Virus record (IMG/VR): IMGVR_UViG_3300007734_000754
Span: 1-64,000 of that record
Direction: 5' to 3' (one strand)
Length of the DNA: 64,000 nt
Origin: a virus
Taxonomy: Duplodnaviria; Heunggongvirae; Uroviricota; Caudoviricetes
Part shown: piece after piece, positions 1 through 64,000 of the stretch
How the letters are laid out: every line of letters begins with the position of its first letter
Position numbering within the stretch: position 1 is the first letter of the stretch
The notes under the pieces: model-generated
The model's input: the letters and a program-made list of their open reading frames with translations, nothing else
The model's database searches: none
What the model was told of the DNA's origin: nothing
Program-made: the position numbers and the translations under genes

Positions 1-89
1 TTTTTTTTGTGCTATTTATATCAAAGAGTTACTATAAAATTTTGTTACTATTAATTAGTTGTATTCTAACTAACTTAAAAAAATATTTT

Positions 90-344
90 ATGGGATTTTT
101 CAGTATCTTTAAAAAATCAAATGATTATAACGAAAAAGTTATAATTGGATTCTTATCATTCATGGTAATGGTAGCAGCAATTACAGTAGACCTTATAACA
201 GGTTACATGGGTAAACCATTAGAACTAAACGAATACATCTTTGATTCATTTATGTATATCTGTCTTGGTTCATTCCTTCCAGACGTCTTAGAGAAGTTTG
301 CAGGATTTAAAAATGGCAAAAAAGAAAACAATAACGAAGAATAA
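90..344 (+). CDS. small membrane protein, holin candidate (ORF-track start at 9 is GTG; first ATG is at 90)
   Basis: 84 aa with one or two hydrophobic segments (VIIGFLSFMVMVAAITVDLITGY) and a charged C-terminus. Sits immediately upstream of the endolysin. Confidence 0.4.
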   Translation: MGFFSIFKKSNDYNEKVIIGFLSFMVMVAAITVDLITGYMGKPLELNEYIFDSFMYICLGSFLPDVLEKFAGFKNGKKENNNEE

Positions 345-354
345 AAATTAGATT

Positions 355-966
355 ATGAGTTTAAAAAGTTTACAAGAAAAGATTGGAGTAACAGCAGATG
401 GTGCTTTTGGTCCAGGGACAATGAAAAAAGCAATGGAGTTTTATAAATTAACTCCAGTAAGAGCAGCACACTTCTTTGCTCAAACAGCACACGAAACAGG
501 AGGGTTTAAAGCATTTGCAGAGAACTTAAACTATTCAGCAGACGGACTAAAAGGTATCTTTGGAAAATACTTTCCAGGTACATTAGCAGAATCGTATGCT
601 AGAAATCCTGAAAAGATTGCTAATAGAGTATATGGAGCAAGAATGGGTAACGGAGCAGAGGCTACAGGAGATGGATTCAAATTCAGAGGAAGAGGAGCTC
701 TTCAATTAACTGGAAAAGAAAACTACAAAGCATTCTCAGACTATTTGAAAAAACCTGAAATCATGACTAATCCAGATTTAGTAGCAACTACGTTCTCATT
801 CGAATCAGCGATGTTCTTTTTTGATAAAAACAAATTGTGGTCAATTTGTGATCAAGGAGTTAATGATGCCTCAATTTTAGCTCTTACAAAAAGAATTAAC
901 GGTGGTACTCATGGTTTGGCTGACCGTTCAGAAAAAACTAAAAAGTATTACGAATACGTTAAATAA
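355..966 (+). CDS. endolysin, glycoside hydrolase family 19 (chitinase-like lysozyme)
   Basis: AAHFFAQTAHETGGF matches the GH19 catalytic signature (FLAQTSHETTGG). Size of 203 aa is typical of phage GH19 endolysins. Confidence 0.85.
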   Translation: MSLKSLQEKIGVTADGAFGPGTMKKAMEFYKLTPVRAAHFFAQTAHETGGFKAFAENLNYSADGLKGIFGKYFPGTLAESYARNPEKIANRVYGARMGNGAEATGDGFKFRGRGALQLTGKENYKAFSDYLKKPEIMTNPDLVATTFSFESAMFFFDKNKLWSICDQGVNDASILALTKRINGGTHGLADRSEKTKKYYEYVK

Positions 967-973
967 ATTTGTT

Positions 974-1213
974 ATGGCTAATTTTGATTTAAAAACTTTT
1001 TTAATTGAGAATAAATTAACAGTCAATTCTAGACTACTATCAGAAGAGGTAGAGGAAACTGGATGGGAGAATTACCCTGACGATGCACTGCTTAATAAGT
1101 ATAGAGATTATGAAAGAAGGAAGTACGATCTAGGAGCACAAGCGGCTAAAGATTTTATTTATTTAAAAAAAGAATTAGCTAAAAGAGATCTTAACATATC
1201 AGAAAATAATTAA
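974..1213 (+). CDS. hypothetical protein; N-terminal motif shared with ORF 26140..27417
   Basis: Internal ATG start chosen to avoid out-of-frame overlap with the endolysin. FDLKTFLIENKLTVNSRLL is about 70% identical to the N-terminus of the 425-aa protein at 26140. Confidence 0.45.
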   Translation: MANFDLKTFLIENKLTVNSRLLSEEVEETGWENYPDDALLNKYRDYERRKYDLGAQAAKDFIYLKKELAKRDLNISENN

Positions 1214-1220
1214 GTATAAG

Positions 1221-1646
1221 ATGAAAACATCACTTTTAATTACATTATCATTGACAACAGCATTCGCATTTATAGGTTCGTATTTTATGCACCTAACAGC
1301 AGATAACATCGAGCAGTTCCTAGCAGTAGGGTTGGTCGTATTCGCTGATGGTTTCTTTGGCATATGGGCAGGAGTTAAAAGAGAAGGTTTTCAAACTTGT
1401 AAAGCCTTAAGCGTATTAAAAACATTTGGTTTTTGGACAATAATGCTAGCAGCTATCTTATCAATAGAAAAAGGATTTACTGGAACATCATGGTTAAGTG
1501 AAACTATTATGGCTCCGTTCCTGGTATTCCAGTTAATCTCTATTCTAAAGAATGCCTCAATGGTAGGCATAGTAAAAAATGAACTAGTAACTCAAATACT
1601 AGACAGACTAGATAAACATAAAGGAGACAGAGATGTTACAGAATAA
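1221..1646 (+). CDS. multi-pass membrane protein (3-4 TM), alternative holin candidate
   Basis: 141 aa with four hydrophobic helices. Located in the lysis cassette. Confidence 0.45.
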   Translation: MKTSLLITLSLTTAFAFIGSYFMHLTADNIEQFLAVGLVVFADGFFGIWAGVKREGFQTCKALSVLKTFGFWTIMLAAILSIEKGFTGTSWLSETIMAPFLVFQLISILKNASMVGIVKNELVTQILDRLDKHKGDRDVTE

Positions 1647-1986
1647 ACAAAACATTTTACTTATTATTGTAGTTGTATTAATTGGTTACAGTATTTTCAA
1701 TACAAACAGCATCAGAACAGATGTGAAAGGGTATAAGGCTGAGATAGAACAACTACAAACCAAAGTAGATTCAGCTAAAGTAGTAAACCAACAAATTGAT
1801 ACTAAAATTGATTCAGTAAAAGAGAATGTAATTTCTATCACGAAAGAAATACATCACATAGATAATACCATAACAATTGTAAAAAAACAAACAGATGAAA
1901 AAATTAATACTGTTGATAAGTTTTCTAATGCTGAGCTTGAATTCTTTTTCACAAACAGATACAACGAAGGTAACACTACCAACTAA
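1633..1986 (+). CDS. i-spanin-like protein (N-terminal TM anchor plus coiled coil)
   Basis: N-terminal TM (ILLIIVVVLIGYSIF) followed by heptad-like, charged, coiled-coil-rich sequence. Overlapped by the next ORF in the +1 frame, the Rz/Rz1 arrangement. Confidence 0.4.
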   Translation: MLQNKQNILLIIVVVLIGYSIFNTNSIRTDVKGYKAEIEQLQTKVDSAKVVNQQIDTKIDSVKENVISITKEIHHIDNTITIVKKQTDEKINTVDKFSNAELEFFFTNRYNEGNTTN

Positions 1987-2293
1987 AGTAGTAAGACTAG
2001 CAGCTAAAGATTTAGTTCGCTACGATGGATGTAAAGAAGAGCTAAAACTTACTCAACTAAAAGTTACAAAACTAGAAGAAAGAGAAGTACAGAAAGATAC
2101 TATCATTAAACTTCTAAATGATAAAGATGATAATAACAAATTTATAATTCATCAACAAGAATTACAAATCGGACAGTATGAACATATGACTGACGATTTA
2201 CAGAAAGAACTAAAAGGTCAGAGGAATAAGACATTTTGGTACAAAGTACTTTCTTTTGCAAGTTTAGCAACCTCATTATTCCTTATAAAGTAA
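1895..2293 (+). CDS. secreted/anchored protein overlapping the i-spanin-like gene (o-spanin-like or unimolecular-spanin-like)
   Basis: Signal peptide MKKLILLISFLMLSLNSFSQ, coiled-coil middle, C-terminal hydrophobic segment. Start is embedded within the previous ORF. Confidence 0.35.
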   Translation: MKKLILLISFLMLSLNSFSQTDTTKVTLPTKVVRLAAKDLVRYDGCKEELKLTQLKVTKLEEREVQKDTIIKLLNDKDDNNKFIIHQQELQIGQYEHMTDDLQKELKGQRNKTFWYKVLSFASLATSLFLIK

Positions 2294-2300
2294 ATCAATC

Positions 2301-2339
2301 AAGGCTTGTTTTTTCAAGCCTTTTTTCTTATATTATAGT
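2301..2339 (+). terminator. intrinsic terminator hairpin (aaggcttg-ttttttc-aagcc + T-run) followed by a promoter-like TATATTATAG box
   Basis: Perfect 7-bp stem plus U-tract. An identical 39-nt element recurs at 61894..61932. Confidence 0.6.
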
Positions 2340-2356
2340 TATATAAAAATGTTATT

Positions 2357-2626
2357 ATGAATGATAGAGAAGGAACCTTTACCATTGATGAAGGAAAGTC
2401 GAAGAAAGAATTAGTAAATCACCCAAACCATTACGGAGGAAAAGATAATCCCTACGAAGCAATTAAAGTTATTGAAGCTTGGGAGTTAGGTTTCTGTTTA
2501 GGGAATACAGTAAAGTATATTTCAAGAGCCGGAAAGAAAGATGATATAGTACAGGAGCTTGAAAAAGCTTTATGGTATTTAAAAAGAGAAATCAAAAACT
2601 TAAAAGATGGCAAAGAAAATTCTTAA
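2357..2626 (+). CDS. DUF3310-like phage protein
   Basis: HPNHY ... GNTVKYISRAGKK ... LEKALWYLKREI resembles the DUF3310 signature seen in many phages. Confidence 0.45.
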   Translation: MNDREGTFTIDEGKSKKELVNHPNHYGGKDNPYEAIKVIEAWELGFCLGNTVKYISRAGKKDDIVQELEKALWYLKREIKNLKDGKENS

Positions 2627-3548
2627 ACAGGTAAGCCTGGTAAGAGACTTCTGTAAGCCAGTTATAGATTACAACATCAGCAAATCAATATCGTATAGTC
2701 AAACTCTAGCATATAATACTTGTCCGCATCAATGGGCATTGAAGTATGTTAAGGGATTGCAAGAGTATAAGCCTTCCATTCATACAGTTTTTGGTACAGC
2801 AGTACACGAAGTTATGCAGGAATGGTTAACAGAACTTTACGAAGGAACTGTAAAGAAGTCAAATGAAATGGATTTAAGTACCCTACTGTTGGAGAAGATG
2901 CAAACAATTTATGCTCATGAAAAAGATAAGTACGGAAAACATTTCTCTACCTCTCAAGAGTTATCTGAGTTTCATAATGATGGGGTTGAAATCTTAGAGT
3001 ACGTTCGTAAGAAACGCTCTGTTTACTTCGGAACCAAGTACTATAAGCTTGTTGGAGTAGAAATTCCCTTAGTACATAAAATAGCCGAGAATGTTTTCTT
3101 TAAAGGATATATTGATATTGTTCTCTACGATGAGCAGGATAACAAGTATATCATTCTAGATATTAAAACATCAACCTCAGGATGGAATGATTGGGCTAAA
3201 AAGGATGATAAGAAGCTAGCACAATTACTTTTATATAAAGAATTCTTAGCAAGACAGTTTGATATAGATGTCGATAAGGTAGATGTAAAGTATTTTATCG
3301 TTAAAAGAAAAGTACCTGCCAATCCAGAATTTCCTGCAATGGGTAGAAGAGTTCAAGAGTTTGTACCACCTTCAGGAAAGATTAAAAGAGGACAAGCAAC
3401 TACAGCTCTTGCAAAATTTATTGATGATGCTTTTGATTCACATGGAAAATATATTGACAAGGAGTATGATAAGACACCTTCTAAGGTTAATTGTATGTTT
3501 TGTGAATTTAAAGGAACAGAACACTGTCATGCAGGTGTTTTAGGATAG
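2607..3548 (+). CDS. PD-(D/E)XK nuclease, Cas4/RecB-like with Cys cluster
   Basis: GYIDIVLYDE...ILDIKTS (D..D-x-K), QLLLY (QhxxY motif), N-terminal Cys (NTCPHQW) plus C-terminal CMFCEF...HC cluster typical of Cas4-like Fe-S exonucleases. Confidence 0.6.
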   Translation: MAKKILKQVSLVRDFCKPVIDYNISKSISYSQTLAYNTCPHQWALKYVKGLQEYKPSIHTVFGTAVHEVMQEWLTELYEGTVKKSNEMDLSTLLLEKMQTIYAHEKDKYGKHFSTSQELSEFHNDGVEILEYVRKKRSVYFGTKYYKLVGVEIPLVHKIAENVFFKGYIDIVLYDEQDNKYIILDIKTSTSGWNDWAKKDDKKLAQLLLYKEFLARQFDIDVDKVDVKYFIVKRKVPANPEFPAMGRRVQEFVPPSGKIKRGQATTALAKFIDDAFDSHGKYIDKEYDKTPSKVNCMFCEFKGTEHCHAGVLG

Positions 3549-3583
3549 GGGTATATTTATATATAAATATAATTATATAAACT

Positions 3584-3766
3584 ATGAACACTAAAAAACT
3601 AACATCAGTTAAGGTAGAGGAGGATCTTCTACAAGAATTTAAAGAGCAATGCGTAAGGCATAAATTTTCGCTACAGAAGCTTGTAGACAGAGCAATTTTT
3701 TTGTATATTACAGAAGAGGGGTTTAAACAAAGACTTCACACACAAACAAATATTAAATTAAAATAG
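3584..3766 (+). CDS. ribbon-helix-helix (CopG/Arc-like) DNA-binding protein
   Basis: 60 aa with a beta-strand (TSVKVEEDL) followed by two helices. Preceded by a TATAAATA-containing box at about 3556-3566. Confidence 0.4.
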   Translation: MNTKKLTSVKVEEDLLQEFKEQCVRHKFSLQKLVDRAIFLYITEEGFKQRLHTQTNIKLK

Positions 3767-3770
3767 TTAC

Positions 3771-5216
3771 ATGAAAGAAAAATTTCGTTATGTTAAGAAA
3801 GAGGATCGTAAGAAGATTCTTTTGTTATGCGATGATATTAGGATGCATTCCGGTATCGCAACTATGGCTAGAGAGATTGTTGTAGGAACAGCACATCACT
3901 TCAATTGGCTGAATGTAGGAGCAGCAATTAATCATCCTGAAGTAGGAAAAGGGTTTGATATCTCTCCCGAAGTAAATACTATTGCAGGATTAGATGATTC
4001 ATGGGTAAGAGTACTACCTAGTAATGGTTACGGAGATGCAATGCTTGTTAGAAATTTAATCGCTCAAGAAAAGCCAGATGCAATTTTTATCTTCACTGAT
4101 CCAAGATATTGGACTTGGTTATTTGAAATTGAAAGAGAAATTAGAAGTCAAATTCCAATCCACTATTTAAACATTTGGGATGATCTTCCAACACCTCTTT
4201 ATAATAAATCATACTATGAATCATGTGATTTATTGATGGCTATCTCAAAACAAACTAAAAATATTAATGAAATAGTTTTAGGAGAAACAGCTAAAGATAA
4301 AATTATCAAGTATGTTCCTCATGGAATAAATCATGAGCACTTCTTTCCTATTAGACAAGGTCATGAACATTACGATGTACTACAAGAGTTTAAAAAGAAT
4401 ATGTTTGGTGGAAAAGAGATTGACTTTATAGTTTTATTTAATTCAAGAAACATCAGAAGAAAATCACCAGGGGATGTAATTCTTTCTTATAAAATGTTTT
4501 GTGATTTAATTGGAGAAGAAAAATCAAAACGATGTGCTCTTGTAATGCATACACAACCTGTAGATGAGAATGGTACAGATCTTTATGCAGTAAGAGAAGC
4601 TCTATGTGATGAAAATTACGTAAATGTATTTTTCTCTCAGGATAAATTAGAAACTCCGCAGATGAACTTGCTTTACAATATAGCAGATGTAGGATTACTT
4701 ATTACTTCAAACGAAGGATGGGGATTATCTTTAACTGAAACTATGATGGCTGGTAGAATGATTATTGCAAACGTTACTGGGGGTATGCAAGATCAAATGA
4801 GATTTACAGATAAAGATGGTGAGTGGATTGACTTTAGTTCAGACTTCCCTTCTAATCACAGAGGAACTTATACAGATTGTGGAGAGTGGGCAGTACCGGT
4901 ATTCCCTTCAAACATATCCTTAGTTGGATCAGTTCCTACACCTTATATCTTTGATGATAGATGTGCCCCGGAAGATGTAGCAAAGGCTATTGAGCAGGTA
5001 TATAACATGCCTAAAGAAGAGAGAGATGCTAAAGGACTAAAAGCAAGAGAATGGGTAACATCGGATGAATCAGGAATGTCAGCAAGACAAATGTGTGAGA
5101 ATGTAATAGATGCAATGGATGAATCATTTGAAAAGTTCACACCAAGAGCAAGATTTGAATTATATAAAATAGAAGATAGACCAAAGAAACGTATAACACA
5201 TAAATTATTATACTAA
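3771..5216 (+). CDS. glycosyltransferase family 4 (GT-B fold)
   Basis: EGWGLSLTETMMAG matches the GT4 E-x7-E donor-binding motif. Confidence 0.7.
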   Translation: MKEKFRYVKKEDRKKILLLCDDIRMHSGIATMAREIVVGTAHHFNWLNVGAAINHPEVGKGFDISPEVNTIAGLDDSWVRVLPSNGYGDAMLVRNLIAQEKPDAIFIFTDPRYWTWLFEIEREIRSQIPIHYLNIWDDLPTPLYNKSYYESCDLLMAISKQTKNINEIVLGETAKDKIIKYVPHGINHEHFFPIRQGHEHYDVLQEFKKNMFGGKEIDFIVLFNSRNIRRKSPGDVILSYKMFCDLIGEEKSKRCALVMHTQPVDENGTDLYAVREALCDENYVNVFFSQDKLETPQMNLLYNIADVGLLITSNEGWGLSLTETMMAGRMIIANVTGGMQDQMRFTDKDGEWIDFSSDFPSNHRGTYTDCGEWAVPVFPSNISLVGSVPTPYIFDDRCAPEDVAKAIEQVYNMPKEERDAKGLKAREWVTSDESGMSARQMCENVIDAMDESFEKFTPRARFELYKIEDRPKKRITHKLLY

Positions 5217-5219
5217 GTT

Positions 5220-6512
5220 ATGAATAAACCAACAGTAGTAGTAAGTTGTCCAATTGACACTTACTCAGGATATGGAGCAAGAGCAAGAGATTTCGTACAA
5301 TCAATTATCGATTTAGATAAGTACGATGTAAAAATATTAGGACAAAGATGGGGAGGAACCAGATTTGGATACTTAAAAGATCACAACAACGAATCTTTAG
5401 CATCTAGAATTATTCCGCAAATGACACAGCAACCAGATATCTGGATCCAAATTACAGTACCAAATGAATTTCAAAAGGTTGGTAAATATAACATTGGAGT
5501 AACAGCAGGAATTGAAACAACACTTTGTGACGGTTCTTGGATTGAAGGTTGTAATAGAATGGACTTAGTTCTAGTATCAGCACAACATGCTAAAAAGGTA
5601 TTTGAAGAAAGTAAATTCAATTTACAAGATAATCAAACAGGACAAATTACAGGTCACCTAGCATTAACAACAAAAGTTGAAGTTGTATTTGAAGGAGCTG
5701 ACATAGAGAAATATACACCATTAGCTTTTCCAACTAAAATAGATCTTTCAGATATAGATGAACAGTTTTGCTTTCTAACAGTAGGTCACTGGCTTCCAGG
5801 AGAGGTAGGAGAGGATAGAAAGAATATAGGATACACTATTAAAGCATTCTTAGAAACATTTAAGAATAAACCTAAAGGAAAACGTCCAGCACTTATCTTA
5901 AAAGTACAAGCAGGAATTGGAACTTCTATTATGGATAGAGAGGAAGTATTAAATAAAATTGATACAATAAGACAGACTGTAAAAGGTGATCTACCAAACA
6001 TTTACCTACTACATGGCGATATAACTGATGCTGAAGTAAATGAATTATATAATCACGGTAGGGTAAAAGCAATGATTTCTCTTACAAAAGGAGAAGGATT
6101 TGGTAGACCTTTACTGGAGTTTAGTTTAGTAAATAAGCCAATTATAGCTTCTTTCTGGTCAGGACATACAGACTTTTTAGATGCTGAATTTGTAAAGTAT
6201 GTAGGAGGTAAACTTACAAACGTACATCCTTCTGCAGCAGTCGATAAAATGTTATTAAGAGAAAGTCAATGGTTTTCACCGGATCCTATCGAAGTAGGTA
6301 GAGCATTTAAAGACATTTACGAAGATTACGATAAATGGAAGACTGCAGCAAAAAGACAAGGACATAAGAGCAGAACTAACTTCTCTTATGAAAAGATGAG
6401 AGAGACGGTAGATACCCTGTTAACACAACATATTCCCGAGTTTCCTAAGCAAGTTCAATTAAAATTACCACAATTGAAAAAAATAGAGTTACCTAAATTA
6501 AATAAAGTATAA
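5220..6512 (+). CDS. glycosyltransferase, GT4-like
   Basis: GEGFGRPLLEFSLVNKPIIAS resembles the GT4 E-x7-E region. N-terminal Rossmann-like half. Confidence 0.5.
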   Translation: MNKPTVVVSCPIDTYSGYGARARDFVQSIIDLDKYDVKILGQRWGGTRFGYLKDHNNESLASRIIPQMTQQPDIWIQITVPNEFQKVGKYNIGVTAGIETTLCDGSWIEGCNRMDLVLVSAQHAKKVFEESKFNLQDNQTGQITGHLALTTKVEVVFEGADIEKYTPLAFPTKIDLSDIDEQFCFLTVGHWLPGEVGEDRKNIGYTIKAFLETFKNKPKGKRPALILKVQAGIGTSIMDREEVLNKIDTIRQTVKGDLPNIYLLHGDITDAEVNELYNHGRVKAMISLTKGEGFGRPLLEFSLVNKPIIASFWSGHTDFLDAEFVKYVGGKLTNVHPSAAVDKMLLRESQWFSPDPIEVGRAFKDIYEDYDKWKTAAKRQGHKSRTNFSYEKMRETVDTLLTQHIPEFPKQVQLKLPQLKKIELPKLNKV

Positions 6513-6970
6513 TGGAAGAAAAAATGATAGACTGTCCACATTGTGGAGGAAATGCCTGCTACCAGCAGGAAGTAACTAAAGAAGTAACAACACAGTTTTG
6601 TTTTGGATGTGGCTTTACAACATCTACTCTAATGGTTGAAGGATCAAAAGTAGTATCAGACTGCTTAGAAACTTCTCCAGAACTTTATAAAGACTTAATG
6701 TTTGTTGACGAAAATAAGCAGGTGTGGTTTCCATCCACTATAACTCTTCCTGAGAAAGGAATGGTATTCTTAGATGGAACTTCTAAAGAAAATTGGAAGT
6801 GGGCAGCAGTAACAGCTACAAAAATCTTAGAAGAAGAAAAATCTAAGTTCCCAAAAGAGCAAACACACAAAATGAACATGAAAGAAATAAAACACTTTGA
6901 ACAAAGAGATTTTATGGATTCATTAGATGTAATAGGATTTTTCGATATAGAAGTTGCTTCTGAAGAATAA
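6512..6970 (+). CDS. hypothetical protein with N-terminal zinc ribbon
   Basis: CPHCGG...C-x17-CFGC four-Cys arrangement. ATGG overlap with the upstream gene. Confidence 0.4.
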   Translation: MEEKMIDCPHCGGNACYQQEVTKEVTTQFCFGCGFTTSTLMVEGSKVVSDCLETSPELYKDLMFVDENKQVWFPSTITLPEKGMVFLDGTSKENWKWAAVTATKILEEEKSKFPKEQTHKMNMKEIKHFEQRDFMDSLDVIGFFDIEVASEE

Positions 6971-6988
6971 ATTTCATATATTAATATA

Positions 6989-7603
6989 ATGAAAATAAGT
7001 TATGCAATAACAGTTTGTAATGAATTGGAGGAAGTGAAAAGACTAGTCAACTTCCTCCTTTCTAACAAACGAAAAGAAGACGAGATAGTAATCTTGTTTG
7101 ATGAGAAGAACGGAACAGATGAAGTATTTGATTATATAGAATCTCAAGTTCATGACTGTGAAGTCTTCTGTGAAAAGTTTCAAGGGCACTTTGCCGATTG
7201 GAAAAACTTACTAACATCACACTGTACAGGAAATTATATCTTCCAAATAGATGCTGATGAAATTCCTCATATCAATTTAATTGAAAACCTACCGGAAATG
7301 CTGAAGACTAATGATGTCGATATGCTTAGAATACCTAGAGTAAATACTGTAGAAGGATTAACAGAGGAGCATATTAGGAAGTGGAGATGGAATGTAAATG
7401 AAAAAGGATGGGTGAATTGGGCCGATTGGCAAATGAGAATTTACAAGAATGCTCCTCACATAAAATGGGTCAATAAAGTACATGAAGTATTACAAGGATT
7501 TAAGATTCATGGGATGCTTCCACCGGAAGAGGAATGGGCCTTATATCATCCAAAGACAATCGACAGACAAGAAAGACAAAATAACTACTATGACACACTC
7601 TAG
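6989..7603 (+). CDS. glycosyltransferase family 2-like (GT-A fold)
   Basis: Weak GT2-type N-terminus (ITVCNE...) with a D-x-D-like acidic stretch. Confidence 0.4.
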   Translation: MKISYAITVCNELEEVKRLVNFLLSNKRKEDEIVILFDEKNGTDEVFDYIESQVHDCEVFCEKFQGHFADWKNLLTSHCTGNYIFQIDADEIPHINLIENLPEMLKTNDVDMLRIPRVNTVEGLTEEHIRKWRWNVNEKGWVNWADWQMRIYKNAPHIKWVNKVHEVLQGFKIHGMLPPEEEWALYHPKTIDRQERQNNYYDTL

Positions 7604-8441
7604 TCCGTTAACACATTGTATATCAACATATAACAACTTGCCGTACCTAAAACTGGCAATAGAGTCTGTAAGAAAGAATTCATATTATAAGGATGCTCCT
7701 TTTATTATACATGCTGAAAATTGTACAGATGGAACAAATGCATGGTTAGTAGAGAATGCTGAGAGGTATAATCTACAATACTATGTGGATGTTCATAACG
7801 AATCTCCAAAAGGTATTGGAGGTGGAATGAATTTCTGTGCTGAAAAAGTAGAAACAGAATACATAAACTTTCTTCATTCAGACTTCTATGTTACTAAGGA
7901 TTGGGATATAGAATTACTAAAGATACATCAAGCACATTCAGAAGAAAAATTATGGGTTAATTCCTATAGAGTAGAACCTAATATGTTTGACTCTCCTCAA
8001 AGGTACGGTACCTTACTAATAGGTAAAGATATTTTTGGAGGCTACCATGATAACTTCTTAGCTCAAGCATTTGAGAATTGGGTTGAAGAGTTGAAAGGAA
8101 TGAATGACTACTTTGAAATCCCTAAAGGAGAAGGAGTATCAGGATTAGTAAAAAAATCTGTATGGGATGAAGTTGGAGGTAATGATCCAAGATTTGCTCC
8201 AACCTCTTGGGATGATATGGATTTGTTTTTAAGAATGTTACAACACGGAGTTCGATTTATATTACCGTTTAGTTCGATTGTATGGCACTTTGGAGCAAGA
8301 GGTTCTCATAGATTAGAAGAAAATGAAGGACAGTCCTCTCAAAGACAAAAACAGGCAGAGCAAAAAAATATCTCTAAATGGTTGGAGAAATGGAAAAAAA
8401 TGCCTATCTTTGATGAATACGGAATGATAAAACAGTTTTAG
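7590..8441 (+). CDS. glycosyltransferase family 2-like
   Basis: Internal ATG start chosen (track ORF 7482..8441 overlaps the previous gene out of frame). LTHCISTYNNLPYLKLAIESV and ENCTDGT resemble the GT2 signature and DxD region. Confidence 0.5.
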   Translation: MTHSSPLTHCISTYNNLPYLKLAIESVRKNSYYKDAPFIIHAENCTDGTNAWLVENAERYNLQYYVDVHNESPKGIGGGMNFCAEKVETEYINFLHSDFYVTKDWDIELLKIHQAHSEEKLWVNSYRVEPNMFDSPQRYGTLLIGKDIFGGYHDNFLAQAFENWVEELKGMNDYFEIPKGEGVSGLVKKSVWDEVGGNDPRFAPTSWDDMDLFLRMLQHGVRFILPFSSIVWHFGARGSHRLEENEGQSSQRQKQAEQKNISKWLEKWKKMPIFDEYGMIKQF

Positions 8442-8442
8442 T

Positions 8443-9639
8443 TTGAAAAAAAATATATTAATATTTGCATCTGATGAACGAGCTACTTTAGAACTAGTAA
8501 ATGTAGTAAAAGAGTTAGCAAAGCAAGAAGAAATAAACTACTTCTTTCTATATAGTAATGCGGTAAGTACACAGCATCCTAAGTATAATCTAGATGCATT
8601 TAACTACGACAGTAATATTGAATCTACTGTTCCTAAATATTCATTTCCATCATTAGGATGTGCATTACCTTTCATACCAGACCTAGTACTTATTACTAGA
8701 GAAAACTGGTTACCGGAGAAAGAAATACTATTAGAGTGTAAACAGGCAGGGAGTATTATAGTTAATCTAGAAAATTCAAGCTGGTTATACAACAACATTA
8801 AAACAAAATTAGAACTATTAAGTAGAAAATCTTTTCCAACTAACTTAATAGACGTATATCTAGACCACAGTAAGTGGGTATTAGAAACAAAAGAATTAGC
8901 TGATTGGCCTACATATAAGTCAAAAGTAATAGGAGTTCCTAAATTTGATAACTTAAAAGATATCGAACCTGTACATAAGGATAAGCCTATCATTATTGTA
9001 TATGGATCAATGGAAGTAAATATTCGACCAAGTATTATAAATAAGTTAGACTCAATCGAAAAAAATCTTACTGATAAATTTCAAATTTACTATAGACCAC
9101 ACCCAAAAGAGTTTGAAGATTTCTCTTCTGATTTTGAGAATAATTACCTAAAGGAATACCCCACTGTTACGGTAATACATAACGAGCAGGATTTACCTGC
9201 AATAGTAAAAGCATCTGATATCAATATAGGAATATACTCCTCAGTAATGTTCTATGCACTTTTACTTGATAAAAAAATAGTATATATTGATTCAGATATC
9301 TCAGGAGTATCTTCTGATCTAAATATAGAAAGTTTTAAAGGTCATGAATATAATTTCTGGGCACCTATTATTAACGTTAGTTCTTTTGAAGAATTTGTAG
9401 ATAAAATAGGGGTGGACTTTATAGAAGCATCTAAACAAAGAAATACATATTTAGAAAATAAAATACAAAAATGCTTAATAAAGTATACAGATAATTTTAG
9501 TTGGATAGAGAATAATATATTATCTAATAATAAAGAACTGCTTTCATTCTACGATGAATTTGCAGATTTTAAAGCATCACAAAGAGTAGTACAATTAATA
9601 AAAACAATCATAAATAATGAAAGAGAATTTTTACAGTAA
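8443..9639 (+). CDS. hypothetical polysaccharide-biosynthesis protein (possible GT-B-like)
   Basis: 398 aa within the glycan island. No decisive motif; lacks the PseG IGxGH signature. Confidence 0.35.
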   Translation: MKKNILIFASDERATLELVNVVKELAKQEEINYFFLYSNAVSTQHPKYNLDAFNYDSNIESTVPKYSFPSLGCALPFIPDLVLITRENWLPEKEILLECKQAGSIIVNLENSSWLYNNIKTKLELLSRKSFPTNLIDVYLDHSKWVLETKELADWPTYKSKVIGVPKFDNLKDIEPVHKDKPIIIVYGSMEVNIRPSIINKLDSIEKNLTDKFQIYYRPHPKEFEDFSSDFENNYLKEYPTVTVIHNEQDLPAIVKASDINIGIYSSVMFYALLLDKKIVYIDSDISGVSSDLNIESFKGHEYNFWAPIINVSSFEEFVDKIGVDFIEASKQRNTYLENKIQKCLIKYTDNFSWIENNILSNNKELLSFYDEFADFKASQRVVQLIKTIINNEREFLQ

Positions 9640-10630
9640 TAAAACAATACTTATTACAGGAGGAACTGGGTCTTTAGGTAGAGCCTTAATTCAAAGATTA
9701 AAACAGTTTAACTGTAAACTTATAGTATACAGTAGAGATGAAGGTAAACAAGCTCTTTATTTTGGACAAGATAAAAGTATTGTAAGAGTTATTGGCGATA
9801 TAAGAGACTATCCTCAATTAGTTAAAACTTTAAATATACATAAGCCGGACTATATTATTCATGCAGCTGCTCTAAAGAGAATAGATGACATGGAATACTA
9901 TCCAGAAGAGTGTGTTAAAACAAATATACAGGGATCAATCAATGTAGCTAATGCAGCAATGGAGGCTGGTGTTGAAAAATGTATACTAGTATCTACAGAT
10001 AAAGCATGTATACCGATTAATGTATACGGAGCTTCTAAATTTACAGCAGAAAGAATTTTCACAAATTCAGATTATAATTCCCCTAGGACAGTCTTTAGTT
10101 CAGTAAGATATGGAAATGTAATTGCAAGTAGAGGATCTTTTTTACCTCTATGGTTAGAACTCTTAGAGGAAGGTAAAGACATAAATGTAACTTCTTTAGA
10201 TTGTACTAGATTTTTATTTACACTAGAAGATGCAGTAAATACGGTACTATCTTCATTAGCTAATAGTATAGGAGGAGAAGTTTTTATTCCATACTTTGAT
10301 TCTTTCGACATGGATACAACAATAAAAGCATTATCAGAAATAACAGGTAAGGATGTAAATTATAACATAGTCGGAATGAGACCAGGAGAAAAGTTTCACG
10401 AAGATATGATAGCAAAGACTGAATTACCTTTTACATACTATTCAAAAATGCTTGATAGGTTTTCAACAGAACACTGTAAAGAACTTCTCTGTGTAATACC
10501 TCAATATACTCACAAAGAGTATCCATTAAATAAATACGAAGGACAAGAATTTAACTCAGGAATATTTTTAAATAGTAATATAGAATACCTAAAAGAATTA
10601 ATAGTAAAAGGATTAGAAGATGCAAATTAG
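9617..10630 (+). CDS. pseB: UDP-GlcNAc 4,6-dehydratase (PseB/FlaA1/CapD-like SDR)
   Basis: TILITGGTGSLG, IVYSRDEGKQ, GDIRD, IHAAALKRI, STDKACIPINVYGASK, VRYGNVIASRGS align motif-for-motif with Helicobacter PseB. Confidence 0.8.
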   Translation: MKENFYSNKTILITGGTGSLGRALIQRLKQFNCKLIVYSRDEGKQALYFGQDKSIVRVIGDIRDYPQLVKTLNIHKPDYIIHAAALKRIDDMEYYPEECVKTNIQGSINVANAAMEAGVEKCILVSTDKACIPINVYGASKFTAERIFTNSDYNSPRTVFSSVRYGNVIASRGSFLPLWLELLEEGKDINVTSLDCTRFLFTLEDAVNTVLSSLANSIGGEVFIPYFDSFDMDTTIKALSEITGKDVNYNIVGMRPGEKFHEDMIAKTELPFTYYSKMLDRFSTEHCKELLCVIPQYTHKEYPLNKYEGQEFNSGIFLNSNIEYLKELIVKGLEDAN

Positions 10631-11894
10631 AAAACAGATAAACGAACAGGAGTTATGGGATAATGCTATTAGACTAATGCCTAGAGGAACTCAAACAATG
10701 AGTAAATGTCCTGATCAATTTGTAGATGGAGTCTACCCTAAGTTTGTTAAATCAGCTAAAGGAGCTTATATAAAAACTATAAACGGTAAAAAGTATTTAG
10801 ATTTTATGTGTGCATTAGGTCCTATTATACTAGGATATAATCACAGAAAAACTAATAGGGCTATAAGAAATCAATTAAAAAAAGGTATTATATTCTCGCT
10901 ACCTACAGTACTAGAGCAGGAGTTAGCACAGTTAATCAGCGACTGTGTACCTTCTGCTGAACAGGTTAGGTTCTGTAAGAACGGAAGTGATGCAGATTTA
11001 GCTGCTGTTAGAATTGCTAGAGCCTATACAAGTAAAGAAAAGATTATTAAACCTATTGGAGGATACCATGGGTGGGGGGACTGGCATGCAATCTCTATGA
11101 GACCGTATGGAGTACCTTCTTGCTTAAAAGAACTAATTGATGAATTTGAATATAACAATTTAGATAGTCTTGAACAGTTATTACTAAAAGGAGATGTTGC
11201 TGGGGTAATAATTGAACCACAAGCATTAACAAGACCAGCACCAGGATTTTTAGAAGGCGTAAGGGAGTTATGTACAAAGTATAATGCAGTATTAATCTTT
11301 GATGAAGTTGTTACAGGCTTTAGATGGAGCTTAGGAGGTGCACAAGAATACTTTGGAGTTACTCCAGACTTAACATGTATGGGTAAAGCTATAGCAAATG
11401 GAATGCCTTTAGGAGTGATTGCAGGTAAGAAAGAGTACATGAAAGAATTAGATCATGCATTTTATTCTATGACTTTTGGAGGAGAGTGTTTATCTATCGC
11501 AGCAGCAATAGCAACTATTAAAGAATTACAAACAAAGGATTATTCATATCTTTGGGATTTAGGTAATATGTTAGACAATGGAATTAAGGTAGCTGCAGAA
11601 ATAAACGGATTAAAAGTTAACTTTGCTGGAGATGCTCTTCGCCATAATTTATCTTTTGATAACTCCTACAAAGATGCTTCTGGAATGAAAGCTTTATTTT
11701 ACCAGGAGATGGTAAAGCAAGGTATATTATTTCCAAATGTAATTTATATTCAATTTTCACATACAAAAAAAGATATTGAAAAAACTATAAAAGCAGCTAA
11801 AAATGCTTTTAAGATAGTTAAAGATAATTTAGAAAATCTAGATGCTGTTTTGGAAGGTAAGAGGAGTACAGAAATTTTTAGAAAAAATAGTTAA
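10620..11894 (+). CDS. class-III PLP-dependent aminotransferase (glutamate-1-semialdehyde aminomutase-like)
   Basis: LIFDEVVTGFRW and CMGKAIANGMPLG (PLP-Lys) are class-III aminotransferase hallmarks. Sits where a sugar aminotransferase is expected in the pathway. Confidence 0.7.
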   Translation: MQIRKQINEQELWDNAIRLMPRGTQTMSKCPDQFVDGVYPKFVKSAKGAYIKTINGKKYLDFMCALGPIILGYNHRKTNRAIRNQLKKGIIFSLPTVLEQELAQLISDCVPSAEQVRFCKNGSDADLAAVRIARAYTSKEKIIKPIGGYHGWGDWHAISMRPYGVPSCLKELIDEFEYNNLDSLEQLLLKGDVAGVIIEPQALTRPAPGFLEGVRELCTKYNAVLIFDEVVTGFRWSLGGAQEYFGVTPDLTCMGKAIANGMPLGVIAGKKEYMKELDHAFYSMTFGGECLSIAAAIATIKELQTKDYSYLWDLGNMLDNGIKVAAEINGLKVNFAGDALRHNLSFDNSYKDASGMKALFYQEMVKQGILFPNVIYIQFSHTKKDIEKTIKAAKNAFKIVKDNLENLDAVLEGKRSTEIFRKNS

Positions 11895-12466
11895 TGAAAC
11901 ATACAACAGTAAATAACTATAGCTATCCTGCATTTTTCAACCACTATTATAGTAATGATGAAGAATGGTTAAATCGATACGAAGCACCGCTATTAGATTA
12001 CGTAAAAGATAACTTACCTGAATATGTAGATACTGTAATAAACTTTGGATGTGCAAATGGAAGAGATTTTCTCCCTTTTCAAGATAAATATAACTGTCTT
12101 GGATTTGATTTAGCTAAACCAGAGGACATTAAATGGGCTTGTAGTCAAAATAATTTACACTACTTCCAGTGCAGTATTGAAGATTATTTAGACTTAGTTG
12201 ACCATAATGAAACTAATTTAGGAACATCACTTGTATATACCCAAGGAACCTTGATGTACTTAACTCCGGAAAATCAAAATAGGTTTATTAAACACTTAAT
12301 AGAAAAAGAATGTAAGAATATCGTTATACACGAATACCCGCCAGACTACTTAGGCCCTCACGGTAAGTTTAGTCCTAGTGAAGACTTACTAAAGCTGTTT
12401 AAAAGACAGCACTTTAGAGAAATAGTAGATGGGCAACCAACAGGATTTTTATACCTAAATAAATAA
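11894..12466 (+). CDS. hypothetical protein, possible SAM-methyltransferase-like
   Basis: VINFGCANGRD loosely resembles methyltransferase motif I. Confidence 0.25.
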   Translation: MKHTTVNNYSYPAFFNHYYSNDEEWLNRYEAPLLDYVKDNLPEYVDTVINFGCANGRDFLPFQDKYNCLGFDLAKPEDIKWACSQNNLHYFQCSIEDYLDLVDHNETNLGTSLVYTQGTLMYLTPENQNRFIKHLIEKECKNIVIHEYPPDYLGPHGKFSPSEDLLKLFKRQHFREIVDGQPTGFLYLNK

Positions 12467-12467
12467 T

Positions 12468-13157
12468 ATGAAAGATATTAAAGATACAGTTTTTATTATA
12501 CAAGCCCGAACACAATCAACTCGAGTACCGAATAAAATGCTTAAACCATTTGCTGATTCAAACTTATTTGAAATAGCTATTCAGAAGGTATTAAAATCAG
12601 CTATCATACCAAAAGAGAACTTTTACCTTTCGATAATGGACCAAGAGCTTATTGACATTGCTGAAAAGTACGGGGTTAATTATTTTGTAAGAAGTGAAGA
12701 GTCTACACAGGAACCTGTAACATTACAAAAAGCTTTAGAATGGTATAGCCATTTACCGTTTCTAAACTTTGTTATCATAAATGCTTGTAATCCTTTACTC
12801 AAGGTTGAAACAATTGATAACTTTGTTAAAAAGTTTTTAGAAGTTGAATCAAACGGATTGTTTGGAGTATTTGAAAAAAAGACATTTTTATTTGGAAATG
12901 ATGGTAGAATGTTAAATCAATTTAATGGCGAGGATAAATACCTAGCAACACTAGAAACCAAATTTGTTGAGACTTGTTACGAAGCAGCACATTCCCTTTA
13001 TGCAGGAACTACAGAAGATATAGGTAACGGTATTTACATGGGAACATTTAAGGAAAGTAACAATCCAAGTTTCTTTGTAATGGATGAAATTGAATGCTTT
13101 GACATCGATTGGCCATGGCAATTTGAAGTAGCAGAAAAACTTTATAAGACATTATGA
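12468..13157 (+). CDS. CMP-nonulosonic acid synthetase (acylneuraminate cytidylyltransferase family, PseF/NeuA-like)
   Basis: VFIIQARTQSTRVPNKML matches the cytidylyltransferase N-terminal signature (AIIPAR.GSKR.P.KN). Confidence 0.65.
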   Translation: MKDIKDTVFIIQARTQSTRVPNKMLKPFADSNLFEIAIQKVLKSAIIPKENFYLSIMDQELIDIAEKYGVNYFVRSEESTQEPVTLQKALEWYSHLPFLNFVIINACNPLLKVETIDNFVKKFLEVESNGLFGVFEKKTFLFGNDGRMLNQFNGEDKYLATLETKFVETCYEAAHSLYAGTTEDIGNGIYMGTFKESNNPSFFVMDEIECFDIDWPWQFEVAEKLYKTL

Positions 13158-13963
13158 AAGCAATCATAATAGGTGGTGGATCAATAGGGCAGAGACATTC
13201 TAGAAATCTTAATGAATTAGGAATTACTACCCGTATTGTAGATGTTGATGAAATTGATAACATAGATATTATATTAACAGAAGGATTTAATATAGGCCTT
13301 ATTTGTACACCTAACATTTTTCATATTGAGCATTGTAAAAAACTTGCAGAAAATAATGTACATATCTTCTGTGAAAAACCTTTCTATACAGATTATAAAG
13401 GAGTTGAAGAATTATTAGAAATTATATCTGCAAATAGTATTACGACTATGGTAGGATGTAATCTAAGATTTACTCCTGAGGTAGAGGCAATAAGCCAAGG
13501 TACTAAATATATAAGTGTATATTTTGGATATAACCTTAAACAGTGGAGACCTGGGACTGATCATTTAAAATCCTATAGTGCTAACAAACATTTAGGAGGA
13601 GGCATACTATTAGATGCAATTCATGAATTAGATTATCTTTATTATAAGTTTGGAGATATCAAAAATATTTCTTATATTAAGAATAAGATAACAGATAATA
13701 CAAATGATACAGAAGATCTTGTAGTAGGTAGAGTAGAGTTTGAAAATGGTACTATAGCTGATTTTCATTTGAATTATCTCTCTGAAACATATCAACGTTA
13801 CTATGATATATTAGAATCAGATTCTCTGAAGAGAGTAGATTTTATTATTAATAATGAAATGTACGTTAAGGAATTAACCTATTTTGTAGATTGTATAAAA
13901 AATAATAAACGTTGTATGAATAGCTTCGAAGAAGCTGCTTATCTGTTAAAAAAATTAATATAG
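13154..13963 (+). CDS. Gfo/Idh/MocA-family NAD(P)-dependent oxidoreductase
   Basis: N-terminal Rossmann IIGGGSIGQRH and the conserved EKP motif. ATGA overlap with the upstream gene. Confidence 0.65.
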   Translation: MKAIIIGGGSIGQRHSRNLNELGITTRIVDVDEIDNIDIILTEGFNIGLICTPNIFHIEHCKKLAENNVHIFCEKPFYTDYKGVEELLEIISANSITTMVGCNLRFTPEVEAISQGTKYISVYFGYNLKQWRPGTDHLKSYSANKHLGGGILLDAIHELDYLYYKFGDIKNISYIKNKITDNTNDTEDLVVGRVEFENGTIADFHLNYLSETYQRYYDILESDSLKRVDFIINNEMYVKELTYFVDCIKNNKRCMNSFEEAAYLLKKLI

Positions 13964-13964
13964 T

Positions 13965-14831
13965 ATGAAAAGGTATATTGATAGTAGTTGGAAAGGTATA
14001 GCTAAAGGTCATACAGCATTTTGTATACTGGGAGGTCCGTCCGTGAAGCAAGTCACAGATATACAGAACATAATTCAGAATAACTTTACAATTACAGTAA
14101 ATCATAATATAAAACTTTTTCCAAATGCTGACCTATATCTTACAGCAGATAATTCAATAGCTAGAGAATACTTAGAGGATAAGTCATTCTTCTTACATAA
14201 ATTCAGAGGAGGTAAATTAAATAAGTATTCATCAAACTTTCAATACGATGAAGAGCCTATGTGGATAGACGGTAAGAGAGAAGTATTATTGCAGAATAAA
14301 GATTTAATAAAAATTGTAGCTTGTAATGAATTTCCAAGTTACAATTATTCAATGACTACAGGGCAGTTATACAAAGGGTATGGTGAAGAGTACTGTAACT
14401 ATATCGATAACTTACACCTTTGTCTAGAATATAGAAATGAATTAGGAGAGTCTTGGCCAGTACTAAGTCCGGAGATAGAGGAGACAATTAGTAGGTATGG
14501 TACAAATCCATCAAAGCTCTATCCTGGAGGTAATATAGCAGGTACTCTATTTCAACTTCTTTACTATATGGATTTCGATAACGTAATAGTAGTAGGGTAT
14601 GGAGATAAAGGAGAGTCAGCTGGATATACACCAGGAACTCAATTTGAATGGAGTAGTGAAGAGATTCATGCTATAGTTGTTCACAGTATGAAATGGGGAG
14701 ATAGATTAAAATCTCTGCATGGATCAGAACTTTGTAAAGAATATGTTGACTTTAAAACAGCTTCGTATGACGAATTCGAAACAACACCTAATAAGAAAAA
14801 TCAATTAGTACAAAAATTATTACAGATATGA
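13965..14831 (+). CDS. possible DUF115/Maf-like (MptE-like) nonulosonic-acid transferase
   Basis: GHTAFCILGGPSV...ITVNHN...PNADLYLTAD follows the G.TAFIVG.GPS...I.CD...PD pattern of motility-accessory-factor (Maf) domains. Confidence 0.3.
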   Translation: MKRYIDSSWKGIAKGHTAFCILGGPSVKQVTDIQNIIQNNFTITVNHNIKLFPNADLYLTADNSIAREYLEDKSFFLHKFRGGKLNKYSSNFQYDEEPMWIDGKREVLLQNKDLIKIVACNEFPSYNYSMTTGQLYKGYGEEYCNYIDNLHLCLEYRNELGESWPVLSPEIEETISRYGTNPSKLYPGGNIAGTLFQLLYYMDFDNVIVVGYGDKGESAGYTPGTQFEWSSEEIHAIVVHSMKWGDRLKSLHGSELCKEYVDFKTASYDEFETTPNKKNQLVQKLLQI

Positions 14832-15808
14832 GTACATTTATAATAGCAGAAGCAGGAGCTAATCACAATAGAGAGTTTAAAAAAGCTATAGAGTTAATCG
14901 ATGTAGCAAATCAAGCAGGAGCCGATGCTATAAAGTTTCAGACTTACTCTTCGGAAACTTTATATAGTAAATTTACACCAGACTTTGCAGGATATACTAA
15001 TATTAATAAATTAATAAAAGATATTGAATTACCTAGAGAGTGGCAAAAAGACTTAAAGCAGTACTGTGATGAGATTGGTATTGAGTTTATGTCAACTCCT
15101 TTTGATGAAAAAGCAGTTGATGAGTTAGTTGGATTAGGAGTTAAGAGATTAAAGATAGCAGGATTCGAATCAACAGACTTTAGATTTGTTGACATGGTAG
15201 CTTCTTCAAAGTTACCACTTATTATTTCATTAGGTATAGGTTTCCAAATGCGATGGATAGGTAAGCTTTTTGATATTACAAATAAGTACGGTAATGATTT
15301 AACATTATTACACTGTAACAATGCCTACCCAACTCCATTAGAAGACATAGACTTAAATGTTATTAAAGCTCTTTCTCTAGATAGTAGGTATAAGACAGGA
15401 CTTTCAGATCATACAGTATCAACACTAACACCAGCTCTAGCAGTAGCTGCAGGAGCTACGGTTATTGAAAAACATTTTACATTAGATAAAACATTACCAG
15501 GACCTGATCATCCGTTTGCATTAGAACCTAATCAGTTAGTTGAAATGGTACAATTTGTCAGACAAGCAGAACTTTGTCTTATCCCACAGAGAGGTGAATA
15601 CAGTAAGTCAGAAGAAGCTTTTAAACAAGCAAGAAGATCTGTAGTAGCTAAGTCTGCAATCAAAAAAGGAGAAATATTAACAATTGATAACATTACAACA
15701 AAGAGGCCTTTCCTTGATAATTCAATACCTGCTAATAAATTTGAAAATATGTTAGGGAGTATTTCAAATAAGGACTATAACGAAGATGAATTTATATGTA
15801 TAAAGTAG
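14828..15808 (+). CDS. pseI: nonulosonic acid synthase (NeuB/PseI family) with C-terminal SAF domain
   Basis: FIIAEAGANHNREFKKAIELIDVANQAGADAIKFQTY is the NeuB N-terminal signature. C-terminal VVAKSAIKKGEILTIDNITTKRP matches the SAF domain. Confidence 0.85.
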   Translation: MSTFIIAEAGANHNREFKKAIELIDVANQAGADAIKFQTYSSETLYSKFTPDFAGYTNINKLIKDIELPREWQKDLKQYCDEIGIEFMSTPFDEKAVDELVGLGVKRLKIAGFESTDFRFVDMVASSKLPLIISLGIGFQMRWIGKLFDITNKYGNDLTLLHCNNAYPTPLEDIDLNVIKALSLDSRYKTGLSDHTVSTLTPALAVAAGATVIEKHFTLDKTLPGPDHPFALEPNQLVEMVQFVRQAELCLIPQRGEYSKSEEAFKQARRSVVAKSAIKKGEILTIDNITTKRPFLDNSIPANKFENMLGSISNKDYNEDEFICIK

Positions 15809-16437
15809 AAAAAGCATTAAGAAGAGCAACAATGGAGGATTGGAAAATTCTACTTGACTGGAGAAATGAACCATTAACAAGGCAGAATTCGTTTCAATCG
15901 GAAATAATTAATGAAGATGATCATAAAGAATGGCTTAGTAAAAGCCTTGCAAATCCGGATAGAGAAATTTATATACTTGAAGGAGATAATGGACCTTTAG
16001 GTACCATTAGAAGTGATAAGGTTAGAAACGGCAGTAAAGACTGTAAACTCTCTTGGTCAACCTCGCCAGAGTTTAGAGGAAAAGGGTACGGTACATTAAT
16101 GTTAAAAATGTTCTTACAATTTAGAAAAGGAAAATATTTAGCATGTATTAAAGCAGATAACTTAGCTTCAATTTCAATGGTAGAAAAAAATCATTTTACA
16201 TTAATTACTAGTGATTCTTCAGACCAACATGTTTACTATAGAGATAATACTATTTCAGATTTTGAAATTATTGATGAGATAGAGAAAGTAAGAAGTCGTA
16301 ATAATGTTAATTGGATGGATATCTTACGTATCGGTTTTACGTATGCTCCTGAAGAGACTAGAGAGGTATTTAAAAAAATAACAAGTGATGATAATTTAAT
16401 TAACGAGCTATCAAAACAATTAGCGAATAATGGATAA
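15796..16437 (+). CDS. pseH: GNAT N-acetyltransferase, PseH-like
   Basis: LLDWRNEPLTRQNSF ... WLSKSL ... EIYILEGDNGPLGTIRSD matches the PseH pattern (W-R-N motif, acetyl-CoA fold). Confidence 0.55.
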   Translation: MYKVEKALRRATMEDWKILLDWRNEPLTRQNSFQSEIINEDDHKEWLSKSLANPDREIYILEGDNGPLGTIRSDKVRNGSKDCKLSWSTSPEFRGKGYGTLMLKMFLQFRKGKYLACIKADNLASISMVEKNHFTLITSDSSDQHVYYRDNTISDFEIIDEIEKVRSRNNVNWMDILRIGFTYAPEETREVFKKITSDDNLINELSKQLANNG

Positions 16438-17290
16438 TAGAATACAAATACTATTACATATCTTTCCTAGAGAAATTGATGATCTAGATAATGTAGTAAC
16501 TCAATTAAAAGTTTGTTCAAAATATATTGAAAATCTTTCAGTTGATATGAATATCACTTTAAATCTAAACCCAGAAATAATAAACTGGGAGGAAAGTTTA
16601 GTACCTAAACAGTTTATTATAGATAAGTTTAACCATATAGTTACTAAGCTTGATTGGACCAATAAAAATATTACTAACATCGTAGAGGATACCTCAGTAT
16701 ATGGATACCTTGAACTAAGAGCAAAACTTACACAAGATCATCCAGACTATACCGGATACATTTTCTTAGACCCAGATATGATATTAGATGATAGAGTTTT
16801 TTATTTTCTAGAACACTCTCTTAAACAAATACCATCCGGAAGCTTTATAGTATCACCGCAGATGTATAGATTTTGGGATAGTAGCTGGGATGTAATAAGC
16901 TATGACAAATCTAATAGCCCTGGATTTGATGTGAATACTTTTGATCCGTATGATGTTAAGGTACTAAATAACAGTAATATTGAATTAATTACTAACTACA
17001 ATGTAAAATTTGCTGGTGGGTGGTTTACTTATTTGAGTAAAGAACTTTTAGAACAAGTACCTTTCCCAGAAGGAGTAAAGGGTTACGGACCAGAGGATAC
17101 ATTTATTTCAATATTTGCTAGAAAGAAAGGATTTCCTCAGTACATAATAAAAGGAGTTGTAGTACAGGAAAATAGAAAGTATCTTAATAATTACATATAT
17201 ACTCCGTATATAAAATACTATTCAGAAAAACTAAAAGAAATTTCAGAGGCAACTAAAGAACTTTTTAATAAAGCAATCAATACACTATAA
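16430..17290 (+). CDS. hypothetical glycan-island protein
   Basis: Coding-quality ORF with ATGG overlap. No clear motif. Confidence 0.4.
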   Translation: MDNRIQILLHIFPREIDDLDNVVTQLKVCSKYIENLSVDMNITLNLNPEIINWEESLVPKQFIIDKFNHIVTKLDWTNKNITNIVEDTSVYGYLELRAKLTQDHPDYTGYIFLDPDMILDDRVFYFLEHSLKQIPSGSFIVSPQMYRFWDSSWDVISYDKSNSPGFDVNTFDPYDVKVLNNSNIELITNYNVKFAGGWFTYLSKELLEQVPFPEGVKGYGPEDTFISIFARKKGFPQYIIKGVVVQENRKYLNNYIYTPYIKYYSEKLKEISEATKELFNKAINTL

Positions 17291-18480
17291 TGGAAAAAAT
17301 AACATTCTGCATACCCAGTAAATCCAACTTAAGATATTTAAAGACATGTATACCTTCGATTAGAAAGAATGCATTTAGACCGGATCATGATATTATCATC
17401 TTTGTCGATTCAGATGAAGACGGTACTATTGAATGGTTAGAAGAAGTTAAAGATGAATATAATTTAACTTACTATGTTAATCCTGATTTAGGTAATACTT
17501 TATTTGGAATTGGTAAAGCCTATGACTACTGTATTGAAAAGTCGACTACAGATATATTTATGATCTTTCATGCAGATATGATGTTAGGTAAAGATGCAGA
17601 TGTTAAAGCTTTCAATCAGTTGAAACCTAAGACAGTAGTTTGTGCAACTCGTATTGAACCGCCACTTCATCCAAATAATGGAGAGAAGATTTTATTTGAT
17701 TTTGGAATGTGGCCTGAAGAGTTTAAAGAGAACGAATTTAATAAGTATGTTGAAGAACATCTTCAAGATGAAAAAATTACTAATGGTATTTTTGCTCCTT
17801 GGATGATGTACAGACAAGAGTTTTTAGAGATTGGAGGCCATGATGCTATTATGCATTCATGTAGAGAGGACTCGGATGTATTTAATAGAATGAAACTAAA
17901 AGGATTTACTTTTATACAACCTTGGAATTCACTAGTATATCACTTAACGGGAAGAGGAGCAGGAAGTTTTGGAGGTGATGAGGTAAGACATATACAGTGG
18001 CAGAAAGATATGAATAACTCAACTAAAGAGTTTATCCGTAAGTGGGGTTCAAATGTAAACCATACAGCTTTAATGGAGCCGATTATATCTCCAAAATATA
18101 ACATAGCATATGTAGTTAAAAATTGTAACTTACAACTACTAGAAGTTTTAGAGCCTTGGTGTGATAGAATATATGTTAATGAACGATTTGAGGTAATTGG
18201 CAGGATGTGGGACTATATTGAACTAGAGCAGGAGAATACTTCATTTGATCTATCAAAAAGAGTTCTTACTATAGAAAATAATGATCCAATATTAGAGAAT
18301 GATATCGTTGTAGAGTTTGATGCTCATAAATTTACAAATGCAGACTTTGCTTTCTTGCAAAGGTTTCCTGAGGTAGTAAAAGATAATGGGGACATAGGGG
18401 AGTTTGAATTTGATATATTTAAAATAACAATCACCTCAATGACCGAGTATCAGGAAGACTTGGTAGTATGTAAAAATTAA
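17290..18480 (+). CDS. glycosyltransferase family 2-like
   Basis: FCIPSKSNLRYLKTCIPSIRKN and IIIFVDSDEDGT (DxD) are GT-A-type features. Confidence 0.45.
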   Translation: MEKITFCIPSKSNLRYLKTCIPSIRKNAFRPDHDIIIFVDSDEDGTIEWLEEVKDEYNLTYYVNPDLGNTLFGIGKAYDYCIEKSTTDIFMIFHADMMLGKDADVKAFNQLKPKTVVCATRIEPPLHPNNGEKILFDFGMWPEEFKENEFNKYVEEHLQDEKITNGIFAPWMMYRQEFLEIGGHDAIMHSCREDSDVFNRMKLKGFTFIQPWNSLVYHLTGRGAGSFGGDEVRHIQWQKDMNNSTKEFIRKWGSNVNHTALMEPIISPKYNIAYVVKNCNLQLLEVLEPWCDRIYVNERFEVIGRMWDYIELEQENTSFDLSKRVLTIENNDPILENDIVVEFDAHKFTNADFAFLQRFPEVVKDNGDIGEFEFDIFKITITSMTEYQEDLVVCKN

Positions 18481-18502
18481 ACTATTTATAACAAAACATA
18501 AT

Positions 18503-18859
18503 ATGTCAATACTAAACGAAATCAAACAGGTACTATCTGAAATAACAACAGTCAACTTCAAAGGACAAAAATTTATACTAAAGGTAGACGTAAATGAAGA
18601 TCCAAACAAAAAAGGAATTAAAGTACAGTTCCTACCAGCCACTACAATGGCAATATCAAAGCAACAACAAGACGATATGGCTATGGAGTTAGCAGCTAAA
18701 CTAAATCAAGGATTAACAGCACTAGGATTAACTGTTGAGAGAGACAGAGAATTAAAGGATAAGACGATTATAGGTTTCTTTATCTATATCGAATATCTAG
18801 ACAAAATTATTATAAATGCTTTATCACAAGCAGCAAAAGAACCAGACACTCAAAATTAA
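18503..18859 (+). CDS. hypothetical protein
   Basis: ORF only. Confidence 0.4.
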   Translation: MSILNEIKQVLSEITTVNFKGQKFILKVDVNEDPNKKGIKVQFLPATTMAISKQQQDDMAMELAAKLNQGLTALGLTVERDRELKDKTIIGFFIYIEYLDKIIINALSQAAKEPDTQN

Positions 18860-18864
18860 TTATT

Positions 18865-19071
18865 ATGGCAAAGTTTTGTTTTTACAGTAAACAGGATCCT
18901 ACACAGGAGGCTATTGGAGCTTGTGAAGCTCTATCAACGCAAGAAGCTATTAAGTTTTTTGCATTATCAAAAATGTTACCGGTTGATCAATTTCAGATAC
19001 TATTTGGAGTAAAACAATTTACATATGAAGAAAGCAATCAGGGGAATAATAGGCAACTTCTTACAGACTAA
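18865..19071 (+). CDS. hypothetical protein
   Basis: ORF only. Confidence 0.35.
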   Translation: MAKFCFYSKQDPTQEAIGACEALSTQEAIKFFALSKMLPVDQFQILFGVKQFTYEESNQGNNRQLLTD

Positions 19072-19108
19072 TTTAAGAATATCAGAAAAAAGTATACCAT
19101 CCGATATT

Positions 19109-19447
19109 ATGGAGAAGAAACTATTCATAGAGTCAATACTATTATTAAAAGAAATTGACGATAGGAGAGACTTTATGGAGTCCGAATTAGGAGTCGATAT
19201 GTCTATCTATGAAGAGAAGTTTCTACAGATAATTGAAAATCTTTTTAAAATTCACTATAGCAAAGAGCAACTAGCTTTAATACAATTTTATCTTTATCAA
19301 GTACCTTTAATAGAAAACTACGATGGTAAGATTGACCTTGAAGACGGTAAAGCTGTAATAACAGTTCAGTTCGAAACACCAGAGGATGTCTATAAAATTG
19401 TAAATTCTTTAAAAAAACCTGAAGTAAAGTTTGGCAGAAAGAAATAA
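19109..19447 (+). CDS. hypothetical protein (internal ATG chosen)
   Basis: Track ORF 19025..19447 overlaps the previous ORF out of frame. ATG at 19109 removes the overlap. Confidence 0.35.
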   Translation: MEKKLFIESILLLKEIDDRRDFMESELGVDMSIYEEKFLQIIENLFKIHYSKEQLALIQFYLYQVPLIENYDGKIDLEDGKAVITVQFETPEDVYKIVNSLKKPEVKFGRKK

Positions 19448-19488
19448 AGTTCTTATCTTTAGGAAGTAATAATAAAAACAAATAAGTT

Positions 19489-19896
19489 ATGGAGTTAGAG
19501 AAAATTAAATGTAGTAGATGTAGTTCCGAGATGCCTAAGTTAAGATTAGACAGTTACGGATATGACTTCTGTATCAATTGTTCTGATGTAAAACCTAAAG
19601 TAGGCCGTATTAGAGTAGTAGGGGAAGGAGATTATACTGCAACAGAACTTGACGTACTAGATCAAGACGTAGCAATCAAGCTTCAAGAGTTAGAAAATAT
19701 CTCTAGAGGAGTTAGAAATGTTCCATTAGAGATCTTAAACTTTGATGAAGACGAATTAGTAGACGATAGTAGAGCAATCTCAGAAGCAGCCGAAAAGATC
19801 TTAGAAGGAGAATTAGAAGTCATAGATGAAGAAGAAGACTTAGAAGATCTAGAGGACGTTGAAGATGTAGAGCTTGAAGACGAAGACGACGAATAG
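19489..19896 (+). CDS. zinc-ribbon protein with polyacidic C-terminal tail
   Basis: CSRC-x16-CINC four-Cys ribbon (DksA/TraR-like spacing) and C-terminal EEEDLEDLEDVEDVELEDEDDE. Confidence 0.5.
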   Translation: MELEKIKCSRCSSEMPKLRLDSYGYDFCINCSDVKPKVGRIRVVGEGDYTATELDVLDQDVAIKLQELENISRGVRNVPLEILNFDEDELVDDSRAISEAAEKILEGELEVIDEEEDLEDLEDVEDVELEDEDDE

Positions 19897-20556
19897 ATGC
19901 CAGCAGCTAAATTTATATCGAAAGATGATTGCTTAAGAGCAATGGCTAATACAAGGAGTAACCGAGGAGCAGCTCGGTTTCTTCGATGTAGCTTTGTGCA
20001 CTATAAGAAGTATGCTAGAACTTATGTAAACGATGAAGGAATAACTCTATGGGAGGTTCATAAGAATCCAGCCGGAATAGGCATTCCTAAATATCTTCCT
20101 AACAAAGGCAAGCAAGCACCTCTTAAGGAATTGATTGAAGGAAAGATATCAGTTGCTTCTTTTGAACCAGCCAAAATCAAACAGAGATTAATCTTTGAAG
20201 GTTACCTGAAAGAGGAATGTAGTCGATGTGGCTTTCATGAAGAGAGAGTAACAGATCATAAGATACCTTTAATACTTCAATTCAAGGATAAGAATAAAGT
20301 TAACTATGAGCTTTCTAATATTGAGCTTATGTGTTACAATTGTTCTTTCCTGTACTCGGTATCACCTATTACCGACAGACAAGTCATTGCAATGGAAGAC
20401 TCTGTTGATAAACAGGTAAGAGATTTTGATTGGGAGGTAGATGATGCAATGAAAGAGCATTTAGAATCATTAGGACTCTGGCAAGAAGACTACAATCCAG
20501 CAGATCCAAAAAATTATATCTCAGAAAATTATAAAGGTAATGAAAAAGACGACTAA
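19897..20556 (+). CDS. HNH endonuclease-like protein
   Basis: CSRCGFHEERVTDHKIPLIL...NYELSNIELMCYNC follows the HNH pattern C-x2-C...DH..P...N...C-x2-C. Confidence 0.45.
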   Translation: MPAAKFISKDDCLRAMANTRSNRGAARFLRCSFVHYKKYARTYVNDEGITLWEVHKNPAGIGIPKYLPNKGKQAPLKELIEGKISVASFEPAKIKQRLIFEGYLKEECSRCGFHEERVTDHKIPLILQFKDKNKVNYELSNIELMCYNCSFLYSVSPITDRQVIAMEDSVDKQVRDFDWEVDDAMKEHLESLGLWQEDYNPADPKNYISENYKGNEKDD

Positions 20557-20666
20557 ACCTTCTAGAGAAAGAATTTTAGCCAATAAGCTTGTAAAGCAAT
20601 CTGAAATGAATGAGAAGCTGAGAGAGAAAACAATTAGCAATTCTTTTTGGAAATTATTTAAGAAAT

Positions 20667-20710
20667 AGTTGCTAGAACGAATCTTTGTTCGTATATTTAG
20701 GTATTAACAA
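20667..20710 (+). promoter_or_regulatory. first copy of the repeated Bacteroidota-type promoter cassette
   Basis: agTTGctag, about 20-nt spacer, then cgTATATTTAGGTAT. ATG 22 nt downstream. Confidence 0.55.
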
Positions 20711-20726
20711 TTAAAACATCTAGATT

Positions 20727-20942
20727 ATGTTACTAAAAAATTTAAAAAAGGCTCTAAAAGGAAGTGGATTAGTTGTATTAGATTGGAGAAAAAATCATTA
20801 CACTATTACTAAAAAAGGTTTTCAAGGAGGAGGTAGTTGTCCTAGTTTAGCACAGGTAGACAAGGAAACAGGTATTGTAAGCTGTATTACAGATGCTGAA
20901 GGAAGATATGAAATTTTATATACTTTACAAAGTTTATTATAG
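20727..20942 (+). CDS. hypothetical small protein (cassette gene)
   Basis: Own promoter. Followed by the gttgcctcttcggaggcaa terminator. Confidence 0.45.
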   Translation: MLLKNLKKALKGSGLVVLDWRKNHYTITKKGFQGGGSCPSLAQVDKETGIVSCITDAEGRYEILYTLQSLL

Positions 20943-21007
20943 AAAAGTTGCCTCTTCGGAGGCAATTTCTTATATTTAGGCATAGTAATCAATTAAATTA
21001 ATCAGTT

Positions 21008-21277
21008 ATGTTTTTATTTATCATTCTTTATTTCGGAATAAATTTCTTGTCAGCAGTTGGATACGGAGGTATCTTTCGTATTAATTCAGATAGAAAGCTT
21101 TTTTGGTATTTCTGGCTTACAGCTTTAATTCCTATCGTATTATTTTTTACAGCTATAAATATAATGGCTGAGCTTATTACAACAGTATTTATTTATCAAG
21201 TAGTAGGAATACTTTTATACTTAGGTGAATGTTTTAAATATAAAAAAGAGCAAGAAACAGAGAGAGAAAGTTGGTAG
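21008..21277 (+). CDS. small membrane protein
   Basis: Three hydrophobic segments. Confidence 0.4.
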   Translation: MFLFIILYFGINFLSAVGYGGIFRINSDRKLFWYFWLTALIPIVLFFTAINIMAELITTVFIYQVVGILLYLGECFKYKKEQETERESW

Positions 21278-21304
21278 ATTGAATCTTTATTCTTATATTT
21301 AGGC

Positions 21305-21619
21305 ATGGAAAAAACAGGACATACAGCAAAAAAATCATATGACTTTAATACTTCAGGAGTATTAGAAGTATGTATCAAAGGTAATTGGTATAGAACTACA
21401 TCAAATGAATTCAGATCATTCGACGGTAGTAGGAGAATAACTGAGCCGGTTAAACAGCCAGGACTAGGAGAGAGCTTTGATGATGTAGAATTTAAAACTT
21501 ATGACTATAATGGTCCAGTTTATATTCTTCAAACAAATCTAGAGGTAACTAGAATGGATACAGAGACAATTGTAACTAATCCAAAAATGCCTACATATAA
21601 AAAAATCATTAGTAAATAG
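21305..21619 (+). CDS. hypothetical protein
   Basis: ATG abuts the -7 box. Start or promoter assignment is uncertain. Confidence 0.35.
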   Translation: MEKTGHTAKKSYDFNTSGVLEVCIKGNWYRTTSNEFRSFDGSRRITEPVKQPGLGESFDDVEFKTYDYNGPVYILQTNLEVTRMDTETIVTNPKMPTYKKIISK

Positions 21620-21628
21620 TAATCACAT

Positions 21629-21931
21629 ATGAAAAAACTACAAATAGAATCTATAGCGGAGTTAGAGACTATCTTTAAAGAGAAGTCGGTAGATATGACA
21701 ACTAATATAAAGAATAGTATTCAAGAAGCTTTTACTAAGAAAAAAAAGACAGCTATACTATTTGAAATAGAAGTTGATGGAATGGATACTTCCTTCGAGA
21801 TATCTATAACAGTTAAAGAATGGATAGTAGCTTTAGAGAATTGTTTAAAACATTTCGAAGAATGGGAGATGGGAGATGATGCTATTGATACTTATTTATT
21901 GATTAAGGAACTAAAAGAGAAAGCACTATGA
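21629..21931 (+). CDS. hypothetical protein
   Basis: ORF in an operon-like run. Confidence 0.4.
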   Translation: MKKLQIESIAELETIFKEKSVDMTTNIKNSIQEAFTKKKKTAILFEIEVDGMDTSFEISITVKEWIVALENCLKHFEEWEMGDDAIDTYLLIKELKEKAL

Positions 21932-22179
21932 ATAAAATGATATCAGTATTTACTTGTGAGCATACTGGAATTGTTACCACATATACCTATAGGGGGAGTA
22001 ATATATCAACAGGTATAGAAAAAGCTGAGTTTGAATATCCTAAAGGATATATAGAGCAGTTTAGTAAAGAACAAAAGAGATCTAGTAACTTACCTAAGAC
22101 AAAACAAATGTTCTTAAATCCTAAGACAGGTAAAGAAGTAAGTTACTATAGAGCTAAAACTTTAGGGTTAGTAAAATAA
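21928..22179 (+). CDS. hypothetical protein
   Basis: ATGA overlap with the upstream gene. Confidence 0.4.
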   Translation: MNKMISVFTCEHTGIVTTYTYRGSNISTGIEKAEFEYPKGYIEQFSKEQKRSSNLPKTKQMFLNPKTGKEVSYYRAKTLGLVK

Positions 22180-22262
22180 ATTAAAAAAAGTTTGTGAATT
22201 AGTTGCTAGTATGAATTATTATTCATATATTTAGGTAAGTTAATCAATTAAAACAATCAGTT

Positions 22263-23087
22263 ATGTTATCAAAATTCAACACAGGTTTAGATTCTTACCT
22301 TACAAAAGATCAAGTTAGAGCTTTAGCACCAGTAGCATTCGCTACAGAGCCAACTAGTAACAAAGTGAGTGACAAGTACTTACATGTTAACACAGAAACA
22401 ATCATCGACGACTTAGCACAGTTAGGATGGTTACCGGTAACAGCCTCTCAAAGAAAGGCTAGAAAGTCTGATAAGACTACAATCTTCTCCAAGCACATGG
22501 TATCATTTCAAAATCCAGATCTTATGATTAAAGGTAAGAATGGTGATGATGCTTTCCCAAGAATCATTCTAACGAACTCTCATGATGGATTTAATTCATT
22601 CCAGTTCAGAGTTGGTATCTACAGATTAGTCTGTTCAAATGGACTTGTAGTAGCTGACGAAGAATTCTCAGCATTTAGAATCCGTCACAAAGGATATACC
22701 TTTGAAGAATTAAGAGGTGTAGTATCTCAAGCAGTAGCTGATCTTCCAAATAAGGTACAGATCTTAAATCAAATGCAGTTAAGAGAATTAACTCCTGTAG
22801 AGCAAAGACAATTAGCTATCGATGCTATGCAATTGAGAACAAATAGAATCGATGCTGAATGGGATGAAGAAACAATCCAAGACGTTTTAACTCCTACAAG
22901 AGATGCTGATAAAGGAAATGACCTTTGGAAAGTATTTAATGTAATCCAAGAGAAGATTACCCAAGGAGGATACTCAGCAGCATTGAATGGTGCTAAAGTA
23001 AGAAAGGTTAGAAAGATTAAATCATTCGAGAAAGATCTAGAAGTTAATCAAAAGCTATTCAAGTTAGCAACAGCATTAATCAACTAA
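22263..23087 (+). CDS. DUF932-like phage/plasmid protein
   Basis: ILTNSHDGFNSFQFRVGIYRLVCSNG resembles the conserved core of the DUF932/TIGR03299 family. Confidence 0.35.
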   Translation: MLSKFNTGLDSYLTKDQVRALAPVAFATEPTSNKVSDKYLHVNTETIIDDLAQLGWLPVTASQRKARKSDKTTIFSKHMVSFQNPDLMIKGKNGDDAFPRIILTNSHDGFNSFQFRVGIYRLVCSNGLVVADEEFSAFRIRHKGYTFEELRGVVSQAVADLPNKVQILNQMQLRELTPVEQRQLAIDAMQLRTNRIDAEWDEETIQDVLTPTRDADKGNDLWKVFNVIQEKITQGGYSAALNGAKVRKVRKIKSFEKDLEVNQKLFKLATALIN

Positions 23088-23326
23088 TGGATAGAGCTAA
23101 ATACATAGAGATGAGAAAACTAGGCCAGTATGATCTGGCCTGGTTCTACCAATACTACCTGGAGCATAAGGATACCAATAGAGATACTTATCCCTTTGAA
23201 GTCTTTCAACAAGCATTCAATATGTACTTTCAATTTGCTGGAAAGTTTATTATAGAGTACCTAGACAAGAAAATGGAAGTAACAAAAATAGAAAATGAAC
23301 AAGGAAACTTATTATACATAAATTAA
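23087..23326 (+). CDS. hypothetical protein
   Basis: ATGG overlap. Confidence 0.4.
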   Translation: MDRAKYIEMRKLGQYDLAWFYQYYLEHKDTNRDTYPFEVFQQAFNMYFQFAGKFIIEYLDKKMEVTKIENEQGNLLYIN

Positions 23327-23328
23327 AC

Positions 23329-23568
23329 ATGGACGGAAAAGTAAAAACACCAAAGGAATTGATGGCAGACTTGAATGGAAATTATATTCAAGTAATTAAA
23401 AAAAATGGAAAGACTCATGACAGGTTATTTAAAGATCCTCAGAGAGCAATCAGAGCAGTTGGAGGAGTAGATAATGTAAAATACCTAAGAGAGGTATTAA
23501 AAGAACAAGTCAATTCGAAGTACACAGAAGTAGATTCATTAACAGGAACACCAGAAAACGAATTATAG
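23329..23568 (+). CDS. hypothetical protein
   Basis: ORF only. Confidence 0.4.
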   Translation: MDGKVKTPKELMADLNGNYIQVIKKNGKTHDRLFKDPQRAIRAVGGVDNVKYLREVLKEQVNSKYTEVDSLTGTPENEL

Positions 23569-23570
23569 TT

Positions 23571-23768
23571 ATGGAAAGATTAGGAGCAGTATTATCAGCA
23601 ATAGTATTACTTGCAATAGCAGCAATTATACTAGCATGGCCAACACAATTACTTTGGAACAATGCTTTAGTAGGAGCAGTGAATGGAATCAATCCAATAG
23701 GATTTTGGCAAGCATTAGGAATTAATCTTTTGTTTGGAATATTATTTAAGAATTCAAATAGCAAGTAA
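23571..23768 (+). CDS. small membrane protein
   Basis: Two TM helices. Confidence 0.4.
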   Translation: MERLGAVLSAIVLLAIAAIILAWPTQLLWNNALVGAVNGINPIGFWQALGINLLFGILFKNSNSK

Positions 23769-23769
23769 G

Positions 23770-23994
23770 ATGAAAGTAGTAATTAAAATTTTAGCAATAT
23801 TCTTGTTAGTAGCAGGATTAGCACAGCTAATAGATTTATCATTCTATTTGATGAATCAATCAGACACATATGTATTCTATTTAGGAATTGTATCATTAGC
23901 AGCAACATTTGTTGCATTTGGATTCTTAGGATTATATGCAACTAAGTTAATAACACCGGAAGACATTAAATCAACTAAAAAAGAAGAATTATGA
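23770..23994 (+). CDS. small membrane protein (internal ATG chosen)
   Basis: Two TM helices. Track ORF 23734..23994 overlaps the previous ORF. Confidence 0.4.
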   Translation: MKVVIKILAIFLLVAGLAQLIDLSFYLMNQSDTYVFYLGIVSLAATFVAFGFLGLYATKLITPEDIKSTKKEEL

Positions 23995-24362
23995 TATTTT
24001 TAATAGTTTTAGTAGCATTTGCAGCATTTGCTTGGGTAATAGCTGAATTATTTTTATTCTGTGAAGAAGGAACACCTCCTAAAGATTCAGATGTATTGGA
24101 AATGCTTGAGAAGTATAGTAATCAGTATAATAGCATTAGAGAGAATTATAGTAATAGCTATTACATTCAAGCTAGATCAAATTACCAGGTTAAAGAGATT
24201 CATAAAACCAAGTATAGTTTATTATTTCCTTATTACATTAGCGGTGTAGGAGTTATTCCAGTATGGTATAAATCAGCATCTCAAATAGAAACTTTATTTA
24301 AGGAATTGATAAAAGGTTCTGAGTTTGAAAATAAAAAGAGAAAAAAATTAGGATTAGATTAA
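23991..24362 (+). CDS. membrane-anchored hypothetical protein
   Basis: N-terminal TM. ATGA overlap. Confidence 0.4.
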   Translation: MIFLIVLVAFAAFAWVIAELFLFCEEGTPPKDSDVLEMLEKYSNQYNSIRENYSNSYYIQARSNYQVKEIHKTKYSLLFPYYISGVGVIPVWYKSASQIETLFKELIKGSEFENKKRKKLGLD

Positions 24363-24410
24363 AAAAGTTCGTATATTAATAAAAACAAAAATAAATTTAA
24401 AAATCAAGTT

Positions 24411-25250
24411 ATGAAGAAAATTTTAGTTATCGTAGCAGTAGTAGTAGGTATTTTCGCAATGTTTAGTTCATGCGATGTAATCAATGCCGGACACGTAGGA
24501 GTAAAAGTTGATATGTATGGCTCAGGTAAAGGAGTACAGAACGTAACAGCATGTACAGGATGGGTATTTTATAACCCTATCACAACAAAGGTTTATGAGT
24601 TTCCAACTTATATCCAGCATAAGGAGTATAAGAAGACAGAAGATGGAGATAATTCATTCACTGTAAATACTAAGGATGGTTCTGAGTTTAGAGTATCGCC
24701 AATACTAAATTACTCTGTTAATCCAGACAAAGCACCTTCAATCTTTGCAAAATATAGAAGAACGTTACCAGAGTTAGAGGAAGGATTCTTAAAGACAGCA
24801 ATATATGATGCATTCAGATTAGCAACAAATAAGTATACAGCAGAGGAATTAATATCTAATAGAGCAGTATTTGAAGTAGAAGTAAGACGATTGTTATCAA
24901 ATCAAATTACTAAAGAAGGATTTCTCGTTAATCAATTTACATCTAATCTAGAATACCCAGCTTCATTTAAGAATGCCATTAACGCTAAGAATAATGCAGT
25001 ACAAGCCGCGTTAACAGCCGAGAATCAGGTACAAACGGCAACAGCACAAGCTAAGATTAAAGTAGCAACTGCCCAAGGTAATGCCGAAGCATTATTGACA
25101 AATGCAAGAGCTGAGGCTGAGTCAAATAAATTAAGACAGTCTACATTAACAGCAATGCTATTGCAACAACAATGGATTGAGAAGTGGGATGGTGCTTTAC
25201 CAAAGACACAATTGGCATCAGGATCTAATACGATGTACGGCTTAAAGTAA
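24411..25250 (+). CDS. SPFH/band-7 (prohibitin-like) lipoprotein
   Basis: Lipoprotein signal MKKILVIVAVVVGIFAMFSSC followed by SPFH-like sequence (GHVGVKV...). C-terminal Ala/Gln-rich coiled coil. Confidence 0.55.
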   Translation: MKKILVIVAVVVGIFAMFSSCDVINAGHVGVKVDMYGSGKGVQNVTACTGWVFYNPITTKVYEFPTYIQHKEYKKTEDGDNSFTVNTKDGSEFRVSPILNYSVNPDKAPSIFAKYRRTLPELEEGFLKTAIYDAFRLATNKYTAEELISNRAVFEVEVRRLLSNQITKEGFLVNQFTSNLEYPASFKNAINAKNNAVQAALTAENQVQTATAQAKIKVATAQGNAEALLTNARAEAESNKLRQSTLTAMLLQQQWIEKWDGALPKTQLASGSNTMYGLK

Positions 25251-25337
25251 AAATAAATTGAAAATAATTGTAAAAAGGCTTGCTTTGGTAGGCCTTTTTT
25301 CATATATTTAGGTATAGAAATTAAAAAGAGAAAGATT

Positions 25338-26072
25338 ATGCCAAAAATATTTAAAGTAGGAGGATGTGTTAGAGATGGACTTCTAGGAGTAAAGACAAAA
25401 GATATCGACTTCACATTTGTATTAGAGGACCTAAACAAAACAGTTGAAGAAGGATTCAAAGAGATGGAACAATGGATGATAGATCAAGGATTTATAATCT
25501 TTCAATCAGTTCCAGAGATGTTTACAATCAGAGCTAAATTTCCAAGTGATCATAAATTTGCTAAATTGGATGCTGACTTTGTAATGGCTAGAAAAGAAGT
25601 CGGATACGTAGAAGGAACAAGACGTCCAATACTAGAATTAGGAACATTGGAAGATGATTTAGTTCGTAGAGACTTCACAGTCAATGCAATGGCTGAAGAT
25701 GAGGATGGAAATCTAATTGATTTATTTGATGGTATGTGGGCTTTAGAAAATAAGATGCTTCTCACACCTCTTGATCCAGCACAGACATTCTTAGATGATC
25801 CTTTAAGAATGCTAAGAGCACTTAGATTTTCAATCACTAAAGGATTTATAATAGCTCCTAAGGTTTGGGCAGCGATGTTTATTCCAACTCTAATTAATAA
25901 ATTGGAGGAGGTAGTAAGCGGAGAGAGAATAAGAGAGGAAGTTATAAAGATGATGAAAGCAGATACTGTAGCAACTCTACGACTATTGGCTGAAATTGAT
26001 AAAATAGAGCCTAGATTTGTAGAGGCTATATTTGGAAAAGAGATGTGGTTAAAACCAACATTCGAAAACTAG
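25338..26072 (+). CDS. CCA-adding/poly(A) polymerase-family nucleotidyltransferase, head-neck only
   Basis: KVGGCVRDGLLGVKTKDIDF matches the GGxVRDxLLG...DxD head motif. RDFTVNAMA...LID and DPLRMLRALRF match the neck motifs. At 244 aa it lacks the tRNA-binding body/tail. Confidence 0.65.
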   Translation: MPKIFKVGGCVRDGLLGVKTKDIDFTFVLEDLNKTVEEGFKEMEQWMIDQGFIIFQSVPEMFTIRAKFPSDHKFAKLDADFVMARKEVGYVEGTRRPILELGTLEDDLVRRDFTVNAMAEDEDGNLIDLFDGMWALENKMLLTPLDPAQTFLDDPLRMLRALRFSITKGFIIAPKVWAAMFIPTLINKLEEVVSGERIREEVIKMMKADTVATLRLLAEIDKIEPRFVEAIFGKEMWLKPTFEN

Positions 26073-26139
26073 GTAGTAATACAGTTGCTCTAAAACTCAG
26101 TACTATTTATAATAAATAATAGAACCACAAAATACATAA

Positions 26140-27417
26140 ATGGAGAATACATTTGATTTAAGAAAATTTTTAGTTGAAAATAAATTAACATATAATTCTA
26201 GACTTGTAGAAGGACAACAACTTACTCCTGAAGAGCAAAAAGCAGTAGATTATGTATTAGGTTTAGATGAAGGAGTAGTAGGTGATATAGTAAGTAGAGC
26301 TAAAGAAATAGCTAGAAAAGGATTACTAAAAGGAGCAGTACTTGCTACCTTACTAGCAACTCCAAATATAGCTCAAGCTCAAAAAACACAAATTCAGCAA
26401 ATAGCTTCTACAACAACAACAACAGCACCTACTCAAAAAGCAACTCCAGCAGCTGCTACATATGCTGCATCACCTAAGACAGTAGTGCCGGGAACAATTA
26501 AAACAGTTAACTTTACTCAAACTTTTGCAAGTGGAGAAGTATATTTAACAAACAAAGATGCATTAGCAAAAGAAATGGGTGAGTTACAAGCCTTTCTAAA
26601 AGGAAAAGATGCTTCTAAATTCAGAGTTGTAATTGTAGCAGGTGAATCTCAAGTAACTAATCCAAAAGGGTACGAAACTAAAGGTTCATTAGCACAAGCA
26701 AGAGCCAAAGCAGTTGAAAATGAAATAAAAGGTTTAAAGTTTAGTAATATCGATATTAAGACTGAAATAGGAACCACTGCTTATAAACCAGGTAATAATA
26801 TAGACGATCCTAAATATCAAGCAGAACAATTTGTTACTATAAACATTATAGCAAATAATGATATTTGTAGTATGCCAGATGTTGATAGAAATGAAGGGCA
26901 GGGAGTAGCTACAAATAACTATGTAACCTACGATGATTACATCAGTGGTGTAGGAGAATTAGTATTAGATACTGGTACAATACCTGATAGAATGGTTGTA
27001 TTGGACGCAAATGGTAATATAAAACAGGATACAGGTTACATAACTACCAAAACAAGTAAATATAAAGATTGGAAATACACACCAGCACATGTTTTAGCAT
27101 TGACAAACGCTTACATAGCCGGAAATGTATCGATGAAAGGTATTGATCCAAAAACTGTAATAACTGTAACTGATTACGATGATTTAGTAAAACAGATATC
27201 AAATACCGCTAAACCGGGAGTTATAGGAGATGAAATAGGGCCGGCATTAAATCAAATGAAAAAAATGATTTTGAATGGGCAGAAAGAATTTGTTATCTAC
27301 AATTTAGGAACTTCCGTAGCTAAATTGAAATTTGATCAAAATAAAGGAGAAGTTCAAGCTAAAGTATATTCACCTGTAGGTAAGACAGGTTACAATATAA
27401 AAGGTAGTTGTAAGTAA
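26140..27417 (+). CDS. secreted/anchored protein with N-terminal FDLRKFLVENKLTYNSRL domain, hydrophobic segment and Thr/Ala-rich linker
   Basis: Internal signal-like segment LLKGAVLATLLATPNIAQA, then TTTTTAPTQKATPAAAT low-complexity linker. N-terminal motif shared with ORF 974..1213. Confidence 0.45.
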   Translation: MENTFDLRKFLVENKLTYNSRLVEGQQLTPEEQKAVDYVLGLDEGVVGDIVSRAKEIARKGLLKGAVLATLLATPNIAQAQKTQIQQIASTTTTTAPTQKATPAAATYAASPKTVVPGTIKTVNFTQTFASGEVYLTNKDALAKEMGELQAFLKGKDASKFRVVIVAGESQVTNPKGYETKGSLAQARAKAVENEIKGLKFSNIDIKTEIGTTAYKPGNNIDDPKYQAEQFVTINIIANNDICSMPDVDRNEGQGVATNNYVTYDDYISGVGELVLDTGTIPDRMVVLDANGNIKQDTGYITTKTSKYKDWKYTPAHVLALTNAYIAGNVSMKGIDPKTVITVTDYDDLVKQISNTAKPGVIGDEIGPALNQMKKMILNGQKEFVIYNLGTSVAKLKFDQNKGEVQAKVYSPVGKTGYNIKGSCK

Positions 27418-27503
27418 AAATAATTTAAAAATAATTAAGAAAAGAGTTGCTAGTTCAACTCTTTTTTATTATCTTTAAGTATTATTAAAAACAAATAAGA
27501 GTT

Positions 27504-27935
27504 ATGAAAAAATTATTAGTACTGCTGTTATTAAGCACAGCAATGTTCTCACAAACAACTACGGTAAAAGGAATTACTTTATCTTATGATAAAGTCAGTC
27601 AAACAATGACATTAAGTATTCCACAAAACTCTATGAAGGTTCATAGTAAAGATGAACAGGTAAGAGTTGTAATCAATAAAGAGTATAGTTTAAAGAAGTA
27701 CATAGGAGGTCTTCCAGTACTAACATCAGCCAATTACTTTACACACGAAGGATACTTCTACTCTAATATGTCTTACTTTCAAACTAGTCGACCTAGTAAC
27801 AGTATAGTAGTAAAGAATAATCTAATCTTTAAGTTTACAGATGTAGAAAAAGGAGAATATGTTTTAGAGGTAAGTGATTTATGTGATTGGAAATGGGAGA
27901 GTAACGTAAATAGTAATTCATTAATAGTAAAATAG
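27504..27935 (+). CDS. secreted protein (cleavable signal peptide)
   Basis: MKKLLVLLLLSTAMFSQT signal peptide. Own promoter and terminator. Confidence 0.45.
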   Translation: MKKLLVLLLLSTAMFSQTTTVKGITLSYDKVSQTMTLSIPQNSMKVHSKDEQVRVVINKEYSLKKYIGGLPVLTSANYFTHEGYFYSNMSYFQTSRPSNSIVVKNNLIFKFTDVEKGEYVLEVSDLCDWKWESNVNSNSLIVK

Positions 27936-28005
27936 TCAACAAAAGAGTTGCTAGTGCAGCTCTTTTTTCGTATCTTTAAGTATTAGAAACAAACAAATAA
28001 AGGTT

Positions 28006-28173
28006 ATGGGAACAATTCTAAAAACATGGGTAGGTAATGAAGTTACGATGGAGCTTTATGCTACAAAGAAAGCAGCAGAGGCTGCAGGAAAGAAATTCAT
28101 AAGAGTACTGAGAGCTAGCAACAAGGAATGGGGTAGTGCAGGATGGGAAACAAAAAACACAAAAGATATATAG
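28006..28173 (+). CDS. small protein (55 aa, absent from the ORF track)
   Basis: Directly downstream of a canonical cassette promoter (variant TATCTTTAAGTAT). Confidence 0.35.
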   Translation: MGTILKTWVGNEVTMELYATKKAAEAAGKKFIRVLRASNKEWGSAGWETKNTKDI

Positions 28174-28174
28174 T

Positions 28175-28291
28175 ATGATACACGCAATAGTAGGATCAAT
28201 AGCATTAGGATGTGTCCTTGGAGGATTTATAATAGGCTTTGGATTGATCATTGAAAGTATAAAAAAGACTAATAAAAAGGGAGGGCGTTAA
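28175..28291 (+). CDS. 38-aa hydrophobic peptide (absent from track)
   Basis: MIHAIVGSIALGCVLGGFIIGFGLIIESIKK... single TM. Start lies 1 nt after the previous stop. Confidence 0.3.
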   Translation: MIHAIVGSIALGCVLGGFIIGFGLIIESIKKTNKKGGR

Positions 28292-28356
28292 TCTAATATT
28301 GTCACGCGCAAATTCTCCCAACCCCGGAGAGGTTGTTGGAGGTAAAATCTAGAAAA

Positions 28357-28557
28357 ATGGAGATGAAAAAGTTTTTAGAAATTTATTTAGGATTCTTTAC
28401 AGCACTACCATTGGCCTTTTGTATATTAGTATACTTAATAGGATGTTTTATATCATGGAGTATTCTCGAAGTAAACATACAATGGCCAATTGTTAGAGTG
28501 TATATGGTGATAGCTTTTATAGTATCAATATTTTTAGCAGCAGACGATCAGTTATGA
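28357..28557 (+). CDS. small membrane protein (ATG start chosen over TTG at 28333)
   Basis: Two TM helices. Confidence 0.35.
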   Translation: MEMKKFLEIYLGFFTALPLAFCILVYLIGCFISWSILEVNIQWPIVRVYMVIAFIVSIFLAADDQL

Positions 28558-28760
28558 AAAAGTTAATAGGAAGATTGTATTGGGAATTATCCAATCGAAT
28601 AGGGTATATAATCACTGTTAGAGACTATTATGATCCACAAACATTCACATTAAAGAAAAAGAATAGCCATTTAATATTATATAAGATCGTAAGTGAAACA
28701 GATAATGCAGGATGGAGAAAGCTAGAGGAAGTATACAGAATTCAAATCAAAAAGATATGA
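28554..28760 (+). CDS. hypothetical protein
   Basis: ATGA overlap. Confidence 0.4.
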   Translation: MKKLIGRLYWELSNRIGYIITVRDYYDPQTFTLKKKNSHLILYKIVSETDNAGWRKLEEVYRIQIKKI

Positions 28761-28984
28761 GTGATCAACCAGTAATGCATAGAGCATCATTTGAATTTTA
28801 CCAGGAAGGTAATACAGATGGAACAACAGACGAGACAGAGGAGTTAAAAATTGAATGTATGGGTATAGGAGATCTTACAGAAGGATGTTACTATGTCTTG
28901 AGAACACAAACAGGATGGTCAATAGATAGTCCAGAAGAACTAAAACAATTGGTTGAAAGAGTAGATAAAATGATGAAGTTATGA
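28757..28984 (+). CDS. hypothetical acidic protein (internal ATG giving ATGA overlap)
   Basis: Track ORF 28712..28984 trimmed. Confidence 0.35.
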   Translation: MSDQPVMHRASFEFYQEGNTDGTTDETEELKIECMGIGDLTEGCYYVLRTQTGWSIDSPEELKQLVERVDKMMKL

Positions 28985-29379
28985 TAATTGAAAATCATGA
29001 ATATATCTTAGATGACACCAAACGAGTAAATGTTGTTTGGAAGAAATACGATAAAGCTAATATTTTAGAAGTTGGTATCGAATACCCAACAGCAATAGTT
29101 GATATTGAAAGATTAACAGGTGTACCATTAAACGAAGAAGAACTTATCAATTTAGGTTTTGAGATTGTAAGATTTAGAGAACCTAAAATGCATGTCGGAA
29201 TAGATAGATTTTGGAAATTAGATTATGCTGTTATGCAAATTAACAAAGGCTCAGGACGTACAGATACCTTTTGTCTCAGATTTAATGATAAAAAGGTTGT
29301 TTTAGATAACTTTTACGGTGTTAGATTTGAATACGTTCATGAAATTAAACTATTATTAACTCTTATAAATAAGGTATGA
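28981..29379 (+). CDS. hypothetical protein
   Basis: ATGA overlap. Confidence 0.4.
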   Translation: MIIENHEYILDDTKRVNVVWKKYDKANILEVGIEYPTAIVDIERLTGVPLNEEELINLGFEIVRFREPKMHVGIDRFWKLDYAVMQINKGSGRTDTFCLRFNDKKVVLDNFYGVRFEYVHEIKLLLTLINKV

Positions 29380-29493
29380 TGATTATTATTTGGTTGATAC
29401 TTTTACTAGGAGTAACAAGACATATAGGCTTAAGAGGAGGAAGACAAATTCCAATGCCTCCAAAAAACAAACCTAAAAACAAAAAGGTATGAA
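29377..29493 (+). CDS. 38-aa membrane peptide, translationally coupled on both sides (absent from track)
   Basis: MMIIIWLILLLGVTRHIGLRGGRQIPMPPKNKPKNKKV. ATGA overlaps at both ends. Confidence 0.3.
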
Positions 29494-29869
29494 GCTAGCA
29501 GTAATAGCACACGATGGTAAGAAAGCAGACATGGTAGCTTTCATAATGAAAAGACTTGAGTTTTTTAGTAGAGTAGATATAATTGCTACAGGTACTACAG
29601 GAAGACATATTGAACATGCAGGACTACAAGTTCAATGTTTAAAATCAGGACCATTAGGAGGAGATGCACAAATTGCTTCTATGATAGCAGATGGGCAAGT
29701 TGATGGTGTTATATTTTTTATTGACCCACTAGATGTTCACCCACACCAGGTGGATGTAAATATGCTATTGAGAATTTGTAATGTATACAATATTCCATTG
29801 GCTACCAATTATAAGACAGCAGTTTATGTTATAAATGGATTACAAACAAAATTGAATAAAAAGATATGA
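29489..29869 (+). CDS. mgsA: methylglyoxal synthase (MgsA)-like protein
   Basis: IAHDGKK, ATGTTG, SGPLGGDAQIASMIADGQVDGVIFFIDPL..HPHQVDVNMLLRICNVYNIPLATN align along the whole MgsA fold, including the catalytic Asp (AHD) and His-rich region. Confidence 0.6.
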   Translation: MKLAVIAHDGKKADMVAFIMKRLEFFSRVDIIATGTTGRHIEHAGLQVQCLKSGPLGGDAQIASMIADGQVDGVIFFIDPLDVHPHQVDVNMLLRICNVYNIPLATNYKTAVYVINGLQTKLNKKI

Positions 29870-30126
29870 CCGTAAGAGAACTAATACAAAGTCTAAGTAA
29901 GATAGAAGACCAAGACATAAGAGTAATGGTAAGAGGCTATGAAGGAGGAGTAGATGATATAGTAATAGGAAATGGTATAGATAATAATACTATAGTAATT
30001 CCAGCAATACAGTATGTAGCCTTAGATGTAAATACGGAATGGTATTACGGTACACATGAAATAGTATATAATATGTACGGGGGTATTAATAGCAATTACC
30101 ATATAGTAAAAGCAATAGTTCTATAG
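29866..30126 (+). CDS. hypothetical protein
   Basis: ATGA overlap. Confidence 0.4.
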   Translation: MTVRELIQSLSKIEDQDIRVMVRGYEGGVDDIVIGNGIDNNTIVIPAIQYVALDVNTEWYYGTHEIVYNMYGGINSNYHIVKAIVL

Positions 30127-30660
30127 GCTAGATACCCGTTTGTAACCCGTTCCGATACCCAATTCGTTACCCATTCCATACCCGTTTCTGTCCCCGTTTT
30201 ATACCCGTTTATACATACGTACGTACCTGGAGAGATACATGGAGAGACATAGAGAGAACTACTGAGAAACATAGTAAAAGGTTAATGACTTTGGCTAAAC
30301 ATAAAGAGTAGTAAAGACCTAGGAAGAGTATAAAGACATATAGTACTTGGTATGAAAAGGTACTGTATATGATATACGATGTGTAGTAAAAGGAATAGGC
30401 TAGGGTAGAATTAGTATAGGAAAAATGAGGGGGATGTGCCTCCCTAATAACTTTTCTCTATAATAGGGGTTGTCTATGACTCTATAGACCCGTTCTAGCT
30501 ACCCATTTGTAACCCGTCCCTATAGACGACAGGGAGAGAGTGTAAGGAGAAACCCGGTTTTGGTACCCATTTGTAACCCGTTGATAGACCCGTTCTAGTG
30601 ACCCGTCCGGCTACCCGTTAGAGACCCGTTCTGTAACCCGGGAAAAAACCCAAAAAAGAG
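30127..30660. repeat. noncoding iteron region: about 18 ACCCGTT-like motifs in two clusters phased at about 11 bp, flanking a purine-rich spacer
   Basis: Motif positions: 30134, 30146, 30158, 30170, 30180, 30192, 30203 and 30487, 30501, 30512, 30552, 30566, 30577, 30588, 30601, 30612, 30623, 30634. No ORF longer than 60 aa. Confidence 0.6.
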
Positions 30661-30709
30661 TTGCTAGACTGAAATAAAGTTCTTATCTTTAGGTATCAAT
30701 AAGAAAGAT

Positions 30710-30925
30710 ATGGAAAAACTGATAGAATTAAACGAGGTAGTTGGAAAGGATTGTTCCTGTAATGGATCCCCTACCCTAAGAGCTAAACTGGTTAGTGTGG
30801 GTGAGGAATGGTGTATCCTAGAAATCACTCCAAGGGTATACTCCAGGGATGAATCCAAGGACGTATTTATTGGTAACAGAGTTAGGGTTAGTACATCCTA
30901 TGCCTATAACCTTTATTATGCCTAA
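30710..30925 (+). CDS. hypothetical protein
   Basis: Canonical cassette promoter upstream. Confidence 0.4.
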   Translation: MEKLIELNEVVGKDCSCNGSPTLRAKLVSVGEEWCILEITPRVYSRDESKDVFIGNRVRVSTSYAYNLYYA

Positions 30926-30926
30926 T

Positions 30927-31070
30927 ATGAAAACAATCCAGGTCACTCTCCAGGAGAGGTGGGCAGCCTCCAGGCACAAGGTCCACAAGTCAAAAAAATC
31001 CTACACCAGGAAAAACAAGCACAAAGAAAAAGGGCCCTCCAGGCCCTCTCTTTTTTTCAAAAAAATTTGA
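30927..31070 (+). CDS. possible 47-aa highly basic peptide; alternatively noncoding structured RNA
   Basis: Lys/Arg/His-rich translation. The region is unusually GC-rich with three CTCCAGG repeats and contains the bidirectional terminator. Confidence 0.2.
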   Translation: MKTIQVTLQERWAASRHKVHKSKKSYTRKNKHKEKGPSRPSLFFKKI

Positions 31071-31135
31071 GTATAAGGTACCGGCCCGTCTACTCTTCCG
31101 ACTCTCTTTCAAAGCCAGGCCCCTTATATATCTCC
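31025..31135 (-). ncRNA. candidate small RNA 1 (about 110 nt), minus strand
   Basis: Minus-strand canonical promoter (AGTTGCC, about 20 nt, CGTATCTTTAGGTAC; plus-strand coordinates 31144..31190) points left. Transcript ends at the bidirectional terminator. No ORF. Confidence 0.45.
31032..31060. terminator. bidirectional intrinsic terminator (GGGCC-CTCCA-GGCCC) with A-run upstream and T-run downstream
   Basis: Perfect 5-bp GC stem flanked by A5 on the left and T7 on the right. Confidence 0.6.
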
Positions 31136-31223
31136 CTCTAACGTACCTAAAGATACGAACTATTCTCCATATAGGCAACTTTTTTACAAACTTTTTTTAT
31201 TTTTTTTTTAGACAGCAGAACAT

Positions 31224-31280
31224 GGTGTACCGGACCGTCTACTCTTCCGACAGTATTGCAGTGCCAGGCCCCCTATCTCT
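31224..31280 (-). ncRNA. candidate small RNA 2, minus strand, paralog of sRNA 1
   Basis: Second copy of the GTACCGGnCCGTCTACTCTTCCGAC...GCCAGGCCCC unit with its own minus-strand promoter (TTTG, then CGTATCTTTAGGTA at 31288..31301). 3' end undefined; may read through into sRNA 1. Confidence 0.35.
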
Positions 31281-31433
31281 TTGATAGTACCTAAAGATAC
31301 GGAGAATAATTCATACTACAAACTTTTTTAGTAACTTTTTTTTAATTTATAATGAGTATAAATAACGAAATAAAGTTGGAGCCTATTATCTTATTTCCTA
31401 TCTTTAGGTATCAATAATTAAAACATAGAAAAT

Positions 31434-31829
31434 ATGATCAACACAATTCAAAGTTTAAACGTAGTAAATATGATTGGAGATAGAAAAGGTATCTTCCAGG
31501 CCATTACAAAAGTACCAGCAGGCTTTATGTCAGCATATGAGATAGGATCTGAATTACCTTCTCTTAATAGATGGAAGAAAGGAGCTCTTCAAACAATTCA
31601 ATTCCAGCCTGAAGGATCTAATGCATGGCTTACAGTATTTGCTAGAAAAGGTACTAAGGTACTTATAATGGATCTTCAGATAGCTGAGCAATTGGAAGTA
31701 GGAACAGTTAATCAATTGTTTTCTAATACAAATCTTTATGATCAGAATCAATATCAATCAATGAAAGCTAAAACATGGGCTGATAAAGTTTTTGTTATTA
31801 ATAAACATAACTTAGAAAAAAGTTGCTAG
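31434..31829 (+). CDS. hypothetical protein (cassette gene)
   Basis: Promoter + leader + ORF + agttgctagttc terminator. Confidence 0.45.
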   Translation: MINTIQSLNVVNMIGDRKGIFQAITKVPAGFMSAYEIGSELPSLNRWKKGALQTIQFQPEGSNAWLTVFARKGTKVLIMDLQIAEQLEVGTVNQLFSNTNLYDQNQYQSMKAKTWADKVFVINKHNLEKSC

Positions 31830-31881
31830 TTCCCTTTCTTTTACTTATCTTTAGGTATTAATAATTAAAACATCAATAAAA

Positions 31882-32058
31882 ATGAAACATCCAAATTATC
31901 CAAAAGCAACAAATCAGTATTTAGGTAGTACAACTACTAAACCTTTAAATCAATCTTCCAAAGAAGCTCTAGATCAAAATCTATTAGAATTTAGAATTAG
32001 GTTAAATGGAATTATTGCTAGAAAAGAAAAGGAAAAATTAGAGAAAAAAAGTTGGTAA
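31882..32058 (+). CDS. 58-aa small protein (absent from track)
   Basis: ATG at canonical distance from the cassette promoter at 31845. Terminator gttgcctcttcggaggcaa follows. Confidence 0.35.
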   Translation: MKHPNYPKATNQYLGSTTTKPLNQSSKEALDQNLLEFRIRLNGIIARKEKEKLEKKSW

Positions 32059-32131
32059 AAAAGTTGCCTCTTCGGAGGCAATTTCTTATCTTTAGGTATC
32101 AAAATAAATTAATAACTAAAAACTTAAAATT

Positions 32132-32416
32132 ATGTCTAGATTAGAATTGATTGCTCAAGTAAAAAGTTTAAATGTTCAAACTGCAAAACCAGCTCACATG
32201 ATGAAGACTGAAGATCTTCAAGCATTAGTTGAGAAGTACATTAAGGGTGCAGAGGTAAAAGAGATTACAATGAAATCCAGAATCTTAGAATTTTCTAAGG
32301 AAGGAAAAACTACAAAAGAAATTAAAGTACTTTTGGAGGAAGAAGGTTGGGCTTCAAAAATGAAGTGTGGAAAAATCCGTCCAATCTACATCAATTTAGT
32401 TGTAAAAAATAACTAA
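32132..32416 (+). CDS. hypothetical protein (cassette gene)
   Basis: Own promoter and terminator. Confidence 0.45.
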   Translation: MSRLELIAQVKSLNVQTAKPAHMMKTEDLQALVEKYIKGAEVKEITMKSRILEFSKEGKTTKEIKVLLEEEGWASKMKCGKIRPIYINLVVKNN

Positions 32417-32491
32417 AAAAAGTTAGGAGATTAGTTGCTAGTCTCCTTTCTTTTACTTATCTTTAGGTATTAGTAATCAAAATATATAATC

Positions 32492-32749
32492 ATGCAAAAA
32501 GGAACAGTTACAGGAGAAGTAAAAAGAATCTTAAAAGATTTAGGGGTTCATTATGATGCTGTATTCTCTGACAAATATGGAGAGGATAGAGTAGGAGCTA
32601 AATTTTGTCAAGTTTATTTAACTGACGAACAAAGACAAGTTGTAAAAGAAAAAATGGAACAACAAGGATTTACATTTCACTTTATTAAAGAAAATGTAAA
32701 TAGTTATTCTTTTTGGAATGGAACAAGGTTTTGTTTTAGTAAAAATTAA
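32492..32749 (+). CDS. hypothetical protein (cassette gene)
   Basis: Own promoter and terminator. Confidence 0.45.
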   Translation: MQKGTVTGEVKRILKDLGVHYDAVFSDKYGEDRVGAKFCQVYLTDEQRQVVKEKMEQQGFTFHFIKENVNSYSFWNGTRFCFSKN

Positions 32750-32830
32750 TTAAAAATAAATGAAGAAAGAGTTGCTAGTTCAATTCTTTCTTCGTATATT
32801 TAGGTATTAATAATTAAAACATATACTATT

Positions 32831-33088
32831 ATGATCGTAGAAAATCTTTTAAAGGAAACTTCAAACAAAAAAATCTTCTCTGTAACTTTTATTAAAAAGG
32901 ATGGAAGTCTTAGAAAAATGAATGCTATGAGAGGGGTTAGAAAAGGAGTAAAGGGAGTTGGACATTCTTTTGATCCATCTGAGAAAAATTTATTAACTGT
33001 ATATGATATGCAGAAATTAGATTTCAGATTTGTTAATCTAAATGAAATTATTTCGTTTAAAGCTAACAGAAAAAGTTTCAAAAAATAA
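32831..33088 (+). CDS. hypothetical basic protein (cassette gene)
   Basis: Own promoter and terminator. Confidence 0.45.
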   Translation: MIVENLLKETSNKKIFSVTFIKKDGSLRKMNAMRGVRKGVKGVGHSFDPSEKNLLTVYDMQKLDFRFVNLNEIISFKANRKSFKK

Positions 33089-33098
33089 TTGTTAAAAA

Positions 33099-33140
33099 AG
33101 TTGGTACCTGAAGATATATTTCGTATCTTTAGGTATCAAT
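33099..33140 (+). promoter_or_regulatory. representative cassette promoter
   Basis: aaGTTGGtacc, 20 nt, TTCGTATCTTTAGGTATC. ATG at 33160. Confidence 0.55.
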
Positions 33141-33159
33141 AATTAAAACATATAACATT

Positions 33160-33366
33160 ATGAAAAATTCATTACAGTCCTTAGTAGGAAAAGAAGTACA
33201 GATCTACCCAGGAGATTCTCAAAAGAAAAAAGGAATCTTATTAGAGATCTCAGAGCAAGGTTTTTTATTTAAAATTACCTTCTATTCAGGAAATGATAGT
33301 CAGTATGAAGTAGGTAAGTTACATTTTATAAGTAAAAATAATTTACTTTCTTTTAAAGAAATTTAA
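33160..33366 (+). CDS. hypothetical protein (cassette gene)
   Basis: Own promoter. Confidence 0.45.
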   Translation: MKNSLQSLVGKEVQIYPGDSQKKKGILLEISEQGFLFKITFYSGNDSQYEVGKLHFISKNNLLSFKEI

Positions 33367-33432
33367 AAAATAGTTGCTCGTTTAAATTATAGTTCGTATA
33401 TTTAGGTATCAATAATTAAAACAATATAAACT

Positions 33433-33726
33433 ATGGGTTATTCAAGTATGTTATTAGGTAAAGGTTTTAACCAACCTTATCGTTCTGTAAATGAAATTGT
33501 CGAATTTTTAATCGATAATCCATTTCGAACAGAATCTGAAATTCAAGAACAAGTTTTTAGCTATTACAGAACTTCAACTTGGGAATCAAACAAGAAATAT
33601 GCCGACATGTTAAGACGAGGTCTTGACAAAGGTCTGTATAAGAGAATTCTATGGAAAACTAAATCCGATAGTAGAAGTCTATACCGTTATTATGTTCCAA
33701 CTTCTGTTAAAAATAATTTAAAATAA
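33433..33726 (+). CDS. hypothetical protein (cassette gene)
   Basis: Own promoter. Confidence 0.45.
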   Translation: MGYSSMLLGKGFNQPYRSVNEIVEFLIDNPFRTESEIQEQVFSYYRTSTWESNKKYADMLRRGLDKGLYKRILWKTKSDSRSLYRYYVPTSVKNNLK

Positions 33727-33787
33727 AGTTGCTCGTTTAAATTATAATTCGTATATTTAGGTATCAATAATTAAAACATATAAAAAC

Positions 33788-34057
33788 ATGAGTTTATTAT
33801 CTACTGCAAAACAAATTTTAATTGACGGGGCTATTGAATTGTATGAAATGAGAAGATCTGATTTAGATTTAGATGTTCTTTCATATCAAAATCATTATTC
33901 AAATTTAGGAGCTATTATTTTTCAAATCGATAAATATGAATCTCTCGGAGATATCATAAACGATATGGAAAAGGATAATCTTCAGGAATTGGGATATTTC
34001 GGAGGAGATGATTTTTTACTTGATGAATTCTTGAAAAAAGTTAGGGAAAATGTTTAA
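33788..34057 (+). CDS. hypothetical acidic protein (cassette gene)
   Basis: Own promoter. Confidence 0.45.
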   Translation: MSLLSTAKQILIDGAIELYEMRRSDLDLDVLSYQNHYSNLGAIIFQIDKYESLGDIINDMEKDNLQELGYFGGDDFLLDEFLKKVRENV

Positions 34058-34122
34058 AAAAAAGTTGCCTCTTCGGAGGCAATTTCTTATCTTTAGGTAT
34101 CGATAATTAAAACATATAAAAG

Positions 34123-34329
34123 ATGAAAGTATTTTTATACAATGCAAAGACGGGAGAGTCTAAACTTTCCGGAGCAGATCAAAATGGTAAAGTTTATCAA
34201 GGTTATTTAGCCGAAGGATTTGAACCCTTAGCTCTTATTCATGGGTTTAGTGTTACTACTTATCCTTATACCAATGAAATGAATAAGGCTTGGTTTGAAG
34301 AAAAAAGTTGTGATTTTATTAAAAAATAG
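34123..34329 (+). CDS. hypothetical protein (cassette gene)
   Basis: Own promoter. Confidence 0.45.
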   Translation: MKVFLYNAKTGESKLSGADQNGKVYQGYLAEGFEPLALIHGFSVTTYPYTNEMNKAWFEEKSCDFIKK

Positions 34330-34388
34330 TTGCTAGTTTAAATTATAATTCGTATATTTAGGTATTAATAATTAAAACATATAAAATC

Positions 34389-34595
34389 ATGAAAAGTCAA
34401 GCAGTACAATTATTAGAGAATACAAATTATCTAGAAACAGTAATCGAAGAATGTAAAGGACAAGAGTCAGAAGAGCAGTTATATACTATCTTTGAGTATC
34501 TAAATGATCTAGACAATTATCAATTAGGAAATTCCTATTCAGCATTGATGAAGCATGCAAAGACAGTTCAAAATTATATTAAAAAGAATTGTTAA
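34389..34595 (+). CDS. hypothetical protein (cassette gene)
   Basis: Own promoter. Confidence 0.45.
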   Translation: MKSQAVQLLENTNYLETVIEECKGQESEEQLYTIFEYLNDLDNYQLGNSYSALMKHAKTVQNYIKKNC

Positions 34596-34659
34596 AAAAG
34601 TTGGTACCTAAGTATAAAGTTCGTATATTTAGGTATCAATAATTAAAACATATAAAATC

Positions 34660-34956
34660 ATGGCTAAAAAAACTTATCAGGACACGGACGGAACGTCATT
34701 TAACGGAGTAACAATTCGAGCAACAGTTGAGCAATTAACAAATGCTTTTGGAGATCCAACTATGGATTCAAATTGGGGAGATGATAAAGTGAATTTCGAA
34801 TGGGAGATGGAAACTGATGAAGGGGAAGTATTTACAATTTACGATTGGAAGGAAGGTCGTCCTTTGAGATTGGATGAATACATTACATGGCATATTGGGG
34901 CAAGGAGTAAATCTGTTGCAAATGATGCTGAGAGAGAAATATTGAAAAAACTTTAA
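34660..34956 (+). CDS. hypothetical protein (cassette gene)
   Basis: Own promoter. Terminator ggccc-ttcg-gggcc follows. Confidence 0.45.
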   Translation: MAKKTYQDTDGTSFNGVTIRATVEQLTNAFGDPTMDSNWGDDKVNFEWEMETDEGEVFTIYDWKEGRPLRLDEYITWHIGARSKSVANDAEREILKKL

Positions 34957-35023
34957 AAAAGGGTTGGCCCTTCGGGGCCTTTTTCTTATCTTTAGGTATC
35001 AATAATTAAAAACAGCAAATAAT

Positions 35024-35167
35024 ATGAAACGTAATTTCACACCAAAAAGAATTTTCAGAGATCATTTTATTATGATACATTCATTCAAAATATTAGGAGT
35101 TTATATTCCTTTATTGATTACTTATTTTAACTTTGGTAAGCGTTACTATTTTAACTTAAAAAAATAA
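35024..35167 (+). CDS. 47-aa small protein (absent from track)
   Basis: ATG at canonical distance from the cassette promoter at 34985. Confidence 0.3.
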   Translation: MKRNFTPKRIFRDHFIMIHSFKILGVYIPLLITYFNFGKRYYFNLKK

Positions 35168-35172
35168 TGTTA

Positions 35173-35298
35173 TGGAAAATCAAGAAAGATTTTACGAGTG
35201 GATGTTAGCGATGGGGAATATTCATTTGGCTAGTAATGAAAAAATGGCTAAAGCATATGAAGCAATTGCTAAGAGTGATGCTAAAATAAATAAAAAAT
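35173..35298 (+). CDS. 41-aa small protein (absent from track)
   Basis: Second short ORF in the same transcription unit. Confidence 0.25.
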
Positions 35299-35371
35299 AA
35301 TTGTTAAAATAGTTGCTAGTTTAAATTAATGTTCGTATATTTAGGTATCAATAATTAAAACATATAACATT

Positions 35372-36154
35372 ATGACAAGATTAAATTTATTAGAGGATCA
35401 AAAAGCAATCCTTACAGCTCAAAAAGAAGTATTAGAAAACAAAAGAGGAGACATCTATGTAAGAGAGCAAAAAGCAATCTCAGATGCTTTGCTTCCTTTC
35501 TTCTCAGATTTTCCTAAAGAAGTAGAAGTTGAAGTAGTAAGAGGGTCTGTTTACTTTAAAATGGATCATCCAGAAGTAAAGTACAAGAAAGAATTATTCA
35601 ATCTTTATTTAAGAGAGGATTATGATTTCGAGAATAGTAAGAAGTCTTATAAGGGAGTTGATTTATCTTACTATACAACTTCAACAAGAGGAGTTGATGA
35701 GTGGGAGTTAAGAAGATTAAGAATGCTAGGAGATTTAGCAGATATTGTTTTGAAAGAACAAGACAATATAGTTGATGCTGCAAATAATGCTGTTGAATCT
35801 TTCAAAGCAGAATATGCTGAGGTGTATAAGGAAATGCAAGAAATTGGAAGTGAGATTAGAGGAGTTGATCAATTGATTGCTTTCTTAGAAAAAGAAAAAA
35901 TTGAATGGGATTTGAAAGATGAAGGAGTAGAGTTTAATACAGGAATGGGTATTCAATTAAAGTATAATTATACTCCAGTTGTAGTATGGGTTAAATTAAC
36001 TGATGTTTCTAAATCAGGAAAGAAAGGTACTGCAGTCTTTAAATGGGCTCATGGAGGAAGTGAATCTAGAGAAGAAAATATAAATGTTAGTTCCATAATT
36101 GATCAAGTTCATGGAAGACGTAAAAGCATTATTCAGCAAACTTTAGCTGAATAG
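35372..36154 (+). CDS. hypothetical protein (largest cassette gene, 260 aa)
   Basis: Own promoter. Terminator gggctcc-gttata-ggggcc follows. Confidence 0.45.
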   Translation: MTRLNLLEDQKAILTAQKEVLENKRGDIYVREQKAISDALLPFFSDFPKEVEVEVVRGSVYFKMDHPEVKYKKELFNLYLREDYDFENSKKSYKGVDLSYYTTSTRGVDEWELRRLRMLGDLADIVLKEQDNIVDAANNAVESFKAEYAEVYKEMQEIGSEIRGVDQLIAFLEKEKIEWDLKDEGVEFNTGMGIQLKYNYTPVVVWVKLTDVSKSGKKGTAVFKWAHGGSESREENINVSSIIDQVHGRRKSIIQQTLAE

Positions 36155-36284
36155 TTTTTAATTATTGATCGAAGAAAGGGCTCCGTTATAGGGGCCTTTT
36201 TGGGTTAAAATAGTTTGTAAAATAGTTGCTAGTTACAATCTTTATTCGTATATTTAGGTATCAATAATTAAAACATATAACATT

Positions 36285-36470
36285 ATGCAAATAGAAGATT
36301 TAAGAGGACAAGAGTTTATTCATTTCAAAGATGATTCAATTATCTACATTGTAGGTAAAAGTAAAGATGGTAGATGTATTATTCATTGGAAGGGTGAAGC
36401 AGATACAGCCGTCTATAGAGATGAGCAAGTAGTTGATTTTTTCGAAAGAGAAATTTGGATCCTATACTAG
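36285..36470 (+). CDS. hypothetical protein (cassette gene)
   Basis: Own promoter. Confidence 0.4.
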   Translation: MQIEDLRGQEFIHFKDDSIIYIVGKSKDGRCIIHWKGEADTAVYRDEQVVDFFEREIWILY

Positions 36471-36564
36471 CCTCAGAAACATTGCTAAAAATAGTTAATA
36501 AAAAAGTTGCTAGTTACAAAGTTAGTTCGTATATTTAGGTATCAATAATTAAAACATATAAAAA

Positions 36565-36810
36565 ATGAAAAATTTAGTAGAAGTTAATTTAAGGGATGTT
36601 AAAGAAGAAGTTACTTATTTAGTTCATGTAAGTGAATATGAACGATATGGAGATAATGAAACTTATTTGTTAAAAGGAAATGGAAAGGAAGTTTTAGAGT
36701 ATATAAAGGATAGGGTTGGATTTGATGATGATGAAGATGAAGATTTATTTACTTGGTTTGATGAGAGTAATGGGGATGGGGATGATTTAATTAGTATTTT
36801 TGAAGTGTAA
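36565..36810 (+). CDS. small highly acidic protein (DNA-mimic candidate)
   Basis: C-terminal half is FDDDEDEDLFTWFDESNGDGDDL. Confidence 0.4.
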   Translation: MKNLVEVNLRDVKEEVTYLVHVSEYERYGDNETYLLKGNGKEVLEYIKDRVGFDDDEDEDLFTWFDESNGDGDDLISIFEV

Positions 36811-36896
36811 AATTAATTAAAAAAAGATTGGGAATTAGTTGTTAGTTCCCTTTCTTTTTACTATCTTTAGGTATCAATAATTAAAACATATACATC

Positions 36897-37193
36897 ATGT
36901 CAAAAGAAAAAACATTTATTATCGAATCAGCTAGATCAGGAGGATTTATGTCTTCAAGACCAACAAGGTATTCTTATGCAGAAGGTACTCTAGAATATCT
37001 TATAGGGTATCATAGTTATACTTTAGAGTGTGGTGCTTCATGGCAGCATGAAAGAGGGAATAAGAAGGTAAATTGTAATCCAAAGACAGCAGCAGGCTTA
37101 GTTAAGAGCTTAAACATTGCTACAAACAACTCTGCTGCTAATGGATATTCAGGAACTTCCTATCAATTAGTTACAGAAAAAAGATCAGAATAA
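36897..37193 (+). CDS. hypothetical protein (cassette gene)
   Basis: Own promoter. Confidence 0.45.
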   Translation: MSKEKTFIIESARSGGFMSSRPTRYSYAEGTLEYLIGYHSYTLECGASWQHERGNKKVNCNPKTAAGLVKSLNIATNNSAANGYSGTSYQLVTEKRSE

Positions 37194-37256
37194 AGTTGCT
37201 CAATTGAATTAAATTTCTTATCTTTAGGTATCAATAATTAAAAATAGTAAATCATT

Positions 37257-37403
37257 ATGAAAAAATTATCACTACAACAAACAGCAAACATCCTTAAAGT
37301 AGTAGTAATTATTGCTTGGATAGTATTAATGAACTCTTTAACTTCATGTGGATCAGCTTGTAGCAGAACACATCGTTATTGGAACACACATAGATGTGTA
37401 TAA
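37257..37403 (+). CDS. 48-aa membrane-anchored Cys-containing peptide (absent from track)
   Basis: MKKLSLQQTANILKVVVIIAWIVLMNSLTSCGSACSRTHRYWNTHRCV. Canonical promoter at 37215. Confidence 0.3.
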   Translation: MKKLSLQQTANILKVVVIIAWIVLMNSLTSCGSACSRTHRYWNTHRCV

Positions 37404-37495
37404 AAAAAAGTTTAAAAAAAAGTTGCTAGTTACAATTATAGTTCGTATATTTAGGTATCAAAATTAATTAATCAATAATTAAAAACAAAAAAATC

Positions 37496-37843
37496 ATGAC
37501 AAAAAATCAAACAGTGGACTTATTAAAAAGTCAAATGCCAGGATTCTATTCTGTAGAACAAGTTATTAATCTTATTGAAAAGATTGAAGAAGGATCAAGT
37601 AGAAAAATTACTACTGATGATATTGAAAGAGCAATTGATAAAACAATCAGTTGGATTGAAAACAATGAAAGAGATATAGTTGATTTAGATTCAGCTGAAT
37701 TTGAATTAAGTTACAATAATCATTTAGAGTGTGTTGGAGTTCCAATTAATACAGATGGAATTAGAGAAGCTTTAGAAAATAACTTCATGGATTTTGGAGA
37801 AGCAGAAGAAGTAGAAGAAGAAAAAGCTGAAAATGAATTGTAA
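37496..37843 (+). CDS. acidic protein (cassette gene)
   Basis: C-terminal EAEEVEEEKAENEL. Confidence 0.45.
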   Translation: MTKNQTVDLLKSQMPGFYSVEQVINLIEKIEEGSSRKITTDDIERAIDKTISWIENNERDIVDLDSAEFELSYNNHLECVGVPINTDGIREALENNFMDFGEAEEVEEEKAENEL

Positions 37844-37910
37844 AGAAAGTTGCCTCTTCGGAGGCTTTTTCTTATCTTTAGGTATCATTAATAATTAAAA
37901 CATCTACATC

Positions 37911-38111
37911 ATGAAAGAGTTTTTCCAAGCACAGTTTAAAATGTTGGACAGAGGATTAGTAGCAACTCCAAACACAAGAGAAGATCTTGAAGCGTTTGCT
38001 AAAGCCAATAATGGTTCAATGGACATCTTACTAATGCAAATGGCTATCAACTATGGTTACAAGATAGCATTAGAGAATGTTCAAGAGGAGTTGGAGAAGG
38101 AGGTAGCATAA
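37911..38111 (+). CDS. hypothetical protein
   Basis: Own promoter. Followed by an overlapping gene. Confidence 0.45.
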   Translation: MKEFFQAQFKMLDRGLVATPNTREDLEAFAKANNGSMDILLMQMAINYGYKIALENVQEELEKEVA

Positions 38112-38338
38112 TGGCAGAGTATGATTTAAGAGGTAGCTGGACAAAGAAGCCCAAAGAGGCTTCTAAGTCCTTCTCTCCAATGATTGGAATGGTCTATGAG
38201 GGTAAGGATAAGTTCTTTGGTAAGATGGTGCTAGGTATCTTAATCGAGATGTTTGATCAGAACGATGAAGCAGTCCTAAGATGTAGAGGAGGAGTATTAG
38301 TCTCAGTCGATAAAAAAAGTTTAAAAATAGTTGCCTAA
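38111..38338 (+). CDS. hypothetical protein
   Basis: ATGG overlap with the upstream gene. Confidence 0.4.
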   Translation: MAEYDLRGSWTKKPKEASKSFSPMIGMVYEGKDKFFGKMVLGILIEMFDQNDEAVLRCRGGVLVSVDKKSLKIVA

Positions 38339-38389
38339 TTGAATAAAGGTTCGTATATTTAGGTATCAATAATTAAAACATATAACATT

Positions 38390-38662
38390 ATGACAAGAGA
38401 ACAATTTTTAAACGGGACAACATTTAGAGTAGGCTTTTTATCCTACAAAGGAGCAGAGACTTATTCGTACAATGCAAAAGACAACTACATGTCTAAACAA
38501 GTAAGGTCTTCTATAGATGAGAAGATAATCTTAGATGATTATGTTTGTAATGTAACAAAGGTAGGTAGATTAGGATTTGAAGGTTTTGTTCACGTAATGA
38601 AAAAGAAAGTAGTTGTTAAGTATAAGTTTGAAGACTTAGTAGAATTTAAAGAGGGGGTTTAA
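38390..38662 (+). CDS. hypothetical protein (last cassette gene)
   Basis: Own promoter. Stop codon embedded in the terminator hairpin. Confidence 0.45.
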   Translation: MTREQFLNGTTFRVGFLSYKGAETYSYNAKDNYMSKQVRSSIDEKIILDDYVCNVTKVGRLGFEGFVHVMKKKVVVKYKFEDLVEFKEGV

Positions 38663-38685
38663 GCCCCCTTCTTTTTTAATAGGCA
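38649..38685 (+). terminator. intrinsic terminator (ggggg-tttaa-gccccc + T-run)
   Basis: GC stem followed by TTCTTTTTT. Confidence 0.55.
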
Positions 38686-38699
38686 ACTTGTCTAGGAAC

Positions 38700-38850
38700 T
38701 TTTTTTTTCTTATCTTTAGGCCGAGGTCAAGGTGATGTCAAGGTGACAGAAAGTTGACAGTTAATTTCCCTCACGGTGACCGGTATCGGGTTTCGCTGGT
38801 TTGTATGAGAAATCTATTTCTGACGATTTTTGAGGTATAGTAATATATAT
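38700..38850 (+). ncRNA. promoter-driven ORF-less transcript with direct repeats (candidate sRNA or antisense RNA)
   Basis: Canonical -7 box CTTATCTTTAGG is followed not by the usual leader and ATG but by GTCAAGGTGA x2, GTTGACAG, GGTGACCGG. Longest ORF is 11 aa. Convergent with the minus-strand gene. Confidence 0.35.
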
Positions 38851-38861
38851 TTATATACTGA

Positions 38862-39080
38862 TCAACCATACCTCTTATCAACGTATTTTTTTATATAAGT
38901 ATTCAACCCCAATCCCCTCTGTGCTAGTCTTTTCATCATCTCTACATGATTTCTACCCGCCCTTGCATATGTGTATTTATACACCATTCCATTTGTCTTA
39001 AACTGTACAGATATAAAGTCCAGTCCTATTACAAAGGCATAGACAGATGATCTTCGACTTATATTTTTATATACTTCCAT
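38862..39080 (-). CDS. KTSC-domain-like protein (only clear minus-strand gene)
   Basis: LDFISVQFKTNGMVYKYTYARAG...LGLNTYIKKYV resembles the KTSC consensus (TLEVEFKNGSVYRY...YFN.NIRGKY). Confidence 0.4.
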   Translation of the reverse strand: MEVYKNISRRSSVYAFVIGLDFISVQFKTNGMVYKYTYARAGRNHVEMMKRLAQRGLGLNTYIKKYVDKRYG

Positions 39081-39192
39081 ATTAATAAATAATTGCCAGA
39101 CTACTTTTTGTGATATTTATCAGAAAAACCGTAATTTTTTTTCCGGCAAATTTTTACTATATTAAGGTTATATATTTATATAAAAAAGTAAT

Positions 39193-39621
39193 ATGAAAGT
39201 TCTTGATAGCGGATCATTGTTCTCTATATTTGAACAAGCAGATGAGGAGGTCTTTAAAGAGGGTGGAGTAGATACTGTTCTTGATAATGACTTTATACTA
39301 CTAGGTACCGTTATAAAAGGGGTAGAGAATTACTACATTATTGATCAGCTATATTCTTTCAGGTATGGAGAACAGTATCTCTCCACAAGGGAATCTATAA
39401 AGTTAAAGTACTTTACCGGACTCTTAAGATATATGGAGAGAATTGATGAGATACAGTCAGATACGCTTTTAGCACTTAAAGAAGAGTTAGGTATTCAATC
39501 TATAAATTATGCATTACAGGAACTACTATCTTTTTTTGAAGAAGTAGAACAGTACGAGCATTGTGCTAGAATTTTCAAATATATTGAACTTTTTTCACTA
39601 AAAGAGTTGGTAGTTCGCTAA
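39193..39621 (+). CDS. hypothetical protein
   Basis: Preceded by TATATTTATATAAAA. Confidence 0.4.
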   Translation: MKVLDSGSLFSIFEQADEEVFKEGGVDTVLDNDFILLGTVIKGVENYYIIDQLYSFRYGEQYLSTRESIKLKYFTGLLRYMERIDEIQSDTLLALKEELGIQSINYALQELLSFFEEVEQYEHCARIFKYIELFSLKELVVR

Positions 39622-39666
39622 ATATTTCTTATATTTAGGTATATAAATTTTTAAAACTAAGACTAT

Positions 39667-39867
39667 ATGTTATCATATATTTGGCATTCAAACTTTTTAG
39701 CATGGTATTTCAGTCTTGGCTTTCTTATAGCCATACTATCAGACACTAGCATTCGTAAACTTAATTCAAGTAAACCATTTACCTCTGGCGAGATGTGGGC
39801 TTGTATACTAGTCTGGCCTATAGTCTTAATTATTTTTCTAAAAGGTTTTTTTGGAGATCAAGATTAA
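39667..39867 (+). CDS. small membrane protein
   Basis: Two TM helices. Confidence 0.4.
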   Translation: MLSYIWHSNFLAWYFSLGFLIAILSDTSIRKLNSSKPFTSGEMWACILVWPIVLIIFLKGFFGDQD

Positions 39868-39884
39868 TTTAAAAAAAATAGGTT

Positions 39885-40241
39885 ATGTATAAAGACAAAA
39901 TAAGTCTATCGGAGGCCATGTCCTACGAATTATTAGGGGATATTACAATTGTTGATGCTTCACCAGAATCACTTCCACCTTTCGGAGAAAACGGAAAGAG
40001 ATGGAAAGAGGCTTTTATTAGACTTCAATCCAAACATAGACATATATCTCCAGATAAACTCCTTACCTTTCTATCGGCCAAATACCTTGTAGAGATTCCT
40101 GAAGGATTAGTAAATGAAGAAACAAATACATATTCCTGGAGATTCCTACATGGGGTGGAGAATAAGCAAATAAAGCAAAAGACTATAGATAATATTGAAT
40201 ATGTATATGTTATGGTGAATCCCGGGTATCCCTCCTTGTGA
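39885..40241 (+). CDS. hypothetical protein
   Basis: ORF only. Confidence 0.4.
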   Translation: MYKDKISLSEAMSYELLGDITIVDASPESLPPFGENGKRWKEAFIRLQSKHRHISPDKLLTFLSAKYLVEIPEGLVNEETNTYSWRFLHGVENKQIKQKTIDNIEYVYVMVNPGYPSL

Positions 40242-40516
40242 AGATAGGAATGACCATTAAGGATGTTCATAGGAGAGCTACATCAATAAACGCTACTGCG
40301 ACAGTTGAGGAGTGGGTTCCAAAGTTTGCTCTTCCTTTGGAAAAAGCTACGGCTTTTTATGTCGAACAGGCCGTACATACTTTTTTTGCTTCCAAGAGGG
40401 TTGATTCTGATTTAGGCAATTCTAGAGAGTTTTTTACCCTCGATCCTTTAACAGCTTTTGATAAAATTCGAGAGGTAGGAGCAGTATTTCAAGTGGGAGA
40501 TCCTATAGTTTACTAA
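40238..40516 (+). CDS. hypothetical protein
   Basis: GTGA/ATGA-type overlap. Confidence 0.4.
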   Translation: MKIGMTIKDVHRRATSINATATVEEWVPKFALPLEKATAFYVEQAVHTFFASKRVDSDLGNSREFFTLDPLTAFDKIREVGAVFQVGDPIVY

Positions 40517-40710
40517 AATTATCTTAAAAAAACTGTAGAGGCTTGGTGGGATTAGTTGAAAATCTGCGGCGATCGTTCGCGTTTTTCCTCCCCCTTACTC
40601 ACAAGAGTTGCCTTTCTGCAAAAAATTTCATAACTTCTTCCTATATAAAAAATATTAACAAAAAGGTTAATAAAAATAAAAGATTTAAAAATTAATAAAA
40701 ATAAACAAAA

Positions 40711-40883
40711 ATGAGAAACAAAGAATTGTTTGAAAGAAAATTAGAGGCTTTTGAAACAGAAGTTAGACTAGTAGGGTACCATGTACGTAGAAATGAATCC
40801 GATGCTGCTTTTGATAAAGTAGCGGAAATATTAGAAAAAATTGGGGATTTAAGAACTTTGTTAAATACCGAATCTCAAGACTA
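40711..40883 (+). CDS. 57-aa small protein (absent from track)
   Basis: Stop overlaps the next ATG (TAATG). Confidence 0.3.
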
Positions 40884-41621
40884 ATGAATCTTTCGGCAGA
40901 ACAAATAGAGAAAAATTGGAATAAGTATCTTAAAATTGTAGATACTTTTATAACAGGTGAGCGTAAAGAGAAGTTAAAATCTCTTTATCTCGACCTAGCT
41001 GATGAAATGGTTATGGCTCCTGCTTCCTCTAAACCTTCTTTTCATAATGCATTTGCTGGAGGATATGTTGACCATATTAACCGTGTGGTACACTGTGCTC
41101 TAAAGACTAAGGCTTTATGGGAGGAAATGGGAGCAGATATTGACTTTACTGATGAAGAATTAGTATTTGCTGCTCTTAATCATGACTTAGGTAAAATTGG
41201 AGCAAAAGGATCACCAGGATATCTTCCACAGACTGATGCCTGGAGGAAAGATAAGCTAGGAGAACTTTATACTATTAATAGAGACCTTTCTTTTATGCTT
41301 ATCCAAGACCGTTCACTATTTACTCTTCAGCAGTATGGAATCTCCATGTCGGAGAAAGAGTATTTAGCGATTAAATTACACGACGGACTATATGATGATG
41401 TTAACAAACCTTATTATATATCCTTCAATCCAGACTCTAAATTTAGAACAAATATCGTATATATTTTACATCAAGCTGATTTTTTAGCTTCTAAAATAGA
41501 ATATGATAGATGGAAAAATGAAGGAGGAACTACTCAACCGCAAGTACAGAAGACAAAATCTACAACCGGTAAGACGGTTAACGCTTCGGAAGGATTAATG
41601 AATTTAGTAAAAAATATATAA
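40884..41621 (+). CDS. HD-domain phosphohydrolase
   Basis: H..H (GGYVDHINRVVH), HD (LNHDLGK), further His/Asp (LHDGLYDD, HQADFL). Confidence 0.6.
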   Translation: MNLSAEQIEKNWNKYLKIVDTFITGERKEKLKSLYLDLADEMVMAPASSKPSFHNAFAGGYVDHINRVVHCALKTKALWEEMGADIDFTDEELVFAALNHDLGKIGAKGSPGYLPQTDAWRKDKLGELYTINRDLSFMLIQDRSLFTLQQYGISMSEKEYLAIKLHDGLYDDVNKPYYISFNPDSKFRTNIVYILHQADFLASKIEYDRWKNEGGTTQPQVQKTKSTTGKTVNASEGLMNLVKNI

Positions 41622-41622
41622 C

Positions 41623-41916
41623 ATGATAGCATTTTTAGTTATTTTTATAATAGCAGCCATAGTATTCGGCTACACTACTTGGAACTTACACCATAAGGTT
41701 GTTAGGCAAGAAGATATAATAGAATACCAAGTAGATTATTTAAGAAAGGTTTCGTTGATTATTAGTGAATCAAAAGTATATGTTGAACAATTAGACGAAA
41801 AGGGAACTTTTAGATCCGACGATGAAGTTGGAACCTTCTTTAACTTTATGAAAGAAATACAAGAAGAAATAAATGCCTACCGTCTCCCAGATGATTATGG
41901 CAAAGGAAACAAGTAA
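41623..41916 (+). CDS. membrane-anchored hypothetical protein
   Basis: N-terminal TM. Confidence 0.4.
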   Translation: MIAFLVIFIIAAIVFGYTTWNLHHKVVRQEDIIEYQVDYLRKVSLIISESKVYVEQLDEKGTFRSDDEVGTFFNFMKEIQEEINAYRLPDDYGKGNK

Positions 41917-42592
41917 CACGAACTATTTTACACAGGAAACAGAGGATGCTATTGTTGAATACAATACAACCTCTGACCCTGTTTTACGTAATAAGCTCTT
42001 TAAAGAAAAGATATATCAACCTCTTTATAAGCTATCAGAAAATATTATACATACTTTTAAGTTTTACTATACTGATGTTGAGGACATAGAAGATTTAAAA
42101 TTAGAAGTAATATCGATGTTAGTGGAAGAAAAACTTCATAGGTTTAATCCTGCTGTAGGTGCAAAAGCTTATTCATACTTTGGAACAATTATTAAAAGAT
42201 GGTTAATCAATTATAATAACCGTAACTATAAGAAGTTAAAGCAAGTTGGGTCTTTCGATGAAATGCATGACTCTTATGAAACAGACTTAGATACTCAAAA
42301 TTCAAGACAAATACCTTTAGCAATGGTAGTGAATAAATTTGTAGAATTATCATACGATAATCTTTCGGAAAATTTTAGTAAAGTACAAGAACAGAATGTT
42401 GCAGATGCAATACTAACTCTTTTTAAAACTAGACATGATTTAGAAATTTTTAAGAAAAAAGCATTATACATTTATATTAGAGAGATGACAGATTGTGAAA
42501 CACCTGTCTTAACTAAGGTAGTATCGAGACTTAAGGAAGAGTTTTATAAAGTATATAGTACGTATCAAAATGCAGGGTATACAATCCAATAA
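41891..42592 (+). CDS. late-transcription sigma factor, T4 gp55-like
   Basis: Internal ATG chosen. FKEKIYQPLYKLSENIIHTFKF...LKLEVISMLVEEKLHRFNP...AYSYFGTIIKRW parallels the gp55/sigma region-2 core. Confidence 0.45.
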   Translation: MIMAKETSNTNYFTQETEDAIVEYNTTSDPVLRNKLFKEKIYQPLYKLSENIIHTFKFYYTDVEDIEDLKLEVISMLVEEKLHRFNPAVGAKAYSYFGTIIKRWLINYNNRNYKKLKQVGSFDEMHDSYETDLDTQNSRQIPLAMVVNKFVELSYDNLSENFSKVQEQNVADAILTLFKTRHDLEIFKKKALYIYIREMTDCETPVLTKVVSRLKEEFYKVYSTYQNAGYTIQ

Positions 42593-42625
42593 TGGATATG
42601 TAGCTATTTATATAATAAATAGAGT

Positions 42626-42970
42626 ATGGGATTAGACACAACGATTTTTGGGAACAAAACAGTTTCTGATGTACTGAAAGAGATTTACGATAATTCAAGA
42701 AGCAAATCTAAACAAGTTAACGCTCTTATTGGGGAATTAAAACCTCTTGTTGAAAATGTAGGAGATGCAACCCTTGTTGTTCCTATGATAAAGGAATACT
42801 TAGAGGTAGGGGTAAAGAATGATGAACATCTTATTAAGATGGTAGCACTTGTTCAAAGATTTGACAATGGAAGTAAAGATTCTGCAGACTTCTTCGACCC
42901 AGAAGAACTTGCAAAATTAATGGAGCAGAGCCAGGAGATAGGTAAAGATTTAGATAAAAAAGAAGAGTAA
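42626..42970 (+). CDS. hypothetical protein
   Basis: Preceded by a TATATAATAAATA box. Confidence 0.4.
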   Translation: MGLDTTIFGNKTVSDVLKEIYDNSRSKSKQVNALIGELKPLVENVGDATLVVPMIKEYLEVGVKNDEHLIKMVALVQRFDNGSKDSADFFDPEELAKLMEQSQEIGKDLDKKEE

Positions 42971-44130
42971 TGTCAAGTTTAGGTACTAGTTATAATATGA
43001 CGAGTAAGGTGTATAGTTCACCTGTTCGTTTTAAAAATACCGTAGCAGCTGGGTCTAAGTTTGGCAGAGTTGTTGATATACTATTGGACGATAATAGGGA
43101 GTGGAATAACGAAGCTACAAAAGAAAAGTATCCAATCGGTACAGTAAAGTATACTCAATTAAATACAGATCCGACAGCCGCTAATGCTATTAGTTATGCA
43201 CTACCTTCAAATACAGGAACTTCATTTATACCAAATGTAAATGAACTTATAGAACTAGTACATAAACCAACACCCGATCTTCAATTTCTACCTAGTATGG
43301 AGATTCTATATTACTCTGGGCCGGTTAATATCTGGGGATCACCTACTAACAATTCACTTCCAGCAAGCTCTTATGACGGACAAAATCCACAAGCTAATGA
43401 TGTACTTGAGTTAACTGATATTAATCCATTATATCCATTTCCTGGAGATATTCTTACAGAAGGACGACAAGGTCAATCAATAAGAATTGGAGGATATAAA
43501 TCTGCTATGAATCCACTAGTAGATGTTAGTAACAATGGACAGCCGTATATTATAATAAGTAATGGACAGATAAAAACAGATAACGGAGTAGACCATATTG
43601 TAGAAGATATTAATAAAGATCCTAACTCTATATATTTCCTCTCTAATCATAAAGTACCGTTAATAGCAGCAAATAGTAAAAGAGATGCTTATACACAAGT
43701 ACCTCTTACATCAGATAAGTATAAGGGAAACCAGGTTGTAGTAAATGGAGGGAGACTTTATTTCAATGCAAAAGAAGAAAGCGTACTTATCTCAGCAAAA
43801 GAATCAATAGGGCTAAACGCTAATACTTTAAATTTTGATGGAAAAGAATATGCATGTCTAGATGCAACTAAAATATACTTAGGAGCTAAATCAAGAACAT
43901 CGCCAGAAGGTATAGCCGAGCCAGCAGTATTAGGAAATCAATTAGATAACTTTCTTAGTGTAATGTTAGACGCTTTACAAAATATAGGAGAAGCAATGAA
44001 AGTAGCAGAAGCACAGACAGGAGGTCCTATAGCATCTTTGAATACAGAAGGATATTGTGTAACAGATACTTGTGTTGCACTAAAGACTTTAATGAATCAG
44101 ATGAAATCTAAAAAAGTATTTATTGAATAA
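42970..44130 (+). CDS. baseplate protein (hub/spike candidate)
   Basis: Position upstream of the gp25-like and gp6-like genes. ATGA-type overlap. Confidence 0.35.
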   Translation: MSSLGTSYNMTSKVYSSPVRFKNTVAAGSKFGRVVDILLDDNREWNNEATKEKYPIGTVKYTQLNTDPTAANAISYALPSNTGTSFIPNVNELIELVHKPTPDLQFLPSMEILYYSGPVNIWGSPTNNSLPASSYDGQNPQANDVLELTDINPLYPFPGDILTEGRQGQSIRIGGYKSAMNPLVDVSNNGQPYIIISNGQIKTDNGVDHIVEDINKDPNSIYFLSNHKVPLIAANSKRDAYTQVPLTSDKYKGNQVVVNGGRLYFNAKEESVLISAKESIGLNANTLNFDGKEYACLDATKIYLGAKSRTSPEGIAEPAVLGNQLDNFLSVMLDALQNIGEAMKVAEAQTGGPIASLNTEGYCVTDTCVALKTLMNQMKSKKVFIE

Positions 44131-44909
44131 TGGCTATAAAATCAAAAATAAGTAAAATAGTATCAAGTCAGATAGGGCCACTACAGGGAAAATTAAGATC
44201 TGAAGTTCAAAAGAAAGTTTTACAGCTTTTAAAAGAATTTGCAAATGGATGCCCTAATGTAGAGGCAATGAAGCGTATTATAGCAATTAGAAATAACTTA
44301 TTAAACGCTATAAATCTTTTTCAGCAAAGAGTAGACGCTATAAAGCCTGTAGTAAACAATCTTACACCAGTTATAAGTACTGCTAAAGTAGCCTTAGAGG
44401 TAATAATTAATTTACCAACTCCTACAGCAATTATACCACCACAAACTGGAGGAATAGGTGTTCCTATGTCAGTCTTAAATAGATATAGTAAAACAATAGG
44501 TATACTAACAAAAACAATTGATGTACTTGAAGCAGATGTAGAAGCAGTTAATTCAATAACAAAGTCAGTATCAATACCTATAAGTACATTAAGAGATAAG
44601 CTACAATCTATTGATTTAAAGATAGCAGAATGTTCAAAAAACAACCCAGGAATAGCTAGCATACTTGCAGCAGCACAGCCAAAAGGGAATACAGGGTCAG
44701 AAGGGACACCAGATGCTAGTTACGAATATAAAGGGTATAAGTTAGAAATAGTGCAGGATCCTAATTCACCTAAAATTGCACCAAAAAGGTACGCAATTGC
44801 AAAAAATAAAGTAGGACTAGTGGTACTGTACGGAGAATCCTCATTTAGTTCAGATACGAAAGTACTACTAGATGAAATAAAATTTAGAATAGATAATCAA
44901 TTACCATAA
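44130..44909 (+). CDS. structural/baseplate protein
   Basis: Position. Coding-quality ORF. Confidence 0.35.
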   Translation: MAIKSKISKIVSSQIGPLQGKLRSEVQKKVLQLLKEFANGCPNVEAMKRIIAIRNNLLNAINLFQQRVDAIKPVVNNLTPVISTAKVALEVIINLPTPTAIIPPQTGGIGVPMSVLNRYSKTIGILTKTIDVLEADVEAVNSITKSVSIPISTLRDKLQSIDLKIAECSKNNPGIASILAAAQPKGNTGSEGTPDASYEYKGYKLEIVQDPNSPKIAPKRYAIAKNKVGLVVLYGESSFSSDTKVLLDEIKFRIDNQLP

Positions 44910-44926
44910 CACAACTATTTATTAAT

Positions 44927-45385
44927 ATGAAGTTAGATCTATTAAAGAAATTAATTAAAGAAGCTGTAAAAGAAGCAGTTCGAGAAGAGTTAGAAGTAAT
45001 CCTTTCAGAAGGAGCAAATTCAGATAAAGTACCTACAAAGATGGTATCTGAATATAGAGAAGCAAAACCTGCTGTAACAAAGTACGAAAAATATACCCCT
45101 ACAGTAGGTAAACCTGCTATAAAAGAGTATGTTTCTACAGGAGATCCACTTGCAGATCTCTTAAATGAAACTAGAGCTGCAATGATATCAGCTCCAGATT
45201 CTGGGTATAGGCCGGATGTATCATCAATGGTATCAGCTCCGGGATTAGGAATGCAAACAGCAATGGAAGATCATTTTGCAAGACCAGAAATAGGGGTTGA
45301 CCTGTCTCAGTTAGATTTTGTAAAAAATGCAGGAGCGATATTTAAAGCATCACAGGAAAAAGATAAACAAAGACTTGGAGCATAA
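44927..45385 (+). CDS. hypothetical structural protein
   Basis: Position. Confidence 0.35.
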   Translation: MKLDLLKKLIKEAVKEAVREELEVILSEGANSDKVPTKMVSEYREAKPAVTKYEKYTPTVGKPAIKEYVSTGDPLADLLNETRAAMISAPDSGYRPDVSSMVSAPGLGMQTAMEDHFARPEIGVDLSQLDFVKNAGAIFKASQEKDKQRLGA

Positions 45386-45795
45386 TGGCATTTAACGTAC
45401 AACAAATAAACCCTATAGATTTTCAGCCAAGTGTAGCGGTTGGTGTTGGACTACCTTTTTCTGCTACCAACGTATTTAAGTCTACATTTACAAGTCAAGA
45501 TGCATTGAAAGCAAATTTAGTTAATTTTCTATTAACGGATACTGGGGAGAGATTTTTAAATCCAAATTTAGGAGCTGGGTTGAGACCTTTACTTTTTGAC
45601 CAGATGGTAACTAGTAATACAGATGCTATTGAATCAGCAATATCAGTAGGTATTGCAAATTGGTTTCCAGAAATTTCGTTAACAAGTGTATCGACAGATA
45701 TGGCAGAAGATATTAATACAGTTACAATATACATAACGTATAAGATAAAACAAACAAATGTTCAAGATAAACTTGCAATAAACTTTCAACAATAA
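45385..45795 (+). CDS. baseplate wedge protein, gp25/GPW-like
   Basis: 136 aa. FSATNVFKSTFTSQDALKANLVNFLLTDTGERFLNPNLGAGLRPLLFDQ matches the GPW/gp25 family core. Confidence 0.6.
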   Translation: MAFNVQQINPIDFQPSVAVGVGLPFSATNVFKSTFTSQDALKANLVNFLLTDTGERFLNPNLGAGLRPLLFDQMVTSNTDAIESAISVGIANWFPEISLTSVSTDMAEDINTVTIYITYKIKQTNVQDKLAINFQQ

Positions 45796-47618
45796 TGGCT
45801 CAAGATAGAGATATAAAATACGTAAATAAGGACTTTAGTGACTATAAAAACCAGTTAATAGAATTTAGTAAAAACTATTTCCCAGATACTTATAACGACT
45901 TCTCACCTACATCACCAGGTATGATGTTTATTGAGATGGCTGCTTATGTAGGAGACGTTCTATCTTTTTACCAAGATATGCAACTTCAAGAAACATATCT
46001 TCAATATGCTAAGAATCCTGCAAACTTATATACATTAGCCTACATGATGGGTTATCGTCCTAAAGTTACTGCAGCTTCTGAGGTAGATGTAGAACTTACT
46101 CAGATAGTAGGAGCATCTGGTGGAAATCCAAACTGGACTCAAGCATTAAAACTGGGGGTTAATACAAGATTATCTTCAACAACAGGAGGTAATACTAAAT
46201 TTATTATTAATAGACCGGTAGATTTCTCATTTTCTAGTTCATACGATCCTACATATGTTACAGTAGAAACACTATCAGGAGGGCCAAGCCCAACACCTGC
46301 TACGTTTATGCTAACAAAAACCGTAAAAGCTACATCAGGAGAATTAAAAACTCAAACAGAGGTTATTACTTCTGTAGAAAAGTATAAGACGATTACTATT
46401 GCAGATACAGATATAATAGGAATTGTATCAATAACTGATAGTAGTGGAAATACGTGGTATGAAGTTCCATTTTTAGGACAAGACACTATATTTAAAGATG
46501 GTACAAATTCATCTTCAGATAGTGCACAAGTACCGTATCTATTATCACTTCAAAAAGTACCAAGAAGATTTGTAACAAGATTTGATTCTCAAGGTAATTT
46601 ATCAATTCAATTTGGATCAGGAGTTACAGGACAAGATGATGCAGCTATAACACCAGACCCAACAAATGTAGGTTTCGGATCAGTACAGGGAATTTCTAGG
46701 ATAGATTACGCATTTGATCCATCTAACTTTCTATATACACAGACATATGGATTAGCTCCTTCTAATACAACTTTATATATTAACTACTTAGTAGGAGGAG
46801 GTATTGCATCAAATGTACCAGCTAACTCAATTACAAATATAGATATAGTAAGCATAACAGGAACTGATTTAACTTATCAAACAAGTCTGCAAAGCAATAA
46901 CCCACAAGCTGCAACAGGAGGAAAATCTGGAGATTCAATAGAAGAACTTCGTCAGAATTCAATGAGAGCTTTTAATGAACAAGGAAGAGCTGTAACACTA
47001 CAGGATTACACGGTAAGAGCTTTATCACTACCTTCAAAGTATGGATCAATTGCAAAAGTATATGTAGCACAAGATCAACTAACAAATCCAAACTCAGCAT
47101 TAGATAGTATAATTGATAGTAATCCATTATCATTATCAATGTATACATTAGCTTACGATAATAATACGAATTTAATAAATACATCTACTAATTTACAGAA
47201 TAATTTAAAACAGTACCTATCACAGTATATGGTGCTTACTGATGCATTAAACATAAAAGATGCTTTTATAATTAATATCGGTGTAAATTTTGATATTATA
47301 GTACAACCTAATTATGTAGGAAGAGATGTACTTACGACTTGTGTAAGTAGCTTAAGAGATTATTTTAATATAGTTAACTGGAGTATAAATCAACCTATAA
47401 ATACATCAAATTTATATACCCTATTAGATCAAGTAAAAGGTGTACAGACAGTGCAAAAGATAGAAGTAGTTAATTTAACAGGAGGTAACTATTCACAATA
47501 TGAATACGATATTAAAGGAGCTACAAGAAATAACGTGGTATATCCTTCATACGATCCTATGATCTTTGAAGTAAAATTTCCAGATACAGATATTAAAGGC
47601 AGAATAACAACACTATAA
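45795..47618 (+). CDS. baseplate wedge protein, gp6/Baseplate-J-like
   Basis: 607 aa immediately after the gp25-like gene (conserved W-J synteny). N-terminal region consistent with the J family. Confidence 0.5.
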   Translation: MAQDRDIKYVNKDFSDYKNQLIEFSKNYFPDTYNDFSPTSPGMMFIEMAAYVGDVLSFYQDMQLQETYLQYAKNPANLYTLAYMMGYRPKVTAASEVDVELTQIVGASGGNPNWTQALKLGVNTRLSSTTGGNTKFIINRPVDFSFSSSYDPTYVTVETLSGGPSPTPATFMLTKTVKATSGELKTQTEVITSVEKYKTITIADTDIIGIVSITDSSGNTWYEVPFLGQDTIFKDGTNSSSDSAQVPYLLSLQKVPRRFVTRFDSQGNLSIQFGSGVTGQDDAAITPDPTNVGFGSVQGISRIDYAFDPSNFLYTQTYGLAPSNTTLYINYLVGGGIASNVPANSITNIDIVSITGTDLTYQTSLQSNNPQAATGGKSGDSIEELRQNSMRAFNEQGRAVTLQDYTVRALSLPSKYGSIAKVYVAQDQLTNPNSALDSIIDSNPLSLSMYTLAYDNNTNLINTSTNLQNNLKQYLSQYMVLTDALNIKDAFIINIGVNFDIIVQPNYVGRDVLTTCVSSLRDYFNIVNWSINQPINTSNLYTLLDQVKGVQTVQKIEVVNLTGGNYSQYEYDIKGATRNNVVYPSYDPMIFEVKFPDTDIKGRITTL

Positions 47619-47619
47619 C

Positions 47620-48732
47620 ATGGCAGTATACAGAATATTTCCTGAAAAGGATACGTTTATATCATCAGAAATTCCAACAGGAAATGCTGGTAGAGATGAA
47701 ATACTTGAAATAGGTGGGTATAGGGATACCGCAAATACAGGTCAAACACATCGACTATTAGTACAATACAGTGATGCTGATATGCAAGATGTGATTGCAA
47801 ATAAAATCGGATCATCAAACTATAGTGCTAGTCTGCATATTTACCTAGCAGATGCCTACCAGGTACCTGTAACTTATACGATATATGGGTATCCAATCTA
47901 TGGAGCATGGGATAACGGAGTAGGTAAGTTTAACGATACACCGGTTAATACCTCAGGAGTTTCTTGGCAATATAGAAAAGCAGGTTTAGCAAGTCCGTGG
48001 ACAACAACAGGATTTGCAGCAAATACTACCGGTTCCTACCTACCAGGATCAACAGCAGGAGGAGGTAACTGGTATACAAGTGTATCAGGTATCAGTCAAG
48101 AGTATACACAATCACATGCATTTAATTCAGTTAATGATATATCATTAGATGTAACAAAAGGAGTTAAACTATTTAATGCAGGAACTATTACTAATAGTGG
48201 CTTTATATTAAAACTATCAAGCAGTTTAGAATATAATACAACATCGTCAGTTATCTTCAAATATTACGGAGTAGATACTAATACAATATACCCACCCTGC
48301 TTAGAGTTTAAATGGGATGATAGTTCCTATAATATAGGATCTCTAGCAGTACTTTCAAATAGTATATCAACAATAGATATAATAAATAATAAAGGAGAAT
48401 ATGCAGACGCAGGAAAGCAGAGATTTAGAATTTCAGCAAAACCTAAATACCCAGTTAAAACTTTTTCAATAACATCTCCATATCTTACAAATTACGCTCT
48501 ACCTACAACATCTTACTGGGGATTAAGAGATGAAAATACAGAAGAAATGGTAGTACCTTTCGATACCGACTTTACTAAAATAAGTTGTGATTCAACAGGA
48601 CCTTATTTTGATGTGTATATGGACGGGTTGGAGCCTGAAAGATATTATCGTATATTAGTAAAGACGACTTTAGATGGAAGCACTACAGTAGTAGATAATC
48701 GAAACATATTTAAAGTAGTAAGAAATGGCTAA
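47620..48732 (+). CDS. baseplate/tail protein
   Basis: Synteny. Confidence 0.4.
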   Translation: MAVYRIFPEKDTFISSEIPTGNAGRDEILEIGGYRDTANTGQTHRLLVQYSDADMQDVIANKIGSSNYSASLHIYLADAYQVPVTYTIYGYPIYGAWDNGVGKFNDTPVNTSGVSWQYRKAGLASPWTTTGFAANTTGSYLPGSTAGGGNWYTSVSGISQEYTQSHAFNSVNDISLDVTKGVKLFNAGTITNSGFILKLSSSLEYNTTSSVIFKYYGVDTNTIYPPCLEFKWDDSSYNIGSLAVLSNSISTIDIINNKGEYADAGKQRFRISAKPKYPVKTFSITSPYLTNYALPTTSYWGLRDENTEEMVVPFDTDFTKISCDSTGPYFDVYMDGLEPERYYRILVKTTLDGSTTVVDNRNIFKVVRNG

Positions 48733-49060
48733 TGATATAAGGATAGAGAAGACAGTATTTAATAATACTGAATTTATAAAAGTAGTAGATACAGCCTTTA
48801 GCACTTATATGCAACCTACAACAGGGTCTGCAGTAGATAATGTAGATGACTTCTTTAGAATGTATGAAGATCTATACTATGTTATAGATATAATGGGCGC
48901 TACAAATTCACATGAGTACTTAGTAAAAAAAAGTTCGGAATTACTAAACTTTGATGCTACTACGCAAAATATACAACCGCTATTAGACGAAATAGCACAG
49001 TTAAGACAAGAAAATTTAGGATTAAATCAACAGCTACTAGACCTACAGACTCAAGTATAA
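48725..49060 (+). CDS. structural protein with C-terminal coiled coil
   Basis: IAQLRQENLGLNQQLLDLQTQV. Confidence 0.4.
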   Translation: MANDIRIEKTVFNNTEFIKVVDTAFSTYMQPTTGSAVDNVDDFFRMYEDLYYVIDIMGATNSHEYLVKKSSELLNFDATTQNIQPLLDEIAQLRQENLGLNQQLLDLQTQV

Positions 49061-49062
49061 AA

Positions 49063-52000
49063 ATGGCAGAAATAACTTACGTACTTAATCAAGAGACACC
49101 GGAAAATATACCAGGTTTTGAACAATATCAAGATTCTGATAAATATTTAATTCCTTCCTACCAGCTAAATAACTTATTTGATTCAACTAAGAATTATGTA
49201 CAGTTACATATAGTTGATTTTGCAGATAATTTACTGAGTAGTAAGTATAACTATAGACAATATACACTATCCTTAAATGCTGCATCAGCAGGAAAAGAAG
49301 GAGCCTCTATCATAACTATAGATCCTATTAAAGATAGTCTATACTACGGGTACAATACCGGAGGTATTAAACTACTATACCACTTCTTAAGTGATCTATA
49401 TACAGATACCTTTGAGACTTTAGAATTTTACATAGACAGTATTTCTGCAGATAGGACAGAACTAAGCCTTCTTACACACAATCTAACACCAGAACAAATT
49501 GTTAGCTATACAGAAGCTATAAAAACTAAACTAAAATCACAATCATACTTTAGTGAATTTAGGTTAGATTTAAAGAATAATAATTTAATAATAGGGGTTA
49601 ATATAGATACTCTAGATACTGTAAACGGAAAATCAGTAATAGTAAAACTATATGAACCTCTACCTGAAAATTTTAAAGTAAAAAATACTTTAAATATAGT
49701 TGAATCTATATCAGATTCGGTAGCTTATGAGGTAGATTACCAGGCAAAAGATGTAGCAGAACCGACAGTAGTTTTAAGATCTCCAAATTTTAATATAGAT
49801 ATACAAGACCATAGTGTAGTCCCTTCACAATACTTTACCTACGATGATCTACTAGGTTACCAAGTAGGTAATACTAATAGTGAGATATACTCTATGATAA
49901 ATGAAAAAGGAGTAGAACTAAGCGTAGATTACTCAGACTTTAGCAATTTTGTTCATTTTTCATCTGCTCAAGAAAGATTAATTAACTTTAAGTATAAAGT
50001 AGACTTACTAACCAGCTATTCTGCAAGTTTAAGCACTACATCAACAGTAACAGGAGGAGCACAGGGTGTTAGTGGAAGTACAGCATACTACCAAGGACTT
50101 TACCAAGGTATTATAAATAATTTTGATCATTACGAAAGATTTTTATACTACGAATCAGGGAGTTATTCATGGCCAAAATCTAATTCATCAAAACCGTATA
50201 TAAACATACCGAGTAAAGACCCGGTAACTCAAATAGCTAATACTACAGTAACTGCTTGGTATACTAACGCACTTACAAATGCAGTAGCTTATGATAGTTC
50301 AAATTACAATGCACTAACAGAAACAGTACCTACATATTTAAGAGACGATGCTAATAATGAAAAGTATCTAACTTTTGTATACATGGTAGGTCAGCATTTT
50401 GATAATCTATGGATATATGGAAAAGCTGTAACAGATAAATACAATAATGATAATAGGATTAATTATGGTATATCAAAAGACTTAGTAGGAGAAGCTTTAA
50501 AGAATTTTGGAGTTAAGCTGTATACCTCTAACAAGTCTATAGAAGACCTATTTACTACCTTTATTGGACAAGCTTATCAATCTGGAAGTGAAAAAATTAA
50601 TCATTATGTAACAGGTTCATTGACAGGATCGAATACACCTATTCAACCTACCTCTTATGATGATTACCAAAAACAAGTTCAAAAACGTATTTATCACAAC
50701 CTTCCTTTACTATTAAAATCTAAGGGAACAGAAAGAGGATTAAGAGCTTTAATTAACTGTCTTGGTATACCTTCAGATATCCTTAAGATAAAATTATATG
50801 GCGGAAGAAATACAAATGAAAGACCGTTTTTTGGTGACTATGACTATTATACAGGTTCTTTAGATAAGATACGTTTAGACAATACCGGTAGCATAGTACC
50901 GGGAAATACCCTATCTAACTACACATCTATCATTAAAAGAGATGATAAATATACAGATGATTTACATATCGTAGAAGTAGGTTTTGCACCTGTAGATAAC
51001 GTTGATAATTATATTAAATCACATATTACAGGATCTTTCGATATAGACGATTATATTGGAAATCCAGACGACTTAACATCAGGATCCTACTCAGCACTAC
51101 AATCCTTAGCAACTAATCTACTTACCGGCTCACTAGGAACTGATAGTCACTATAATTTGCAAGATTATGTAAAACTTATTAAATTTTACGATAATACTAT
51201 TTTTAAAATGGTTAAAGATTTTATTCCTGCTAGAGCATTAGCTGATACAGGTATTATAATAAAACCAAATTTATTAAATAGGTCTAAAGCTAAATCAGTA
51301 ATAGCATCAGGTTCAAGACCAGAATACAGCGGTTCAATTGATACAGCATTTATAGTAGGAGGAAATGCAGGAATTTTTAACGGAACTCAAAATGGAACAG
51401 CAACAGAGTACAGTACTGCATATACAGATACTATTCAAACTCCAACAGGACTGCAATACCCTGATACCCTACACGGACAAGAGCAACCAAAAATTAACGG
51501 TGAATTCTTAGGAAGTGAAGTAGTAGTTACAGGCGGTAACTTGACGGTTAATAATCCATATTTGCAAAATATAGCAGATACACTACCATATCAAGTATCT
51601 ATAATAACAACAGCAGCAGACATTTGCTTACTTACCGCATCAATTGTACCATATATAATATCAGATATAACACTAGGGACACCGGTATATGTAGTAAACG
51701 ATTTTTTTACTTTTACAGGAGGATGTAACTTTACTATAACAGCACCCAGTATAGGTACGATTCCTATTACCTTTCCACATGCTTTTGGTAATGATGGATT
51801 AGGTCAATATGAAAACATAACTATAACAGCAACTAACCCGAATTTACCGGGGTGTAGTGATGCTGTAAGAACTACGTACGGAATATGTTATGTTGGTATT
51901 CAAGACCATCCTCAAGCTGTAGTACCAAATTTAGTAGCTCCGTATAATATAACAAATTGGTTTAACACTACAAACATACCTACCAGTAATCTAGAGTATA

Positions 52001-53136
52001 CTATAACTTGGAGTAGCAGTACAGTAACATTAACATATACACAAGCACAAAGTTATACATTTACTCAACCACTGGGAGAAGTATTAACAATTCAAGTTAG
52101 AGATACAGGACTAGGGCAGACATGTAAAACATCAATACAAGTACTAACAGCTTCAAATACACTAGGAGTAATAAGTGCAGATACCTGCGATGGATTACAG
52201 TTCCAGTATAAATGGGAAGTAACACCAGGAGATAACCCAGATGATCCATACGGATATGGTGGTGTGACTACATACTCTGATGCAACAGTAGGAGCAGTTA
52301 ATAGCGATAATTACAATATACCATGGCTTCCTCGTATAGTTGCTCCAAATCTAAAAGGAAAAGGAATTGCAGGATTTTTTACACCTTTTAACGACCCAGT
52401 AGGTAGTATAGGAGTAGGGTCAACAACAAGATTTACAATATATAACTTAACAAATCTTACACCAAATACAGGGGGATGGAAAATAGAAGTTTTTGATTCT
52501 TCTTATAGAGATATAAATCCATACGGACCGCCTGGAAATCTTGACTTAGTTGAGCATAATATAAGCAACTATCCTTTCGGCAATTATGTACTAGTACCGC
52601 AGCTAGAAGTATTAAGCCCAACTATAACAGTAAAGCCTCCGTATACAGATAATCAATACCAGTACCCATTAGCAGTAGACCTAGAATCACCATATGCAAA
52701 TATGGGTCAAATTGTAAACGGCCAATACATACTACTACCAGTAGGTCAAGAAACATTCGTAAGAGCCCATGTTATACAGGCATACTCAACATTTTTTCCA
52801 GAAACACCACAACAGGTAACGGTATATGGACAGAAGGAGATGTTAGCCCCGCTAGAAGGACTACCAAGATACCCAGCAACCGGTCCAACAGTGAATAATA
52901 CATGCCCAGGGTTTATAGATGTATGGTTAAAAGAAGGCTTCCAGTACGGATCAGGCCCAGGACAATTTGGTAGAGAACCTTCACAGATTAGTATATATTC
53001 AAAAGGTACCTCACCAGATAGTACTGGAAAGTGGATTAAAGTACCAATACGATACTACTCAGCAGATCAATCACAGACAAGTATTAACCAAGCTATAACC
53101 GCTGTAGTAGGGTTTACATACCCACCAGGACCATAA
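49063..53136 (+). CDS. large baseplate/tail-fibre protein (1357 aa)
   Basis: Size, position, Thr/Ser/Gly/Asn-rich composition. Confidence 0.5.
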   Translation: MAEITYVLNQETPENIPGFEQYQDSDKYLIPSYQLNNLFDSTKNYVQLHIVDFADNLLSSKYNYRQYTLSLNAASAGKEGASIITIDPIKDSLYYGYNTGGIKLLYHFLSDLYTDTFETLEFYIDSISADRTELSLLTHNLTPEQIVSYTEAIKTKLKSQSYFSEFRLDLKNNNLIIGVNIDTLDTVNGKSVIVKLYEPLPENFKVKNTLNIVESISDSVAYEVDYQAKDVAEPTVVLRSPNFNIDIQDHSVVPSQYFTYDDLLGYQVGNTNSEIYSMINEKGVELSVDYSDFSNFVHFSSAQERLINFKYKVDLLTSYSASLSTTSTVTGGAQGVSGSTAYYQGLYQGIINNFDHYERFLYYESGSYSWPKSNSSKPYINIPSKDPVTQIANTTVTAWYTNALTNAVAYDSSNYNALTETVPTYLRDDANNEKYLTFVYMVGQHFDNLWIYGKAVTDKYNNDNRINYGISKDLVGEALKNFGVKLYTSNKSIEDLFTTFIGQAYQSGSEKINHYVTGSLTGSNTPIQPTSYDDYQKQVQKRIYHNLPLLLKSKGTERGLRALINCLGIPSDILKIKLYGGRNTNERPFFGDYDYYTGSLDKIRLDNTGSIVPGNTLSNYTSIIKRDDKYTDDLHIVEVGFAPVDNVDNYIKSHITGSFDIDDYIGNPDDLTSGSYSALQSLATNLLTGSLGTDSHYNLQDYVKLIKFYDNTIFKMVKDFIPARALADTGIIIKPNLLNRSKAKSVIASGSRPEYSGSIDTAFIVGGNAGIFNGTQNGTATEYSTAYTDTIQTPTGLQYPDTLHGQEQPKINGEFLGSEVVVTGGNLTVNNPYLQNIADTLPYQVSIITTAADICLLTASIVPYIISDITLGTPVYVVNDFFTFTGGCNFTITAPSIGTIPITFPHAFGNDGLGQYENITITATNPNLPGCSDAVRTTYGICYVGIQDHPQAVVPNLVAPYNITNWFNTTNIPTSNLEYTITWSSSTVTLTYTQAQSYTFTQPLGEVLTIQVRDTGLGQTCKTSIQVLTASNTLGVISADTCDGLQFQYKWEVTPGDNPDDPYGYGGVTTYSDATVGAVNSDNYNIPWLPRIVAPNLKGKGIAGFFTPFNDPVGSIGVGSTTRFTIYNLTNLTPNTGGWKIEVFDSSYRDINPYGPPGNLDLVEHNISNYPFGNYVLVPQLEVLSPTITVKPPYTDNQYQYPLAVDLESPYANMGQIVNGQYILLPVGQETFVRAHVIQAYSTFFPETPQQVTVYGQKEMLAPLEGLPRYPATGPTVNNTCPGFIDVWLKEGFQYGSGPGQFGREPSQISIYSKGTSPDSTGKWIKVPIRYYSADQSQTSINQAITAVVGFTYPPGP

Positions 53137-53150
53137 TTAATAAGTAAGAA

Positions 53151-54296
53151 ATGACACAGCAAGAATTTAGAGCAATTGCTTCAATATACCCTAATCGAGT
53201 AAATATTTGGTGTGGAGATACAGGGCCGCCGTATGCAATCTACGCAATAACAATACCTGTAATTAACAGTGTAGGACAAAACGCATTACCCTATCTACAA
53301 CTAGCACAACAGTTAGCAATACCGTTAGTAAATAACTTAAAGGTAGTATTAAATATAGTATCTAGAGAGTACGTAAATAATCAGTATTACTATTTCTCAG
53401 TAGAGACTGCCTATGTTCAAAGCTTAAGTGATGTAATACAGAACTTATCATACATAGAATTTCTACCAGCGATAGATAGTGCAGAATTTTACGATAGTCC
53501 GTACAACGTACTGAACGGATCAATTGAAGAACAGCGAAAATCAAGCTATATCATGCAAAGTGATAGGTATAAGATAGGTACACTGGCAAATCCAACCTAT
53601 ACCGGTCCTCTAAACATAGCACAACTCCTATCAGGTTCTGCATCATTAGCAAACGTAAAAGACAGTAATTATACAGATACAGGGTGGACAAGAGGTAGAT
53701 ACGAAGGAACTAAGACAAGTGCAACGGATTACTATACAGTTCCAGCAATAGGTGGAACAGTATTCGAAGGATCAGAATTTCCTGCAAGTAATACTCCATC
53801 GCAGATAAGTTACCTACTGTCAAGTAATCAAATATTCTATAAAAATTTCTTTTTTGCAGGAACAGGAGATACCCCAGGATTTGTATCTAACCTGACAACA
53901 TACCTACTTACAGGCTCACTCGTAGGAATAACAGCGGAAACAAACCCAATATACATATACCCTCAAGCACAAGATACAACAGGAATACCGGTACCTACAA
54001 CAGGAACTATTTACAGATTAGATAATGAACTAGTTAAAGTAGTGCAAGCAGGGTACCTAGAAGGAACACCGCCTAGATATATAATGAACGTAATAAGAGG
54101 TTACAACAGCGTCTCAGCATCTCACTTCAATCTTATAAATGTATATCAAGTAGAGCCAGTACAGATATATAATATAACAGGTAATAAGCTATCAGGAGTA
54201 CCTAAGGGTCAAGTATTAGTAAGGCAGACTGGAGTGGTAAATAAGTTAGATTCATTAGGATATATAGTAACCTCTAGTAAAATACCTAGCTGGTAA
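53151..54296 (+). CDS. tail-fibre/baseplate protein
   Basis: Position and composition. Confidence 0.4.
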   Translation: MTQQEFRAIASIYPNRVNIWCGDTGPPYAIYAITIPVINSVGQNALPYLQLAQQLAIPLVNNLKVVLNIVSREYVNNQYYYFSVETAYVQSLSDVIQNLSYIEFLPAIDSAEFYDSPYNVLNGSIEEQRKSSYIMQSDRYKIGTLANPTYTGPLNIAQLLSGSASLANVKDSNYTDTGWTRGRYEGTKTSATDYYTVPAIGGTVFEGSEFPASNTPSQISYLLSSNQIFYKNFFFAGTGDTPGFVSNLTTYLLTGSLVGITAETNPIYIYPQAQDTTGIPVPTTGTIYRLDNELVKVVQAGYLEGTPPRYIMNVIRGYNSVSASHFNLINVYQVEPVQIYNITGNKLSGVPKGQVLVRQTGVVNKLDSLGYIVTSSKIPSW

Positions 54297-54367
54297 GATG
54301 TAGACAGTAAACTATAGTTTATAACTAAAAATAAAATACATATATTTATTAATAAAAACAAATTAAA

Positions 54368-55027
54368 ATGGGATATTTAAGTAATCAAGTAGTAACAGTT
54401 GATGCTATTTTAACTAAAAAAGGAAGAGAGTTGCTTGCAAGAGGTGATGGATCATTTAAGATTACACAATTTGCTTTAGCAGATGATGAAATCGACTATA
54501 CATTGTATAATCCAGATCATCCAAATGGATCTGCTTATTACGGGGAAGCTATTGAAGCTATGCCTCTACTAGAAGCGTTTCCTGATGAAAATCAAATCAT
54601 GAAATATAAATTAACAACTCTTCCAAGAGGTACAGCTAAACTACCAGTTCTTGACTTAGGATTCGCAGCTATTAGATTAAAACAAGGAGCATCACTAGCA
54701 ATTACTCCACAGACTCTAAACTATTTAGGATCTTCTCATACTTTCGAAGCAGGAGGATATGTAGCAACTATTGCAGATGCTAGAGTATTAAATACATACA
54801 ATGGAGTAGGTGTTAATACACCAGAAGCAACAGCTTTAAATTCTACAACTACTCTAGGAACAAACGTTTCTAAAACAGTAATTGGAACTTCAATCAACCT
54901 AACTGCAACAACAGTTAATACTTTATTTGGAGGTAATACATCACTACAAACCACAATTACAGTAATAGGTAGAGATTCAGGAGCTAGGTTAACAATACCA
55001 GTAACAATTATTAAAGTAACACAATAA
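54368..55027 (+). CDS. structural protein
   Basis: Position and composition. Preceded by an AT-rich TATATTTATTA box. Confidence 0.4.
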   Translation: MGYLSNQVVTVDAILTKKGRELLARGDGSFKITQFALADDEIDYTLYNPDHPNGSAYYGEAIEAMPLLEAFPDENQIMKYKLTTLPRGTAKLPVLDLGFAAIRLKQGASLAITPQTLNYLGSSHTFEAGGYVATIADARVLNTYNGVGVNTPEATALNSTTTLGTNVSKTVIGTSINLTATTVNTLFGGNTSLQTTITVIGRDSGARLTIPVTIIKVTQ

Positions 55028-55033
55028 TAAAAT

Positions 55034-56059
55034 ATGTCATTTAAAAGATTAGATCAGGAAGATATTGCAATATCAGCAGAATCAGTAGTAGCACCAGCTT
55101 GGACTGGACAGCTTACTACACTAGGTGGCACAAACTTCTTTACCGCTTCAGGTCAAGTAGGAGTAGGCTCAGGTAACTATTATTACGATATATATCAACT
55201 AGCACCGACAGCAGTAGGTTCTGCAGTTCAATTTTCAATAGGGTATGGTAACCTATACGGAAGTGGCTCAACTCCAATTAATTTAGCAGTAAGTGGAGCA
55301 TCTCCATCTTCTGTTGTATATGGACAGTACAGAACACTTATAAACGGAGATGAGAATACAGATTTTACATTTGGAAATACAACACCAAACTCTATTTTTG
55401 TAATATCAGTAAATAGATCTAGGTATAAAGAAAAATTACTACCAGGAAGTTTTAACCTAACACTTTCAGGGTCAGGAGGAGTACTAAATTTAACTGATAA
55501 CTCTCAAGCATTAACAACAATATCATACGTTGACGCAGGTAGGGTATTTGATATCGTATCAGGTTCAGATGGAATACCATACACAGGGTTAACCACAACA
55601 GGTTTTTCATTTGCATCAGGATCTTACGGTAAATTTCTACCAGATGTAGGTACTATAATATTAAATGCAGCTGCATTAAGTGGATCTGTAATAGGAGGAG
55701 GAATGGCATTACCGGTAAACGAAGGTTCAAGCGTTTTACCAACAGTTAACTTAAATACTTTTTATAGTGCATTAGCACTAGGAGGTAACTTTAAATTACA
55801 GTCTGAAGAAACAATTACATCAAACTATGTATTTGTTAGAGTTCGAAACAACGAATTTAACTACTCTACAAATCCATCAATTATATCCGGTTCAGGAGAA
55901 TTAAGATATAATATACTTGTTAACACTCCTCAAGCATATATGACAACAGTAGGTTTGTATAACGATAATAATGACCTTTTAGGAGTAGCTAAACTATCAA
56001 AACCATTATTAAAAGATTTTACAAAAGAAGCGTTAATAAGAATCAAGCTTGATTATTAA
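55034..56059 (+). CDS. tail-fibre-like protein, paralog A
   Basis: C-terminal TTVGLYNDNNDLLGVAKLSKP...IRIKLDY is shared with the next ORF. Confidence 0.45.
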   Translation: MSFKRLDQEDIAISAESVVAPAWTGQLTTLGGTNFFTASGQVGVGSGNYYYDIYQLAPTAVGSAVQFSIGYGNLYGSGSTPINLAVSGASPSSVVYGQYRTLINGDENTDFTFGNTTPNSIFVISVNRSRYKEKLLPGSFNLTLSGSGGVLNLTDNSQALTTISYVDAGRVFDIVSGSDGIPYTGLTTTGFSFASGSYGKFLPDVGTIILNAAALSGSVIGGGMALPVNEGSSVLPTVNLNTFYSALALGGNFKLQSEETITSNYVFVRVRNNEFNYSTNPSIISGSGELRYNILVNTPQAYMTTVGLYNDNNDLLGVAKLSKPLLKDFTKEALIRIKLDY

Positions 56060-56062
56060 TGA

Positions 56063-57013
56063 ATGAGCACTTACAAAAAATTAAACAAACAAGATGCCTT
56101 TATAACTACCTATACTGCCTACAAACATTGGGTAGTATCAGGTAGTCAATTTAGTGATTATAATATTGAGGTAATCCCTGGAACTACAGGAGTTTACTCA
56201 CACAGTATATCACAATTGTACTATCCTCAAAAAATATCAGGAAGTATAGTTTCACATTCATTTGACTACTATACAGATACAACACTAGATAACCCAGAGC
56301 TTAGAAACTATAATACAAGCTCTTTCGTTATTTCAATTCCAAGGTCAATGACGGGAGTTGAATTAAAACCAGGAGCTAACCTAAGTTTTTATGTAAACAA
56401 CGTACAGCAGTCAAGGTATGTAGATGTAGGGTATTGGAATAGCGGATATACAAACGATCCGTCAATAGTTACAGGTGTAAGTATAATAGGATTAGTAGAT
56501 GACGGAGAAGGAGGATTATACACCAGTGGTAGTAGCCCAAGAAATTATGTAGGAGATATTATCTACCCGCATGGTATGATAATTATTACAGATCAGAACT
56601 ATATTGACTTATTAAACATTATGTGGGTTCCATCTGCGGTAGGTCCTAAAGATACAACTTTACAAAACCGTAAAAACTTAAAACTATCTTGGCAATCAAG
56701 TCAGCCAATATTTACACATAATTATCATTGTAGAATAAGAGAATCTGAATATAATTTTACATATAACCCTACAAATCTAAGTGGATCTATAGGGACAGTT
56801 TATGATAGTAATAAAGATATTTATAGCACTTCTGGAAGTATAATTAAAGGAGATAAAAATATAAACGTAACAGGAAGTGCTTTCCAACCATATATAACAA
56901 CAGTAGGATTATATAACGATGCAAATCAACTAATAGCAGTAGGGAAAATGTCACAACCAGTTCCTAAACCAGCAAATACAGAAATGACAATAATAGTTAA
57001 AATAGATATATAA
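56063..57013 (+). CDS. tail-fibre-like protein, paralog B
   Basis: C-terminal TTVGLYNDANQLIAVGKMSQP...IVKIDI. Confidence 0.45.
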   Translation: MSTYKKLNKQDAFITTYTAYKHWVVSGSQFSDYNIEVIPGTTGVYSHSISQLYYPQKISGSIVSHSFDYYTDTTLDNPELRNYNTSSFVISIPRSMTGVELKPGANLSFYVNNVQQSRYVDVGYWNSGYTNDPSIVTGVSIIGLVDDGEGGLYTSGSSPRNYVGDIIYPHGMIIITDQNYIDLLNIMWVPSAVGPKDTTLQNRKNLKLSWQSSQPIFTHNYHCRIRESEYNFTYNPTNLSGSIGTVYDSNKDIYSTSGSIIKGDKNINVTGSAFQPYITTVGLYNDANQLIAVGKMSQPVPKPANTEMTIIVKIDI

Positions 57014-58680
57014 TGGCAATTACATTAAGAACTGACTCAGGATCAGCATTAACCTATACACAAGTAGATACTAACTTTACATCGATGTTCTACTCATCAT
57101 CACTTTCAGGAAGTACAATAACCCTGTACAGAACCGGAAGTACTGCATTAGGTATACCAAGCACAAGTGCATCATTTAATTTAACGGCAGATACACTTTG
57201 GACATCAAGTATAGACAGAATTAGTAGATTAGGGCAGGTAGACGTAACAGGTTCATTTATAAATGGATTCAAAATCTCAGCAACAGGTCTATACTCACAT
57301 GCTGAAGGATCAGGATCAACATCATCAGGAACAGGATCACACGCTGAAGGATTCGGTACACAAGCTACTACAAAGTACTCACACGCAGAAGGGTATAATA
57401 CAATAGCACAGGGCCCTTATTCTCATGCAGAAGGAAATGCTGCTATTGCGTCAGGTTGGTACTCACACGCAGAAGGAGGTGGAACAGCCAATGGAACAGG
57501 GTCACATGCAGAAGGAAGAGGAGGAATTGCATATGGAAGCTACTCACATGCTGAAGGAGATACTACCTCTGCATATGGATATGGATCACATGCAGAAGGA
57601 ACACTTACATTAGCATCAGGATCTTACTCACATGCAGAAGGGCAATACACATCAGCATCAGGAGACTACTCACATGCAGAAGGTCAAGTAACGGTAGCTA
57701 GCGGTACTTATTCACATGCTGAAGGTACTACCACTAAAGCAGGAGGTTATAGCAGTCATGCTGAAGGAAGATATGCAACAGCATCAGGACAATACTCACA
57801 TGCAGAAGGACATTATACACAAGCAGTAGGAAATTACTCACATGCTGAAGGATACTTTACAACAGCATCAGGTGATTGGTCACATGCTGAAGGATTATCT
57901 ACAAATCCAACAGGTCAGGCCTCGCATGCAGAAGGTAGAGAGACTGTAGCACAAGGTAATCAAGCACATGCTGAAGGACTTAGAACATTAGCTTTAGCAG
58001 ATTTTTCACATGCAGAAGGGTATTATACAACTGCATCAGGGCAATACTCACATGCAGAAGGAGCATTTACATTAGCATCAGGGCAATACTCACATGCAGA
58101 AGGGCAATATACAACAGCATCAGGAATGTTATCGCATGCGGAAGGTAGCACTACACACGCAAAAGGGTACATTTCGCATACTGAAGGAGCATTCACATTC
58201 GCAACAGGATCTTACTCACATGCTGAAGGGTATTATACAACAGCATCAGGAGACTACTCACACGCACAGGGCTACAGTACTGTAGCGTCAGGATCATATC
58301 AATCAGTAACAGGTCAATTTAACATATCATCATCTCAAGCAGGAGCTTTTATAATAGGAGGCGGTACATCAGATACTACTAGAAGAAATTTAGTATTTGC
58401 AGCCGGTACCTTATTCCAAGTATCGGGATCACTTTTAGTAACAGGTTCTAAAACTATTATAGGCGATAATATAATAACAGGATCACTTTTAGTAACAGGA
58501 TCTACAACACTAAATAACTTATTAATACTACAACCAAGAACAACAACACCAACAGCAGGAACTGCAACCACAGGTAGTATAATGATATCAGGAAGTTCAG
58601 GAACAAGCTTAAACTTGTATGTATATACCGGAGGAGTTACAGCAGCAGGAAACGGTTGGGGTAAAATAACTATTACATAA
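57013..58680 (+). CDS. tail fibre/adhesin with about 24 tandem 14-residue SHAEG repeats (YadA-head-like)
   Basis: Residues about 95-430 repeat (Y)SHAEGxxTxASGx with a 14-aa period. S-x-A-x-G spacing mirrors the Hep_Hag/YadA head repeat (NSVAIGxxAxAxGx). Confidence 0.55.
   Translation: MAITLRTDSGSALTYTQVDTNFTSMFYSSSLSGSTITLYRTGSTALGIPSTSASFNLTADTLWTSSIDRISRLGQVDVTGSFINGFKISATGLYSHAEGSGSTSSGTGSHAEGFGTQATTKYSHAEGYNTIAQGPYSHAEGNAAIASGWYSHAEGGGTANGTGSHAEGRGGIAYGSYSHAEGDTTSAYGYGSHAEGTLTLASGSYSHAEGQYTSASGDYSHAEGQVTVASGTYSHAEGTTTKAGGYSSHAEGRYATASGQYSHAEGHYTQAVGNYSHAEGYFTTASGDWSHAEGLSTNPTGQASHAEGRETVAQGNQAHAEGLRTLALADFSHAEGYYTTASGQYSHAEGAFTLASGQYSHAEGQYTTASGMLSHAEGSTTHAKGYISHTEGAFTFATGSYSHAEGYYTTASGDYSHAQGYSTVASGSYQSVTGQFNISSSQAGAFIIGGGTSDTTRRNLVFAAGTLFQVSGSLLVTGSKTIIGDNIITGSLLVTGSTTLNNLLILQPRTTTPTAGTATTGSIMISGSSGTSLNLYVYTGGVTAAGNGWGKITIT
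57295..58300 (+). repeat. 42-bp tandem coding repeat array
   Basis: Direct DNA repeats encoding the SHAEG units. Confidence 0.6.
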
Positions 58681-58693
58681 AACAAAATAAAAA

Positions 58694-59131
58694 ATGTGGT
58701 TATATCAAAATAAAGAAATAAGAGAATTAGAAGATATGCCCGAAGGAAGCTTCGGGTTTATCTATGAAGTAACACACCTACCAAGTGGTAGAAAATACTT
58801 AGGAAAGAAACAACTTATTTCTGTTACAAAAAAAGCTTTAGGTAAAAAAGAACTAGCTTTAATAACAGATAAAAGAGCTAGTAAATCTAAAATTGTTAAA
58901 AAAGAATCTGATTGGAAGACATATTATGGATCTCATTCAGAAATAAAACAATTACTAAAAGAAGGTAAACAGTCGGAATTTTCAAGAGAAATTCTTATAT
59001 TTACTCCAAATAAAAAATTGCATACCTATTACGAGAATAAAATGCTATTTATAAAAGGAGTAATAGAACCAGATTCTAACTATATAAATGATAATATAGA
59101 AGGAAGATATTTTAGAAAAGATTTCATATGA
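58694..59131 (+). CDS. hypothetical protein
   Basis: ORF only. Confidence 0.4.
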   Translation: MWLYQNKEIRELEDMPEGSFGFIYEVTHLPSGRKYLGKKQLISVTKKALGKKELALITDKRASKSKIVKKESDWKTYYGSHSEIKQLLKEGKQSEFSREILIFTPNKKLHTYYENKMLFIKGVIEPDSNYINDNIEGRYFRKDFI

Positions 59132-59691
59132 TTAAATTACAAGAGATAGTAGGATTACCAACCCTACAATACCATTTAGATAACGAACTGACATTATCAG
59201 AATGTGTCTATCGTTATTCTTCTGACTCCTTTGTACAATTATTTAATGAAGCAAGACAAGCATGGAGAGACGGTAAAATCGTATTATCTACTGAAGATGT
59301 ACAACTACTAGAAAGTACAGATATTGGAGAGTATGGTTTGTTTGAAGGAGCAAAAGTTCCTTTAGATTTACCAATGTTAAATGAACAAGAACTTAATGAA
59401 GCAGAGTATCATGGTAAGAAAGTTAAATTAGGGAAACCTAAAAGAGGAGGACCTAAGAAGTTCTATGTTTATGTAAGAGATCCAAAAAGTAAAAAGATAA
59501 AAAAAGTTAACTTTGGAGGTACGACAGGACTATCAGTTAAGATAGATGATCCAAAAGCAAGACATTCTTTTGCAGCTAGACATAAATGTGCTACAGAAAA
59601 AAATAGATTATCACCAAATTATTGGGGATGTCATATTGGAAGATATTGGAAAACATTAGGAGGAGCTAAGAACTTCTCAGGATATTGGTAA
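59128..59691 (+). CDS. conserved-looking basic phage protein
   Basis: GKPKRGGPKKFYVYV...VNFGGTTGLSVKIDDPKARHSFAARHKC...YWGC looks like a conserved phage family; the family name is not recalled with confidence. Confidence 0.35.
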   Translation: MIKLQEIVGLPTLQYHLDNELTLSECVYRYSSDSFVQLFNEARQAWRDGKIVLSTEDVQLLESTDIGEYGLFEGAKVPLDLPMLNEQELNEAEYHGKKVKLGKPKRGGPKKFYVYVRDPKSKKIKKVNFGGTTGLSVKIDDPKARHSFAARHKCATEKNRLSPNYWGCHIGRYWKTLGGAKNFSGYW

Positions 59692-59705
59692 AATAGAAAA
59701 ATAAA

Positions 59706-60218
59706 ATGGATATTACACAACAAATTTTAAAACCACAGACTCTTTCAGGAGATGTTATTAGCTTATTAAATGAAAGATTAGGAGATGAGTACACAGCTCA
59801 CTACTTCTACAGAAATGCATCTAACTGGTGTGAGGAGAAAGGATACTTAAAAGCAGCAGCATTCTTTGCAACAGAAGCATCTACCGAATTAGAGCATGCT
59901 CAGAAAGTACAAAAATACCTAGTAGACTGGAATACAGTTCCAACTATTCCGGCTGTCAACATACAACCTGGCTTTAATTCATTAATTGACATTGTAAATA
60001 AAGCATACCAGTTAGAGTATAACCTATTCTTACAATACAACGCAAATTCAGCAGAGATATTTCCAGGAGATATGGCTACCTTTGATTTCTTACAAGAACT
60101 AAGACAAATTCAAAATGCATCTGTAGCAGAGTACGCAACTCTTTTAAATGGAGCAGAATTAGTAGATATCAATAATAAGTTAGATGTTCTTTATTACGAA
60201 AATCAATACTTCGGATAA
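59706..60218 (+). CDS. ferritin-like protein
   Basis: LNERLGDEYTAHYFYRNASNWC...AAAFFATEASTELEHAQKV...AYQLEYNLF aligns with the ferritin four-helix bundle and its ferroxidase Glu/His positions (E17, E50-x-x-H53, E94 by FtnA numbering). Confidence 0.55.
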   Translation: MDITQQILKPQTLSGDVISLLNERLGDEYTAHYFYRNASNWCEEKGYLKAAAFFATEASTELEHAQKVQKYLVDWNTVPTIPAVNIQPGFNSLIDIVNKAYQLEYNLFLQYNANSAEIFPGDMATFDFLQELRQIQNASVAEYATLLNGAELVDINNKLDVLYYENQYFG

Positions 60219-60484
60219 TGATTAAGTTAAAGGATCTACTAAGAGAAGAATATGGAGGAGGTACATATGAAGTACCAGAAAACCATAAAGCCGGGTTAAG
60301 AGTTCCTAAAGGAGGTTCTTGCTGTGCGACTTGTACGTATTGGAATAAGGAAGAGGAAATATGTACTAATACATACTACGAGACATGGGCCGGAACAAAT
60401 AAAATTCCATTTGCAGCTAACGAATATTGTACAGACTGGTATGAACCAACAAAAGAATCCCTACAGTCAGAGGAGGGAGAATAA
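60218..60484 (+). CDS. Cys-rich small protein
   Basis: GGSCCATCTYW...C...C. Confidence 0.4.
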   Translation: MIKLKDLLREEYGGGTYEVPENHKAGLRVPKGGSCCATCTYWNKEEEICTNTYYETWAGTNKIPFAANEYCTDWYEPTKESLQSEEGE

Positions 60485-60485
60485 C

Positions 60486-60710
60486 TTGGTAGTAAGAACA
60501 TTCTCACAAGATATTGATGAGGATGAATTGGTTTGGCATAGAGATAAAAAAGACAGAGAGATAAAAGTATTAGAAGAAACAGATTGGATGTTTCAATTCG
60601 ATAACGAATTACCTCAGATTATAAAAGATGTAATATTTATACCAAAGAACACATACCACAGAGTAATAAAAGGAACAAATAACTTAAACATAACCATCTT
60701 AGAATACTAA
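60486..60710 (+). CDS. hypothetical protein, probable TTG start with AGGAGG Shine-Dalgarno
   Basis: N-terminal 54 codons of track ORF 60324..60710 are an out-of-frame read of the previous gene. AGGAGGGAGAA sits 8 nt upstream of TTG at 60486. Confidence 0.3.
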   Translation: MVVRTFSQDIDEDELVWHRDKKDREIKVLEETDWMFQFDNELPQIIKDVIFIPKNTYHRVIKGTNNLNITILEY

Positions 60711-60802
60711 TGGACGGAGGACCTACAGCTAGTTACTTATTAATACTATTACTGGTATTGGGTGTAGCTTTGATCTTAGTAGAATTAAAGAAAAAATAAA
60801 TA

Positions 60803-61336
60803 ATGAAAAAATCAAACATTACAAGTATTCTTAAACAAATAATATTAGAAGATGCTGATAAAGCAAGAGCGGAACACTTAGGTACTTTAAGAGGGTATTT
60901 AGAAGGTAATCTAATTCCTAAAATTAACATGGCAGTTAAAAGAGATGGAATCTCTCAAGCCTTTGCAAGTGAGTTAGTATCAGATATTCAAAAGAGACTT
61001 GATACGATTCAATCTAGTGATAGCCTTAATAAAGTAGGGCCTGGTATGAAAGAGTCTAGCCTATCACCAGCATATCTTACAAACATATACTCAAGCAGTG
61101 AAGCATTAGAAGCTACTATATATACGACTGGAGATGTATCTATTACACTAAGAAGCGGTGGTAAAAAACTTAAAATGACTGCTAGTATTCCTTTATCAGA
61201 ATTAAATGCAGAGTATTTAAAAGGTATTATTGAAGAAACTGGATTTGAATTTGATGAGAGTTTTCAAAAAGAAGTTGATGATTTTCTTGTAAAAATAAAA
61301 AGTAATCCAAAAGTACAATCAATAGAGAATACTTAA
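60803..61336 (+). CDS. hypothetical protein
   Basis: ORF only. Confidence 0.4.
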   Translation: MKKSNITSILKQIILEDADKARAEHLGTLRGYLEGNLIPKINMAVKRDGISQAFASELVSDIQKRLDTIQSSDSLNKVGPGMKESSLSPAYLTNIYSSSEALEATIYTTGDVSITLRSGGKKLKMTASIPLSELNAEYLKGIIEETGFEFDESFQKEVDDFLVKIKSNPKVQSIENT

Positions 61337-61776
61337 TGATTAGTCTTTACAGCATACTAAAAGAAGTTGTGCAGTCAACACCTGAATACGAACAACAAGT
61401 TGAAAAAATAAAACAACAAGGAGGTAAGTTTTTAGGATCAGGTGATTATGGTGCAGCTTTTTCTTTAGGAGGTAAGGTAGTAAAGATAACTACTGATTCA
61501 GAAGAATTAGAAGATGCTCAGAAAATAAAAGGAGTTAAGACTAAATACTTTGTATACATCTATGACGTAGAAGTTATAAGTGAAAAACTGGGAATTATTA
61601 CAATGGAAGACCTAGAACAATATACAGCAGATCCAGACGAAATTCCAATTGAAGATATCCACGATGAAGCAGACAGTTTAGGTATTTATCCTGATTTAGA
61701 AGGCCCAGGAGGTTCAATCAAAATGGATAATGTAATGCAAGACAAAAACGGAAATGTTAAAATAATAGATGTATAA
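61336..61776 (+). CDS. miniature protein-kinase-like protein (RIO/Kdo-kinase-like motifs)
   Basis: Gly-loop plus Lys (LGSGDYGAAFSLGGKVVKIT), Glu-rich helix (SEELEDAQ), catalytic-loop-like DLEGPGGSIKMDNVM and metal-binding-loop-like NGNVKIIDV. Only 146 aa. Confidence 0.4.
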   Translation: MISLYSILKEVVQSTPEYEQQVEKIKQQGGKFLGSGDYGAAFSLGGKVVKITTDSEELEDAQKIKGVKTKYFVYIYDVEVISEKLGIITMEDLEQYTADPDEIPIEDIHDEADSLGIYPDLEGPGGSIKMDNVMQDKNGNVKIIDV

Positions 61777-61893
61777 TGGCAAGAGGAAAGCATAGTTCAC
61801 CACAAAGAACTAAGACAGGAAAAAGCAGAAAATCAGCAGTAAAGACATTTAAGCTGATAAAGCAAAACGAATTAATATTAAATAAATTAAAAT

Positions 61894-61932
61894 AAGGCTT
61901 GTTTTTTCAAGCCTTTTTTCTTATATTATAGT
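61894..61932 (+). terminator. intrinsic terminator plus promoter-like box, second copy of the 39-nt element at 2301..2339
   Basis: Exact match of aaggcttgttttttcaagccttttttcttatattatagt. Confidence 0.6.
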
Positions 61933-61948
61933 CTAAAATCAGTTATGT

Positions 61949-62869
61949 ATGAATAATTCTATCCTTTTAGGTTATCTGGAAAACATATTGGGCAAGTCTA
62001 GCAAAAGAGCAAGAGAGAATTATGCATTTATATGTCCAAAATGTAACCATAGAAAACCGAAACTGGAAATAAATACCAGTACCAATGAGAAAGGAGAGAA
62101 TCCTTTCGAATGCTGGGTATGTGGATTTAAGGGGCGTACAGTTAAGTCACTACTAAAACAGTTACAAATACCAGCTGAACAAGCATACGAAATACTAAAA
62201 TACGTAAGAAAAGGTGATGAGATTGGTTATGCACCTACAACAGTAGTGGAATTACCAAAAGAGTTTCAAGCACTTTATACAGCATCAACTACATCTATTA
62301 TAGCAAATAAAGTAAGGAAATACCTTTATAGAAGGGGTTTTACTGATAGAGATTTTCTAAAATACAATATAGGATACTGTACATCAGGAGAATACACAGG
62401 TAGGGTTATTATTCCATCATATAACGAGAATAATCAATTAAACTTCTTTGTAGGGAGAACATACGAAGATGCCTACCACAAATATAGAAATCCGGAGTGC
62501 TCTAAAGATATAATAGGGTTTGAAAACCTGATTAACTGGTCACAGCCTATAATACTTGTAGAAGGGGTATTTGATGCAATAGCAGTAAAGAGAAATGCAA
62601 TTCCAATCTTAGGGAAAACATTAACTAAATCTCTACTAAGAAAGCTAGTAGACAGTAAGGTAGAAGATATTTACATAGCACTAGATAACGATGCTTTTAA
62701 GAAAGCATTAGAATATACAGAAAAATTCTTAAACATGGGTAAAAGGGTCTACCTAGTTGATATGGAAGATAAAGACCCAAGTGAGATGGGATTTGAGAAT
62801 TTTACTCATCATATACAACAAGCAGAAGAGATGAACTTAGGTAAACTTCTTCGCTATAAACTATCATAA
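61949..62869 (+). CDS. DNA primase (zinc-ribbon plus TOPRIM; DnaG/T7 gp4 primase-like)
   Basis: CPKCNH...x21...CWVCGF zinc-binding domain. TOPRIM IILVEGVFDAIAV (E..D) and IALDNDAFKKA (DxD). Confidence 0.6.
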   Translation: MNNSILLGYLENILGKSSKRARENYAFICPKCNHRKPKLEINTSTNEKGENPFECWVCGFKGRTVKSLLKQLQIPAEQAYEILKYVRKGDEIGYAPTTVVELPKEFQALYTASTTSIIANKVRKYLYRRGFTDRDFLKYNIGYCTSGEYTGRVIIPSYNENNQLNFFVGRTYEDAYHKYRNPECSKDIIGFENLINWSQPIILVEGVFDAIAVKRNAIPILGKTLTKSLLRKLVDSKVEDIYIALDNDAFKKALEYTEKFLNMGKRVYLVDMEDKDPSEMGFENFTHHIQQAEEMNLGKLLRYKLS

Positions 62870-62870
62870 A

Positions 62871-63659
62871 ATGGTAAATAAAGGAACAAACATTCTAGCA
62901 GAAAATGCTAAAAAGAGATTAAAATTCAATCCAGAATTAAAAAGGATAGACTTTGATGACCGAAGAGTATATCAAAGATCAGAAGGAGTATACTATCCAT
63001 CAGTAACAACCGTTTTAGGTTATATGCCAAAGAATAAGTTCTTTGAAAGCTGGTTGAAAGATGTAGGACATAACGCTGACCTTATTATGAGAAAAGCCGG
63101 AGATGAAGGTACACAAGTTCATAATGCAATCGAAGAGTTACTAGAAGGTAAAGAAGTACAGTGGATGGATGATTACGGCAATGCCCGTTACAGTGAACTA
63201 GTATGGGGTATGATTTTAAAGTTTGTTGATTTTTGGGATCAAGCTAAACCAAAATTAATATATACAGAAGAGTTTATCTACTCAGATACACATCAATATG
63301 CAGGAACAACAGATGTTGTTGTAGAGATAGGTGGTGAGATTTGGTTAATTGACTTTAAAACGTCTAATTCTTTACACAAAACAATGGATTTGCAATTAGC
63401 AGCATATGTTAAAGCTATTGAAGAAGTAAGAGATATTAAGATAGCTAGGACTGGAATCTTGTGGTTCAAATCAGCTAAAAGAGGTCCTAGTAAGAAAGAA
63501 GGAGAATTTCAAGGAAAAGGGTGGGAATTGAAAGAGGTAGGAGAGGTAGACTATAACTTCGACTTATTTCAAACAATATATAAATTATATAGATTAGAGA
63601 ATCCAGAAACAAAGCCAATTTATAGTTCATACCCAACAACAGTTTCGATATCAATATAA
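62871..63659 (+). CDS. PD-(D/E)XK nuclease (RecB-family-like)
   Basis: GTTDVVVEIGGEIWLIDFKTS (D...D-x-K) and LQLAAY (QhxxY). Confidence 0.5.
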   Translation: MVNKGTNILAENAKKRLKFNPELKRIDFDDRRVYQRSEGVYYPSVTTVLGYMPKNKFFESWLKDVGHNADLIMRKAGDEGTQVHNAIEELLEGKEVQWMDDYGNARYSELVWGMILKFVDFWDQAKPKLIYTEEFIYSDTHQYAGTTDVVVEIGGEIWLIDFKTSNSLHKTMDLQLAAYVKAIEEVRDIKIARTGILWFKSAKRGPSKKEGEFQGKGWELKEVGEVDYNFDLFQTIYKLYRLENPETKPIYSSYPTTVSISI

Positions 63660-63691
63660 ATCACTATTTATAATTAAATTATTGAAATTAT

Positions 63692-64000
63692 ATGAAAGAG
63701 TTAGATAAAGATATGCTAGGCATAGTAGACGGTATTCTTGCTGATGTATTTAGTACTGAAAAATTAACTGAACTAAAAGCTAGTGTAAAAAAAGCAGCTA
63801 AAGAAGTAGAAGAAAACGTATCAGGAGTACCGGTAAGTGCTCAATCAGCAATCTCTTCTAAAGATAGAGCAGATTTAGTAAACCTATATGACCAGTTAAG
63901 AAAGAGTGTAGATACTTCTCTTTTTAATATTGACTTTCAACAAGATAGAATCTACATTACTAGAATAATGGATTCTCAGAAAGGATTTGATTATACTCCA
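63692..64000 (+). CDS. hypothetical protein, 3'-truncated by window end
   Basis: Open frame from ATG 63692 to the window edge. Confidence 0.35.
   Translation, partial: MKELDKDMLGIVDGILADVFSTEKLTELKASVKKAAKEVEENVSGVPVSAQSAISSKDRADLVNLYDQLRKSVDTSLFNIDFQQDRIYITRIMDSQKGFDYTP

Follow-up and report, generated by a model that had tools for sequence, protein, structure and literature searches.

Methylglyoxal synthase (MGS) is usually viewed as a risky safety valve, which bacteria open only if phosphate runs short and sugar phosphates accumulate. The enzyme is thought to be important under phosphate limitation because the phosphate of dihydroxyacetone phosphate (DHAP) is freed (PMC11850910), and in E. 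coli it is inhibited by 0.3–0.5 mM inorganic phosphate (Pi) (PMC11850910; PMC4133812). Phosphate allostery in the E. coli enzyme follows two routes, one through a salt bridge between Asp20 and Arg150 of the C-terminal helix, the other through Pro92, Arg107 and Val111. The Thermus enzyme, which has no such tail, displays a Hill coefficient of 1.5, versus 3.4 in E. coli (PMC4133812).

The enzyme family and the concept of auxiliary metabolic genes (AMGs) are both already known, and a viral mgsA already figures on an automated AMG list from Lake Baikal viromes, on a 120-kb scaffold (PMC8066274). Like the gene analysed here, it encodes an MGS on a large freshwater viral scaffold; unlike here, it received a passing mention, without sequence, evolutionary or functional analysis (PMC8066274). 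No functional or evolutionary study of viral mgsA was found in the literature searched. The present analysis concerns an mgsA gene in a stretch of 64,000 nucleotides of viral DNA, hereafter the window. The sequence visible comprised these 64 kb of the ~160-kb genome of the window phage, and ±10 kb around mgsA in related contigs.

The enzyme, its fold and its active site

The mgsA gene occupies positions 29489–29869 on the + strand, starts with ATG and encodes a protein of 126 aa, a short-form MGS that belongs to a phage-resident clade. Coordinates and length were exactly those of the original prediction, and all the motifs quoted there were found. The Pfam search that had been proposed as a check was run and was positive: the ORF matched PF02142 (MGS) with an E-value of 1.5e-15 and 57.5 bits, versus a cut-off of 24.1. 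The protein also scored above the cut-offs of both NCBIfam MGS equivalogs, NF003559 (162.6 bits versus 84) and TIGR00160 (151.8 bits versus 146.9). With phmmer, it matched 11 distinct sequences of the PDB, all 11 of which are methylglyoxal synthases; the best match was the enzyme of Thermus sp. GH5 (2x8w, E 6.9e-35), aligned over residues 3–120. Judged from these comparisons, the MGS similarity of the ORF is far above chance. The protein consists of a single domain, and its length is within the ~120–155 aa expected of an MGS. No PHROGs family was found for it (best match E 0.0013).

An AF2 model of the protein, made for the monomer with 29 homologues, adopted the MGS alpha/beta fold (pLDDT 85.3, pTM 0.79). 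When this model was compared with the PDB by Foldseek, the top 26 matches were all MGS (TM 0.77–0.81, 41–53% identity), from B. subtilis, Thermus, Borrelia, E. coli, Thermotoga and Elizabethkingia. The MGS-like domains of carbamoyl-phosphate synthetase (CPSase) and PurH ranked below these true MGS, with 16–18% identity and a TM of ~0.6. Assignment to such a domain of another enzyme class, the case that the original prediction had set against itself, was excluded on this low identity; moreover the ORF stands alone and has the catalytic residues.

Residues were placed on E. coli numbering via an E. coli MgsA reference sequence, which served for numbering only. The catalytic set D59, H86, H8, D89, D9 and D79 corresponds to E. 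coli Asp71 (the base), His98, His19, Asp101, Asp20 and Asp91, the phosphoryl-binding set K12, T34, T36, T37, S53 and G54 to E. coli Lys23, Thr45, Thr47, Thr48, Ser65 and Gly66, and P80 to E. coli P92. These 13 functional residues were invariant in all 48 distinct viral sequences. The predicted identity as a methylglyoxal synthase is thus borne out by the equivalog HMMs, by the full-length match to solved MGS, by the model and by the catalytic and ligand residues. On the same grounds, it is well supported that the phage protein would catalyse the conversion of DHAP to methylglyoxal and Pi, and we are confident that the phage ORF encodes an active MGS carried as an AMG.

The protein had also been said to align end-to-end with MgsA. 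This is true for short-form MGS (Thermus, 126–132 aa), but not for E. coli MgsA. The Arg150 column was a gap in 48 of 48 viral sequences, so that the long-form tail is missing, and the residues that follow the P-x-A-T-N motif number 15–22 in the viral sequences, versus 33 in E. coli. The phage enzyme was filed with the short-form MGS because of this missing tail (PMC4133812). The residues of the second allosteric route are kept, P80 and R95 being invariant and V99 being found in 47 of the 48 viral sequences. Since there is no C-terminal Arg150 helix, weak phosphate cooperativity is predicted; by analogy with Thermus MGS, the phage enzyme probably responds to phosphate in this weakly cooperative way. 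Near-invariant residues that are specific to the clade cluster on helix alpha1 (M20, K21, R22, L23, F25 and F26), and also include H40, A44 and Y108. The alpha1 patch, MKRLxFF, might serve phages as an interface of their own, for regulation or for a partner.

Phage genome, viral clade and selection

The window is ~83% identical at the nucleotide level, in patches, to Flavobacterium phage vB_FspM_immuto (immuto), a 160-kb Flavobacterium myophage (Immutovirus) from the Baltic Sea, and its phage-type genes include a baseplate wedge subunit, gp25 and glycosyltransferases. It is a genuine myophage segment, Immutovirus-like. MGS is absent from the immuto genome. Local BLAST revealed synteny on both sides of the gene, window positions 28174–28357 matching immuto locus 11734–11926 on the left, and positions 30134–30465 matching locus 13422–13799 on the right; immuto has nothing that corresponds to the ~1.8 kb between these blocks, where mgsA lies. 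In the two closest mgsA-bearing viral contigs (L002 and L003), mgsA lies in the same slot and is followed by the same downstream genes. Together, mgsA and the 86-aa ORF that overlaps it make up a cassette, and the slot that this cassette occupies is variable and syntenic. The composition of mgsA (GC 0.339, GC3 0.189) is the same as that of bona fide phage genes. The gene therefore encodes a host-type enzyme within a phage genome, with phage genes on both flanks, and the claim that it is carried by a phage was confirmed by the identity to immuto, the synteny on both flanks and the baseplate and gp25 genes.

When IMG/VR was scanned for six 8-residue words of the phage protein, 102 relatives were recovered, at 63–95% identity, and the viral mgsA loci fall into at least nine backbone groups by flank-gene sharing. 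The same words, searched in 185,579 bacterial and archaeal species (one genome each), recovered a single relative, a 46% identical Spirochaetota MAG. No close cellular relative was found among these reference species by the exact-word scan, which could miss cellular members because it relied on exact 8-residue words. A large protein database contained many clusters 77–98% identical to the phage protein, all of them metagenomic. Among 1.84 billion representatives searched with HMMER, three were at 57–65% identity, and the next full-length matches did not exceed 54%; a few fragments were at 62–86% identity. INPHARED (50,697 records, cultured immuto included) contained no member of the phage mgsA clade, and its 22 records with MGS matches were unannotated contigs at 37–51% identity, outside the clade. 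The original description of the gene as an unusual AMG is right as regards these INPHARED records, but it does not fit the more than 100 uncultured viral contigs that carry it, nor the Lake Baikal listing (PMC8066274).

A neighbour-joining distance tree (numpy) was built from the 48 distinct viral sequences and 78 standalone representatives. The 48 viral sequences formed one compact clade, which only one representative (P0154) joined, and the context of that representative is itself phage-like. The smallest clade with all viral sequences comprised 48–52 tips in 92 of 100 bootstraps, and identity of the clade to any outside sequence in the tree was at most 58%. The best representative outside the clade (P0156) also lies among phage-type genes. 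All mgsA contexts inspected were phage-like, including those of relatives on 191-kb and 226-kb contigs, with dense small ORFs, T4_Y16D, DUF5872, ClpP, thymidylate synthase, NUDIX, nucleoside deoxyribosyltransferase, 2OG-Fe oxygenase and SLT. On other backbones, large flank ORFs matched PHROGs over their full length, namely those of a phage helicase, a phage GroEL and an AMG-type carbamoyltransferase. Phage mgsA belongs to a distinct and widespread clade of phage-resident MGS, which seems to be unreported.

Comparison of mgsA with its six closest homologues gave dN/dS values of 0.045–0.09 and dS values of 0.5–0.9, and the protein identity thus reflects constraint, not very recent transfer. Invariant positions across the 48 distinct viral sequences numbered 48 of 126, all 13 functional residues among them. 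The MGS was 90–94% identical where the common flank ORFs averaged 39–66%, and mgsA was common to 86 loci, versus at most 11 loci for each flanking gene of the window. The pattern of substitution indicates that mgsA is kept in phages by strong purifying selection, as expected of an AMG that is maintained. Recent host capture was rejected on composition, on dS, on the genome scan and on the 45% identity to Flavobacteriales MGS.

Transcription unit and gene neighbourhood

A repeated intergenic element of ~50–80 nt, GTTG(C/G)...N...TAT(A/C)TTTAGGTA, was found in 31 copies by a regex scan. All 31 lie within 20.6–39.6 kb of the window, 29 of them on the + strand, and repeat families D2–D6 coincide with this promoter-like element. 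Flavobacterium sigmaA promoters carry a -7 box, TAnnTTTG (PMC9723704). The repeated element is near-consensus with this box, with a TTG ~20 nt upstream, from which we infer that it is a host-sigmaA-like promoter. Sites for consensus sigma-70 promoters were not in excess (16, versus 17.3 in shuffled sequence); the promoters relevant here belong to the Bacteroidota type. Rfam gave no match in the repeat-rich non-coding DNA at 30000–31500.

The copy nearest upstream of mgsA (GTTGCTAG...N...TATCTTTAAGTA) is at 27947–27982 on the + strand and is the predicted start of the unit; the next copy is at 30660. A consensus scan placed the first terminator-like site after the unit, a putative hairpin terminator with a T-rich tail, at 30428–30455 (+ strand), and detected none on the + strand between 27982 and 30428. 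Six ORFs, all on the + strand, precede mgsA. The first of the unit encodes 55 aa (28006–28173) and has no Pfam or PHROG match. It is followed by a small hydrophobic ORF of 74 aa (28333–28557), a probable membrane protein with a weak PHROG membrane-protein match (E 0.0096), by ORFs of 68 aa (28554–28760) and 90 aa (28712–28984), both absent from all related loci, and by an ORF of 132 aa (28981–29379), found in 0 of 86 loci, whose stop overlaps the start of the next ORF (ATGA). Directly before mgsA is a putative 38-aa ORF (MMIIIWLILLLGVTRHIGLRGGRQIPMPPKNKPKNKKV, 29376–29492), hydrophobic at its N-terminus and basic in its tail; its TGA overlaps the ATG of mgsA. On the other side, an ORF of 86 aa (29866–30126, + strand) has an ATGA overlap with mgsA; it has no Pfam match and a marginal PHROG match. 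ATGA overlaps thereby chain four consecutive ORFs, those at 28981–29379 and 29376–29492, mgsA and the one at 29866–30126.

Host RNA polymerase would transcribe mgsA from the sigmaA-like promoter at 27947–27982, as part of a polycistronic unit of ~2.4 kb made of tightly overlapping small genes. A polycistronic unit that depends on the host polymerase would, in turn, suggest early expression. The gene had been assigned to an early region, which is plausible, as it lies in the sole part of the window (20.6–39.6 kb) where the 31 promoter-like elements are found, but the timing itself is deduced.

A homologue of the 86-aa ORF is found downstream of mgsA in four immuto-like loci (L002, L003, L005 and L007; 48–62% identity), and its position next to mgsA is limited to the immuto-like group (48–61% identity). 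The overlap with mgsA is direct in the window and in L002, L003 and L005; an unrelated ORF of 74 aa separates mgsA from the homologue in L007 and L008. Over all viral loci, the ORF directly downstream of mgsA belongs to more than 25 unrelated families, and there is no universal neighbour. In B. subtilis, a protein of ~85 aa, Crh, inhibits MgsA. The 86-aa ORF was considered as a Crh-like obligate partner and rejected, having no HPr/Pfam match and being confined to the immuto-like group, among more than 25 downstream families.

Of 48 dereplicated loci, 9 have thymidylate synthase at most 1.5 kb from mgsA and 7 have a helicase there, and in 9 loci a metallophosphoesterase-like ORF directly follows mgsA. 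In other phages, mgsA is placed among nucleotide and replication genes. No phosphate-uptake AMG (pstS, phoH) was seen beside mgsA. No glyoxalase family was present among the Pfam matches listed (25 of 33 families) for window ORFs at 1–45.8 kb. A phmmer search of low sensitivity with E. coli queries found no homologue of GloA, GloB or YajL in the window or in 97 loci (±10 kb). A co-encoded system for methylglyoxal detoxification was thus found neither by Pfam nor by these low-sensitivity phmmer searches.

Proposed role and comparison with known systems

An MGS that is catalytically intact and kept by selection in phages would be expected to convert DHAP in infected cells. There, the phage enzyme would turn DHAP into methylglyoxal and Pi (EC 4.2.3.3), opening the methylglyoxal bypass of glycolysis. 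The main benefit would be that phosphate locked in triose and sugar phosphates is set free; a related one would be to ease the build-up of sugar phosphates once host biosynthesis stops. Carbon flux and Pi would then continue to supply the synthesis of phage nucleotides and DNA where waters are poor in phosphate. Such phosphate and sugar-phosphate relief is the payoff that we favour, tentatively, as one possible reading. The explanation taken as a whole (an active AMG, expressed in an early unit, for phosphate relief) is moderately probable, most of this weight being carried by the core claim. Several points count against it. Methylglyoxal is toxic and harms DNA and protein, the phage's own included, and the low-sensitivity searches detected no glyoxalase-type gene in the window or within 10 kb of any viral mgsA; nor is a phosphate-uptake AMG seen next to the gene. 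The DHAP pool is small, so that any net phosphate gain hinges on continued flux, and phosphate inhibition, if retained, would confine activity to low-Pi cells. Finally, the closest cultured phage, immuto, does without mgsA, and the gene is therefore dispensable.

The main alternative is that methylglyoxal itself is what the phage needs, to arrest host growth or macromolecular synthesis, or to poison competitors or superinfecting phages, the release of Pi being incidental. Methylglyoxal is a strong toxic electrophile (PMC11850910), the neighbours of mgsA are small ORFs of an early, host-takeover type that follow host-type promoters, and the low-sensitivity search found no detoxification partner near any viral copy. 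Loss of the Arg150 tail could moreover weaken phosphate restraint, and the strongly selected catalytic residues are needed by a toxin as well. However, phage DNA and proteins would suffer methylglyoxal damage too, detoxification systems are usual in hosts, the phosphate-binding residues that mediate Pi inhibition are fully conserved, and the thymidylate synthase and helicase neighbours in other phages fit a metabolic role better. On balance, a role as toxin is rather unlikely. Phages are also known to carry central-carbon AMGs, and the gene might serve to divert triose phosphate so that glycolysis is uncoupled from ATP and NADH, with carbon or reducing power steered elsewhere. The methylglyoxal bypass does end in D-lactate or 1,2-propanediol (PMC4133812), but no downstream bypass enzyme was found near any viral mgsA, and a bypass without ATP yield is hard to square with how much energy a 160-kb phage requires, which makes this carbon and redox role improbable.

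Two further readings deny the gene a role in the phage, or the protein its activity. Mis-assembled host DNA, or a host gene captured recently and without phage role, would agree with the absence of mgsA from immuto, the closest cultured relative, and with a hypervariable slot. Yet the flanks are syntenic with phage genomes on both sides, base and codon composition are phage-like, dS of 0.5–0.9 with dN/dS of 0.045–0.09 points to long residence under constraint, the word scan of 185,579 species found no close cellular relative, and cellular MGS are ~41–53% identical, the Flavobacteriales enzyme 45%; we consider this highly improbable. A regulatory or binding domain that resembles MGS, like those of CPSase or PurH, or a non-catalytic moonlighting protein, might be suspected since PF02142 is a broad family of MGS-like domains. 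It is the least credible of all: the equivalog HMM cut-offs were passed, the equivalents of Asp71, His98, His19 and Asp101 are invariant, CPSase and PurH reach 16–18% identity and a TM of ~0.6, versus 41–53% and 0.8 for true MGS, and the protein stands alone and has the length of an MGS. Even together, the artefact and the non-catalytic readings retain at most a very small probability.

The favoured phosphate relief and the toxin role could also be joined, large aquatic phages using an ancient MGS of their own, without the cooperative phosphate brake, as a "phosphate tap and metabolic brake". We regard this as unlikely. If it were true, the released phosphate and the toxic electrophile would both serve infection, and this would be the first virus to make a reactive dicarbonyl on purpose. 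Whichever reading holds, an intact and selected MGS in more than 100 large uncultured phages, on several backbones, suggests that control of the triose-phosphate/phosphate node, or production of methylglyoxal, repeatedly pays off. Phage MGS is a testable candidate for the means by which freshwater and brackish-water phages withstand phosphate limitation or bring about host shutdown. Because the enzymology is ordinary and an automated AMG survey had listed the gene before, the step forward is incremental, unless the physiology turns out to be unusual. The 126-aa variant without Arg150 tail also offers a compact enzyme for work on MGS regulation.

Compared with E. coli MgsA (1b93/1egh; 152 aa), the phage protein is 41–42% identical and presumably performs the same reaction; besides the 13 functional residues, it keeps the counterparts of R107 and V111. 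Missing from it are ~11 residues at the N-terminus and the C-terminal helix with Arg150, on which the Asp20–Arg150 bridge and cooperative phosphate inhibition depend (PMC4133812). The only solved MGS from the host order Flavobacteriales, that of Elizabethkingia anophelis (6phe), is of the same family and fold, but it is longer (161 aa) and 45% identical. This Flavobacteriales MGS resembles the phage enzyme no more than those of Thermus or Bacillus do, and this speaks against a recent acquisition from the lineage of the host.

The short-form bacterial enzymes (Thermus sp. GH5 TMGS, 2x8w/2xw6; T. thermophilus, 1wo8; B. subtilis MgsA, 6f2c) measure 123–137 aa, versus 126 aa for the phage enzyme, to which they are 48–53% identical with a TM of ~0.8. 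Catalytic and phosphoryl-binding residues are common to both, and both lack the C-terminal Arg150 helix (PMC4133812). The phage enzyme differs from them in being phage-encoded, in its alpha1 cluster and in H40, A44 and Y108, as well as in having no Crh-like conserved partner; it also carries V88 at the position that is Pro100 in most cellular MGS.

Among AMGs, those of the cyanophage type comprise pstS, phoH and central-carbon genes. Phage AMGs for phosphate and carbon are likewise host-type enzymes under purifying selection in lytic phages, and presumably sustain nucleotide synthesis. Unlike them, the phage MGS would yield a toxic electrophile, and would not boost a biosynthetic route but draw carbon out of energy-yielding glycolysis.

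Repeated elements around the mgsA cassette

Inspection of the intergenic regions revealed a promoter-like element, GTTG(C/G)-N~19-TAT(A/C)TTTAGGTA, present at 31 sites between positions 20668 and 39641 and nowhere else in the 64 kb. Examples are the copies at 27947-27982, which is the nearest one upstream of the methylglyoxal synthase gene mgsA, 30660-30695 and 33373-33408. Nearly every small ORF of the middle of the window is preceded by such an element, usually followed on its 3' side by ATCAATAATTAAAACATATA and an ATG, and in some copies a GC-rich hairpin (GCCTCTTCGGAGGC) lies between the two boxes. As judged from its sequence, the element is a near-consensus Bacteroidota sigmaA promoter, and on the strength of this match the 31 sites are probably the early promoter set of the phage.

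Directly after the mgsA cassette (mgsA and the overlapping 86-aa ORF), a non-coding segment of about 520 bp (30134-30630) contains 12 of the 19 ACCCRTT heptamers of the window, all on the plus strand and grouped in two clusters (30134-30209 and 30488-30630). None of 100 shuffled sequences reached 19 matches. The segment is 82-85% conserved in immuto, the closest cultured relative. Its heptamers read as an iteron-like array, which possibly serves as a replication origin or as a binding array for a regulator.

Further downstream, two units of about 145 bp stand in tandem (31027-31342; repeat pairs 31051-31127/31200-31276 and 31143-31198/31287-31342). Each carries one promoter element on the minus strand (31144-31179 and 31288-31323), and a terminator-like hairpin is found on the same strand at 31051-31027. 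Neither an Rfam match nor a tRNA was detected in 31027-31342. The units are candidate small RNAs, running against the general direction of the genes.

Neighbours and architectures of MGS elsewhere

In nine mgsA-bearing viral loci, the gene directly 3' of mgsA encodes DxH...GD...GNHD motifs, from which it was assigned by eye as a putative calcineurin-type metallophosphoesterase. The ORF starts 1-17 nt after mgsA in L074, L076, L077 and their relatives; L051 is also among these loci. If the assignment is true, a second phosphate-releasing activity would adjoin MGS. In another group of IMG/VR contigs (L046-L049 and L054), mgsA is immediately followed by a phrog_2488 DNA helicase gene. These contigs come from five independent samples and measure 270,136-271,290 bp, and such nearly equal lengths suggest that they are complete genomes of a single jumbo phage.

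Several MGS-matching database representatives (P0157, P0158, P0163, P0164, P0174, P0178 and P0187) are 270-660 aa long, with two to three MGS-like stretches or with MGS joined to other sequence. Such proteins may represent tandem or fused forms of the enzyme, or else gene-calling run-ons.

An ORF block and a sugar pathway compared with immuto

The block 23579-27935 has no nucleotide counterpart in immuto. It contains ORFs at 23991-24362, 24411-25250, 25338-26072, 26140-27417 and 27504-27935. The fourth (425 aa) gave a weak, sub-threshold OmpA-like match, and the third (244 aa) is common to 11 otherwise unrelated mgsA-bearing viral loci, at 46-52% identity.

The left arm (~2600-18480) encodes a sugar pathway typical of the synthesis and transfer of nonulosonic acids of the pseudaminic or legionaminic type: NeuB, a PseB-like Polysacc_synt_2 protein, a class-III aminotransferase, a cytidylyltransferase, epimerases/dehydratases, GNAT acetyltransferases and three family-2 glycosyltransferases. 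Genes similar to this pathway are annotated in immuto.

Follow-up and report, generated by a model that had tools for sequence, protein, structure and literature searches.

The window analysed here, a stretch of 64 kb of viral DNA, holds a non-coding gap of about 530 bp that is bounded by ORF 29866-30126 and ORF 30710-30925 and contains every exact ACCCGTT of the window. Two arrays of short direct repeats lie in the gap on either side of a conserved core and are followed by an early promoter. The features of the element and of this promoter are as follows:

30134..30212, + strand: array 1, seven head-to-tail units of the form (A/T)N-ACCCGTT-(T/C), with the variants ACCCAAT, ACCCATT and CCCCGTT
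30213..30487, + strand: conserved non-coding core; its conserved anchors are about 261 bp apart, and most relatives have 259-261 bp
30228..30275, + strand: weaker periodic series in the left part of the core, GGAGAGAnAnA-type units with a period of about 11-12 bp (lag-12 z = 4.6)
30340..30366, no strand: inverted repeat ATAGTAC-N13-GTACTGT, located where the core is best conserved (30318-30390, median identity 92%)
30420..30461, no strand: A-run, GC hairpin (30428-30445) and T-rich run at the right edge of the core, terminator-like
30488..30520, + strand: array 2a, three units (ACCCGTT, ACCCATT, ACCCGTC)
30552..30642, + strand: array 2b, seven units and one degenerate unit (ACCCGGG at 30636)
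30649..30709, + strand: early promoter after array 2b, with an A-tract, GTTGC (30660-30664), N19, TTATCTTTAGGTAT (-7 box, 30683-30696), a leader and the ATG at 30710

Repeat units and their spacing

Exact ACCCGTT was found nine times in the 64-kb window, in all nine cases on the + strand and within 30134-30624. When variants were included, 17-18 units were counted in two blocks (30134-30212 and 30488-30642), which bears out the estimate of about 18 ACCCGTT-type copies in two clusters given in an earlier note on this DNA; the minus strand carries no unit. Motif frequency was compared with that in 100 dinucleotide shuffles, the check that the earlier note had named, and none of the shuffles reached nine copies (mean 1.97, maximum 7).

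Array 1 begins 8 nt past the stop codon of ORF 29866-30126, and its seven units start at 30134, 30145, 30157, 30169, 30180, 30192 and 30203, at spacings of 11, 12, 12, 11, 12 and 11 bp. The second block comprises 10 units and a degenerate one, divided 3 + 7 by a 40-nt insert (30521-30551) that only some relatives have. Units start at 30488, 30501 and 30512 before this interruption (spacings 13 and 11 bp) and at 30552, 30565, 30576, 30588, 30601, 30613 and 30624 after it, with the degenerate unit at 30636 (spacings 13, 11, 12, 13, 12, 11 and, to the degenerate unit, 12 bp).

Autocorrelation analysis gave peaks at lags 11-12 for array 1 (z 5.6-5.7) and at lags 11-13 for array 2 (z 2.5-4.1). The spacings pooled from 25 related loci were 11 bp in 110 cases, 12 bp in 157 and 13 bp in 64, with a mean of 11.9 bp. 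The periodicity described previously is therefore real, but the spacing is 11-13 bp and not "almost exactly 11 bp". Taking 10.5 bp per turn, each unit is rotated by about 45 degrees against the one before it; at a period of about 12 bp the units do not lie on one face of relaxed B-DNA. The proposal that all copies fall on one helix face is contradicted by this period, which is about 12 bp rather than 10.5-11 bp.

The unit logo derived from the 25 loci reads (A/T)N-A-C-C-C-G-T-T-(T/C), with core positions conserved to 80-100% and spacers that are near-random. This combination is, at the level of sequence, the signature of selection on binding sites and not of recent duplication. A cluster of Chi-like recombination hotspots was also considered and rejected, as the motif occurs 71 times in 0.9 Mb of Flavobacteriaceae DNA against 65 expected, without enrichment. 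A literature search for ACCCGTT/AACGGGT returned nothing relevant.

Phage identity and conservation of the element

The window matches Flavobacterium phage vB_FspM_immuto (MW353175; in the following immuto), a myovirus of 160,410 bp in the genus Immutovirus, and is syntenic with 43-106 kb of its genome at protein identities of 45-92%. All genes are located on one strand, and the replisome consists of PolA, DnaB, DnaG, SSB and a RecA-like protein. Immuto has a large terminase homologous to T4 gp17 (PDB 3ezk, E = 2.5e-38), which groups with about 2,500 T4-superfamily records, and its annotation includes a gp20-like portal and a gp23-like capsid protein. The same element layout is present in immuto at 66.3-66.9 kb, and the array occurs at this one place in the 160,410-bp genome, which has no other 7-mer array of its type.

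Relatives were collected from IMG/VR and metagenomes using a pattern from the centre of the element. This yielded 47 phage-type loci, of which 37 were non-identical and 25 carried the complete element. The order of array 1 (4-8 units), core, array 2 (8-14 units) and early promoter was found in 25 of 25 complete loci, often with a GC hairpin and an A-tract between array 2 and the promoter. Overall, none of the approximately 50 related phage loci, which were recovered from freshwater and marine samples, lacked the element. The flanking genes behave like exchangeable cassettes: the gene for the upstream 86-aa protein was found in 26 of 36 loci, and conservation does not extend to the first gene downstream. 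A search for mini-replicons or satellites with the element found no small circular contigs. A BLAST search of PLSDB (72,556 plasmids) gave no similar array and no plasmid iteron or centromere relative.

The genes further upstream of the element (24411-26072 and 22263-23087) encode an SPFH/Band-7 protein, a nucleotidyltransferase of the poly(A)-polymerase/CCA-adding type and a DUF932 protein, the last being 92% identical to its immuto counterpart; a protein with an MGS-like domain is encoded at 29489-29869. Furthermore, immuto encodes DpdA together with QueC, QueD, QueE, QueF and FolE at 18.6-37 kb, and from these genes 7-deazaguanine modifications are probably present in its DNA. A repeat unit contains a single G on the + strand and a GGG run on the - strand.

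The core between the arrays

The core has a median identity of 83% across 36 related loci and of 92% in 30318-30390. The arms of its inverted repeat as well as an ATGTGTA motif and a CTATA(T/A)AG motif are present in both array classes described below. At the right edge, the A-run, hairpin and T-run at 30420-30461 look, from their sequence, like a bidirectional intrinsic terminator, and the stem of the 30428-30445 hairpin differs in sequence among relatives. Both the ACGTACGTAC palindrome (30217-30226) and the GAGAGA runs (30228-30275) that had been pointed out in the central segment are there, but the palindrome is not conserved in relatives. The same segment had been described as purine-rich; its purine content is 62% compared with a window mean of 57% (sd 3.7), which is only a modest bias at the 93rd percentile.

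In the nearest-neighbour stability profile no AT-rich unwinding region was detected in the element; the arrays rank within the top 0-5% of 40-bp windows for stability, and the stability of the core is average. No TTATCCACA-like DnaA box (up to one mismatch) was present in 30100-30700, nor were DnaA boxes enriched across the window, and neither the early nor the late promoter motif was found within the core or the rest of the element.

A hidden ORF in the core is ruled out by stop codons in all frames and by length differences of 1-2 nt among relatives, and no conserved ORF was found there. A structured non-coding RNA was likewise rejected, as there was no match in Rfam and almost no consensus structure on either strand. 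RNAalifold predicted -7.5 kcal/mol for the + strand and -4.8 kcal/mol for the - strand of the core (275 nt), with ATAGTAC-N13-GTACTGT as the sole short hairpin.

These results bear on a possible role at the level of RNA, in which the C-rich and G-poor transcribed repeats would load Rho in the manner of a rut tract or would be bound by an RNA-binding protein, or the core would be a non-coding RNA. Such a role would fit the location of every unit on the transcribed strand and the period of about 12 nt with one CCC patch per unit, which is like the spacing of Rho primary sites, and the terminator-like hairpin would close a purine-rich transcript of about 230 nt. It is nevertheless very improbable, since the core lacks an Rfam match and a conserved secondary structure, the element contains no early or late promoter motif, and the full heptamer, including the G and the TT, is conserved and switches together to AACCGWT in other phages, which Rho would not need. 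In immuto, moreover, an intrinsic terminator is located directly upstream of array 1 and no recognisable promoter follows it. Because the core is unstructured as RNA and array 1 of immuto is preceded by this terminator, a role at the level of DNA is favoured.

Some relatives accept 45-bp hairpin insertions at two different positions of the element, so the exact spacing between array 1 and the core is not critical. The hairpin-containing 45-bp insertion (ATCGTAGATTGAGAAACAGAGTATCTCACCTACTCTGTCTTCGAC) was observed in L001 (5082-5126; immuto 66.4 kb), L129 and L134 at differing positions within the element; there are two copies in L134, and it is single-copy in the immuto genome. A second hairpin insert of about 33 nt (CGGCGAAGCCTGAGCAGGCTCC...) is located upstream of array 1 in L015 and within array 1 in L134. 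Both look like miniature mobile inserts aimed at the element locus.

The 23-nt centre of the core inverted repeat (30342-30364, AGTACTNNGTANNAAAAGGTACT) resembles a promoter-upstream element of Flavobacteriaceae chromosomes. It matches more than 120 chromosomal contigs of this family (loci L225-L344), among them Aquimarina, Maribacter and Cellulophaga, and the chromosomal copies are always located directly upstream of the ECF-sigma-like promoter GTAAC-N17-CGTCT. In Aquimarina this promoter drives 4-5 tandem genes for 28-aa peptides (MRTLDSNQITKKLNNTNGNIWNNKRRYR). No Rfam family was found for the chromosomal element. Mimicry of a host operator by the palindrome was considered in view of the striking likeness, but was discarded, as phages of the second array class do not keep the matching half.

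Early promoters and transcriptional context

The early promoters have a very strong consensus, AAAAAGTTGC-N19-TTC(G/T)TAT(A/C)TTTAGGTAT, followed by a conserved leader. On the + strand 31 of them were found between 19.4 and 39.6 kb; these copies at 19400-39650 are near-identical (AAAAAGTTGC-N19-TTCGTATATTTAGGTATCAATAATTAAAACATATAA) and number about one per small ORF. The element is thus located within the early region, between co-oriented transcription units, and the promoter with the -7 box at 30683-30696 is the first of about 27 early promoters that follow one another in a dense series. The structural genes of immuto are preceded by a different, late motif, (C/A)TATTTATAA.

The distance from the last unit to this promoter is not conserved among relatives and ACCCGTT-type units are absent from the other 30 early promoters, which disfavours a role of the arrays as simple activator sites. 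A wider regulatory function was also weighed, in which a phage protein coats the arrays and, together with the hairpin of the core, blocks read-through or times the dense block of early genes. The position between co-oriented transcription units and directly upstream of the first of the roughly 27 dense promoters is suggestive of such a boundary, as is the terminator-like A-run, hairpin and T-run at the right edge of the core, and repressor/operator pairs are well known to evolve specificity classes too. On the other hand, early promoters are located upstream of the element as well and none of the other 30 carries the units; the distance from the last unit to the -33 box varies, with GC hairpins or inserts between them in relatives; and about 18 sites are many more than known operators require. 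A transcriptional boundary or regulator is considered unlikely.

Early promoters on the minus strand were limited to two copies (about 31190 and 31333), which face left toward a bidirectional terminator at 31027-31051 and which, judging by their placement, would give short RNAs antisense to the tiny ORF 30927-31070. This ORF (MKTIQVTLQERWAAS...) encodes a very basic product and is conserved in both array classes. CTCCAGG/CCTGG motifs occur 4-5 times in 30927-31433. Many IMG/VR contigs stop 0.2-1.6 kb downstream of the element, probably because the early-promoter repeats break the assemblies.

A second specificity class

Using relatives of the upstream 86-aa protein and follow-up scans, five loci (L359/L424, L361, L434, L448 and L485) were reached that have the same architecture and a second class of units. 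Every unit in these loci is AACCG(T/A)T(T), and ACCCGT is absent from all five. Of 52 intervals between units, 42 measure exactly 12 bp. The downstream tiny ORF and the promoter type are shared with class 1. Two flanking proteins of the class-2 phages are 80% and 84% identical to those of the window phage, while the immuto proteins are 78% and 85% identical, so immuto is no closer to the window phage than the class-2 phages are; their DnaB is 92-94% identical to that of immuto.

The units of the two classes differ by one or two bases each. That about 20 sites changed in concert while the architecture and the remaining genome were kept points to a sequence-specific binding protein that would co-evolve with its sites, and such a switch of units is hard to explain otherwise. 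Specificity classes of this kind are seen for initiator/iteron, ParR/parC and repressor/operator pairs. The sequences show that the array is genuine and has no second copy in the genome, and that its units are maintained by purifying selection and co-evolve as a group.

Search for the binding protein

About 50 ORFs around the element (18.5-40 kb) were scanned with Pfam and PHROGs, and no helix-turn-helix, ribbon-helix-helix, initiator or other DNA-binding domain was detected. This agrees with the previous statement that no gene of the window is assignable as the binding protein. The two classes provide built-in controls for finding this protein, and the candidates were judged accordingly. The upstream 86-aa protein was dismissed because immuto has the array and lacks the gene. 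For the tiny basic ORF 30927-31070, the N-terminal residues of the product do not follow the array classes, as far as sequences read by eye can tell. The genes of the 21-kb replication module are 85-97% identical between classes and none of them sorts by class.

The extra genes in the replication module of class-2 phages encode GIY-YIG homing endonucleases. These GIY-YIG/NUMOD genes are located at 6359-6985 in L507 and at 2438-3154 and 5394-6164 in L517, and are missing at the equivalent site (151-aa ORF to SSB) in immuto and in the class-1 contig L504.

A class-specific protein encoded upstream of TerL was rejected as well, given that the hypervariable 350-aa protein found there varies as much within class 1 as between classes. 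This protein of about 350 aa (L567 3515-4576, L590 3970-5019, L593 3213-4292) has an almost invariant N-terminus of 40 aa (MSVVDKIV.EWAFRCKKGYPDMNNPDDMKILKEIYS) and a hypervariable remainder. It contains a GxGKGE...D...E.K motif resembling PD-(D/E)xK nucleases, and diverges strongly even among close relatives. Three small early genes (37911-38662) stay candidates, being conserved with immuto and divergent or absent in the class-2 locus L448; no DNA-binding features were found in them.

Comparison with known systems

The element belongs to the known class of repeat-array cis elements, and its two natural specificity classes add to its interest. In form alone, its closest analogues would be R1 parC, the iteron sets of P1 and F, and the heptamer array beside the terminal repeat of T7.

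Iteron origins and control loci (P1 oriR/incC and incA, F ori2, R6K gamma, lambda ori, P4 ori/crr) have clusters of direct repeats in the same orientation in common with the element, often in two clusters and with one locus per replicon. Their repeats co-vary with the cognate initiator, which gives rise to classes; the element likewise has two motif classes, whereas no protein was found to sort by class. Iterons are 17-22 bp long at a period of about 22 bp, in contrast to the 7-bp core at a 12-bp period seen here. Unlike the iteron loci, the element is without an adjacent AT-rich unwinding region and without DnaA or IHF boxes, and no initiator gene is located between or beside the arrays, the segment between them being the conserved non-coding 260 bp and not a rep gene.

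Clusters of direct repeats have been reported at T4 oriE and at plasmid origins (PMC3016281). T4 and the window phage belong to the same superfamily, and the "12-nt iterons" of oriE were considered as a homologue and set aside; they are located inside gene 5, coincide with coding repeats of 24 nt and have no sequence similarity to the units. According to the same review they have no established link to origin activity (PMC3016281).

The centromere-like site parC of plasmid R1 and the element both consist of two one-orientation sets of short direct repeats (about 11 bp) around a central region, and by analogy cooperative coating by a small adaptor would be the expected mode of binding in both cases. 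In R1 parC, 5 + 5 repeats lie on either side of a core promoter of 39 bp, and parM-parR follow directly. In the element, 7 + about 10 units surround 260 bp; no promoter is recognisable there, par genes are absent, and the phage is a virulent-looking one of 160 kb. A partition or positioning site of this type, at which an adaptor on the direct repeats would link the phage DNA to a cytomotive system or an anchor, as might happen in a carrier state, is an improbable reading and was kept for three reasons: the two sets of 11-12-bp repeats in the same orientation, a period above 10.5 bp that suits a wrapped or superhelical adaptor complex, and the established occurrence of specificity classes in partition systems. 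ParM, ParA, TubZ and ribbon-helix-helix genes were not detected beside the element or in the immuto annotation, however, the centre is without an early or late promoter motif, none of the 72,556 plasmids has a similar array, and the annotation, with neither an integrase nor plasmid-maintenance genes, suggests a virulent phage.

The layout of T7 was checked directly and consists of a 160-bp terminal repeat, about 12 CCTAAAG heptamers at a 13-bp period, and early promoters. Both phages have a heptamer array directly before the early promoters; in T7, fewer copies are located on the far side of a 160-bp unique segment. No established function is known for the T7 short repeats. T7 has its own type of terminase and defined genome ends, as opposed to the T4 gp17-type terminase of the window phage.

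The similarity in form to the T7 layout (terminal repeat, heptamer array, early promoters) is one of the points in favour of a packaging or genome-end signal, either as small-terminase sites flanking a cleavage region (as in the pac sites of P1 and SPP1) or as repeat blocks like those of the T7 junction. The others are that two repeat clusters around a central region resemble P1 pac, and that the element is single-copy in the genome. This signal has a low probability all the same. The T4 gp17-type TerL together with gp20 and gp23 implies headful packaging without fixed ends, the element is located about 53 kb from terL, where a pac site would be expected in or near terS, and the proteins encoded upstream of TerL do not sort by array class. 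The ends of metagenomic contigs near the element are scattered, with no stack at one position, and are better accounted for by the repeated promoters of about 50 nt. The T7-like terminal-repeat junction was down-weighted specifically in view of the TerL type and the scattered contig ends. A search for literature on the genome termini of immuto found no paper.

A probable protein-binding platform and possible replication origin

Taken as a whole, the element is very probably a cis-acting protein-binding platform. It would be a single-copy assembly site for a sequence-specific DNA-binding protein, probably encoded by the phage, which may bind head-to-tail with one protomer or dimer per unit of about 12 bp. 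Polar filaments or wraps, one of about 7 and one of about 10 units, would then lie on the two sides of the conserved 260-bp core, which carries the palindromic site and the terminator-like hairpin. Because the period of 11.9 bp exceeds the repeat of B-DNA, a protein array of regular spacing would require the DNA to be underwound or wrapped into a superhelix. From the sequence we infer protein binding, its stoichiometry and the distortion of DNA at the arrays.

As to function, the first choice is an iteron-type origin or control locus of replication, because the locus is unique, the direct repeats are iteron-like and come in classes, the position is within the early region, and the phage itself encodes a DnaB-type replisome. 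The link to replication is one that we infer, and this assignment is tentative, with somewhat less than an even chance of being correct. Phages with a replisome of the PolA/DnaB/DnaG/SSB type usually use a defined origin. As the element is located in a region that is transcribed early, early transcription and the initiator could act together. A classical iteron origin is weakened by the missing AT-rich unwinding region and DnaA boxes, and the origin reading in general is weakened by the initiator not having been found and by 7-bp units at a 12-bp period that are far shorter than classical iterons of 17-22 bp. No switch in GC skew was found at the locus, which is uninformative for an origin because all genes are on one strand.

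A more far-reaching proposal is that the element and its binding protein form a previously undescribed module of replicon identity in phages. Bipartite heptamers phased at 12 bp would wrap or underwind DNA around a conserved core with a host-like palindromic site; at least two mutually exclusive classes (ACCCGTT and AACCGWT) would exist among co-occurring aquatic Flavobacterium phages; the module might act as a determinant of incompatibility or against cheating in co-infection; and the fold of the binding protein would be missing from current domain libraries. As a joint reading of DNA wrapping, exclusive classes, an incompatibility role and a new fold, this is doubtful.

Cis-acting sites, origins included, are essentially unmapped in Bacteroidota phages and distant relatives of T4. 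The element is experimentally tractable, being single-copy, present in all of the approximately 50 loci, easily recognised and available in two natural classes. If it is an origin, it would provide a handle for the engineering of Flavobacterium phages of the immuto type; if it is an incompatibility-type module, it bears on the competition of close phages inside one cell.

The far end of the early block holds a second non-coding gap of about 530 bp (38662-39193), which is AT-rich, has its own early promoter and competes with the element as a candidate origin; it is regarded as an alternative candidate origin or as a candidate non-coding RNA. Its early-type promoter (about 38676-38722) is directed into ORF-free sequence, and the gap contains two tandem copies of GTCAAGGTGA and three AT-rich copies of TATATATTTATATAC, with an anomalous AT skew.

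Follow-up and report, generated by a model that had tools for sequence, protein, structure and literature searches.

Two tandem genes for a putative small structured RNA run against the early genes of a phage related to Flavobacterium phage immuto

Results

Two reversed promoters in an array of early-gene cassettes

The window analysed here (64,000 nt, positions 1 to 64,000 of the tailed-phage record IMGVR_UViG_3300007734_000754) is, over parts of the region, ~80% identical to Flavobacterium phage vB_FspM_immuto, a Baltic Sea myovirus of 160 kb. Between positions 19452 and 39641 it carries 27 co-oriented promoter cassettes with near-identical upstream regions, each driving one small ORF. These plus-strand cassettes consist of an A-tract, GTTTG, AGTTGC, ~20 nt, CGTATMTTTAGGTA and then a conserved leader, TCAATAATTAAAACATATAA, followed by the ATG. 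The 19.4–39.6-kb stretch looks like a modular early-gene region, and its cassette promoter resembles the Bacteroidetes TTG / TAnnTTTG type.

The promoter box CGTATCTTTAGGTA occurs 29 times in the window at up to two mismatches, compared with 0.69 copies expected by chance. On the plus strand there are 27 copies, all within 19.4–39.6 kb. The other two lie on the minus strand, at 31144–31157 and 31288–31301; here the plus strand reads TACCTAAAGATACG, which is CGTATCTTTAGGTA on the minus strand, and both are exact. The box scan thus bears out the inverted copies that an earlier reading of the sequence, the initial annotation, had reported at 31144 and 31288. That annotation had also seen a proper −33 element ~20 nt from each reversed box. 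Alignment of the 29 cassettes confirmed this and showed that both reversed boxes belong to full cassettes, with the A-tract, GTTTG and AGTTGCC or AGTTTGT ~20 nt upstream, in line with the 27 others. Each reversed copy therefore combines the exact 14-nt box with the entire upstream cassette of the genome's functional promoters. An ATG follows the box within ~25–50 nt in all 27 plus-strand copies and in neither of the reversed ones (next 50 nt). The two had been described as the sole promoters against the coding direction in 18 kb, and this holds more widely, as they are the only reversed box copies in the entire 64 kb.

Two paralogous units follow the reversed promoters

Behind the reversed promoters lie two minus-strand units, at 31060–31139 (unit 1) and 31209–31288 (unit 2), spaced 149 nt apart and each with its own promoter (Table 1). 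Their paralogy, already proposed, was upheld: 53 of 80 aligned positions are identical, and the 17-mer CCGTCTACTCTTCCGAC that they share occurs in the window only at 31086 and 31235. For the RNA of unit 1 (RNA1) a start at ~31143 and an end at ~31022 are predicted, hence a length of ~120 nt, close to the ~110 nt suggested before. A scan of both strands called a terminator-like hairpin at 31027–31051 in either direction, in agreement with the bidirectional terminator assigned to unit 1; its plus-strand side comprises a hairpin at 31031–31047 and a T-tract. RNA1 thus has an intrinsic terminator of its own at its 3′ end, and RNA2 shares it. The same scan found no terminator belonging to RNA2 between 31178 and 31222, ahead of the RNA1 promoter, so RNA2 probably reads through RNA1 to 31022, giving ~265 nt.

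The segment had further been called markedly GC-rich. This is true of the two cores (GC 0.51 and 0.58 versus 0.327 for the window), but not of the whole flagged span, which reaches only 0.40, nor of the spacer (0.24). The RNA strand has a purine content of 60–65%.

Table 1. Positions of the two RNA genes, their promoters and the convergent small ORF in the window
Feature	Position	Strand	Details	Basis
RNA2 promoter	31288..31346	−	−7 box CGTATCTTTAGGTA 31288–31301; −33-like AGTTTGT 31318–31324; A-tract upstream	exact box match, 29-cassette alignment
RNA2 conserved core	31209..31288	−		covariance-model match, 71.8 bits, E 7e-24
RNA2 GGGGGCCUGG	31273→31264	−		
RNA2 P3 hairpin	31261–31267 pairs with 31247–31253	−		
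RNA2 invariant internal loop	31246→31231	−	AAGAGUAGACGGUCCG	
RNA2 tentative closing helix, 3′ strand	starts at 31230	−		
RNA1 promoter	31144..31202	−	−7 box 31144–31157; −33 AGTTGCC 31174–31180; GTTTG and A-tract upstream	box match, cassette alignment
RNA1 leader and conserved core	31060..31143	−		covariance-model match, 82.8 bits, E 4e-28
RNA1 tentative closing helix P1	31119–31128 pairs with 31072–31081	−	UAUAAGGGGC / GUACCUUAUA	
RNA1 P3 hairpin	31112–31118 pairs with 31098–31104	−	loop 31105–31111	
RNA1 invariant 16-nt internal loop	31097→31082	−	AAGAGUAGACGGGCCG	
RNA1 3′ part	31022..31059	−	A/U-rich spacer, then intrinsic terminator: stem 31051→31027, U-tract to ~31022	
Stretch within RNA core			AAGAGUAGAC	
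Small basic ORF, 47 aa (MKTIQVTLQERWAASRHKVHKSKKSYTRKNKHKEKG...)	30927..31070	+	convergent with the RNA; tentatively ArfA-like	

The units belong to a family found across phage lineages

Relatives were collected with three independent pattern scans: the core 17-mer; CAGGCCC with the promoter box, the core not being required; and the promoter with GGGCCTG and GGAAGAGT. The yield was dozens of contigs from IMG/VR and 91 from metagenomes, most of them from lakes and some marine. A covariance model, R1, built from 31 diverse members matches the window exactly twice, at unit 1 and unit 2 and both times on the minus strand. In the related loci it gives 91 matches, comprising 78 distinct sequences and all scoring at least 46 bits. 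A fourth scan, without a promoter requirement, added ~40 loci in other phage lineages, and divergent lineages score down to ~20–43 bits with the model. Distinct relatives number ~100, in contigs of phages and of lake or marine metagenomes, and the family is common to well over a hundred uncultured phage contigs. It is often duplicated, with two copies per contig in several contigs. In a set of 50,697 records of cultured phages, the RNA is confined to the immuto phages; immuto itself has a single homologous unit, which likewise lies behind a reversed copy of the promoter. When a genome collection was scanned with the pattern GGGCCTG N8-30 GGAAGAGTRGA, at least 120 matches were obtained, mostly by chance, and among the matches listed, bacterial genome stretches with both invariant words scored at most 25 bits, versus at least 46 for the immuto-type family.

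Members always lie just downstream (0–30 nt) of the recurrent promoter of the phage that carries them, and at least three promoter types are involved. In one other lineage (L365, L381, L386, L387, L402, L422 and L423), the RNA begins with GGGCCUG, at +1 of another promoter-like motif that recurs there, TATAGCAyACAG-N-ACG-N8-TGATAATATAwAT and then G; within these contigs the motif also lies ahead of protein genes. Erf-like, exonuclease and sigma-factor genes are found near the RNA in this lineage, and a 10-bp terminator hairpin (GUGACGUUAG...CUAAUGUCAC) follows it. In another, the RNA lies ~10 nt after a cttatctttg box of the TAnnTTTG type, and the cassette is co-oriented with its neighbours. 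A number of relatives (positions 4040–4110 of the immuto locus, L001; also L002, L012, L014, L045 and others) contain arrays of AT-rich palindromes between the RNA core and the terminator, of the form ACTTAAAG-N5-CTTTAAC or, in another subgroup, ACTGAAAG...CTTTCACTTCCATCAACACTTTA. The window has none of these arrays. They might form hairpins in the RNA or be bound by a dimeric protein.

Rfam 15, with its models for tmRNA, tRNA, 6S, SRP, 5S, Flavo-1, freshwater motifs and the known ribozymes and riboswitches, gave no match at gathering thresholds in the whole window and, at E up to 10 over 30000–32000, only chance matches to the terminator hairpin; ARAGORN called no tRNA or tmRNA genes in the window. 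Literature searches by sequence string and by topic returned nothing on this RNA. As it is covered by no Rfam family, literature or annotation, the RNA is new as a family, phage sRNAs as a kind being known.

Compensatory changes maintain a hairpin on the strand predicted to be transcribed

GC-richness had been offered as an argument for structure. It did not hold up as such, because single-sequence folding of either strand was not significantly more stable than that of shuffles (z = −1.2 to −1.75); the predicted structure rests on comparison, not on energy. RNAalifold, applied to an unguided MAFFT alignment, predicts one helix, which is P3. Pairing of P3 in the model-based alignments amounts to 96.0% for 78 distinct sequences; for a second set of 67 distinct sequences, to which the distant lineages contribute, it is 92.3%. 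Sliding the partner strand by 1–3 columns leaves only 22–47% paired, and none of 500 shuffles reached the covariation score of P3. Compensatory double changes occur at four of its seven pairs (for example G.U/A-U/G-C/C-G, C-G/U-A/A-U and U-A/A-U/C-G). The covariation check with homologous phages that had been suggested for the segment thus had a positive outcome for this helix. The three basal pairs of P3, C-G, U.G and G-C, are invariant, and the distal pairs covary. Many members are capped by U[GNRA+N]A or GNRA loops; the apical loop itself is not conserved (GAGA, CUCU, UUAA and others). As U.G and G.U pairs are invariant or dominant at columns 24–44, 26–42 and 29–39, and as the complementary strand would keep only ~62% of cells paired (counted from the pair table), the fold belongs to the strand that the promoters would transcribe.

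Two blocks are invariant in the family, GGGCCUG on the 5′ side and GGAAGAGURGAC. The purine-rich loop on the 3′ side, between P3 and the closing helix, is 16 nt long, and its first ten bases, AAGAGURGAC, are invariant. A closing helix P1 between the 5′ GGG(G) and the C-rich stretch 3′ of this loop is plausible; two registers were tried, with 73% and 60% of cells paired, so that we treat P1 as tentative. Beyond clade differences, no convincing covarying column pairs were seen in the leader, loop or tail.

Possible base pairing of the invariant loop with a target

One explanation for an RNA of this kind is antisense action by base pairing. Its seed would be the invariant single-stranded stretch AAGAGURGAC, perhaps joined by GGGCCUG, and its target a conserved host mRNA, rRNA, tRNA or tmRNA, or a phage mRNA beyond the window. 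A stretch of 10–12 invariant nucleotides is indeed predicted to be unpaired in all members, and the standalone layout of promoter, RNA and terminator is typical of trans-acting sRNAs. However, the best non-self duplex in the 64 kb (−19 kcal/mol) falls on a strand not expected to be transcribed and within the range of shuffled seeds (−13.7 to −21.4), and complements of the 17-mer at up to three mismatches occur in the window only at the two RNA genes themselves. The conserved CGGAAGAGUAGACGG core, proposed in the initial annotation as the part to be searched for complementary targets, therefore has none in the window better than those of shuffled seeds. At 44320–44335 on the minus strand, CGTCTACTCTTT contains a 12-nt complement of the invariant loop; this strand is not expected to be transcribed, and the duplex energy lies within the shuffled-seed range. 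A seed also leaves the invariant paired positions, including the fixed U.G, unexplained. Since pairing does not need these positions, recognition of a folded surface explains them better, and we regard antisense action as unlikely.

A convergent, tentatively ArfA-like ORF shares the terminator

The small basic ORF convergent with RNA1 runs through the terminator hairpin (31031–31047) and its T-tract to a stop codon that lies beyond, at 31068–31070. This suggests that its terminated mRNA would lack a stop codon, as in arfA; the E. coli arfA ORF likewise runs through a hairpin. The same design is found in two distant homologues (L302 and L316). In the clade, 104 RNA copies are convergent with such an ORF (42–49 aa), at a distance of 25–1006 nt and mostly <250 nt, and the terminator is shared. 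Purifying selection on the ORF is clear: QERWAA and KSKKxYxRKxKH vary hardly or not at all. Throughout the ORF family the KSKKSYTRKNKH motif shows next to no variation, and the family thereby has the basic C-terminal motif of the KGKGSYxRKGKH type that is typical of ArfA. Two homologues are named 'alternative rescue factor ArfA' by JGI. Against the PDB, the family profile matched ArfA chains over the KSKKxYxRKxKH motif, weakly (E 0.85–9.7), and hhalign of the family with a manually entered E. coli ArfA sequence gave E 0.0012 at only 19% probability. Pfam returned no ArfA match for the ORF and DUF7230 only below threshold, NCBIfam returned no match, and the contig index has no exact match to the product. 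The 47-aa ORF possibly encodes a ribosome-rescue factor and, if genuinely ArfA-like, would be a case in which a phage supplies such a factor itself.

The RNA could be coupled to this gene, either as a cis-antisense RNA acting on the read-through mRNA in the manner of lambda OOP, or as a decoy of tmRNA–SmpB that spares the non-stop product from tagging. The 104 convergent copies with a shared terminator, the passage of the ORF through the hairpin as in E. coli arfA, and the two homologues named ArfA together with the profile matches over the basic motif are all consistent with such a coupling. However, the ArfA-like family, present in at least 65 viral contigs, lacks the RNA at 34 of 65 loci, and ~40 RNA loci in other lineages have no ArfA-like ORF nearby, so a link to ribosome rescue is not general. 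An obligatory ribonucleoprotein of the RNA and the product of the adjacent ORF was rejected on the basis of the same loci. Nor is there an obligatory overlap with a target on the opposite strand, as only the terminator region (~31022–31070) overlaps the ORF, and cis-antisense action would need no conserved structured core. The RNA has no similarity to tmRNA or tRNA in Rfam at E up to 10, ARAGORN was negative, and the ArfA assignment itself is weak (PDB E values of 0.85–9.7, and in Pfam only the sub-threshold DUF7230). Overall, we judge a functional coupling to the neighbouring gene improbable.

Iteron-type repeats beyond the RNA genes

All nine exact copies of ACCCGTT in the window lie at 30134–30630, compared with 1.97 expected in the whole window. 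Repeats of this type form clusters at 30125–30210 and 30480–30640, with a spacing of ~11 bp and 400–1000 bp from the RNA. The spacer between the clusters (30210–30480) has purine-rich GAGAGAyA repeats (tacctggagagatacatggagagacatagagagaac), a GC hairpin at 30428–30445 and no convincing ORF. ACCCGTT-type arrays are also present in immuto (L001 3400–3560), and a divergent relative has GGCCGGGT repeats downstream of its RNA (L209 ~5700–5770). The ACCCGTT arrays are candidates for a replication origin or a regulator-binding array.

As the reversed promoters would fire toward these iterons, their purine-rich product might prime or activate an origin, in the way invoked for the R-loops of T4 ori(uvsY), for ColE1 RNA II and in early ideas on lambda oop. 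In line with this, every exact repeat copy lies downstream of the RNA in its own direction, immuto has the same layout, the divergent member has its own repeats downstream, and the RNA strand is purine-rich. On the other hand, a strong terminator and two plus-strand genes separate the RNA from the iterons, in other lineages the RNA cassette is co-oriented, sits among ordinary promoters and genes and was seen with no iterons, and the cumulative GC skew is unchanged at 31 kb. A transcript serving an origin is very improbable on this evidence.

The units do not behave as coding sequence

The initial annotation had stated that the units contain no ORF. This goes too far: unit 1 is overlapped by a mechanical ORF on either strand (30959–31141, plus; 30990–31178, minus), and GenBank lists a 32-aa plus-strand CDS over the immuto unit (L001 4117–4215), the 'hypothetical protein' immuto26A_125 (QQO91804.1; MAYRPVYSSDSLSKPGP...). 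Nonetheless, these ORFs do not behave as coding. An ORF that starts with ATG, GTG or TTG spans the core on the plus strand at only 40 of 69 loci, and the remaining 29 are without any start; at two loci (L013 and L007), a stop directly precedes the plus-strand frame and there is no start. Conservation of the core by codon phase is 0.81/0.85/0.83, which shows no three-base periodicity. In contrast, synonymous change is plentiful in the adjacent small ORF, including switches of serine codons from TCA to AGC. A small protein would be expected to have a start in all members and a codon-position pattern, and neither was found; no reading frame is conserved. The codon-phase and ORF-start tests across loci thus gave no coding signal that would point to translation of the region, which the annotation had named as evidence that would speak against RNA genes. 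The immuto26A_125 CDS lies opposite the RNA core, on the other strand, and was probably called in error.

The least probable explanation is that the element is no RNA gene but a tiny plus-strand protein, as annotated in immuto, or a DNA-level protein-binding site or single-stranded DNA hairpin. In its favour are the GenBank CDS, a C-rich plus strand that in most members has no stop in any of the three frames, and length classes of the hairpin that differ by 3 nt, but the missing starts and upstream stops, the lack of third-position relaxation next to an ORF rich in synonymous change, stem changes that would mean radical changes of a peptide, a fold that depends on minus-strand G.U pairs, and a promoter of the local type always 0–30 nt ahead of the element all argue against it.

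Discussion

In this study, we analysed a phage segment that we read, with a probability of roughly 0.6, as a tandem pair of paralogous genes whose product, a small non-coding RNA with a defined structure, would be made early and bind a conserved partner in trans. The parts of this reading differ in strength. That these are genuine genes for a structured non-coding RNA is very probable. The proposal of two tandem minus-strand small-RNA genes under inverted early promoters, with which the initial annotation began, was borne out by complete cassettes, a family that follows the promoters, a covarying hairpin and the lack of coding signal, and the strand specificity of the fold and the distribution across phages are likewise shown. 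Only tentatively do we propose how the RNA acts, namely in trans, by using its invariant loop and the base of P3 to bind a conserved protein or another macromolecule.

We suggest the following model. A complete inverted host-type early promoter (Bacteroidetes-like TTG ... TAnnTTTA) ahead of each RNA gene would drive leftward transcription, so that both RNAs would be made early and against all neighbouring genes. RNA1, of ~120 nt, is predicted to end at the bidirectional intrinsic terminator, and RNA2 would either read through RNA1 to this shared terminator or undergo processing. The ~60-nt core would form one irregular hairpin, in which a short closing helix with the 5′ GGG(G) is followed by the 7-bp P3 and then by the purine-rich loop on the 3′ side. 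If abundant early in infection, the RNA could act in trans, where it would bind, and probably titrate or re-program, a highly conserved macromolecule of the host or the phage, most likely a protein. The features recognised would be the invariant loop and, with it, the invariant base of P3; antisense pairing is the less likely mode. A core of ~60 nt with absolutely conserved nucleotides, found behind at least three promoter types and frequently duplicated, points to strong selection and to a conserved molecular partner.

A more specific form of this model is a new kind of phage device for countering or taking over the host, in which the RNA, abundant and early, would serve as a decoy: its invariant loop would imitate a universally conserved surface of a host RNA and titrate the protein partner of that RNA. 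Candidates would be SmpB/tmRNA trans-translation or an RNA-guided or RNA-sensing defence system. We consider such a decoy a rather remote prospect. Were it a decoy of SmpB/tmRNA, the adjacent non-stop ArfA-like factor would accumulate and take over ribosome rescue. A decoy would also account for the spread of the RNA across unrelated lineages of Bacteroidota phages under varied promoters.

Phage-encoded small RNAs are known, but to our knowledge only a handful have been assigned a fold, a family or a function, and hardly any are known from phages of Bacteroidota. As one member of the family described here is carried by a cultured phage–host pair (immuto on Flavobacterium sp. LMO8), the prediction is directly testable. 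The covariance model can also be used to correct the probably spurious CDS annotation.

By eye, parts of the RNA recall the 5′ and 3′ ends of tmRNA, the sarcin–ricin loop, 5S loop E and SRP domain IV, as well as Cas9 tracrRNA, kink-turn and loop-E motifs. These resemblances were dropped, as they have no support from Rfam and involve non-conserved positions.

Among known systems, lambda OOP RNA (77 nt) is similar in several respects. It too is short, phage-encoded and equipped with a promoter and an intrinsic terminator of its own. It runs against the early operon, converges on a small regulatory gene whose 3′ end it overlaps, and has iteron-type repeats nearby. However, OOP is purely cis-antisense to cII, whereas the Flavobacterium-phage RNA has a structured core that does not overlap its neighbour, belongs to a family that also occurs co-oriented and without that neighbour, and has no sequence or Rfam relationship to OOP. 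T4 species 1 and 2 (RNA C and D) and the sRNAs of Pseudomonas phage PAK_P3 are abundant short non-coding RNAs under standard phage promoters, with roles that are unknown or partly known. The RNA described here is likewise short, non-coding and placed behind standard phage promoters, but it shares no sequence or structural similarity with them; in addition, the T4 RNAs lie in a tRNA cluster and are processed like tRNAs, whereas the window is without tRNA genes.

In its architecture, with an invariant purine-rich asymmetric loop and fixed flanking pairs, the RNA resembles recognition platforms such as lambda boxB–N, HIV RRE–Rev and TAR–Tat. Those hairpins are cis-acting parts of mRNAs, with short peptides as their defined partners, whereas the Flavobacterium-phage RNA is a predicted standalone transcript with a variable apical loop. 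RNA anti-CRISPRs, which imitate CRISPR repeats, and other phage decoys such as pseudo-ToxI are small, highly expressed phage RNAs, sometimes in tandem, that mimic a host RNA and titrate a host protein. The RNAs of the window are also small and present in tandem copies, but unlike a repeat array, the two units are 149 nt apart and each has a promoter of its own.

Follow-up and report, generated by a model that had tools for sequence, protein, structure and literature searches.

We find that the gene at 57013..58680 of the window (the whole stretch of DNA that was analysed, 64,000 nucleotides) probably encodes a homotrimeric tail fibre built from four modules: an anchor, a length-tunable beta-roll shaft, a cap and a specificity tip. 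We put the probability of this reading at about 0.72. It builds on what was observed of the fibre's repeats, domain family, predicted fold, genomic context, module mosaicism and layer-number variation. The features on which the argument draws are as follows.

45385..47618 (45385-45795 and 45795-47618), plus strand: baseplate wedge genes (PHROG, E 8e-16 to 2e-12)
55034..57013 (55034-56059 and 56063-57013), plus strand: two tandem paralogues, conserved syntenic neighbours upstream of the fibre
57013..58680, plus strand: tail-fibre gene, 555 aa; homologous modules of Flavobacterium phage vB_FspM_immuto (immuto) are annotated tail fiber or tail spike
57013..57243 (aa 1-77), plus strand: N-terminal anchor, presumed to dock on the baseplate, starting with the motif MAITLRTDSGSALTYTQVDTNF
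57244..57285 (aa 78-91), plus strand: degenerate N-terminal capping layer VTGSFINGFKISAT, in register with the array (Phe at position 5, Asn at 7, Gly at 8)
57286..58290 (aa 92-426), plus strand: 24 SHAEG layers (register, Pfam, PDB matches, AF2, Foldseek)
58291..58437 (aa 427-475), plus strand: last degenerate layer and conserved C-cap GSYQSVTGQFNISSSQAGAFIIGGGTSDTTRRNLVFAAGTLFQVSGS, 43-70% identity in 27 of 27 syntenic fibres
58438..58677 (aa 476-555), plus strand: C-terminal tip, candidate receptor-binding module, with TGSLLVTGS repeats and the terminal GSIMISGSSGTSLNLYVYTGGVTAAGNGWGKITIT
58694..59131, plus strand: SegE-like GIY-YIG homing endonuclease (Pfam PF19835, E 4.2e-26), immediately 3' of the fibre

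The open reading frame is present exactly as an earlier note on this DNA had given it, and its ATG overlaps the upstream TAA by 1 nt (TAATG). The note had counted about 24 tandem 14-residue SHAEG repeats, and we likewise found 24 units in register, with the consensus layer G-x-Y-S-H-A-E-G-x-x-T-x-A-S. Its repeat bounds (about aa 95-430, DNA 57295-58300) move slightly, to aa 92-426 and 57286-58290, when the units are set in register. Every layer is 14 aa long except unit 5, which has 13. Between aa 96 and 420 there are 24 copies of the motif H[AT][EQ]G, spaced by 14 residues in 22 intervals and by 13 in one. Numbering layer positions after PMC9543794, His at position 5 and Gly at position 8 are invariant across the 24 layers, followed by Ser4, Ala6 and Glu7 (23/24 each), Gly1 (22/24), Ala13 (21/24) and Thr11 (20/24), and positions 2, 9, 10 and 12 are highly variable. 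A degenerate layer also stands on the C side of the array, at aa 427-440 (GSYQSVTGQFNISS). At the DNA level, Tandem Repeats Finder reports a period of 42 (also 84 and 126) at 57586-58266, with matches of only 62-67%. The fibre gene has a G+C content of 41%, compared with 33% for the window, which we attribute to the Gly/Ala/Ser/His-rich repeat and not to foreign origin. Small open reading frames within the repeats or antisense to them (57425-57613, 58094-58285 and, on the minus strand, 58335-58685) were treated as by-products of the repeat. An exact-protein look-up returned no record of the fibre in public assemblies.

The assignment of these repeats to a predicted left-handed parallel beta-roll of the YadA/Hep_Hag type is fully supported by domain searches and structure modelling. 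Pfam PF05658 (YadA_head, Hep_Hag) matches 11 stretches of the fibre with 64.2 bits, against a gathering cut-off of 25 bits, and because the E-value is 1.2e-17, the repeat signal lies far beyond chance. The PDB matches found with phmmer are adhesin heads only, namely BpaC (7o23, E 2e-10), YadA (1p9h), BoaA (3s6l) and CbpF. In the AF2 monomer, pLDDT is 70-98 across aa 170-440, with strands every 14 residues, and falls below 50 over the first 99 and the last 82 residues. When this model was compared with the PDB by Foldseek, ranks 1 to 13 were all YadA-like heads, that is, left-handed beta-rolls; BoaA superposes with a local rmsd of 1.6 A over 125 columns (TMt 0.67-0.71). Global TM-scores of the monomer are low because the long rod bends. 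The layers themselves have the features of the family: Gly at position 8 throughout, small residues at positions 4, 6, 11 and 13 in 83-96% of layers, and a period of 14 in 22 of 23 intervals. The beta-roll claim of the earlier note thus stands, and the non-beta-roll fold that it named as refuting did not appear in AF2 or Foldseek.

The genomic context is that of a phage tail. Contiguous genes on the same strand run from the baseplate wedge genes, assigned to phrog_43 and phrog_261 (45385-45795) and to phrog_219 and phrog_10646 (45795-47618), to the fibre gene, which ends the baseplate/tail module. The two tandem paralogues immediately upstream have no PHROG or Pfam assignment above threshold, and served as the backbone marker for module comparison. 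The SegE-like endonuclease has homologues among the related loci (40 BLAST hits), lies just 3' of the fibre slot where seen, and marks the right border of this variable slot. The window is about 80% nucleotide-identical to immuto over 28% of a 19-kb query, and the fibre gene corresponds by synteny to the tail fiber and tail spike genes of immuto. The source phage is probably an Immutovirus-like myophage with a Flavobacterium or other Bacteroidota host. A scan of a genome collection for the cap motif found three loci; one of them, L082, says nothing about bacterial hosts because it belongs to this same phage lineage and had been binned into a MAG.

Comparison with immuto reveals how the slot is shuffled. 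Its gp166 ('tail fiber') and gp167 ('tail spike') share the MAITLR...NF N-terminal anchor of our fibre, with the same flanking genes, and its gp169 ('tail spike protein', QQO92087, 1053 aa) has at its C-terminal end about 11 SHAEG layers, followed by the same cap and a tip related to ours, with 47% identity over aa 262-540 of our fibre. In immuto, four genes occupy the slot and the SHAEG module sits on a different, long N-terminal part, whereas here a single 555-aa gene has a gp166/167-type anchor fused directly to a 24-layer roll. Related viral contigs for which the slot was recovered usually have one MAITLR-type fibre with SHAEG repeats; the immuto-like branch has several fibre genes in the slot, with few or no repeats.

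The modules differ in how they are inherited. Almost every syntenic locus has a fibre with a MAITLR-type start. The anchor is 56-58% identical to the N-termini of the two different immuto fibres gp166 and gp167, and its identity tracks the phage backbone, dropping from 72% to 42% with backbone identity. Cap identity holds at its 43-70% regardless of backbone or tip, and the cap region includes the most conserved stretch of alignment A1, with an AF2 pLDDT of 65-89. The tip is 77-79% identical to those of L035 and L039, loci whose backbone gene is only 52% identical, and shows no relationship (28-36%) to the tips found on the closest backbones, L002 and L004. We therefore see both features expected of a tail fibre, an N-terminus common to different fibres within and between phages and a tip whose identity is decoupled from the backbone. 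No fold was assigned to the anchor because its AF2 pLDDT is below 50, nor to the tip, because its pLDDT is about 40. The tip is rare in the protein database: the C-terminal 115 aa used as a query returned only two short matches, so nothing was learnt from them about its fold.

Layer number also varies. Syntenic fibres have 10 to 44 layers, or about seven in L082, and 78 of 184 alignment gaps in the repeat region (42%) are exact multiples of 14 aa, the multiples of 42 bp that the earlier note had suggested looking for. The note's copy-number claim holds in that related phages differ by 14-aa steps; its description of the array as a hotspot, prone to assembly collapse, does not fit the DNA. The 42-bp units are not near-identical, having a mean DNA identity of 62% (range 43-88%), and the longest exact DNA repeat in the array is 29 nt and occurs once. 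Whole-unit differences in copy number are nevertheless found among relatives, and layer-number variation is on an evolutionary, not a population, timescale. That the 24 layers are themselves an artefact of a collapsed or expanded tandem array is very unlikely, even though tandem repeats are prone to mis-assembly. Typical reads and k-mers are longer than the 29-nt repeat, the frame is unbroken across all 24 units, and equally repetitive orthologous arrays re-assembled from independent metagenomes show 0-3 mismatches over 1.2-4.2 kb. Because the units are only 62% identical and independent metagenomes gave identical arrays, collapse and rapid slippage are both improbable.

A more serious alternative, although still an unlikely one, is that the receptor is bound by the beta-roll itself, which would act as a head like those of YadA, UspA1 and CbpF, with the Tyr-rich side of the roll binding a repetitive host polysaccharide or protein and the tip serving as a mere cap. 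Changes in layer number or surface residues would then change host range. YadA binds collagen, and does so via the side of its beta-roll head. Since adhesin heads bind sideways and Tyr, Gln and Thr are exposed here, the roll could be a genuine binding surface and not a spacer. Consistent with this, the hypervariable positions 2, 9, 10 and 12 are rich in Tyr, Gln, Ser and Thr, close relatives differ in layer number, the module turns up combined with a wide range of unrelated N- and C-termini, and adhesin rolls bind ligands on their surface (PMC9543794). However, layer numbers from 7 to 44 are more than one would expect a specific binding site to tolerate. Many homologues have further C-terminal domains, such as the S74 (PF13884) and G2 (PF11962) chaperones, as typical receptor-binding fibres do, and among the syntenic fibres exchange without regard to the backbone is seen for the tip and not for the roll. 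The earlier note had cast the roll as the receptor-binding part; the module exchanged among relatives is the C-terminal tip.

We give hardly any credence to the gene being bacterial-type cargo, a 'yadA homologue' moron encoding an adhesin or virulence factor and no part of the virion. Some phage genome papers do read YadA-like genes in this way (PMC3728262), and in one phage record a homologue carries the label 'hemagglutinin/invasin'. Against this, translational coupling ties the gene to the end of the baseplate module, and the N-terminus of its product is common to other tail fibres. Even at E<=10, Pfam finds no YadA-type beta-barrel anchor (PF03895) in the fibre, whose C-terminus is the phage cap and tip. 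The stalk/neck family PF05662, which the earlier note had proposed for checking, is likewise absent from the Pfam matches together with its relatives, and the AF2 model has no helix of 4 residues or more. Read by eye, the N-terminus lacks the hydrophobic core of a signal peptide. None of the 120 best homologues has an autotransporter anchor, and many have phage fibre chaperone domains. The fibre is not an autotransporter, and should be annotated as a tail fibre with a YadA-like beta-roll shaft and not as a hypothetical protein, 'hemagglutinin/invasin' or virulence gene.

Returning to the four-module fibre, we infer a trimer, a His/Glu core and a division of labour between shaft and tip. The anchor (about 77 aa, MAITLR...DTNF) would dock on the baseplate and be inherited vertically. 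At a rise of 4.8 A per layer, the 24-layer roll would form a rigid trimeric shaft of about 12 nm, in which Ser4, Ala6, Thr11 and Ala13 would fill the narrow interior of each chain and the variable, Tyr-rich positions 2, 9, 10 and 12 would face solvent. The roll may act mainly as a length-tunable shaft, possibly with weak, avidity-type lateral contacts to glycans, and would evolve through gain and loss of whole 14-aa layers. The conserved cap, about 45 aa, would follow the roll, and the 80-aa tip, swapped horizontally, would be the main specificity module and is the part most likely to determine which receptor is bound. If so, the family shows phages tuning fibre length in 4.8 A steps while recombining tips on a constant scaffold, a modularity that could help to predict host range and to engineer chimeric fibres for phages of Bacteroidota.

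The core of the putative trimer is of particular interest. In the adhesin layer, Gly at position 8 is invariant and positions 5 and 7 form the trimer core, occupied by Val/Ile in YadA and by Thr and Thr/Asn/Ser in BpaC (PMC9543794). Alignment with phmmer places S-H-A-E-G of the fibre on S-T-A-x-G of BpaC and S-V-A-I-G of YadA, and homologues have canonical hydrophobic layers, such as AVAIG, in register beside SHAEG layers. Across about 3,700 layers, His5 and Glu7 are near-invariant, and positions 2, 9, 10 and 12 carry almost no information. Judging from these alignments, His5 and Glu7 would sit at the positions of the adhesins' hydrophobic trimer core, and three rolls would pack around a three-fold axis. 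Because the pair would occupy this core, His-Glu pairs may zip the three chains together, perhaps with bound ions. We tentatively suggest, at somewhat less than even odds and from sequence comparison, that SHAEG layers define, among the YadA-like beta-rolls, a large subtype specific to viruses, in which His/Glu replaces the hydrophobic core layer by layer to give an ionic zipper, possibly ion-filled or sensitive to pH or metals. To our knowledge, positions 5 and 7 are hydrophobic in every solved YadA-like head except BpaC, and we know of no solved structure with a His/Glu trimer core in such a roll. Note that burying three Glu in each of 24 layers would be electrostatically demanding, and packing in the fibre may differ from that in adhesins. 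If the His/Glu core is real, the trimer of this fibre would include 72 His and 72 Glu, and fibre stability or assembly could be coupled to the chemical environment. With thousands of viral proteins having the invariant pair, this may amount to a novel design of fibre core.

The roll module as such is far from the distinctive architecture that the earlier note had seen in it. We found 25,043 representatives of 50%-identity clusters at E<=1e-3 (5,818 at E<=1e-30), and many viral UniProt entries, from uncultured Caudovirales and giant viruses, are named 'YadA-like head domain-containing'. A YadA domain together with S74 was published in a pelagiphage fibre in 2014 (Mizuno et al., PMC3909814), beyond which our searches found nothing on YadA-like beta-roll tail fibres; a CASP16 match was rejected, as it concerns T5 pb1 and an unrelated beta-roll. 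YadA-like rolls in phage fibres are thus already known and very common, and the unstudied part is the His/Glu pair. As far as our searches reached, reports on YadA-like phage fibres do not describe this motif, and a literature search for the SHAEG motif returned only author-name noise.

The pelagiphage fibre, the tail fiber of Verrucomicrobia phage P8625 and the UniProt proteins all have the same repeat module in a phage fibre, often followed by an intramolecular chaperone domain, whereas our fibre has no S74 or G2 domain and ends in a rare tip. The T4 gp37/gp12-type fibre domains offer a possible analogy only to the putative His/Glu core: there, His (HxH) ladders coordinate ions on the three-fold axis in place of a hydrophobic core. 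Their fold is an interdigitated triple beta-helix or needle, whereas the fibre would consist of three separate beta-rolls. Unlike trimeric autotransporter adhesins, the fibre has no membrane anchor, coiled-coil stalk, neck or signal peptide and is encoded in a phage baseplate module; where adhesin heads have a neck, it has a phage-specific cap motif, AFIIGNG...R.NLVFA. At the core positions 5 and 7 it has invariant His/Glu, in contrast to the Val/Ile of YadA and the Thr/Asn/Ser of BpaC. Otherwise, it resembles the YadA-like heads (YadA 1P9H, BpaC 7O23, BoaA 3S6L, AtaA 3WP8 and CbpF) in its 14-residue layers, the invariant Gly at position 8, the small Ser, Ala, Thr and Ala at positions 4, 6, 11 and 13, and a predicted fold that superposes on theirs. 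Furthermore, the arrays of these fibres grow and shrink by whole layers, as has been proposed for BpaC (PMC9543794).

The fibre gene encodes a protein whose central part is an ordered array of 14-residue layers, and an earlier note made from the sequence alone had its coordinates, period and repeat count all right. The array and its flanks are as follows.

57013-58680, + strand: fibre ORF, 555 aa
57286-58290, + strand: repeat array in register (aa 92-426), from motif spacing
aa 78-91: degenerate flanking layer on the N-terminal side, VTGSFINGFKISAT
aa 427-440: degenerate flanking layer on the C-terminal side, GSYQSVTGQFNISS

There are 24 copies of the motif H[AT][EQ]G, spaced by 14 residues in 22 cases and by 13 in one, with the layer consensus G-x-Y-S-H-A-E-G-x-x-T-x-A-S. 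His5 and Gly8 (residues numbered by layer position) are present in 24 of the 24 layers, Ser4, Ala6 and Glu7 in 23, and Gly1, Ala13 and Thr11 in 20 to 22; positions 2, 9, 10 and 12 carry nearly no information. The fibre ATG shares one base with the TAA of the preceding gene (TAATG). G+C content is 41% in the fibre gene versus 33% in the whole window, a rise that we tentatively attribute to the Gly/Ala/Ser/His-rich repeat and not to foreign origin.

Three independent tests (Pfam, phmmer against the PDB and an AlphaFold2 model) agree that this array is of the YadA-head type. Pfam YadA_head (PF05658) matches the fibre at 64.2 bits, above its gathering cut-off of 25 (E = 1.2 × 10−17; 11 stretches). 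Even at E ≤ 10 it was the sole Pfam family detected, with neither an anchor nor the stalk/neck family PF05662, which the earlier note had also proposed to look for. Searching all PDB sequences with phmmer returned only trimeric autotransporter adhesin heads (BpaC 7o23, YadA 1p9h, BoaA 3s6l and CbpF); the BpaC match (E = 2 × 10−10) covers aa 148-428, and S-H-A-E-G pairs with S-T-A-x-G in BpaC and S-V-A-I-G in YadA. The AlphaFold2 monomer, built from an alignment of 21 sequences, has strands every 14 residues and a pLDDT of 70 to 98 across aa 170-440, and is weak at both termini and in layers 1 to 6, which are more degenerate. Foldseek ranks 1 to 13 in the PDB were all YadA-like heads (BpaC, CbpF, AtaA, BoaA, EibD, UspA1 and YadA), with a best local fit of 1.6 Å rmsd over 125 columns and TMt of 0.67 to 0.71; global TM-scores are low because the 24-layer monomer rod bends. 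Since the top ranks are YadA-like, the structure-based refutation that the earlier note had proposed for its YadA/Hep_Hag-type beta-roll fails, and the main point of the earlier interpretation, that the repeats are real and would form such a roll in a tail fibre, is correct.

Layer numbering follows the BpaC structure, in which Gly8 is invariant and each layer rises 4.8 Å and twists by ~5.7° (PMC9543794). Transferred by alignment, Ser4, Ala6, Thr11 and Ala13 would point to the chain interior, His5 and Glu7 to the three-fold core, and positions 2, 9, 10 and 12 to solvent, an assignment with which the conservation pattern of the fibre layers agrees. Homologues carry canonical hydrophobic layers (AVAIG, VVIG and VGLG) in register beside SHAEG layers, which supports positional equivalence. 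From these core positions and in-register layers we infer a trimeric rod of ~115-125 Å, in which His-Glu pairs between chains, perhaps joined by ions, would form a ladder along the core.

Relatives suggest how such a fibre evolves. We collected 80 related viral contigs using the upstream neighbour gene as a backbone marker, and compared fibre modules segment by segment against backbone identity. Most recovered slots hold one gene that starts MAITLR..GSALT..Q.DTNF and has SHAEG layers; a branch more like Flavobacterium phage vB_FspM_immuto has two to four fibre genes that share the MAITLR-type N-terminus and in which SHAEG layers are few or absent. The N-terminal domain follows the backbone (72% identical where the backbone is 72% identical, down to 42 to 44% where it is 52%), and the cap (~aa 427-475) is 43 to 70% identical in all compared syntenic fibres. 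The tip (aa 476-555) is uncoupled: its best matches (77 to 79%, loci L035 and L039) have backbones just 52% identical, yet the two closest backbones (L002 and L004) carry unrelated tips (28 to 36%). The MAITLR-type scaffold carries six or more tip classes, and that of the window is rare, with two matches in a large protein database. The comparison points to a clean modular anatomy, with an anchor inherited vertically, a shaft of variable length, a cap that stays constant and a tip exchanged horizontally. The SHAEG array of the window has no interruptions; ~100-400-aa non-repeat inserts break those of L002 (aa ~320-465), L045/L048 (aa ~350-480) and L027 (a 1393-aa fibre).

Layer number ranges from 10 to 44 across 27 syntenic fibres, with ~7 in a MAG-binned member. 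The earlier note had suggested looking for indels in multiples of 42 bp, and at the protein level 14-aa steps are frequent: of 184 repeat-region gaps (from pairs sharing 65% identity or more), 78 have a length that is an exact multiple of 14 aa and many others sum to 14, although a global aligner favors such gaps in periodic sequence. Copy number shifts on an evolutionary timescale. The further suggestion that the DNA repeats are a hotspot for assembly collapse and copy-number change is unlikely. The 42-bp units are 43 to 88% identical (mean 62%), with units 19 and 20 the only close pair (86%); no exact repeat exceeds 29 nt, a length reached once, and Tandem Repeats Finder detects the 42-bp period with matches of just 62 to 67%. 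Orthologous arrays of 13 to 39 layers from independent metagenomes (L002/L003, L027/L028/L031, L045/L046 and L035-L037) differ by 0 to 3 mismatches over 1.2 to 4.2 kb. Divergent units and matching independent arrays therefore make collapse and high-frequency slippage improbable.

Because layer number is free to vary and tips are exchanged between backbones, the roll is best seen as a shaft of tunable length, and the tip would be what mainly determines specificity. Alternatively, the variable, Tyr-rich face of the roll might bind a host glycan of repetitive structure, much as the heads of adhesins bind ligands; we regard this as rather improbable, and a shaft ending in a specificity-determining tip remains our preferred reading.

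The neighborhood of the fibre slot comprises the following genes.

45385-45795 and 45795-47618, + strand: baseplate wedge genes (PHROG baseplate-wedge families)
55034-56059 and 56063-57013, + strand: two tandem paralogous genes directly upstream of the fibre
58694-59131, + strand: SegE-like GIY-YIG homing endonuclease (PF19835, E = 4 × 10−26), 13 nt 3' of the fibre gene
59706-60218, + strand: ferritin-like protein (PF00210, E = 1 × 10−19), also in the related MAG-binned contig L082 (8134-8694)
L013 10337-10660, L035 7112-7432, L037 11917-12237, L039 7564-7884 and L040 11816-12136: extra ~106-aa ORF, M(E/T)xTWQI.DTKR...

Several large function-unassigned genes lie between the baseplate wedge genes and the fibre. 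Each tandem gene is 27 to 30% identical to the immuto homologue of the other, and the two have a common C-terminal motif (...ITTVG(L/M)YND.N.L..V.K.S.P..K); PHROG and Pfam gave no assignment beyond a sub-threshold DUF5512 match, and they are probably baseplate or fibre-adaptor proteins. In related loci the endonuclease, where found, is just 3' of the fibre slot (40 BLAST matches among the loci's ORFs); during co-infection, a homing endonuclease next to the variable slot could help cassettes to be exchanged. Its 92%-identical immuto homologue is annotated 'NAD synthetase', as is PHROG 447, which looks like a misannotation. The ~106-aa ORF, possibly a fibre assembly factor, sits between fibre and endonuclease in some related phages, including L035, L037 and L039, which share the window's tip type, and is absent from the window.

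YadA-like modules in phage fibres are already known and abundant. Searched exhaustively with phmmer, 1.84 billion cluster representatives gave 25,043 matches at E ≤ 10−3, 16,906 at E ≤ 10−10 and 5,818 at E ≤ 10−30, some of them proteins of 2,000 to 3,500 aa with several arrays, and a word-indexed search gave at least 7,979 candidates. The domains that accompany the module are those usual in phage fibres (Peptidase_S74 PF13884 and Peptidase_G2 PF11962), no autotransporter anchor occurs in the best 120 homologues, and homologues in phage records go under the labels tail fiber, tail spike or hemagglutinin/invasin. Many viral BFVD entries are named 'YadA-like head domain-containing protein', among them giant-virus members (Pithovirus LCPAC, Klosneuvirus, Mimivirus LCMiAC01 and Fadolivirus); in some giant-virus beta-roll proteins, at most 46% identical over the aligned part, the module is joined to collagen triple-helix repeats or to a serralysin-like protease. 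'yadA homologues' were noted in several phages in 2013 (PMC3728262) and a YadA domain in a pelagiphage fibre in 2014 (PMC3909814). Literature searches on the SHAEG motif and on YadA-like phage fibres turned up no description of the His/Glu motif, and phmmer and Foldseek against the PDB no solved phage structure with it. What remains of interest is the uncharacterised, inferred His/Glu core of the viral subtype of the beta-roll, together with the modular anatomy of the fibre.

The right part of the window is ~80% identical in nucleotide sequence to immuto, a 160-kb myovirus of the genus Immutovirus, over 28% of a 19-kb query. Between the homologues of the genes at 56063 and 58694, immuto has four genes (gp166 'tail fiber', gp167 'tail spike', gp168 and gp169 'tail spike'), whereas the window has a single fibre gene. 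The first ~50 fibre residues are 56 to 58% identical to the gp166 and gp167 N-termini, and the C-terminal part of gp169, with ~11 SHAEG layers, the same cap and a related tip, is 47% identical to residues 262-540; the protein thus combines known fibre modules in a mosaic. Unlike trimeric autotransporter adhesins, it is without their anchor, stalk, neck and signal peptide (from Pfam, the AlphaFold2 model and the N-terminal sequence): it belongs to the YadA_head repeat family and is not a trimeric autotransporter.
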